Assembly (NCBI GenBank): GCA_003650185.1
Contig: QMOF01000001.1
Location: forward strand, 1 to 33,489
Origin: Chloroflexota bacterium
GTDB lineage: Bacteria > Chloroflexota > Dehalococcoidia > UBA2247 > RBG-13-53-26
DNA length: 33,489 bases
Direction of reading: 5' to 3'
Positions 1 to 33,489 of the stretch are shown in pieces. A program made the position numbers and the translations under genes. Positions within the stretch are counted from its first letter, which is position 1, and the number at the start of each line of letters is the position of its first letter. Under the pieces are notes generated by a model that saw only the letters and a list, made by a program, of their open reading frames with translations, did not search any database and had not been told where the DNA came from.

Positions 1-6791: not shown

Positions 6792-9002
6792 CTAGCTTTT
6801 CACCAGGTCAAAATAGGGTCCGAAATCGGTCTCGGTGCACAGCCTTCCGATCTTCTGATACTCGCGCTTGGTGGCCTTGATCAGGTGCTCCATATTGATC
6901 GTCCGGCCATCAGAAGCAGCCAGGAAGGCAGCTCCCAGGGCTATGTTCTTGATATTGCCGCCAGTTATCTTGAACTGGCTGGCCATGAACTTTAGGTCCA
7001 CACCCTCTGAAACAGGTGCCTCTTTGGGGAACACGCGCTGCCAGATACGGTAGCGGTCCTCCTCTTCAGGAGACGGGAACTCAATGCTGAAATGCATCCG
7101 GCGGGCAAACGCCTCGTCCAGGTTCTTGCGCAAGTTGGTTGCCAGGATGACTATCCCGTCGTACTCCTCCATCTTTTGCAGAAGGTAGGCGATTTCGATA
7201 TTGGCATAGCGATCGTGCGAGTCCCTCACCTCCGAGCGCTTGCCGAAGAGAGCATCTGCCTCATCAAAGAACAGGATGGCATTCGAATCCTGCGCCTCCC
7301 GAAATATCTTGTCCAGGTTTTTCTCGGTCTCACCGATATACTTGCTGACCACCGTGGACAGGTCGATCCTGTAAAGGTCGAGCCCCAGTTCGCCACTTAT
7401 GATTTCCGCAGCCATGGTCTTGCCCGTGCCAGAGGGGCCAGCGAAAAGTACGTTCAGACCCAGGCCCAGCGATAGCTTCTTCTCGAAGCTCCACTCCCCG
7501 TACACAACCTCCTTGTATCGAACATGGTTGGTGATCTCGCGGAGTTGGGCCATCTGGTCGTTGGGCAGGACTATGTCTTCCCAGGTAAACTTGGGCCTTA
7601 TCTTTCGTGCCACGGTGCTGAGTTTCTGATTGGACTGGGCACGGCAGGCTGACTGAAGGTCTTCCATGTCAATGTGAGCCTGTCCGTTCCCTCGGGCCAG
7701 CGCCATATTCCTGGCATTGGCCACTGCGTTACGAATCTGTCCACCGGTCAGGCGGAACTTGCTGGCCAGCGCCTCGAGATCGACACCAGCCCCGCACAGT
7801 CCACTGTCCAGATGCGCTCCCCACAGCTGTCTGCGGGCGCCGAACCCCGGTGTCGGCAGATCGATCTTCACCAGCGGCTTGCCGTCCAGCACACTCTGTG
7901 GCTCCCGGGTGACCCGGCTGCCCAAAAACACCAGTCCCGGCCATCGCTCCGTCCACTCCAGGATGCGTGCGCGCAGAGCCTCGAGATTCCTGTCTTCTTC
8001 CAGGAGCGCCTCGTAGCTGTCCCAGTACACGGCACCCTTCTGTAGCAATGCCTCGCGCCCAATGACTTGCAGGGCAACCTCTATCGGAACCTCCCCCGCC
8101 AGCATCCGGGGAATGTCGACAATGAGCAGCGGCATACCGAACTCGTGGCAAACAGCTTCAGCCGTCATCCGCTTCCCAGCACCACGTGGCCCCTGCAGGA
8201 AGAATGCCACCCCGCTGGTCGGGCTCTTCTCTTGAACCATCCTCTGTATGCGCTCCCTGATGTCCGGAGGCAACAGGACATCCGACAGCCCCACTTGGGG
8301 CTGTCGCAGGCTGGCGAAGGCAGCCAGGCGTACGTCGACCTCGTCCCAACCGAGGAGATAGTCCACCACCCGCTCCTCCACTCTCACGGCCTTCTCCAGG
8401 AGACAGCCACTGTCCGCTGAGCGAGCGTCCACCAGCGAGACCAGGCGATGGGTCAGCAGTTGGCCCTGGGGCAGAAAGATTGCCCTGAGCGCCAGCCTCT
8501 CCTCCGCAGAGCGTGCGATCAGCCGCAGGACAAGGTCAACCGTGGGCTCTTTCCTGGTCACGTCGTCCTGAAGGTAGGCGAAAAGCCTCTGGTACTTGAG
8601 GTCCAGATCAGGCAGCAGGGCAACCACGATAGTGTCGACCTCCGCCGCGGTCAAACCAAACGCCTGCCTCAAATACTCCAGCCTCAACTCAGCCCCGGAT
8701 TCCCGGGCCCTGTCCCTTTGCTCCCTGATGGTCTCCTCAACTGTGCGTAGATATTCGTCAAGCCTCAGCGCCGCCGCGTCCGATGACGCCGACTTAGACG
8801 TCCGACCCTCGTCGGGCTCGGATGAGAGCAGGCTGTCTATCTCCTCCTCAGATATATACAACCCCCGAAACTCGTCCCAGCTCCCCTGGGACCTCTGCCC
8901 ACGGAGTGCAATGACCTCGCGGCGCAGCATCAGGTCTATACGCCTGGCCTCTGCCAGGAGATGGTCCAGACTGCCGTCAAACCCGCTCATCCCTGGCCTC
9001 AT
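6792..9002 (-). CDS. AAA+ ATPase, Afp15-like (CDC48-type, degenerate D1 + active D2)
   Basis: 736 aa. D2 has Walker A GPSGTGKT, Walker B ILFFDEADALF and the second region of homology ATNLRKNLDEAFARR. D1 has a degenerate P-loop (GPRGAGKR) and no clear Walker B. An alternative ATG at 8990 has a better SD (GAGG). Confidence 0.9.
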   Translation of the reverse strand: MRPGMSGFDGSLDHLLAEARRIDLMLRREVIALRGQRSQGSWDEFRGLYISEEEIDSLLSSEPDEGRTSKSASSDAAALRLDEYLRTVEETIREQRDRARESGAELRLEYLRQAFGLTAAEVDTIVVALLPDLDLKYQRLFAYLQDDVTRKEPTVDLVLRLIARSAEERLALRAIFLPQGQLLTHRLVSLVDARSADSGCLLEKAVRVEERVVDYLLGWDEVDVRLAAFASLRQPQVGLSDVLLPPDIRERIQRMVQEKSPTSGVAFFLQGPRGAGKRMTAEAVCHEFGMPLLIVDIPRMLAGEVPIEVALQVIGREALLQKGAVYWDSYEALLEEDRNLEALRARILEWTERWPGLVFLGSRVTREPQSVLDGKPLVKIDLPTPGFGARRQLWGAHLDSGLCGAGVDLEALASKFRLTGGQIRNAVANARNMALARGNGQAHIDMEDLQSACRAQSNQKLSTVARKIRPKFTWEDIVLPNDQMAQLREITNHVRYKEVVYGEWSFEKKLSLGLGLNVLFAGPSGTGKTMAAEIISGELGLDLYRIDLSTVVSKYIGETEKNLDKIFREAQDSNAILFFDEADALFGKRSEVRDSHDRYANIEIAYLLQKMEEYDGIVILATNLRKNLDEAFARRMHFSIEFPSPEEEDRYRIWQRVFPKEAPVSEGVDLKFMASQFKITGGNIKNIALGAAFLAASDGRTINMEHLIKATKREYQKIGRLCTETDFGPYFDLVKS

Positions 9003-9216
9003 GGTCTTGCACAGTCACGCCCAGCGCAGCGTCCTCGTCTGTTGAAGCGGAGTAGCTCGGCGGTGGGCTCAAGTGGCCCATGATGAACTCCATCATTTTC
9101 TCCGGCCTCAGGAAGTGCACCGCCTCCTGGGTACCAACATGCTGGACATATCCCCGGCTCATCCTGTGCTCTTCGTCCACCCAGATCTTGACCACAAATG
9201 AACTATAGTGACCCAT
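8977..9216 (-). CDS. small hypothetical protein, first ORF of the eCIS operon
   Basis: 79 aa (MGHYSSFVVKIWVDEEHRMSRGYVQHVGTQEAVHFLRPEKMMEFIMGHL...). It overlaps the ATPase start by 14-26 nt, suggesting translational coupling. It lies directly downstream of the phased repeats and -10 candidate. Only a weak SD (GGGTGG) is present. Confidence 0.5.
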   Translation of the reverse strand: MGHYSSFVVKIWVDEEHRMSRGYVQHVGTQEAVHFLRPEKMMEFIMGHLSPPPSYSASTDEDAALGVTVQDHEARDERV

Positions 9217-9285
9217 TCAACCACCCGTGAGCCCCCACATTAGACACACTCTAGACCGGGGCCACTGTCAGTGCTCCAATGAGTA

Positions 9286-9340
9286 AGGTTAGTAGGTAAC
9301 GGTGAATATCCGGATAATTGACGGTGAATCGGCGGTGAAT
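9286..9340 (-). promoter_or_regulatory. three phased direct repeats ATTCACCG (11- and 22-bp spacing) plus -10-like TAACCT: candidate SARP-dependent promoter of the eCIS operon
   Basis: Plus-strand CGGTGAAT occurs at 9300-9307, 9322-9329 and 9333-9340. On the minus strand the promoter-proximal repeat is followed by 8 nt and then TAACCT (9286-9291). The site lies 120 nt downstream of the SARP gene stop and ~70 nt upstream of the first ORF. Confidence 0.5.
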
Positions 9341-9459
9341 CAGCCGCTCGGGGGGCAACACGTGGCAGATTGCCCGGATGGGGCCAGCTTCGAAAGGGGA
9401 ACGCAACGCCGCGTGGGGGCATGGGGGCTTTGATAGCGGGGATTGTGAAGGGAGGGTGC

Positions 9460-10509
9460 CTAGATGTGCTCGCCGCTCAACAGCTTCGTGTACAGTCCCA
9501 CCGTGCGGGCATCCGGGGATACCTCCAACTCGGCTTTCATGGTCCTCTCGCACAGGCGGTACCAGTTTATGGCCCGGCTGCGTTGCCCGAGGCGACTGTG
9601 ACAGCACATCAGGCGCTGGTAGGCGTCCTCACGGCACGGGTCCTTGGTCAGTATCTTCTGGCAATACACAATGCAGCCTTCATAGTCATCTTGTTTCATG
9701 GAATAGTCGGCCAGTCGGCCCAATATGGCAAGATAGGTGTCTTTGACAGCCTCGCGCCGCAGCGTGGTCCACTCCTCGTAGAGGTTGTCCTCCATGTAGT
9801 CACCTTTGTAGAGCGACTCAGCCGTCTGATGCTCCTTAATTGCCTCGGCAATCTCTCCCTGCTTCTCCAGGCGCTTTGCGGTCTGCCAATGGTGCTCGAA
9901 CTCGTCAACGTCCAACCACAGATCAACCGCTGGGTTGATCATGTAGTTTCCGTCCTGGCATAAGATCCATGCAAAATCACCGTTCGACCCATGGGCTGCG
10001 CCCAGAGCCTGCCGCAGGGCTCGCGCCGCCGCCTTCAAGTTGTTGTTTGCCAGTGAGGGCTCCCAACCCGGCCACAGGGCCTCCATCAGTATGTCTTTGG
10101 CAACCGGATGGCCACGCTGGCCCACGAGATACTTTAGCAGAGACTTCGCCTTGGTGCTGTGCCACTGGTCAATCTTGATGCAACCGACGCGCACCTGGAA
10201 TCTGCCCAGACAATACACCTCAAGAGTGGGGACAGCAAGAGTTTCGCCAGATGTCATTACGCTGTTACAACCGGAGCGCTGACCGTCAGCAACGATCAAA
10301 CTCCCATTTCGCTCCGCAGCGTTTTTCTCCAGGGCCTCAAGAGCGGTGCGCAGATGCTTACCTGTAGCAGCTTCCCTCTGGCCCAGGTACAAACTGACGT
10401 TGTCTAGTTGCTCGATAGCCCGACGGTAGTCGCGCTGCACCAATCTGAGGATTTCAACAGCGGTCTGGTAGGGGTTAGCCAGCTCGTCGTTTGTGTCCGC
10501 CTTTCGCAC
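9460..10509 (-). CDS. SARP-type transcriptional activator (OmpR-like winged helix + BTAD domain) with ~100-aa N-terminal extension
   Basis: 349 aa. LEVYCLGRFQVRVGC..I..W.S.KAKSLLKYLV....PV.KD.LMEALWP is the wHTH pattern. LWLDVDEFE........G....A......A..LY.GDYMED.LYEEW....RE........L..LA is the BTAD pattern. The C-terminus is TPR-like. Confidence 0.8.
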   Translation of the reverse strand: MRKADTNDELANPYQTAVEILRLVQRDYRRAIEQLDNVSLYLGQREAATGKHLRTALEALEKNAAERNGSLIVADGQRSGCNSVMTSGETLAVPTLEVYCLGRFQVRVGCIKIDQWHSTKAKSLLKYLVGQRGHPVAKDILMEALWPGWEPSLANNNLKAAARALRQALGAAHGSNGDFAWILCQDGNYMINPAVDLWLDVDEFEHHWQTAKRLEKQGEIAEAIKEHQTAESLYKGDYMEDNLYEEWTTLRREAVKDTYLAILGRLADYSMKQDDYEGCIVYCQKILTKDPCREDAYQRLMCCHSRLGQRSRAINWYRLCERTMKAELEVSPDARTVGLYTKLLSGEHI

Positions 10510-10679
10510 GCTTGACCAGTCCTTCCTGGTATCCCGTGACCGGGAACAAGCAGCCTTGTGTCCACCTCACCAGGGTTCAACCAGGGCGTGTTGGACGCAC
10601 CTAATCTACACGTCCGAAGCTAATACCATACCAAGAACTGCGAAGCGCCGGGCGCGCCCACCGCGCCAGCTTGCCCATA

Positions 10680-10723
10680 AGAATACCACGGCGCCGGTTA
10701 AAAGAGAATTGCAGAACGGTTAA
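10680..10723 (-). promoter_or_regulatory. two direct repeats TTAACCG spaced 22 bp plus -10-like TATTCT: possible autoregulated promoter of the SARP gene
   Basis: Plus-strand CGGTTAA occurs at 10695-10701 and 10717-10723. On the minus strand the proximal repeat is followed by 9 nt and then TATTCT (10680-10685). The core TT(A/C)ACCG is shared with the 9300-9340 repeats. Confidence 0.35.
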
Positions 10724-10743
10724 GAAAAGGTCTCAATATCGCT

Positions 10744-11067
10744 TCATTTGTTGCTGCAGGGTAACTCGACACAGGGGTGCCGCTCCATTATGGCGCGCTT
10801 TTTACCCGCACCTGCCGCCACACAAACCCCAGCCAGGAAATCAGCGCACGGCAGGCCAGCAAACTGCTCCCAGGCGGCGAACACCCCTGCCGCGGATTGA
10901 CCGAGCGCTGCCTCCTCCGGTATCAAGGTTACGAAAACAAAAAATACGCCGATCAAGAAGACTGCTCCAGCTACTGCTCCCCCCACCAGGCATCCCCCCG
11001 CAACTGAGCCCTCCTTCAGCCATTCTTTGCACCCTCCGCTCCTCCTTGCAGAACGCCATGACCGCAC
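10744..11067 (-). CDS. possible small membrane protein (start uncertain)
   Basis: The ORF contains hydrophobic stretches (GGAVAGAVFLIGVFFVFVTLI, FLAGVCVAAGAG). It has no convincing start/SD and may be non-coding. Confidence 0.25.
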   Translation of the reverse strand: MRSWRSARRSGGCKEWLKEGSVAGGCLVGGAVAGAVFLIGVFFVFVTLIPEEAALGQSAAGVFAAWEQFAGLPCADFLAGVCVAAGAGKKRAIMERHPCVELPCSNK

Positions 11068-11189
11068 CCGACCTCAGACACCTCGTCTGAGCCGGCGGCC
11101 GGCAGAAGAGTTACGCGAACTGAAGGGGAAACGAGGGCCGTGGCCCTTGAGTACCTCTCAGACAGCAAGCGGCACACCTTGTTTACCAC

Positions 11190-11684
11190 CTAAGGGAAAG
11201 GTGGTCGATACTTGATGTCAAGCTCCTTCAAGGCGCTGTTGCGCAGCTTTGTCAGCGACTTCCAGAGCGCTTCCCGCTCTTCTTTTGAGAGAGACGACAT
11301 GATCTTGCTTATTATCCGTCTCTTCTCTCTCGAACGATGGTAGAATTCTTCGCCTTTCTCCGTGACCTCAATCCTGACGAGGTTCTTCCTATCCAGGTCT
11401 CGCACCCTCCTGACCAGCCCCTGGGCCTCCATGCGGTCCAACAGTCCCGATATCGTGTGCGGCTCCCGAAACAGCACGCGCGATATCTTTGCTGGCGTCA
11501 CCGGCCCATCCAGGCTCTTGACGAAGAACAACACCGTAGCCTTCGCCATGGTGATGTCGGCTTGTCTGAGCTCATGCTCCCTGGCCCGCGCTATTGCGTC
11601 TCGGGCCTGGTGCAGCAGGGCCCACAGCCTGAAGTCCTCGTCAGCGTCTACAGCCGTCACTCGCGATTTGGGCATGATCGGCAT
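11190..11684 (-). CDS. MarR family transcriptional regulator
   Basis: 164 aa. The winged-helix pattern is ...ITMAKATVLFFVKSLDGPVTPAKISRVLFREPHTISGLLDRMEAQGLVRRVRDLDRKNLVRIEVTEKGEE. Confidence 0.85.
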   Translation of the reverse strand: MPIMPKSRVTAVDADEDFRLWALLHQARDAIARAREHELRQADITMAKATVLFFVKSLDGPVTPAKISRVLFREPHTISGLLDRMEAQGLVRRVRDLDRKNLVRIEVTEKGEEFYHRSREKRRIISKIMSSLSKEEREALWKSLTKLRNSALKELDIKYRPPFP

Positions 11685-11806
11685 ACCCGCGACATATCTC
11701 TTGCGTCACCACGTGTGGCGGAATACTATCACAAATTCACAGTGCCCTGCCACCAGAAAGCTATGCCGCCCAAGCACCTGTCCTCAGCGCCAGGCGTACC
11801 CCGCCG

Positions 11807-11998
11807 TCAGTCGGCTCTTTCGAGGTAGATAGCCGAGCCCTCAAAGTCTATTCTTTTCAGCACTCCCTCTATCTCCTTCGTCTCGCCAAAGAGGGTGGAC
11901 AGCCGGACCTGGCCCCCCTCGATTTCCATGAGAGCCACGTCTTCCGCAAGAAGCTCCGGCTCGCCTTTTCCTTCCGCATAGGCTTTTGCCAGGCACAT
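11807..11998 (-). CDS. CooT-family nickel-binding protein-like
   Basis: 63 aa starting MCLAKAY... The Cys2 and overall length/beta pattern resemble CooT (the MC.AK N-terminus, from memory). Its start abuts the stop of the upstream ORF (TAGATG). Confidence 0.65.
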   Translation of the reverse strand: MCLAKAYAEGKGEPELLAEDVALMEIEGGQVRLSTLFGETKEIEGVLKRIDFEGSAIYLERAD

Positions 11999-12214
11999 CT
12001 AGCCCTCCTTCAGCTTCTCCAGAGCAGCAAGCAGGAACTCATTCCCTTTCTTCACTTGCTGGGCTGCTTGCGCAATGGCCGCGCGGACTGCATCTTCTCC
12101 CAAGCCCCCGGCCTTCTCGGCCCACTCCATGAACTCTTCAGCATGCTCACTGTTGTGCTCAATCCAATGATCCAACAGTATCTTCAGCTTCTCTCTATCG
12201 CTCATCTCCGGCAC
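11999..12214 (-). CDS. small helical His/Glu-rich protein of unknown function
   Basis: 71 aa (..LKILLDHWIEHNSEHAEEFMEWAEKAGG...). It is translationally adjacent to the CooT-like gene. The start is GTG 12214 or ATG 12205. Confidence 0.5.
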   Translation of the reverse strand: MPEMSDREKLKILLDHWIEHNSEHAEEFMEWAEKAGGLGEDAVRAAIAQAAQQVKKGNEFLLAALEKLKEG

Positions 12215-12366
12215 GACGCTACCCCGCGCTTGTGTTCGGCGCTATTATACAGCATGGCCACGCTGGTATGAAGTGTGCCCCATAGAAACCACCTCCCGTG
12301 ATTGCCGATCGCCATCTTGAAATGCTCATGCCCCCAGAGCACAGGACAAGCGACCACCGTAGTCGG

Positions 12367-12759
12367 TCAGTCGTTGTCCCTGTCCCTCCCATCCAGGACA
12401 CGGTACTCAACGTCTATCACCCGAGCCCTGGTGTCGATCTCCTTTCTCCACCGGCGCACCAGCGACCAGACCCTGAAACCGACCACCCCGGAAAGGATGA
12501 GCAGGAAAGTCACCATGAGCAAACCTGCCACCAGGAACAGTGGCAAGGCCAGGATGGTCAGGGACAAGAGCAGCCAGTCCAGCAGGAGCCCCCGTCCGGT
12601 CCTTCGCAGTTTGCCTACATATCCAAGGCGGTACACGTTCATCAGGGAACCCCGCACCACCTCCGCCCACCATGGAGACCATCCGCTGGCGGGCGGCGTA
12701 TATTCGTGTAACCCCTTGAGTGGTCCCAAGGCTGGCGCATGCTCATCATCCGGCCTCAA
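12367..12759 (-). CDS. small membrane protein (two predicted TM helices)
   Basis: The hydrophobic core is LLLDWLLLSLTILALPLFLVAGLLMVTFLLILSGVVGF. The track start is TTG 12759, overlapping the upstream gene by 14 nt. The ATG at 12642 is an alternative start. Confidence 0.5.
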   Translation of the reverse strand: MRPDDEHAPALGPLKGLHEYTPPASGWSPWWAEVVRGSLMNVYRLGYVGKLRRTGRGLLLDWLLLSLTILALPLFLVAGLLMVTFLLILSGVVGFRVWSLVRRWRKEIDTRARVIDVEYRVLDGRDRDND

Positions 12760-13780
12760 AAAAAGCTTTCAGCTTCCTGGCGGTGTCCTCCGGCGGAGTC
12801 TCGATGTCCGCCTCATAGTGGAACCTCTCCAGAATGCCTGTATCGTTGCGGTAGAAGGGCTGGAATACCGGTCTCGAGATCAGCTTGGCGTGCAGACAGT
12901 AGTATGGCACCTCCTCTCCCAGGCGCGCCGAGAAAGTGCAGAGGTTAAAGGAATTGATGCCCATCCGGTCGTAAGCCCGCAGCAACCTGACCACGCAGTC
13001 GGCGAAGTCCGACGCTTCCTCTGGCCTCAGGCCCATCAAGTTGCTGCTGCCCCTGAATATGATCAGGGCTTCCCTGTTCCCCTGGGGTGCAAAGGGGGCA
13101 ATAACAGCCACTGAATTGTGCTCCCCTATATACCTCTCTCCCCTTCGCTTCTCCTCCTCAACCACGTCACACCAGAAACACCGCCCATACCTGGAGAAGT
13201 AGTCCCGGCTGCACTGAAGCAGCCTATCCTGATATGGGGTCGGCTTCCTGTCCACCAGTACCTGGACATGGGGATGGAACATGCTTGCCGCACTGGGTGG
13301 AAGATGGTTCCACAGATAGATGGGGTACCCGACTTCCTGGGCATGATGACTGACCCTCGCCAGATACTCCCTGGTCGCTGTCAGGTTGTCAACCAGCATG
13401 TACGGCTCGAACTGGTCCAGTTCCAGGAAGTGCCTCGAAGTCAAGGTACCGGTGGCGTGGTACTCAGCCAGAGGATACAGGTTCGGAAAGAAGCAGCAAT
13501 CGCCGCTCCTGATTCTGCCTTCCGCACAAAGCTCTGCCGGGAACAGGGGGGTGGCCTGCTCGACGTTCTCCGGACAGAAGGGACATTCATCCGGCTTACC
13601 TACCACCTGGCTGAAGTCGGCCTTCGCCGAGGTTTCCTTCAGTCTTTCTGCCCTCCTGACGTTGATGCGGCACCGTGCGCCGGTGAGGGGGTCTTCTCTA
13701 TACTCAATCGACTGGGTCTCCCTGCCGAAGGAGTGGGGAGACAAGAACACCGAAGTCGCAGCCACCTTGTGGAATTTCAT
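12746..13780 (-). CDS. galactose-1-phosphate uridylyltransferase (GalT)/HIT-superfamily nucleotidyltransferase-like
   Basis: 344 aa. It has the CPFCPEN zinc motif and the FHPHVQV histidine-triad-like active-site motif (HxHxQ) typical of the GalT family. Substrate is not inferable. Confidence 0.7.
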   Translation of the reverse strand: MKFHKVAATSVFLSPHSFGRETQSIEYREDPLTGARCRINVRRAERLKETSAKADFSQVVGKPDECPFCPENVEQATPLFPAELCAEGRIRSGDCCFFPNLYPLAEYHATGTLTSRHFLELDQFEPYMLVDNLTATREYLARVSHHAQEVGYPIYLWNHLPPSAASMFHPHVQVLVDRKPTPYQDRLLQCSRDYFSRYGRCFWCDVVEEEKRRGERYIGEHNSVAVIAPFAPQGNREALIIFRGSSNLMGLRPEEASDFADCVVRLLRAYDRMGINSFNLCTFSARLGEEVPYYCLHAKLISRPVFQPFYRNDTGILERFHYEADIETPPEDTARKLKAFFEAG

Positions 13781-13856
13781 TCAGTCCTTTGCCTCGGCCC
13801 TCGCAGGCCGGCGGCGATCTGGACACGCGCCACCTTTGCAGGGCAGAGTGAGCAGA

Positions 13857-14963
13857 TCAGCGCGGGCGCTTCCTTCTCAATTCCTGGAACCTTCTCAACA
13901 GTTCCTTCTGCTCTTCGGTCAGGTCAGTGGGGGTGACGACCTTTGCCACCACGTACTCGTCGCCTCTGCCGTGACCGCCTAGATGCGGGATTCCTGCATT
14001 GGCAATCCTGAACACCGCCCCATTCTGCGTCCCTTCAGGCACCTCTAGCATCAGGCTGCCCTCCAGGCCCGGTATGCCATCAATCTGGCCCCCCAGGGCT
14101 GCCAGGGACATATCAATTTCCTTCACCACATATATGTCATCGCCATGCCGCTCGAAAACCGGGTGCTTTTCCACATTCACAACGACATACAGGTCCCCGC
14201 TCTCCGCGCCGTCAGGGCTGGGCTCTCCCTCGCCCTCAACCCTGATGTTGTGCCCCGTATCTGCGCCCGGAGGAATGTTGACCACGATCTCTCTTACCTT
14301 CTCAATGGAGCCCTTGCCGCGGCACTCCTGGCACGGGTCCGCTATAACCCTGCCTCTCCCTCCACACTCATTACAGACGGTTATCTGCCGGATGACGGTG
14401 AAACCCGACCTGTGTTCGCTTATTGACTGCCCCGAGCCGCGGCAGGTGCGACACTCTTTCAGACCTCCTTCCTTCGCTCCCGAGCCTCCGCACGCACCGC
14501 AAGTCTGCACCCGGGGTATCTCGATCTTCTTCTCCTTGCCAAAGGCTACATCCTCCAGGGTGACCGACAGGTCATATCTCAAGTCAGCGCCTCTGCGGGC
14601 CCGTCTGGTCCTGCCTCCTCTGCGCCTGCCAAAGAAGCTGTCAAAGATGCTTTCACCAAATCCAAAGCCTCCACCGAAGAGGTCATCGAGAATACTGCTA
14701 AAGTCAACGCCCCTGAATATGTCTTCCTGGGTGAGACCCTCGAGCCCAGCATGGCCATACGTATCGTACAGCCGCCTTTTCTGCCTATCGCTGAGCACTG
14801 CGTAGGCCTCGTTTATCTCCTTCATCTTCTCCGCAGCCGCTGGGTCGCCCGGGTTTCGGTCGGGGTGATACTTCATGGCCAGGCTGCGATAAGCCTTTCT
14901 CAACGCAGCCTCATCAGCGTTCTTGTCTACGCCCAAGACCTCGTAGTAGTCCAGCTTAGCCAT
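13857..14963 (-). CDS. dnaJ: molecular chaperone DnaJ
   Basis: It has the J domain ([12 protein letters not shown]...YHPDRNP), a G/F-rich region, four CxxCxGxG zinc-finger repeats and the C-terminal domains. The ATG at 14963 (MAKLDYYE) is preferred over the TTG at 14978. Confidence 0.95.
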
Positions 14964-14980
14964 AACGCCGTTCTGCAACT

Positions 14981-15259
14981 CTACTCAGACCCATTCCCTT
15001 TCTCTTTGTCACTGGCGGCGTTTGCTTCCATCTTCTCCTCGCCACCCTCACGGCCGGGCGCAGAGCCTGCCGCACTGTTCTTGGCCCTGCTGTCGGTAAC
15101 ATAGAAGCCCGGCCCTTTGAAGATTATCGGCACGGGCGAGAAGACGCGCCGCCCGTCGCCCCCGCATTTGGGGCAGCGGGCCCCAGAATTCTCCCCGAAA
15201 GCCTTCCTCACCTCAAAGCCGAGTGAACATGATTCGCAGAAATACTCATATATCGGCAA
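14981..15259 (-). CDS. FmdB-family zinc-ribbon protein (CxxC_CxxC_SSSS)
   Basis: The conserved N-terminus (M)[10 protein letters not shown]....F.......ARCPKCGG is present. The TTG at 15259 has GGAGGTG 5 nt upstream, so the track start at 15277 is probably too long. Confidence 0.8.
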
Positions 15260-15286
15260 CTTGCACCTCCCAAGCAACCGAGCGAA

Positions 15287-15313
15287 TTAGCACTCGAACC
15301 TCTAGAGTGCTAA
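15287..15313 (-). promoter_or_regulatory. CIRCE operator (HrcA binding site)
   Basis: A perfect match to the consensus TTAGCACTC-N9-GAGTGCTAA: TTAGCACTC (15287-15295), gaacctcta, GAGTGCTAA (15305-15313). It lies 27 nt upstream of the fmdB-like start. Confidence 0.9.
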
Positions 15314-15315
15314 TT

Positions 15316-15344
15316 ATTTTAGCGAAAACACCGCGCCCCTGCAA
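15316..15344 (-). promoter_or_regulatory. sigma-70-type promoter of the fmdB-like/dnaJ unit
   Basis: On the minus strand: TTGCAG (15339-15344), 17 nt, TAAAAT (15316-15321), 2 nt, then CIRCE. This is the classic promoter-CIRCE arrangement. Confidence 0.6.
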
Positions 15345-15428
15345 GCACCTGGGACTGCTTTCACCACCGCGAAAAACGTGGCTGACAGGCAGCATCAGCA
15401 CCAGAGCAGCCACGCACGGACCAGTCAC

Positions 15429-15761
15429 CTAATCCGTTACTCTCTCGTCGACCAGGAAAGCCACCGTCTTGCTGGTGTCCAGAAACGTCTGCTCATCCTC
15501 GCGGATCGCCTTTCCCGCCTCCGTTTCCAGCGCCTCTACGATGGCCTGGGCATCTTCCATGGTGTCAAACCAGAACTCTGTGATGCAGTCGAAACCCGGT
15601 TCCTCACCACTGAGAGACATGACGATGTGGTTTCGCACGTACTTCTTGATGGTGGGAAAACATCTCAACGCCAGCGGTGCATGCACCTCCTCGTAATGCC
15701 GGACGAACTCCTCGTGCGAGATCGACTCTTTCCTCTTGAGCAAGGCCACCGACTTGATCAC
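15429..15761 (-). CDS. EthD domain protein
   Basis: (M)IKSVALLKRKESISHEEFVRHYEEVHAPL is the typical EthD-family N-terminus. The GTG at 15761 is preceded by AAGGGGG. The track start at 15782 adds 7 aa. Confidence 0.7.
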   Translation of the reverse strand: MIKSVALLKRKESISHEEFVRHYEEVHAPLALRCFPTIKKYVRNHIVMSLSGEEPGFDCITEFWFDTMEDAQAIVEALETEAGKAIREDEQTFLDTSKTVAFLVDERVTD

Positions 15762-15794
15762 ATTCACCCCCTTATGATTCAACTCTTGCCCGGG

Positions 15795-17729
15795 CTATAT
15801 CTTCAACGCTACCCTGGCAGCCTCCAGCGTGGCAGCCGCTGCATGGCGCGGCTCCACGCAGTCGCCAATCCGGTAGACTTCCGGAGCGAGCCCTTCCACT
15901 GCATCAGCCAGTCCGCTGTCCGGCACCGCGCCGATCGCCAGCACCACTGTATCGGCCAGCAGGTGGAACGTCTCGCCTCCGAAGTCCAGCACCACGCCGG
16001 CCCCGGTGATCTCCCGCACAGAGGTATCCAGATACATGGGTATGCGCAAAGCAATCAGCCGCCTCACCAGCGCCATGTAGGTGAAGTGCTCTTCGGGGCC
16101 TTTCCGACCCCCGAGCCTGCCACGGCTGACCAGGGTCACCTCTCGCCCCTGCTCCGCCAGCCAGGCAGCCAACTCCATTCCCAGGAAGCGTCCCCCGATC
16201 ACCGCAACCTTCTTTCCTACATCAACCCGGCCCAGGATAACGTCATTAGCCTGAACGACACGGCCACCCGAAGCCACAGGCACGCCCAACCCCTGGGGTA
16301 CTGCACCGGTGGCCAGCACCAGGGCATCCGGATTCTCTGCCAGAACCACCTCTCTGGTGACCTCGCTGCCCAGAAACACGCGCACCCCGTGTTCGCCCAG
16401 GCACCTCCGCAGATAGTCGACAAAGGCAGCATAACCTTCTTTCCCCGGCATGGCACAGGCAATCTTCCACTGACCACCCAGGTCGGTATCTCGCTCGTGG
16501 AGCGACACCCGGTGCCCCCGCTGCGCCAGCAGTGCAGCGGCTTGCATGCCAGCCGGACCACCTCCAACCACCATCACCTTCTTCGGCGACGGCGCTGCTA
16601 CAAGCGCGCTCCTCGCCTCTCGGTATAGAAACGGGTTGACGGTGCAGGACGCCGGGCTACCGAGCTGTCGCTCACAGTTGTTGCAGTATATGCACCGTCG
16701 CACATGGTCTACACGTCCCTGGCGCAGCTTGTTGGGCAATTCTGGATCGGCCAGAAGGGGGCGCCCCAGGGCAACGAAGTCTGCCCTGCCGCTACCGATT
16801 ATCTGCTCTGCCAGCTCCGCGTCTATTTTCCCTGCTACTATCACCGGTATGCGCACCGCCTTCTTCACCGCTTCGGCCAGCGACACCATCGGCCCCTTGG
16901 GAAAGAGATAGCACGGTATGTTCAGCGGAGACCAGCATTCGATGCCTCCGGAAACGCTGACGGCGTCGGCCCCGGCCGCCTCCAGGATGCGCGCCTGAAG
17001 CACAGCTTCGTCAACGGTGAGGCCGCCTTCCACATCATCGGTGCCGTTCATCCTGACGGAGACCGGGAACCCCGGACCGACCTTGTCCCTCATTCGCTGC
17101 ACAATCCTGACAGCGAAGCGGGCCCTCTTCTCCACGGTGCCACCGTAAGCATCGTTCCTTCTGTTGGTGACCGGGGACAGAAAGGTGCTTACCAGGCACC
17201 CGTGGCAGGCATGCAACTCGACCGCGTCTGCTCCCGCTTCACTGGCGCGACGTGCCGCTTCAGAGAAGTCCTCTACATAGCGCTCGATGTCGCTTTCGTC
17301 GACCTCCCTGTACGGCTCGTCGCCCACCATCCACGGCATTGCCGACGGTACCATGATGGGAACGCCTTGACGCATCGATTTCGGGACTATGCTGGCCAGA
17401 AGGCCATAGTGCACCAACTGGATAGAGACCTTGGCCCCGTGCTCATGAATGGTCTCCACGAGTTTGCGCAGCCCAGGGAGGAAGCCATCGTCGTAGATGG
17501 CCAGGTTGAAGGGGGCGGCGCTTTCGCGGCTGACCGCCGCGATCTGAGTGGTTATCAGCGCTACCCCGCCACGTGCCCTGGCACGGTAATAGTCCAGCAG
17601 CCTGTCGGTGACATTGCCCTGTTCGTCAGCCAGGAAATTGCCCATGGCTGACATGACCAGCCTGTTCTCAAGCCGCAGCCCGCCTATGCGGCCTGGCTGG
17701 AACAGTGAGTGGAATTTGGTCATTCTCAT
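15795..17729 (-). CDS. NADH:flavin oxidoreductase / 2,4-dienoyl-CoA reductase-like (OYE TIM barrel + 4Fe-4S linker + FAD/NAD(P) domain)
   Basis: 644 aa. The OYE-like N-terminus is LFQPGRIGGLRLENRLVMSAMG...HACHGCLVSTFLSP..N.R.D.YGG. A Cys cluster (CIYCNNC....C) and the Rossmann motif VMVVGGGPAGMQAA are present. Confidence 0.85.
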   Translation of the reverse strand: MRMTKFHSLFQPGRIGGLRLENRLVMSAMGNFLADEQGNVTDRLLDYYRARARGGVALITTQIAAVSRESAAPFNLAIYDDGFLPGLRKLVETIHEHGAKVSIQLVHYGLLASIVPKSMRQGVPIMVPSAMPWMVGDEPYREVDESDIERYVEDFSEAARRASEAGADAVELHACHGCLVSTFLSPVTNRRNDAYGGTVEKRARFAVRIVQRMRDKVGPGFPVSVRMNGTDDVEGGLTVDEAVLQARILEAAGADAVSVSGGIECWSPLNIPCYLFPKGPMVSLAEAVKKAVRIPVIVAGKIDAELAEQIIGSGRADFVALGRPLLADPELPNKLRQGRVDHVRRCIYCNNCERQLGSPASCTVNPFLYREARSALVAAPSPKKVMVVGGGPAGMQAAALLAQRGHRVSLHERDTDLGGQWKIACAMPGKEGYAAFVDYLRRCLGEHGVRVFLGSEVTREVVLAENPDALVLATGAVPQGLGVPVASGGRVVQANDVILGRVDVGKKVAVIGGRFLGMELAAWLAEQGREVTLVSRGRLGGRKGPEEHFTYMALVRRLIALRIPMYLDTSVREITGAGVVLDFGGETFHLLADTVVLAIGAVPDSGLADAVEGLAPEVYRIGDCVEPRHAAAATLEAARVALKI

Positions 17730-17893
17730 TCTCTACTCCCGGGGTGCTTCATCACGCCTACGCTGTCGCCCGTCCCTTTTTCAGCGGGGTCCGGGAAGGG
17801 CTGAGGGACACTGATGCGACCAATGGCCAGTCCGAGGTCTTACAAAAGCACCTGGACATGCATCCTTCCCGCGGAAACGAAGGCTGACAGAAA

Positions 17894-17965
17894 TGGCAGC
17901 GGAGGGATTTGAACCCCCGACCCGAGGCTTATGAGTCCCCTGCTCTACCACTGAGCTACGCTGCC
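17894..17965 (-). tRNA. tRNA with CAU anticodon (elongator Met or, after lysidine modification, Ile2)
   Basis: The reverse complement is GGCAGCG TA GCTC AGTGGTA GAGC A GGGGA CTCATAA GCCTC GGGTC GGGGG TTCAAAT CCCTC CGCTGCC A. It forms a full cloverleaf. The G1-C72 pair excludes an initiator. There is an A31/G39 mismatch and no encoded CCA. Confidence 0.85.
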
Positions 17966-18086
17966 ACCTGGAAAAAGCTAGCACAGCCCGGGTCGAGTGT
18001 CAAACCCGCCACCCTTCGTGGATGCAGGGCGTCCAGGTGCACCTGGCCTGCGGGCGAGTCGACTGCCCACAAGCGCCGGTAGTAAA

Positions 18087-19997
18087 ATGGAGTCTGCGAT
18101 GTACGAGGTGATCGTAGTCGGAGCCGGCCACGCTGGTTGCGAGGCAGCCCTGGCAGCCGCACGCCTGGGCTGCAAGACCTTGCTCCTTTCCATGAACCTG
18201 GACAACGTAGCCCTCATGCCCTGCAACCCTTCCATCGGCGGGCCAGCCAAGGGCCATGTCGTCCGCGAGATCGATGCCCTCGGGGGCGAGATGGCCAGGA
18301 ACATTGACAAGACCTTTATCCAGATAAGGATGCTCAACACGGGCAAGGGTCCAGCGGTCCGTGCACTCAGAGCTCAGGCAGACAAGAAGCTCTACAGCAT
18401 GTCCATGAAGCACACCCTGGAACGGCAGCCCAATCTCCACCTGAAGCAGGGCCTGGTGGAGGCCATCGGGATCGACAGCGACAACGCTGGCCAGTCCGCG
18501 CTCGCCAGTCTGTGGGTAAAGACCAGTTCATCGCAGGTCTACAAGAGCAAGACCGTAGTGCTCACTACCGGCACATCTCTGAACGGCCGCGTAATCGTGG
18601 GCGAGTCTAGCTACCAGGCGGGCAGAGCCGGAGAGTTCGCCGCCCTCGGGCTGTCCGAAAGCCTCCGCCGCCTCGGCTTCACCCTTGCGCGTCTGAAGAC
18701 CGGCACGCCCCCACGCCTGGACGCCAGGACCATCGACTTCAGCAAGACAGTCTTGCAGCCGGGCAGCGAGACGCCTCTCCATTTCGCCTTTCGCCACGAG
18801 CAGTTGGACCAGTCGCACTTCCCCCCACCCAACCCGCTGTATCCACAGGGTACACCCACCCGGTGGCGACCCCAACTGCCGTGCTACCAGGTCTACACCA
18901 ATGCCGAAACACACCAGATCATCCGGGCCAACCTTCACCGGGCCCCGTTGTTCAACGGGTCGATCCAGGGGGTCGGCCCGCGCTACTGCCCTTCGATAGA
19001 GGACAAGATCGTCAGGTTCGCCCACAAGGACGCTCACCCACTTTTCCTGGAACCGGAAGGGTGGGAGACCGGGGAGGTCTACGTCCAGGGTGGGAACACC
19101 AGCCTGCCCGAAGACGTGCAGTTGGCCATGCTGCGCTCCATCCCCGCTCTGGAGAGGGTAGAGATGGTCAGAGCAGGCTATGCCATCGAGTATGACTATG
19201 TCCCGCCCTCACAGACCCAGGCGACCCTGGAGTCAAAGCTGGTGCCGGGACTGTTCCTTGCTGGTCAAATCAACGGGACCACCGGCTACGAAGAGGCAGC
19301 AGGCCAGGGACTGGTCGCCGGTATCAACGCGGCAAACAAGGCCCGAGGCAGGCCGCCCCTGATTCTGCGGCGTGACCAGGCCTACATCGGGGTCATGATC
19401 GACGACCTCGTGACACGGGAGCTGACCGAGCCCTACCGATTGCTCACCTCGCGGGCAGAATACCGCCTCCTTCTGCGGCAGGACAACGCCGACCTGCGAC
19501 TGACACCTGTGGGATACGAGCTGGGCCTGGTCGACAGGTCTCGCTACCAGGCGGTCGAGGCCAAGAGAGAGGCCATCGCCGCGGATGTGGAACGGCTCAA
19601 GAGGACGTTCCTACCATCCGATAATGGTAATGGTAGCCTGGCCGCCGTTGAATTCCTTCGGCGCCCGGAGGTGAGCTACCACACCCTGCTGTCCCTTGGC
19701 CTGGGTTCCAGCGACATCAGCCCCGAGGTGGCCGAGCAGGTAGAGATCGAGACAAAGTACTGGGGTTATATCGAGAAGCAGAGAAGAGAAGTAGAGCGAA
19801 TACGCCGCCTGGAGGAGTGGCGTCTGCCGCCAGACCTGGACTACGTCGGCCTGGTCGGCCTCCGGTTTGAAGCATCCCACAAGCTCTGCAGGCTGCGCCC
19901 GGCTACGATAGGCCAGGCCTCCCGGATCGACGGAGTCACCCCTGCCGACATAGCCGTCCTGATGGTACATCTGGGAAGGATACGACGCAGACGTTGA
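18087..19997 (+). CDS. mnmG: tRNA uridine-5-carboxymethylaminomethyl modification enzyme MnmG (GidA)
   Basis: [26 protein letters not shown].......[22 protein letters not shown] and the full-length pattern are present. The ATG at 18087 (or 18099) is preferred over the track start at 17997, which adds a low-complexity extension. Confidence 0.93.
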
Positions 19998-21544
19998 GAC
20001 CGTCGGCAGACCTCCTGTTGTGCAACGCCAATGTGCTGACCCTGGACCCGGCCAAGCCCAGAGCAGCAGCCGTGGCCATCCGCGGCGACCGGATACTGCT
20101 GGTTGGCGGTGATGACGACATCCAGCCCCTTAAGGGACCACACACCAGGGTCATCGATTGCCACGGCAAGGCCGTGATTCCCGGATTCGAGGATGCCCAC
20201 TGTCACCCACTTGCACTGGCTGCCAGCCTCCTCAGCGTAGACTGCGGGCCCCTCTCGGTGAGAAGTATCGGCGACCTGATAAGCCGCATCCATGAAAGGG
20301 CCAGTAGCACCCCTGCGGGCGAATGGATCAGGGCCACTGGCTATCATGAGTTTTACCTGAGGGAGAAGCGTCATCCCAACCGCTGGGAACTCGATCAAGC
20401 CACGTCAGACCATCCCGTCAAGCTGTCCCACCGTTCCGGCCACGCCTGCGTGCTCAACAGCCTGGGCCTTGAAAGGCTCGGCATATCATCCGAGACTCCT
20501 GAACCACCCGGCTCCATCATCGAACGAGACCTGGCCACCGGCGAGCCGAACGGCATCTTGTTTGAGATGAACTCTTACGTGGAAAGCCGGATGCCTCCGC
20601 TGACCGATCAGGAGATGGATCGGGGGATGGCGCTAGCCAACCAGTTGCTCCTTTCTCATGGAATCACGTCTATCCAGGATGCAAGCTGGGCCAACAGCCA
20701 GCAACGCCTGCGGCTATTGGGCCACTTCAGACAGGAGGGAACGTGCTTTCCACGCGTATCGATGATGATAGGCACAGATGACCTCCAGGAGTTTGCTTCC
20801 ACAGGTCTCACAACAGGAAGCAACCTCGGCAACGGCGTACGCCTGGGTGCCGTGAAGATGGTGCTGCAAACCGCCACGGGCCACCTCAGTCCCTCCCAGG
20901 AAGACCTGGACTGGCTCGTCTCCACCGCGCACCAGGCTGGTTTCCAGCTTGCTATCCATGCCGTTGAGCAAAACGAGGTAGAGGCAGCCGTCAACGCCCT
21001 CGAATATGCCTTGTCGCAAGCTCCCCGGACGGGCCATCGCCATCGCCTTGAGCATTGCTCTGTCTGCCCTCCGCGCCTGGTGCGGCGGCTGGCGGGCATC
21101 CAGGCAGTCATTGTCACCCAGCCAGGTTTCATCTATTACAGCGGGGAGAGGTACCTGGCTACCGTACCAGCATCGGACCTCGAATGGCTCTACCCCATTG
21201 GCTCCCTCACCAGAGAGGGCCTGGTGGTTGCCGCTGGGTCGGACGCGCCGGTATCACCTCCAAGCCCCCTGGTCGGTATCGAAGCCGCCGTCACCAGGAC
21301 GGCAGAGACAGGGCAGGTCGTACTCGAGCGGGAAGCCGTCGGTAGGGTGGAGGCGCTCAAGATGTACACCTGGAACGCGGCCTATGCTTCCTTCGAAGAG
21401 AGGGAAAAGGGGCGCATCGCCGCCGGTAACCTGGCCGACCTGGTGGTATTGAGCGCTGACCCTACCCAGGTGCCATCAAAGGAAATCGAGTCAACGGAAG
21501 TGCTCATGACCATCATTGGCGGAGAGGTCGCATGGCAGAGATGA
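19994..21544 (+). CDS. amidohydrolase-family metallohydrolase (Amidohydro_3 / YtcJ-like)
   Basis: 516 aa. [14 protein letters not shown]......[13 protein letters not shown]...........[19 protein letters not shown] is present, with a C-terminal GSDAPV and the [15 protein letters not shown] motif. The TTG start overlaps the mnmG stop. Confidence 0.8.
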
Positions 21545-22881
21545 ACCTGATGGACTTCCAGGGCGCTGTAGACTACGTACTCAGCTTCGCTGACTACGAA
21601 AGGCTGTCGCGCTCAGCCGTAGTCTTTGACCTGGCACGCATAGAAGCCCTGCTGCACAGGTCGGGCGATCCTCACCTGGCTGCCAGGGCCGTCCATGTCG
21701 CCGGGACGAAAGGGAAGGGCAGCACCTCAGCCATGATCGCCACCGCGCTTACCGCTTCAGGCCACAGAACCGGTCTCTACACCTCGCCGCACCTTCACAC
21801 CATCCGCGAAAGAATCCAGATCGACGGCAGCCTCATCTCGGAACGTGCTTTTGCCGGCCTGGTCGCCAGGCTCAGACCTCACATCGAGTACATCAACCGC
21901 ACCTGCACACTTGGGGAGTTGACCACCTTCGAAATACTGACCGCAATGGCCTTTTCTCACTTCGAAGAGAGGGCAGTGGACTTCCAGGTACTGGAAACCG
22001 GCCTCGGCGGACGCCTCGATGCCACCAACGTCATCCGGCCAGAGGTCTGTGTCATTACTTCGATAAGCCTCGACCACACGGAAGTACTTGGCGACACCAT
22101 CGCACAGATAGCCGTCGAGAAGGCTGGGATCATCAAACCCGGCACCCCGGTGGTCTGCGCTCCGCAAGTGCCGGAAGCGGCCTCCGTGATAGAAGAGGTA
22201 TGCCACGACAGGGAGTCAAGGCTAATCAGGGTAGGGCACGACGTCACCTGGAAGAAGACCGGCGCCAGCGATCTGGGCCAGTCGTTCCGTGTCAAGGGCA
22301 CAAAGGGCAGCTACGACCTTACCGTCCCCCTCCTCGGCGAGCACCAGTTGGAGAACGCTGCCGCTGCTGTAGCTGCGCTGGAAGTTTTGGCTGAAGGCAC
22401 CGGCATCACCCCCGACAGCATCGCCCGGGGATTGGCACAGGTCCGCTGGCCAGGGCGTCTCCAGGTCATGCGAACAAGACCGCTTTTCGTCGTCGACGGT
22501 GCTCACAACGCCGACTCGGTGGAAAAGCTGAAGCAATCCCTGAGGCAGTCTTTTGCTTTCGATGACTCGATCCTCATAGTGGGCGCATCGCGGGACAAGA
22601 ACATTACCGGGATTGTCGCCGGCCTGGCGCCGTTTTCTCGAAGAGTCATTGTCACCCAGTCCGAACACCCCAGGGCTGCCGAGGTCTCCACGCTAGCCCA
22701 AGAGTTCTCAAAATGGGGCATAGAGGCATTGATCGCCCGGGATACAGACTCGGCCATCCGGGCAGCACTCAGAGAAGCGAAACCAACTGACCTCATCTGC
22801 GTTACCGGGTCGCTCTTCGTGGTGTCCGAGGCACTACGTTACTTCGGCAGACCCGCCCAGCCTGGCACGACGGCTCCTTGA
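21532..22881 (+). CDS. folC: bifunctional folylpolyglutamate synthase / dihydrofolate synthase
   Basis: It has the Mur-ligase-type P-loop HVAGTKGKGST, then TSPHL....ERI..DG, ...LE.GLGGRLDATNV and the VDGAHN motif. Confidence 0.9.
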   Translation: MAEMNLMDFQGAVDYVLSFADYERLSRSAVVFDLARIEALLHRSGDPHLAARAVHVAGTKGKGSTSAMIATALTASGHRTGLYTSPHLHTIRERIQIDGSLISERAFAGLVARLRPHIEYINRTCTLGELTTFEILTAMAFSHFEERAVDFQVLETGLGGRLDATNVIRPEVCVITSISLDHTEVLGDTIAQIAVEKAGIIKPGTPVVCAPQVPEAASVIEEVCHDRESRLIRVGHDVTWKKTGASDLGQSFRVKGTKGSYDLTVPLLGEHQLENAAAAVAALEVLAEGTGITPDSIARGLAQVRWPGRLQVMRTRPLFVVDGAHNADSVEKLKQSLRQSFAFDDSILIVGASRDKNITGIVAGLAPFSRRVIVTQSEHPRAAEVSTLAQEFSKWGIEALIARDTDSAIRAALREAKPTDLICVTGSLFVVSEALRYFGRPAQPGTTAP

Positions 22882-22969
22882 CGACCATCGCCGCAGGGCC
22901 AGGTCACGTCACGCGGCATACCAGAACATCCTGCACCGTGCCAAATGGTAACAACAGAGCCGCCAGCTT

Positions 22970-22999
22970 TTGACATTCAGGGTGAATTTGGTGTACTCT
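22970..22999 (+). promoter_or_regulatory. candidate promoter of the DUF35-thiolase-HMGCS-like operon
   Basis: TTGACA (22970-22975), 18 nt, TACTCT (22994-22999). It lies ~45 nt upstream of the AGGAGG/ATG of the first gene. Confidence 0.4.
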
Positions 23000-23043
23000 T
23001 ACAGGCAGACGTCCCACTTTATACAGCCTAAGGAGGTGTTTTG

Positions 23044-23448
23044 ATGGTTCAGCCTGCCCCAGCCTCGCCCTTGTTTTGGAGATTCAATCCAGAGATATAC
23101 CAGCGGATGGGGATGAAGTGCTCCGACTGCGGTCACATTACCTACCCGAGACGCAAGATCTGTCCCGAGTGTGGCAGCTTCAACGTCAAGGAACACCAGC
23201 TTTCCAAAACAGGAAAAGTGCACACCTTTTGCATCAACTGGACACCACCACCGAACCTGGAACCGCCCATTGTTAACGTGATTGTGGACCTTGACGGCGG
23301 CGGCAGGTATCAAGGGCTCATAACGGAAGTGGCTAACCCCGAGGATGTGACTATAGGCACCAAGGTGGAGATGGTCCTTAGGAAGGTAATGACTGACAGA
23401 GGGCTGAACATCTACGGCTACAAGTTCAGACTCGTAGAGGAGGGCTAG
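23044..23448 (+). CDS. DUF35 zinc-ribbon/OB-fold protein (thiolase-associated)
   Basis: 134 aa. The rubredoxin-like ribbon CSDCGHITYPRRKICPECGS is followed by an OB-fold segment (GKVHTFCI...VNVIVDLDGG.RYQGLI). AGGAGG lies 8 nt upstream of ATG 23044. Confidence 0.85.
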   Translation: MVQPAPASPLFWRFNPEIYQRMGMKCSDCGHITYPRRKICPECGSFNVKEHQLSKTGKVHTFCINWTPPPNLEPPIVNVIVDLDGGGRYQGLITEVANPEDVTIGTKVEMVLRKVMTDRGLNIYGYKFRLVEEG

Positions 23449-23449
23449 T

Positions 23450-24646
23450 ATGAGAGGTAAGGTCGCTATCATAGGCGTCGGCATGATTCCCTTCGGGGAG
23501 CTCTTTGAAATGGGCCTGGAGGAAATGGTCCAGCAAGCTTACATCAATTGCCTCAACAGCGTTGATAAGGGGATTTCTACCAAGGATATCAAAGCAGCCT
23601 GGTTCGGGCAGTGGAGCGGTGGCGGTATGATTGGGCAGGGCGCCTTGTGCGGAGCCTCTCTGGCAACCATGATAGGGAATCGGGAAATACCCATAACCAG
23701 GACCGAAAACGGGTGTCCCACCGGGAGCGATGCTTTCAGGAATGCATGCCTCGGGGTTGCCTCCGGCGTTTACGACGTCGTCCTGGCCATGGGGGCTGAG
23801 AAGATGCGGGACAAGCCGGGAGTGGAGTCGCTCATAGCTGCCGGCGGGGGTGGCGGGGGCATCCTGGGTCTACATCCCTCCTGGATGCTGGGCATGGGTG
23901 GACCAGTCTTGCAGGCGCTCTATGCTACCAGGCAGATGCACGAGCTGGGCTACACCATGGAGGACTACGCCAGGGTCGCCGTCAAGAACCATCACAACGG
24001 AGTCGCCTGCCCGTATGCCCACTATCGATTTGAGGTAACTATGGAGCGGGTGCTCAACAGCCCCATTGTCTGCTGGCCGTTGCACCTGCTCGACTGCTGC
24101 CCTCAGACCGACGGCGCTGCCTGCGCCATCGTCTGCCGGGCCGACATAGCCAAGAGCTTCACCGACAAGCCTGTCTACGTCCTGGGTAGCAACACCGGCC
24201 TCGATCACAAGAACATGTGGGACAAGCACAGCTTCGTTGAAATGCTTTCTACAGTCAGGGCGGCCAGAGGGGCCTTCGAGATGGCCGGCATCAAGCCGGA
24301 TGACGTAGACTTCGCTGAGATCCACGATTGTTTCACCAACACGGAGCTGATGAACCTCGAGGACATCGGCTTCTGCAAGAAGGGCGAAGCCGCCAATCTG
24401 CTCAGGGAAGGCTACTGGAACCGTGACGGCGCGAAGCCCATAAACCCAAGTGGAGGGCTAAAGGCGCACGGGCATCCCATAGCTGCCACCGGCATCGGGC
24501 AGATATGCGAAAACTACTGGCAATTGCGAGAAGAGGTAGAACCGGAAAGACAGGTCAAGCTAAAGAATGGTATCGCCCTGAGCCACAACGTGGGCGGGGA
24601 TGCATTCGGCGTTTCGTGCGTCACCATCCTCAGCCGTTCCCTATAA
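23450..24646 (+). CDS. thiolase-like protein (archaeal/SCP-x type acetyl-CoA C-acyltransferase family)
   Basis: 398 aa. VAIIGVGMIPFGE, the nucleophile region ENGCPTGSDAF, DVVLAMGAEKM, C-terminal NPSGGLKAHGHPIAATG and HNVGG are present. Confidence 0.85.
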   Translation: MRGKVAIIGVGMIPFGELFEMGLEEMVQQAYINCLNSVDKGISTKDIKAAWFGQWSGGGMIGQGALCGASLATMIGNREIPITRTENGCPTGSDAFRNACLGVASGVYDVVLAMGAEKMRDKPGVESLIAAGGGGGGILGLHPSWMLGMGGPVLQALYATRQMHELGYTMEDYARVAVKNHHNGVACPYAHYRFEVTMERVLNSPIVCWPLHLLDCCPQTDGAACAIVCRADIAKSFTDKPVYVLGSNTGLDHKNMWDKHSFVEMLSTVRAARGAFEMAGIKPDDVDFAEIHDCFTNTELMNLEDIGFCKKGEAANLLREGYWNRDGAKPINPSGGLKAHGHPIAATGIGQICENYWQLREEVEPERQVKLKNGIALSHNVGGDAFGVSCVTILSRSL

Positions 24647-24664
24647 AACGCAAAGGAGGCAAAT

Positions 24665-25687
24665 ATGGCTGGTATTATCGGCTATGGAGTCTACGTTCCC
24701 CGGTATAGATTGAAGCAGGCAGATGCAGCCATCCCGTGGGGAGGCTTCGGAATGGGTGAGAAGTCAGTCTGCGGCTGGGATGAGGACATCATCAGCATGG
24801 CTGCCGAGGCACTCGAGAACGCCGTCAACCATTCCGGCGTTAACGCATCTGACATCGGCGCCCTCTACCTTGGCACTGCTTCTTCGCCATATATTGAACA
24901 ACATGTGGCCCCAATTCTGGCAGAGACGCTGGGCCTGTCCCCCGAAGTGTCTGTGTTGGACTACTGCGGTTCTATTAACGCGGTCGCCGCAGCTTTGCTC
25001 TCCTGCCTGGACGCTATCGAGGCCAAGAGGATCAAGACAGGCATCGTCGTCGGGACCGAGAACCGGCGGGTGGGGCCGGGTACTGAAGGCGAGGTCAGTT
25101 TCGGCGCCGCCGCAGTGGCCCTAGTAATTGGAGACTCAGACACCATCGCCGATATCGAGGGTCGGCAGACGTACTCCACCCTGTTCTATGACAGGTGGCG
25201 GGCGGCAAAAGACAGCTGGGTGTCCAACTACTTTGACTACAGATTCGCGCGCGAATACGGATACCAGAGGCATGTCAGCGGAGCCTGCAAGGGCTTGTTG
25301 GAGAACCTCCAGCGGAAAGGCGATGATTACGACCACGTAGTCTTCCACCAGCCGGACGGCAGGCTTCCCGCACTGGCTGCCCGTGACCTCAAGATCAATC
25401 CCCAGAAGCTGGCTCCAGACCTGACCGGGGCGTTGGGTGACCTGGGCGGCTGCTCTCCTTTCGTTTCTCTGGCCGGCATCCTGGACAACGCCAAGCCTGG
25501 GGCCAAGGTACTTGTCTGCTCTTACGGCTCGGGCCGTAGCGACGCCTTTAGCTTGGTGGTGGGCAACCAGATAGAGAAGAAGAGGGGCAACGGCATTCCT
25601 TTGGAAAAGTACATGGCACGGAAGGCGTATCTCGATTACCCCACTTACCTCCGCCTGACCAACAACCTGGTACGCGCGCCTTACTAG
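24665..25687 (+). CDS. HMG-CoA synthase-like condensing-enzyme family protein (archaeal short type), atypical active site
   Basis: 340 aa. GIIGYGVYVPRYRLK....A..WG....GEKSV.GWDEDIISMA.EA is present. Cys is present (DYCGSINAVAAAL) and so is His (VVFHQPDGRLP). However, the GSES.PY motif reads GTASSPY, so the catalytic Glu position is Ala (codon 24878-24880). Confidence 0.8.
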   Translation: MAGIIGYGVYVPRYRLKQADAAIPWGGFGMGEKSVCGWDEDIISMAAEALENAVNHSGVNASDIGALYLGTASSPYIEQHVAPILAETLGLSPEVSVLDYCGSINAVAAALLSCLDAIEAKRIKTGIVVGTENRRVGPGTEGEVSFGAAAVALVIGDSDTIADIEGRQTYSTLFYDRWRAAKDSWVSNYFDYRFAREYGYQRHVSGACKGLLENLQRKGDDYDHVVFHQPDGRLPALAARDLKINPQKLAPDLTGALGDLGGCSPFVSLAGILDNAKPGAKVLVCSYGSGRSDAFSLVVGNQIEKKRGNGIPLEKYMARKAYLDYPTYLRLTNNLVRAPY

Positions 25688-25723
25688 GTGCGGCATACAA
25701 CTAATACCCGGCAGAAATTGAAG

Positions 25724-25751
25724 GAAGCCCGAGGATGCATCCTCGGGCTTC
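25724..25751. terminator. bidirectional terminator hairpin between convergent genes
   Basis: A perfect 28-nt palindrome, GAAGCCCGAGGATGCATCCTCGGGCTTC, lies between the HMGCS-like stop (25687) and the meaB stop (25793). The T tract is weak. Confidence 0.6.
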
Positions 25752-25792
25752 TGATTACCTTGCCTCTCGGCTCGCTGTAGAGTGTCGACCGC

Positions 25793-26785
25793 TCAGCCGC
25801 CGACCTGCCTGCGTTTCTCCCTCGCCCGCTGCAACCAGTTCTCAATCAGCGCTTCATTGGTAAGGATGTCTCTGGCCACAGTGTAGGGGTCAGCCTCACC
25901 GCTCTCCACTTTCTCAAAGTACTTGGCCATCTGTCTGTCGCTCTCGATCTCTTGCGTGATCTCCGTCATCACGCTGTACTCGATAGTCCGGAGCAAGTCA
26001 TTCCTCCGCTGGCCCGATCGCTTGGCGGCAAGCCGACCACTCTCCTCCAGCGCCTGTCGGTGCCGCTCGATCTGCCGATATAGCTCATCGATTCCCACGT
26101 CGTTGACGGCCTGGGTAGCCACCACGGGCACGTCCCACCACGACTGCTTCGGACTCTCGTGCAGCATTCCCTCCAGTTCAGCCACCAGGTACTCCGCCCC
26201 CGGGCGGTCAGCCTTGTTCACGACGAAGACATCCGCAATCTCCATCAGTCCAGCTTTCATCGTCTGAACGCTGTCACCTGCTCCCGGAACGAGGACAACC
26301 ACAGTGGTATCCGTCGCCTCTATTATGTCAATCTCGGTCTGTCCCACCCCCACCGTCTCCACGAAAATGATGTCCTTACCACAAGCATCGAACACCTTTA
26401 CCACACTGGATGCAGTCCTGGGCAGCCCTCCAGGGCTGCCCCTGGTTGCCATGCTGCGGATAAACACACCCTCGTCCAGGTAATGCTGCGGCATCCTCAC
26501 CCGGTCTCCCAGTATCGCACCACCAGAGAAGGGACTGGTTGGATCGGCAGCCACTATTGCCACCTCGAGCCCTTTTTCTCTGGCGATAGATGCCAGTTTG
26601 CCCACCAGAGTGCTCTTGCCCGCGCCCGGCGGCCCTGTGATACCCACAGAATAGCCCTTGCCGCTACGAGGATACACAGCCCTCATTACGTCCCTCGCCT
26701 CAGGCCCTCCCCTCTCCACCAGCGTAACCAGCTTTGCCAGGGCCTGCCTATCACCAGCCAGCGCCCGCTCGATTAGTTCCATCAT
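25793..26785 (-). CDS. meaB: methylmalonyl-CoA-mutase-associated G-protein chaperone (MeaB/ArgK family)
   Basis: 330 aa. It has the P-loop GITGPPGAGKSTLVGKL, AVDPTSPFSGGAILGDR-like motifs, and VNKADR (NKxD). Confidence 0.9.
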   Translation of the reverse strand: MMELIERALAGDRQALAKLVTLVERGGPEARDVMRAVYPRSGKGYSVGITGPPGAGKSTLVGKLASIAREKGLEVAIVAADPTSPFSGGAILGDRVRMPQHYLDEGVFIRSMATRGSPGGLPRTASSVVKVFDACGKDIIFVETVGVGQTEIDIIEATDTTVVVLVPGAGDSVQTMKAGLMEIADVFVVNKADRPGAEYLVAELEGMLHESPKQSWWDVPVVATQAVNDVGIDELYRQIERHRQALEESGRLAAKRSGQRRNDLLRTIEYSVMTEITQEIESDRQMAKYFEKVESGEADPYTVARDILTNEALIENWLQRAREKRRQVGG

Positions 26786-26849
26786 TACCTTTCCTCGTAC
26801 GATCTAACCCTGCCGTCGCTCCAGAGAACCATCCGTTCGTGCCCAGCTT

Positions 26850-26878
26850 TTGCAATAGCAGCACAGTACTGATATTAT
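26850..26878 (+). promoter_or_regulatory. candidate promoter of the mutase operon (divergent from meaB)
   Basis: TTGCAA (26850-26855), 17 nt, TATTAT (26873-26878), followed by AAT. This is the only AT-rich patch of the intergenic region. Confidence 0.5.
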
Positions 26879-26973
26879 AATAAGCGACCACACGATTTCA
26901 AACGTCTCAGAACATGCTCAACAGGGGGCCGTTCGCGGCCCTCCGGCTAGGGGACAGGACAAGGAGGCACCAT

Positions 26974-28575
26974 ATGGCTGGTAGCGATGAGGGTAAAGTC
27001 ACCACGGCATCCGGTGTCCCGGTAAAGGACATCTACACGCCTGATGACATCAAGCACATAGACTACGAGAGAGATATCGGGATACCAGGTAAGCCTCCCT
27101 TCACTCGGGGCGTCTACGCTACCATGTACAGGGGACAGCTATGGACTATCAGGCGCCTGACCGGGTTCAACACACCTGAGGACACCAACCGTCGCTATCG
27201 GGAAGAGTACGAGTTGGGGCAGACAGGCTTCTCCATAGCCCCTGACATCTCAACAGCCGTCGGCATGGACGCCGACGACCCCAGGGTATCGGCCGACGTC
27301 GGCCATGCTGGTGTGCCCATATACTCCGTTGAGGATATGGAGACGGTCTTCAACGGTCTGCCTATAGAGAAATGCTCCACCTTTCTGGCTGACAGGGTAG
27401 GGGGACTGCTAACGCCAGCCTACTTCCTCATGGCCGAGAAGCGGGGTATACCGCTCAACCAGGTCAGGGGCACCACCGCCAACGATCTTTGCACCTGGAG
27501 CTCGATTGACCTGTTCAACCAGCCGCCGCCCGATGGCTTCTTGCGGTATGCTGTGGACCTCATCGAGTGGTGTACCCAGAACGCGCCGCGGTGGTATCCG
27601 GTATCCTTCAACTCTTACAACCCGCGGGATAACGGCATAAACGCCGTCCAGGAGATGGGCATGCTCATGGCGACTGTCATCCAGTACGTCGAGGAAGCGA
27701 AACGCCGTGGGCGGGTGCCTCTCGACAGGTTCGTCCGGCGCTTCGCTTTCAACATGGCAATGCACAGCGACTTCTTCGAAGAAATAGCCAAACTCCGGGC
27801 CTCACGCCGCCTGCTGCAGAGGATTATGAAGGAAAGGTACGGCATCGAAGACCCCGCCTGTGGTCAGCTTCGTGTCCACGTCCAGAGTTCAGGCTCAACC
27901 CATACCCACCAGGAACCTTTGAACAACCTGGTCCGCATTGCCTACCAGGTTATGGCTGGCGTCCTGGGTGGGGCACAGTCGATACACGCCAACGGGTATG
28001 ATGAAGCAGTCTGCCTTCCCACCGATCAGGCAATGCTGCTGGCCATCAGAACGGAACAAATCGTCGCCCTGGAGACGAATGTCACCAACACGGTTGACCC
28101 ACTGGGTGGCTCGTACTACATCGAGAGCCTCACGAAAGAACTGGAAGAGCGCGCCTGGGACTATATCAAGAAGATCGAGGACCAAGGTGGCATGGCCGAA
28201 GCCATCAAGTCCGGCTGGATTCATAGGGAATACAAGAAGGCCATAATCGAGCATGAGCGCAAGCTGGCGTCCGGCGAGATCACAGTTGTAGGAGTGAACA
28301 AGTTTCGCCTGGAAAAGGAACCCTATGAGGTACCCATCTTCAGGCCTGACCCCAGGTCGCCTGACATCCTGATCGAAAGGGTCAAGCGCCTTCGCGAGCA
28401 AAGGGACGATGCGGAGGTCGCCCGAGCGCTAAAGAATCTTGAGGCGGTTGTTCGCAGCGAGGAGAATACTTTCCCTGCCATAATGGAAGCTGTCAAAGCT
28501 CATGTCACCCCGGGCGAGATGGCGAGAATCCAGCTCGAAGTCTATGGACCATGGACCTACCCCATCGGGGGATAG
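26974..28575 (+). CDS. B12-dependent acyl-CoA mutase large (substrate-binding TIM-barrel) subunit, divergent subclass, paralogue 1
   Basis: AAGGAGG lies 6 nt upstream of ATG 26974, so the track start at 26914 is too long. PFTRGVYATMYRGQLWTIRR..GF, VQSSG and TNVTNTVDPLGGSYYIESLT are family motifs. The canonical substrate residues are replaced (see findings). Confidence 0.85.
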   Translation: MAGSDEGKVTTASGVPVKDIYTPDDIKHIDYERDIGIPGKPPFTRGVYATMYRGQLWTIRRLTGFNTPEDTNRRYREEYELGQTGFSIAPDISTAVGMDADDPRVSADVGHAGVPIYSVEDMETVFNGLPIEKCSTFLADRVGGLLTPAYFLMAEKRGIPLNQVRGTTANDLCTWSSIDLFNQPPPDGFLRYAVDLIEWCTQNAPRWYPVSFNSYNPRDNGINAVQEMGMLMATVIQYVEEAKRRGRVPLDRFVRRFAFNMAMHSDFFEEIAKLRASRRLLQRIMKERYGIEDPACGQLRVHVQSSGSTHTHQEPLNNLVRIAYQVMAGVLGGAQSIHANGYDEAVCLPTDQAMLLAIRTEQIVALETNVTNTVDPLGGSYYIESLTKELEERAWDYIKKIEDQGGMAEAIKSGWIHREYKKAIIEHERKLASGEITVVGVNKFRLEKEPYEVPIFRPDPRSPDILIERVKRLREQRDDAEVARALKNLEAVVRSEENTFPAIMEAVKAHVTPGEMARIQLEVYGPWTYPIGG

Positions 28576-28593
28576 AAAAAAGGAGAGCGGGCT

Positions 28594-29007
28594 ATGGACA
28601 AGAACAAAGTCAAGATATTGATGGCTAAACCGGGTCTGGAGGGGCATTGGCGTGGGATTATTGCAGTCAGTAGCGCGTTCAGGGATGCTGGTTTCGAGGT
28701 AATATACGGCGGCCATATGCTCCCTGCGGAGATCGCTGCCACGGCTGTCCAGGAAGACGTTGACATAGTCGGCTTGAGCATCCTGTCATCCAACTACATG
28801 CGCCTGGTATCCGAGACGGTAAAGGAACTGAAGGACCGCGGCAGGGGCGATGTCATGATCCTGCTCGGTGGAATCATATACAAGGAAGACTTCCCCGCCC
28901 TTAAAGAAATGGGGGTGGCTGAGATCTTCCTCCCCGGGACTCCACTCGACGAGATCGTCGAATTCGTCCGTCGCAATACCTCCGAGGCTTCCCAGAAGGT
29001 AAGTTAG
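28594..29007 (+). CDS. cobalamin-binding small subunit of acyl-CoA mutase
   Basis: 137 aa. The Rossmann-like B12-binding domain has KILMAKPGLEGHWRG (a variant of DxHxxG), VGLSILSS and ILLGGII. Confidence 0.85.
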   Translation: MDKNKVKILMAKPGLEGHWRGIIAVSSAFRDAGFEVIYGGHMLPAEIAATAVQEDVDIVGLSILSSNYMRLVSETVKELKDRGRGDVMILLGGIIYKEDFPALKEMGVAEIFLPGTPLDEIVEFVRRNTSEASQKVS

Positions 29008-29053
29008 ACACACCAGCGCAGCGCCCCTAAGTCTGCCAGCGAAGGAGACCGCA

Positions 29054-30649
29054 ATGGCTGATGGACAGCAGGTTTGTTCGGCATCGGGCATCCCGATAAA
29101 GAATATCTACACCCCAGAGGACACCAAAGACATAGACTACGATAGGGACCTTGGCCTTGCAGGGCAACCCCCTTTCACCCGTGGAGTATACCCTACCATG
29201 TACCGCGGCAGACTGTGGACCATCAGGCGGTTGAGCGGGTTTAACACCCCCGAGGAGACTAACAAGCTCTACAGGGAAGAATACGAGCTGGGCCAGACGG
29301 GCTTCTCGGTAGCCCCGGACGTCTCTACGGTAGTCGGGCTCGACGCCGATGACCCCTGGGTCACTGCCGATATCGGGCACGCGGGCGTGCCCATGTCTTC
29401 CCTTGAAGATGTCCAGGCCACCTTTGAAGGTCTGCCGATAGAGAAGGTTTCGACGTACATGGCAGACAGGTGTGGCGCAGTCAACACAGCCATGTACTTT
29501 GTCATGGCCGAAGAGAGAGGCCTGGACCTCCAGGAGATCAGGGGCACCACGGCGAACGACCTGCTTAGCTGGAGCGTTCCCGCTCTGATCAATCAGCCAC
29601 CACCTCAGGCATACGTCAGGTATGCCGTTGACTTCATCGAGTGGTGCACCGAGCACGCTCCAAAGTGGAACCCGGTCTCGTTCGACTCCTACAACGCCAG
29701 GGACTGCGGTCTGAACGCAGTCCAGGAGCTGGGCATGCTCATGGCCACCGCTATTCAGTATATTGAGGAGGAGAAGAAAAGGGGCAGAGTGTCCCTTGAC
29801 CGGTTCGTCAGGCGCTTTTCTTTCAACACAGGTCTGCACAACGACTTCTTCGAGGAGATTGCCAAGCTGCGCGCCGCCCGCCGGATGTGGCACAGGGTTA
29901 TCCGGGAGAGGTATGGTATCGAAGACCCGCGCTGCGCCTTGTTCCGAGTGCACGTTCAGAGCTCCGGCTCGACGCACACCACCCAGGAACCGCTGAACAA
30001 CGTGATCCGAATCGCCTACCAAGTGCTGGCCGGCGTTCTCGGCGGGGCCCAGTCAATACATGCCAACGGCTACGATGAGGGTGTCTGTCTGCCCACTGAC
30101 CAGTCCATGCTCCTGTCCATCAGAACGGAGCAGATAGCTGCCCTGGAGACAAATGTGACCAACACCATAGACCCTGTTGGCGGTTCGTACTACGTCGAAT
30201 CATTGACCAACCAGATCGAGGAACGTGCCTGGCAGTACGTGCAGAAGATCGAGGATATGGGCGGCATGGCGGAGGCTATAGCCTGCGGATGGGTCCACAG
30301 GGAGTACATGGACGCTACGATTGAGCATGAACGCAGGCTGGCGTCGGGGGACATTACCATTGTGGGCGTGAACAAGTTCCGTATGGAGAAGGAACCATAT
30401 GAGGTGCCCATCTTCCGATGGGACCCTGAGGCACCTGACAAACAGATCGAGAGGCTCAAGAAGTTCAAGAAGAACCGCGATCAGTCCCGGGTTAACCAGG
30501 CGCTGCAGGAACTTGAGAGAGTCACCCGCAGCGGGGAGAACGTCTACCCGGCAGTTATGGAGGCGGTCAGGGCTGGGGGCACATTGGGGGAGATAGCCGG
30601 CGTGCAGCACAAGGTCTATGGCGTCTGGCACCATCCCATAGGAGTGTAG
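29054..30649 (+). CDS. B12-dependent acyl-CoA mutase large subunit, divergent subclass, paralogue 2
   Basis: 531 aa, collinear with paralogue 1 over the full length (high identity by eye). It carries the same non-canonical active-site substitutions. GAAGGAG SD. Confidence 0.85.
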   Translation: MADGQQVCSASGIPIKNIYTPEDTKDIDYDRDLGLAGQPPFTRGVYPTMYRGRLWTIRRLSGFNTPEETNKLYREEYELGQTGFSVAPDVSTVVGLDADDPWVTADIGHAGVPMSSLEDVQATFEGLPIEKVSTYMADRCGAVNTAMYFVMAEERGLDLQEIRGTTANDLLSWSVPALINQPPPQAYVRYAVDFIEWCTEHAPKWNPVSFDSYNARDCGLNAVQELGMLMATAIQYIEEEKKRGRVSLDRFVRRFSFNTGLHNDFFEEIAKLRAARRMWHRVIRERYGIEDPRCALFRVHVQSSGSTHTTQEPLNNVIRIAYQVLAGVLGGAQSIHANGYDEGVCLPTDQSMLLSIRTEQIAALETNVTNTIDPVGGSYYVESLTNQIEERAWQYVQKIEDMGGMAEAIACGWVHREYMDATIEHERRLASGDITIVGVNKFRMEKEPYEVPIFRWDPEAPDKQIERLKKFKKNRDQSRVNQALQELERVTRSGENVYPAVMEAVRAGGTLGEIAGVQHKVYGVWHHPIGV

Positions 30650-30684
30650 GGCGGCAGACGTTTTCCTGCTACGGCAAGCATAGG

Positions 30685-30725
30685 ACAGCCGGTGAACCGC
30701 GCTGACCACCTGGTTCACCGGCTGT
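30685..30725 (+). terminator. terminator-like hairpin after the mutase operon
   Basis: A 14-bp perfect stem: ACAGCCGGTGAACC (30685-30698), a 13-nt loop, GGTTCACCGGCTGT (30712-30725). No U tract follows. Confidence 0.5.
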
Positions 30726-30763
30726 TCAGAGAGTCGGGCGTGTTGTGCCATGCGGCATTCAGC

Positions 30764-30792
30764 TTGACACACGGCAGGGGCTAATCTATACT
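30764..30792 (+). promoter_or_regulatory. near-consensus sigma-70 promoter
   Basis: TTGACA (30764-30769), exactly 17 nt, TATACT (30787-30792). The next start codon on this strand is 31217. Confidence 0.6.
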
Positions 30793-30799
30793 TTAGACA

Positions 30800-31216
30800 G
30801 TGCCTGGGTTCAGTTCCGAGGTGAGTGAAGCAATGGGGGTTCGTGTCTACTGCAGGCGCAGGCGCTTGGGTAGCAGCGGTGATCGGAGCAGAACGTCAGT
30901 CAGGAAAGGGCATCGGGCGTCAGGCAAATCCGGGCAGTCCGCCCACAGCACATCGTTGATCGTATGACTGTTCCCGCAAAGGTTACTCCCCCCAAGGTGT
31001 TGACTTCTGAATTGCCACCCGAGGGTGTAAACTGTCGGCCAGCGTTGTGAGTTGGAGAAACAGGCTGCGGGGAGCCAGGCCGTGGGGCTGGACATCAGGA
31101 CACCGGCTTGTGATGGCAGTGCCTGTGATATCCCTTGTTCCTTAGCGGCAACGAAGGAAAGCGTTTGCCGCAGCGGGCAAGGGTAGCCGGAAAAGCCAGC
31201 TGTCAAGGAGGAGCAA
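30800..31216 (+). promoter_or_regulatory. ~420-nt untranslated leader, candidate cis-regulatory RNA (weak cobalamin-riboswitch-like motifs)
   Basis: No plus-strand ORF of 60 aa or more is present. Three ordered motifs are AAAGGG..CAAATCCGGGCAGTCCGCCCAC (30905-30946), GCCACCC (31014-31020) and the B12-box-like ATCAGGACACCGGC (31094-31107). A strong hairpin lies at 31145-31171. TCCTT (31139-31143) can pair with the SD AAGGA (31205-31209). Confidence 0.3.
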
Positions 31217-31681
31217 ATGAGCGTCAAGGACCCGTCGTGGTTGGCCCAGTACCTGAATAGCGGCAAGAAGGTCTTGATCATGGCCGGTGCTTTGTGCGAC
31301 AAGACTGAACTGGGAGACAAGATCCTGCTCGACTACGCAGCCGATATGGCCAAGAAGACGGGATTCCCCGTAGCTGCTACCGGCAACACGGTGAACGGAC
31401 TGAGGGCCAGAGGGATCGACACCAAGAAGGCGTGGGCAGTGGAGATGGTGAATTTCATGCGCTACGACTGGCAGCACCCGATCAGCGACACAAGACCCGA
31501 AGTCTTGGTCCTTATTGGCTACAGTCCGCTGATGACAGCCAATCTGGCCTCCGCGGTAGAGAACGCGGAGACGGTCGCTCTCGGGAGTAGGTACGTCCCG
31601 GAGGCGACCTACTCCCTGCCAGATGTCACCTCTTTCCAGCAGTGGCAGCAGGAGCTGTCAGAGTTGGTGCAAGCTCTCTGA
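31217..31681 (+). CDS. DHS-like Rossmann protein resembling CO dehydrogenase/acetyl-CoA synthase epsilon subunit (CdhB family); function unknown here
   Basis: 154 aa with a strong SD (AAGGAGGAG). GKKVLIMAGALC........LLDYAADMAKKTGFPVAATGNT...L and the C-terminal pattern resemble CdhB / the TPP-enzyme middle-domain fold (from memory). It is confidently coding, but the family call is tentative. Confidence 0.55.
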   Translation: MSVKDPSWLAQYLNSGKKVLIMAGALCDKTELGDKILLDYAADMAKKTGFPVAATGNTVNGLRARGIDTKKAWAVEMVNFMRYDWQHPISDTRPEVLVLIGYSPLMTANLASAVENAETVALGSRYVPEATYSLPDVTSFQQWQQELSELVQAL

Positions 31682-31696
31682 CACACGTGCCTTGAC

Positions 31697-32266
31697 ATGG
31701 AACGCCAGACTGAGGGAGCCAAGAAGAGGGTTAGCGACGGTGCCTTCCGGCACTACGTCTTTGAGACCTCAGAGCTGCTCGTCGAGGCGGAGCGGTTTCT
31801 GAAGCAAGTGGGCTATGAACTGAAGCCTACAGCCTTTATCGGCCTAGTCCAGCCGGACTTCCGAGCCAAGCGAAAGACCGACAGCGGCAGCTACGAGGTT
31901 GTTGGCCTAGTGCGAGAGAACCTGGACCAAGCCGTGGAAGCGCTTGTCCGGTTGGCGGCCATCAAGGCCGCAAGGCGTGAACTTGACTGTGTCCTTGTGC
32001 TGCCGCCAGCCAACGAGTACCTGTTGATAGAGTTCCTGAGCGAGGGAAAAGGGCGGTGGTATTTCGGCATCAAGGACACCGGGCTCATGGTCTGGTTCTG
32101 CAACCCGGATGAGCACACGACCATGTGCGCCATCGGCGCACCAGCGGACCGGGACTTCCAGAAGCACTTCTACATGAGCAAGATCAGTTTTGATGGGTAC
32201 ATGGCCACTCGGGGTGCTCACATACTGCAGGAAAGGCTCCTGGCAGAAGAGGAAGAGGACGACTAG
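31697..32266 (+). CDS. hypothetical protein
   Basis: 189 aa with a protein-like composition and an acidic C-terminus (EEEEDD). No SD is present (15 nt after the upstream stop, possibly coupled). I recognise no family. Confidence 0.55.
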   Translation: MERQTEGAKKRVSDGAFRHYVFETSELLVEAERFLKQVGYELKPTAFIGLVQPDFRAKRKTDSGSYEVVGLVRENLDQAVEALVRLAAIKAARRELDCVLVLPPANEYLLIEFLSEGKGRWYFGIKDTGLMVWFCNPDEHTTMCAIGAPADRDFQKHFYMSKISFDGYMATRGAHILQERLLAEEEEDD

Positions 32267-32319
32267 GCCAATGGCCCGGTTATCAGGTGTAGTCCCACAA
32301 TCGAGCAAGGAGGTAAGGC

Positions 32320-33489: not shown

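Follow-up and report, generated by a model that had tools for sequence, protein, structure and literature searches.

The window, a stretch of 33,489 nucleotides (nt) from an uncultured Chloroflexi bacterium, carries an operon at positions 26974-30649 (ORF calling) in which the gene for a B12-binding small subunit, S, lies between those for two paralogous acyl-CoA mutase large subunits, L1 and L2 (Table 1). An AAGGAGG ribosome-binding site is found 6 nt 5' of the L1 start, and others precede the S and L2 starts; together with the short spacers (18 nt for L1/S and 46 nt for S/L2), these sites fit a single L1-S-L2 transcript. The preliminary description of this DNA had pointed out the large-small-large layout with one small subunit. 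Indeed, no second S gene occurs within the window; in a close relative, locus L004, L2 is followed by a second S. The MeaB neighbor claimed in that description is present and divergently transcribed relative to L1, and our synteny survey shows that MeaB adjoins L1 orthologs in 15 related loci. Between MeaB and L1 lie two divergent promoter-like sites, both pattern matches only: the minus-strand site agrees with the consensus at 11/12 positions and the plus-strand site at 9/12, with an extended TG.

A perfect inverted repeat starts 36 nt 3' of the L2 stop. It has no T-tract after it, and L001 and L004 do not share it; it may be a transcript end or a protein-binding site. Beyond it is a promoter-like TTGACA-17-TATACT element, present in 11 related loci at 167-464 nt 5' of the cdhB-like start. 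Judging from its sequence, this element would start a separate downstream operon containing the cdhB-like gene, the genes for the 189-aa protein and the short-chain dehydrogenase (SDR), and further genes. Since the inverted repeat and the conserved promoter-like element lie between them, and since MeaB is located in between in L002 and L003, the SDR seems to belong to a different transcription unit from the mutases.

Table 1. Features of the mutase locus and its surroundings
Feature	Position	Strand	Evidence
DUF35 (OB/zinc-ribbon) protein, thiolase, HMG-CoA-synthase-like condensing enzyme	23041..25687	+	Pfam, NF003274
MeaB-type G-protein chaperone for AdoCbl loading	25793..26785	-	PF03308 at 4e-88
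Divergent promoter-like sites, MeaB/L1 intergenic	26849..26901	+: 26849-26878; -: 26901-26874	consensus scan
L1, acyl-CoA mutase large (substrate-binding TIM-barrel) subunit, 533 aa	26974..28575	+	PF01642, alignments, AlphaFold2 model
S, B12-binding small subunit, 137 aa	28594..29007	+	PF02310, TIGR00640
L2, large-subunit paralogue, 531 aa	29054..30649	+	PF01642, alignments
Perfect 14-bp inverted repeat, ACAGCCGGTGAACC ... GGTTCACCGGCTGT	30685..30726	+	read from sequence
Promoter-like TTGACA-17-TATACT	30764..30792	+	consensus scan, 11/12 match
CdhB-like, divergent ACDS epsilon subunit homolog, 154 aa	31217..31681	+	TIGR00315, PDB 3cf4_G
Lineage-restricted 189-aa protein, PD-(D/E)XK-like fold	31697..32266	+	AlphaFold2 + Foldseek
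MFE-2-type SDR, putative (3R)-hydroxyacyl-CoA dehydrogenase	32320..33222	+	PDB 2et6, Pfam, NCBIfam

The CdhB-like protein matches TIGR00315 at 38.6 bits, under the cut-off of 101, and PDB 3cf4_G at 5e-8; its gene is conserved beside L1 orthologs. The 189-aa protein, found in only 61 clusters of the protein collection, has no match in Pfam or NCBIfam, and its AlphaFold2 model (pLDDT 82.5) is closest to AF2093 (2ph7) in Foldseek (2e-7). The SDR, whose top PDB match is the (3R)-hydroxyacyl-CoA dehydrogenase 2et6 (9e-88), is conserved at 74-82% beside L1 orthologs and present at every complete L1 locus. The conserved downstream operon combines this dehydrogenase with an ACDS-like set (epsilon-like, acetyl-CoA synthase, and a CODH-like protein missing two C-cluster ligands). 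Upstream of the mutases and convergent with MeaB, the DUF35/thiolase/HMG-CoA-synthase-like trio (NF003274, 282.6 bits, above the cut-off of 244) is restricted to the closest relatives (the window, L004, and L023), with distant paralogs near other mutases of the Asn244 branch described below (L012, L015, L051, and L056).

Large subunits without the known specificity residues

Both large subunits are B12-dependent acyl-CoA mutases by family, as had been proposed: they match PF01642 in Pfam (6e-160 for L1 and 6e-166 for L2) and exceed the TIGR00641 cut-off, and the AlphaFold2 model of L1 (pLDDT 79.6) aligns with HcmA (4r3u) at a TM score of 0.91 and with methylmalonyl-CoA mutase (MCM) at 0.90. 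L1 and L2 share 70% identity over 529 residues without gaps. In both, all invariant residues for catalysis, CoA binding, and adenosyl binding are intact; Tyr243, Gln330, Asn366, and Glu370 are retained, as are the PFTRG and WTIRR CoA-binding motifs. S matches PF02310 and scores 142.7 bits with TIGR00640 (cut-off 57). Its GLEGHWRG motif keeps the cobalt-ligating His but has Glu for Asp and, after the His, Trp instead of the canonical Asp. According to a motif survey, small subunits of the Asn244 branch co-vary with the large subunit, carrying [D/E]GHWRG instead of DGHDRG. All three genes are under purifying selection, with dN/dS values, at saturated synonymous sites, of 0.04-0.12 for L1 and 0.06-0.10 for S where measurable and of 0.06 for L2 against its L001 ortholog.

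We aligned L1 and L2 with human MCM, HcmA, and Propionibacterium shermanii MutB using HMMER. The register has no indel across Gln197-Arg207, Tyr89, and His244, and the Tyr89 column is anchored by PDB entry 5req (Y89F mutant). These alignments uphold the replacements described previously: in P. shermanii numbering, both proteins have Leu for Tyr89, Ala for Gln197, and Asn for His244, and Arg207 is Asp in L1 and Ala in L2. The position of HcmA Asp117 is Ala in both (Ala116). The canonical residues are not merely shifted, as no displaced Tyr, Arg, or His is found near the pocket positions. The NCBIfam equivalog models are likewise missed widely, with 426 (L1) and 456 bits (L2) against a cut-off of 876 for MCM and 170 and 184 bits against 1500 for IcmF, in agreement with the earlier view that L1 and L2 fit no MCM, ICM, or HCM class. 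The idea that the two paralogues differ mostly at the pocket stands in part: residues ~131-190, which hold the 197 and 207 positions, are only 50-60% identical, but the N-terminus and residues ~461-530 diverge equally.

The best solved match is HcmAB of Aquincola tertiaricarbonis (E value of 1.6e-112, 36-38% identity), which likewise has separate large- and small-subunit genes and a MeaB-type chaperone and shares Tyr243, Gln330, and Asn366. It differs in the pocket, where HcmA Ile90/Asp117/Gln197/Gln207/His244 correspond to Leu/Ala/Ala/(Asp or Ala)/Asn, and in its small-subunit motif, DGHDRG versus EGHWRG in S. MCM (P. shermanii MutB and human MMUT) resembles L1 and L2 in architecture, in the CoA- and adenosyl-contacting motifs, and in its MeaB/MMAA chaperone; unlike in MCM, B12 binding here falls to a separate protein. 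ICM/IcmF, including enzymes with pivalyl-CoA activity, share the hydrophobic position 89 of L1 and L2 and have a non-carboxylated substrate, as L1 and L2 probably do, and archaeal ICM-like genes in our data set have split subunits and a MeaB neighbor. Yet the ICM signature is Phe/Gln/His (FAQQYHQN) versus LAA[D/A]YNQN in L1 and L2. The (R)-specific 2-hydroxyisobutyryl-CoA mutase (RCM), RcmAB of Kyrpidia tusciae and Bacillus massiliosenegalensis with an RcmAB-like enzyme in Desulfococcus biacutus, shares a non-polar residue at the HcmA Asp117 position and a plausible tie to (R)-3-hydroxyacyl-CoA metabolism. Weichler reportedly described Val at this position of RCM in 2015. PMC11599936 gives it as V122; by such reported residues, RCM Ile95 and Val122 correspond to Leu and Ala in the L1/L2 clade. 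First-shell positions beyond the classical four also matter. In the B. massiliosenegalensis enzyme, the supplement of PMC11599936 counts residues 172 and 174 as first-shell.

Distribution and context of the Asn244 branch

In our phylogeny, mutases with Asn244 form a broad monophyletic clade, sister to the MCM/ICM/HCM group. L1-type sequences (17 loci with LAA[D/E]YN) and L2-type sequences (23 with LAA[N/S/A]YN) are sister clades, both of uncultured Dehalococcoidia. They are usually found at separate loci, accompanied by a small subunit of their own: L2 is absent from at least 11/17 L1-type loci and L1 from the loci of 20 of the 23 L2-type genes, and the window, L001, and L004 are the only loci with both. 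A shared S, as in the window and L001, would be derived. PDB and annotation searches found no characterized member of the branch and no closer solved or named relative, so that the clade probably does not correspond to a known specificity; public annotation labels all members "methylmalonyl-CoA mutase."

The suggested survey of genomic context reveals beta-oxidation-like neighbors. Paralog loci encode acyl-CoA dehydrogenases, enoyl-CoA hydratase, SDRs, ETF, OYE-type reductases, ADP-forming acyl-CoA synthetases, and a family III CoA-transferase. SDRs are modestly enriched near non-His mutases (18/74 versus 1/17, not phylogenetically independent), and the SDR-mutase adjacency could be inherited synteny inside one lineage. 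Distant Asn244 members come from hydrocarbon-degrading consortia (Peptococcaceae SCADC, a tar-biofilm Thermodesulfobacteriota MAG, and "Ca. Syntrophoarchaeum").

Candidate activities and alternatives

We consider it probable that L1 and L2 are competent large subunits of two separate AdoCbl-dependent acyl-CoA (CoA-carbonyl) mutases sharing S, neither of them acting on methylmalonyl-, isobutyryl-, or (S)-type 2-hydroxyisobutyryl-CoA. By analogy with the family, S would bind AdoCbl with its His as lower ligand, the divergent MeaB GTPase loading and guarding the cofactor. Entry of the acyl-CoA into the TIM barrel would trigger Co-C homolysis, the 5'-deoxyadenosyl radical would abstract a hydrogen, the thioester carbonyl would move to the adjacent carbon, and the hydrogen would be given back. 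In place of His244, Asn could hydrogen bond to the migrating carbonyl but could not protonate it. Replacing His244 in MCM cuts the rate by orders of magnitude; activity with Asn244 is thus an assumption of this scheme. Both carboxylate clamps of MCM are lost, with Leu for Tyr89 and, for Arg207, Asp/Glu in the L1 lineage and Asn/Ser/Ala in the L2 lineage. Together with Ala197, this predicts a roomier pocket and non-carboxylated acyl-CoA substrates; that of L1 is possibly polar-substituted, bearing a hydroxy, amino, or similar group that is cationic or donates a hydrogen bond. The product would most likely follow a beta-oxidation-like route via (3R)-hydroxyacyl-CoA dehydrogenase and thiolase to acetyl-CoA.

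Several other readings were weighed. That L1 and L2 are ordinary MCMs binding the carboxylate in some other way seems highly improbable. The public annotation and an invariant Arg two residues after position 244 would favor it, but all four pocket residues are replaced, the MCM equivalog score is far from reached, an acidic residue of L1 sits at the carboxylate position, and the same Arg occurs in archaeal MCM/ICM with Arg207 or Gln207 and hence is not compensating. The earlier argument from Arg loss against methylmalonyl-CoA as the substrate is supported. Of the two options raised previously, related substrates or a heteromer, the former is favored here because genes of the L1-type and L2-type lineages normally stand at different loci and have small subunits of their own; in this genome, both would have to use the single co-transcribed S. 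One heteromeric enzyme, with a structural or regulatory chain as in MutA/MutB of P. shermanii, would suit the L1-S-L2 order, the single S, the tight spacing with ribosome-binding sites throughout, and the identical gene order in L001. We regard it as very unlikely given the intact invariant residues of both chains, the weak match of the inactive MutA-type chain (1e-28), the many loci with only one type, and the second S of L004.

Two substrate assignments, each rather unlikely as it stands, narrow the choice further. L1 and/or L2 might act on purely aliphatic branched acyl-CoAs in the manner of ICM/PCM (2-methyl-branched to linear, or pivalyl-type to isovaleryl-type), unblocking beta-oxidation of branched or hydrocarbon-derived acids. 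Hydrophobic Leu89 and Ala197, Ala207 in L2, the acyl-CoA dehydrogenase, ETF, OYE-type reductases, and acyl-CoA synthetases of L2-type loci, and the hydrocarbon-degrading consortia point this way, and such carbon-skeleton rearrangements have been proposed in anaerobic degradation of hydrocarbons and pivalate (PMC2847961). However, the ICM signature is missing although genuine ICM-like genes with it occur in the same data set, and an all-aliphatic substrate is difficult to square with the acidic residue conserved in the L1 lineage. That residue, always Asp/Glu at 207, together with the non-polar Ala that takes the place of HcmA Asp117, suits a second assignment, the most specific form of our preferred reading: L1 would be a functional analogue of RCM with different residues, interconverting 2-hydroxy-2-methylacyl-CoA and (R)-3-hydroxyacyl-CoA, the product being degraded by the neighboring (3R)-hydroxyacyl-CoA dehydrogenase and thiolase. 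Among solved structures HcmA comes closest, the MFE-2-type dehydrogenase is conserved beside L1, the thiolase and DUF35 protein lie upstream, and an RcmAB-like mutase is paired with 3-hydroxybutyryl-CoA dehydrogenase in D. biacutus (PMC7176365). Against it, L1 lacks the HCM-defining Ile90 and Asp117, the SDR is in another transcription unit, the loci showed neither a 2-HIBA-CoA ligase nor a 2-hydroxyacyl-CoA lyase, and no RCM is recognizable among the 150 cluster representatives nearest L1, where the I95/V122/V172/H174 pattern was not found.

Under the favored reading of two mutases sharing S, this pair, in which each of the four pocket residues typical of the characterized enzymes is replaced, would act on acyl-CoA substrates outside the known classes.

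Family assignment and pocket residues of the large subunits

Both large subunits, L1 and L2, belong to the acyl-CoA mutase family, as the preliminary description had proposed from motifs. They score 533.6 and 553.4 bits against PF01642 (cut-off, 22.1) and 509.8 and 547.3 bits against TIGR00641 (cut-off, 303.8). An AlphaFold2 model of L1 (pLDDT 79.6) matches HcmA (4r3u) with a TM score of 0.91 and methylmalonyl-CoA mutases (MCMs) with a TM score of 0.90; sequence identity to HcmA and human MCM is 34 to 38%. The residues that contact CoA or the adenosyl group, namely, PFTRG, WT(I/M)R (WTIRR), Tyr243, Gln330, Asn366, and Glu370 (Propionibacterium shermanii MutB numbering), are invariant or nearly so in L1, L2, and 28 relatives. 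The small subunit, S, reaches 142.7 bits against TIGR00640 (cut-off, 57.45), and its motif E-G-H-W-R-G retains the His and Gly of DxHxxG, with a conservative change of Asp to Glu. L1 and L2 are thus conserved family members whose apparatus for binding the cofactor and CoA is intact, and they are accompanied by a His-on small subunit and by MeaB as chaperone.

The pocket departs from that of the known classes. A by-eye comparison had indicated that Tyr89 is replaced by Leu, Gln197 by Ala, and His244 by Asn and that Arg207 is missing. This is borne out when L1 and L2 are aligned with HMMER to human MCM, HcmA (4r3u), and P. shermanii MutB, with no indels at Tyr89, across Gln197 to Arg207, or at His244. 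The register at Tyr89 is fixed, since 5req, a Y89F mutant, differs from 1req precisely in the aligned Tyr89 column. At position 207, L1 has Asp and L2 has Ala; where HcmA has Asp117, both have Ala, as does MCM, and Leu occupies the HcmA Ile90 column. The resulting signature, LAA[D/A]YN, holds neither the MCM set (Tyr89/Arg207/Gln197/His244), nor the FAQQYH of isobutyryl-CoA mutase (ICM), nor the Ile90/Asp117 of 2-hydroxyisobutyryl-CoA mutase (HCM), in line with the initial reading. Likewise, L1 and L2 fall below the MCM equivalog NF006944 (426.2 and 455.7 bits; cut-off, 876) and the IcmF equivalog NF045497 (170/184 bits; cut-off, 1500). These loci would share the way of working of HCM/ICM-type two-subunit mutases; they differ from MCM, ICM, and HCM in the residues and from MCM and IcmF in the models by which those enzymes are recognized.

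No alternative Arg, Tyr, or His lies within primary-sequence reach of the lost positions in L1 or L2, and a shift of the canonical residues is ruled out by the absence of indels at the critical positions relative to the three references. An invariant Arg at 244+2 is no compensating clamp, because archaeal MCM- and ICM-type sequences have it too. Nor does the His of SGSTHT stand in for His244, given that Leu occupies this site in several Asn244 subclades. A gap-free alignment of L1 with L2 covers 529 residues at 70% identity. The two had been described as differing mostly around the pocket; residues ~131 to 190 are indeed only 50 to 60% identical, but the N terminus and residues ~461 to 530 are equally or more divergent.

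The Asn244 branch and its relatives

The nearest 120 protein clusters (51 to 91% identity) come almost entirely from uncultured Chloroflexi/Dehalococcoidia and are annotated as methylmalonyl-CoA mutase throughout. A scan of species-representative genomes yielded 79 loci, all from metagenome-assembled genomes (MAGs) or single draft assemblies of uncultured organisms, which we compared by pocket signatures and a neighbor-joining tree. In this tree, which carries no support values, sequences with Asn244 (rarely Pro or Ser) and without Arg207 form one clade, sister to a group made up of MCM (YAQRYH), ICM (FAQQYH), and HcmA. The clade spans Dehalococcoidia, Thermodesulfobacteriota, Nitrospinota, Firmicutes (Peptococcaceae SCADC and Desulfovirgula), Actinomycetota, "Candidatus Syntrophoarchaeum butanivorans," and one Asgard MAG. 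Positions 89, 197, and 207 are highly variable between its subclades. Within the clade, the orthologs of L1 (17 loci, LAA[D/E]YN) and L2 (23 loci, LAA[N/S/A]YN) form two sister lineages, both found in Dehalococcoidia only.

The small subunits of this clade mostly carry [D/E]GHWRG, as against the canonical DGHDRG, and the cobalt-ligating His is kept in all of them; the L1/L2 subclade has Glu for the Asp of DxHxxG. Judged from these sequences, [D/E]GHWRG is a co-varying signature of the whole Asn244 branch. DAHWRG and DFHTWG also occur among Asn244 partners in a survey of S itself (GLEGHWRG) and related loci L001 to L062.

Beyond the clade, a search of 1.84 billion cluster representatives returned 2014 mutase-like clusters at an E value of <=1e-30, the best of them 48% identical to L1. 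Across 150 diverse representatives nearest to L1 (P0182 to P0331; 50%-identity clusters), the Arg207 column depends on the alignment; therefore, only the His244 column was used. Among the alignable sequences, 63 have His in this column, 24 have Asn, 14 have Asp, and 9 have Gln; the remainder have other residues, so that ~58% of those aligned lack His. Because of these counts, noncanonical mutase-like proteins appear to be abundant, and they are essentially unstudied; some of them may be inactive MutA-like chains. A protein from a cultured organism, Streptomyces sp. AV19 (P0211), is found within this diversity.

A full-text literature search found no papers on the L1/L2 clade. The published first-shell residues of the (R)-specific 2-hydroxyisobutyryl-CoA mutase (RCM) are I95, V122, V172, H174, Y252, and F296 (PMC11599936), and this pattern is not recognizable among the 150 representatives nearest to L1. 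We classify L1 and L2 as a putative uncharacterized specificity class within the acyl-CoA mutases; MCM, ICM, and HCM are excluded by their residues, and the exclusion is incomplete for RcmA, which was compared by its published residues, and for Ecm and PCM.

Two further observations concern these relatives. Asn244-type mutases flanked by acyl-CoA dehydrogenases occur in anaerobic alkane-degrading cultures and habitats: "Ca. Syntrophoarchaeum butanivorans" (L066), Peptococcaceae SCADC (L053 and L054), and tar-biofilm Thermodesulfobacteriota (L048 and L050). Moreover, a second mutase pair, very divergent (~35% identity), often lies ahead of L2 orthologs; it has a DSH[Y/F][R/K]G small subunit of its own, its pocket columns read A/V-S-I-x-Y-D, and it carries Arg in place of Gln330 and Ala or Ser in place of Asn366.

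Operon structure and gene neighborhood

Features of the window and of related loci
Feature	Sequence	Position	Strand	Remarks
Extracellular contractile injection system gene cluster	window	1704-9002	-	
BTAD-family regulator	window	9460-10509		
MarR regulator	window	11190-11684	-	
OYE/2,4-dienoyl-CoA-reductase-like flavoenzyme	window	15795-17729	-	BaiCD/FadH type
DUF35 protein, thiolase, HMG-CoA-synthase-like enzyme (trio)	window	23041-25687		upstream of MeaB
MeaB, 330 aa	window	25793-26785	-	PF03308, 295.4 bits
Promoter-like sites	window	26849-26901	both	MeaB/L1 divergent region
L1, 533 aa	window	26974-28575	+	PF01642, 6e-160, full length
S, 137 aa	window	28594-29007	+	Pfam B12-binding domain
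L2, 531 aa	window	29054-30649	+	PF01642, 6e-166, full length
Inverted repeat, perfect, 14 bp	window	30685-30726		3' of L2
Promoter TTGACA-17-TATACT	window	30764-30792		near-consensus; between L2 and cdhB-like gene
ACDS epsilon subunit homolog (cdhB-like)	window	31217-31681		divergent
189-aa protein	window	31697-32266		lineage-restricted; PD-(D/E)XK-like fold
MFE-2-type SDR	window	32320-33222		best solved match, (3R)-hydroxyacyl-CoA dehydrogenase, 9e-88
Continuation of the downstream operon	L080	11742-15927		same organism
Second CdhC paralog	L015	15242-16621	-	
CoaE and two NUDIX hydrolase genes	L085	3268-5727		
CoaE and two NUDIX hydrolase genes	L086	3342-5578		
Asn244 mutase, alkane setting	L066	9899-12006		
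Divergent mutase pair before L2 ortholog	L020	5254-7523		
Divergent mutase pair before L2 ortholog	L028	1723-3864		
Divergent mutase pair before L2 ortholog	L034	6789-8937		
Divergent mutase pair before L2 ortholog	L039	7710-9923		also in other loci

L1, S, and L2 are each preceded by a ribosome-binding site (AAGGAGG, AAGGAG, and GAAGGAG, respectively) and separated by spacers of 18 nt (L1/S) and 46 nt (S/L2), which fits a single L1-S-L2 transcript. Public annotation of longer contigs from this organism places the start of L1 at the same codon, and MeaB adjoins L1 orthologs in related loci. No cobalamin or other riboswitch was found in the window. Relative to orthologs in related MAGs, dN/dS is 0.04 to 0.12 for L1, 0.06 for L2, and 0.06 to 0.10 for S, with synonymous sites saturated; on this basis, all three are functional genes rather than decaying copies.

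The large-small-large order and the differences between L1 and L2 had been taken to suggest either two mutases with related substrates or one heteromeric enzyme. L1 and L2 occur together only in the window and in loci L001 and L004; in at least 11 L1 loci, L1-S stands alone, with no L2, and L2 orthologs elsewhere have their own S and different neighborhoods. In L004, a second S follows L2. In addition, L1 and L2 each retain all catalytic and cofactor-contacting residues, unlike P. shermanii MutA, which is an inactive chain. Since the two genes are usually separate, each with an S, and since both chains keep these residues, the arrangement is best read as two independent mutase systems placed side by side, with the second S later lost in the lineage of the window; neither tblastn nor DNA alignment found a leftover of a second S after L2 in the window. 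A heteromer of L1 and L2, to which the shared S and the probable common transcript would be congenial, is disfavored by the same evidence, and of the two options first raised, that of two mutases is the one we favor.

Downstream, 11 loci share a near-consensus TTGACAC-N17-TATACT promoter, the spacer of which is partly conserved, 167 to 464 nt upstream of the cdhB-like gene (relatives L001, L004, L005, L008 to L010, L014, L022, L085, and L086). The ~450-nt leader before this gene (to 31216) contains short conserved patches only and matched no Rfam family; we do not propose a structured RNA here, as the promoter alone is conserved. The operon that follows is retained next to every complete L1 locus. 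Past the window end, as seen in longer contigs from this organism, it continues with CdhC, a 71-aa zinc-ribbon protein, and a CdhA-like protein of ~830 aa. CdhC, the acetyl-CoA synthase beta subunit, has all A-cluster cysteines and the Cys-Gly-Cys motif. Over its full length, the CdhA-like protein aligns with ACDS alpha; in all 10 orthologs, GDD stands for GHN (His replaced by Asp) and G[A/S] for the CC pair, whereas the four remaining Cys are retained. With the ligand set of CODH-II (one His, five Cys), the changed positions would be ligands of the C cluster. An SDR within a cdh operon and a CODH-like subunit without two putative cluster ligands are both unusual. The family of the 189-aa protein is limited to this lineage and has one divergent copy in an unrelated context; we dropped it as a clue to the substrate, as its PD-(D/E)XK-like fold (AF2093, XisH) is uninformative.

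Upstream of MeaB, the DUF35/thiolase/HMG-CoA-synthase-like trio is confined to the closest relatives; in Dehalococcoidia, Desulfovirgula, and one deltaproteobacterial MAG, distant paralogs of it are found close to other Asn244 mutases. Paralogs of L1 and L2 type neighbor acyl-CoA dehydrogenases, enoyl-CoA hydratase, SDRs, ETF, OYE-type and NMO-type reductases, ADP-forming acyl-CoA synthetases, and a family III CoA-transferase; more distant members of the Asn244 clade have acyl-CoA dehydrogenases or B12-uptake genes alongside. Of 74 non-His large subunits, 18 have an SDR within 3 kb, as against 1 of 17 His-type ones, a weak and phylogenetically non-independent signal. A single bacterial class supplies most of the loci compared for context, and what they share may be inherited synteny.

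Several other gene associations were observed. L085 and L086, which are L1 loci without the thiolase trio, encode CoaE (dephospho-CoA kinase) and two NUDIX hydrolases directly upstream of MeaB. In L015, an L1-type paralog without an adjacent small subunit is 3.6 kb away from another CdhC paralog (62% identical), and the locus also encodes an ADP-forming acyl-CoA synthetase and a family III CoA-transferase. OYE-type flavoenzyme and MarR genes, both present in the window, also flank L2 orthologs in L024, L025, and L057. The injection system cluster in the window comprises genes for a T4 gp19-like tube protein, tail sheath, Pvc16_N, an eCIS core domain protein, and a WHD-AAA ATPase, with the BTAD-family regulator next to it.

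Predicted chemistry and implications

L1 and L2 would work as other mutases of the family do. MeaB would load adenosylcobalamin onto S, substrate binding inside the barrel would set off Co-C homolysis, and the 5'-deoxyadenosyl radical would take a hydrogen, whereupon the thioester carbonyl would migrate. In MCM, His244 is the proposed proton donor to the carbonyl, a role that Asn is unable to fill; Asn244 might instead polarize the carbonyl through a hydrogen bond, with no proton donation.

Few residues contact the acid moiety in mutases (PMC2847961). The lost carboxylate clamps, Ala197, and, in L1, an acidic residue at 207 in place of the Arg of MCM argue against methylmalonyl-CoA. The same changes point to noncarboxylated substrates, that of L1 with a hydrogen-bond donor or a positive charge. 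In general terms, L1 and L2 are probably acyl-CoA mutases other than MCM, ICM, or HCM. As to the substrate class, we regard a hydroxyacyl-CoA as a doubtful candidate, and an aliphatic branched acyl-CoA as an equally doubtful one. HMG-CoA is ruled out on chemistry, as its C3 has no hydrogen to abstract.

The most economical reading of the pathway is hypothetical: the mutase would convert a tertiary or branched (hydroxy)acyl-CoA to an (R)-3-hydroxyacyl-CoA, the adjoining MFE-2-type dehydrogenase would oxidize the latter, thiolase cleavage would yield acetyl-CoA, and the adjacent acetyl-CoA synthase could process this product. A joint reading of all these features goes further, and we consider it improbable. 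It would make the Asn244 branch, with its [D/E]GHWRG small subunits, a third major and biochemically unexplored mutase class, in which the charge-reversed pocket of L1 (Arg207 to Asp/Glu, Tyr89 to Leu) rearranges hydroxy- or aminoacyl-CoA and is wired to the SDR/acetyl-CoA synthase/CODH-like operon. Its candidate pairs, long shots like the reading they belong to, are 2-hydroxy-2-methylacyl-CoA to (R)-3-hydroxyacyl-CoA and 3-aminoisobutyryl-CoA to 4-aminobutyryl-CoA. If the joint reading were true, these enzymes would together form a route, so far undescribed, that connects branched C4/C5 compounds with the acetyl-CoA (Wood-Ljungdahl) node in subsurface Dehalococcoidia.

To our knowledge, only a handful of substrate specificities are known among acyl-CoA mutases. 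Each of them opened a pathway or a biotechnological route, namely, the ethylmalonyl-CoA pathway, MTBE/2-HIBA metabolism, and pivalate degradation. The branch to which the locus belongs is widespread and associated with anaerobes, and it has other residues in place of the catalytic His and of both specificity clamps; the label "methylmalonyl-CoA mutase" on this branch probably misleads reconstructions of propionate/succinate metabolism in Dehalococcoidia and other subsurface lineages. The commonness of non-His mutases tempers the surprise of a single case and raises the value of characterizing one. For B12 enzymologists, the Asn244 branch is a natural test of the extent to which rearrangement depends on His244. 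Analogous rearrangements have been postulated in anaerobic hydrocarbon and pivalate degradation (PMC2847961), and the branch supplies candidates for such long-postulated carbon-skeleton rearrangements in the anaerobic degradation of branched and hydrocarbon-derived acids.
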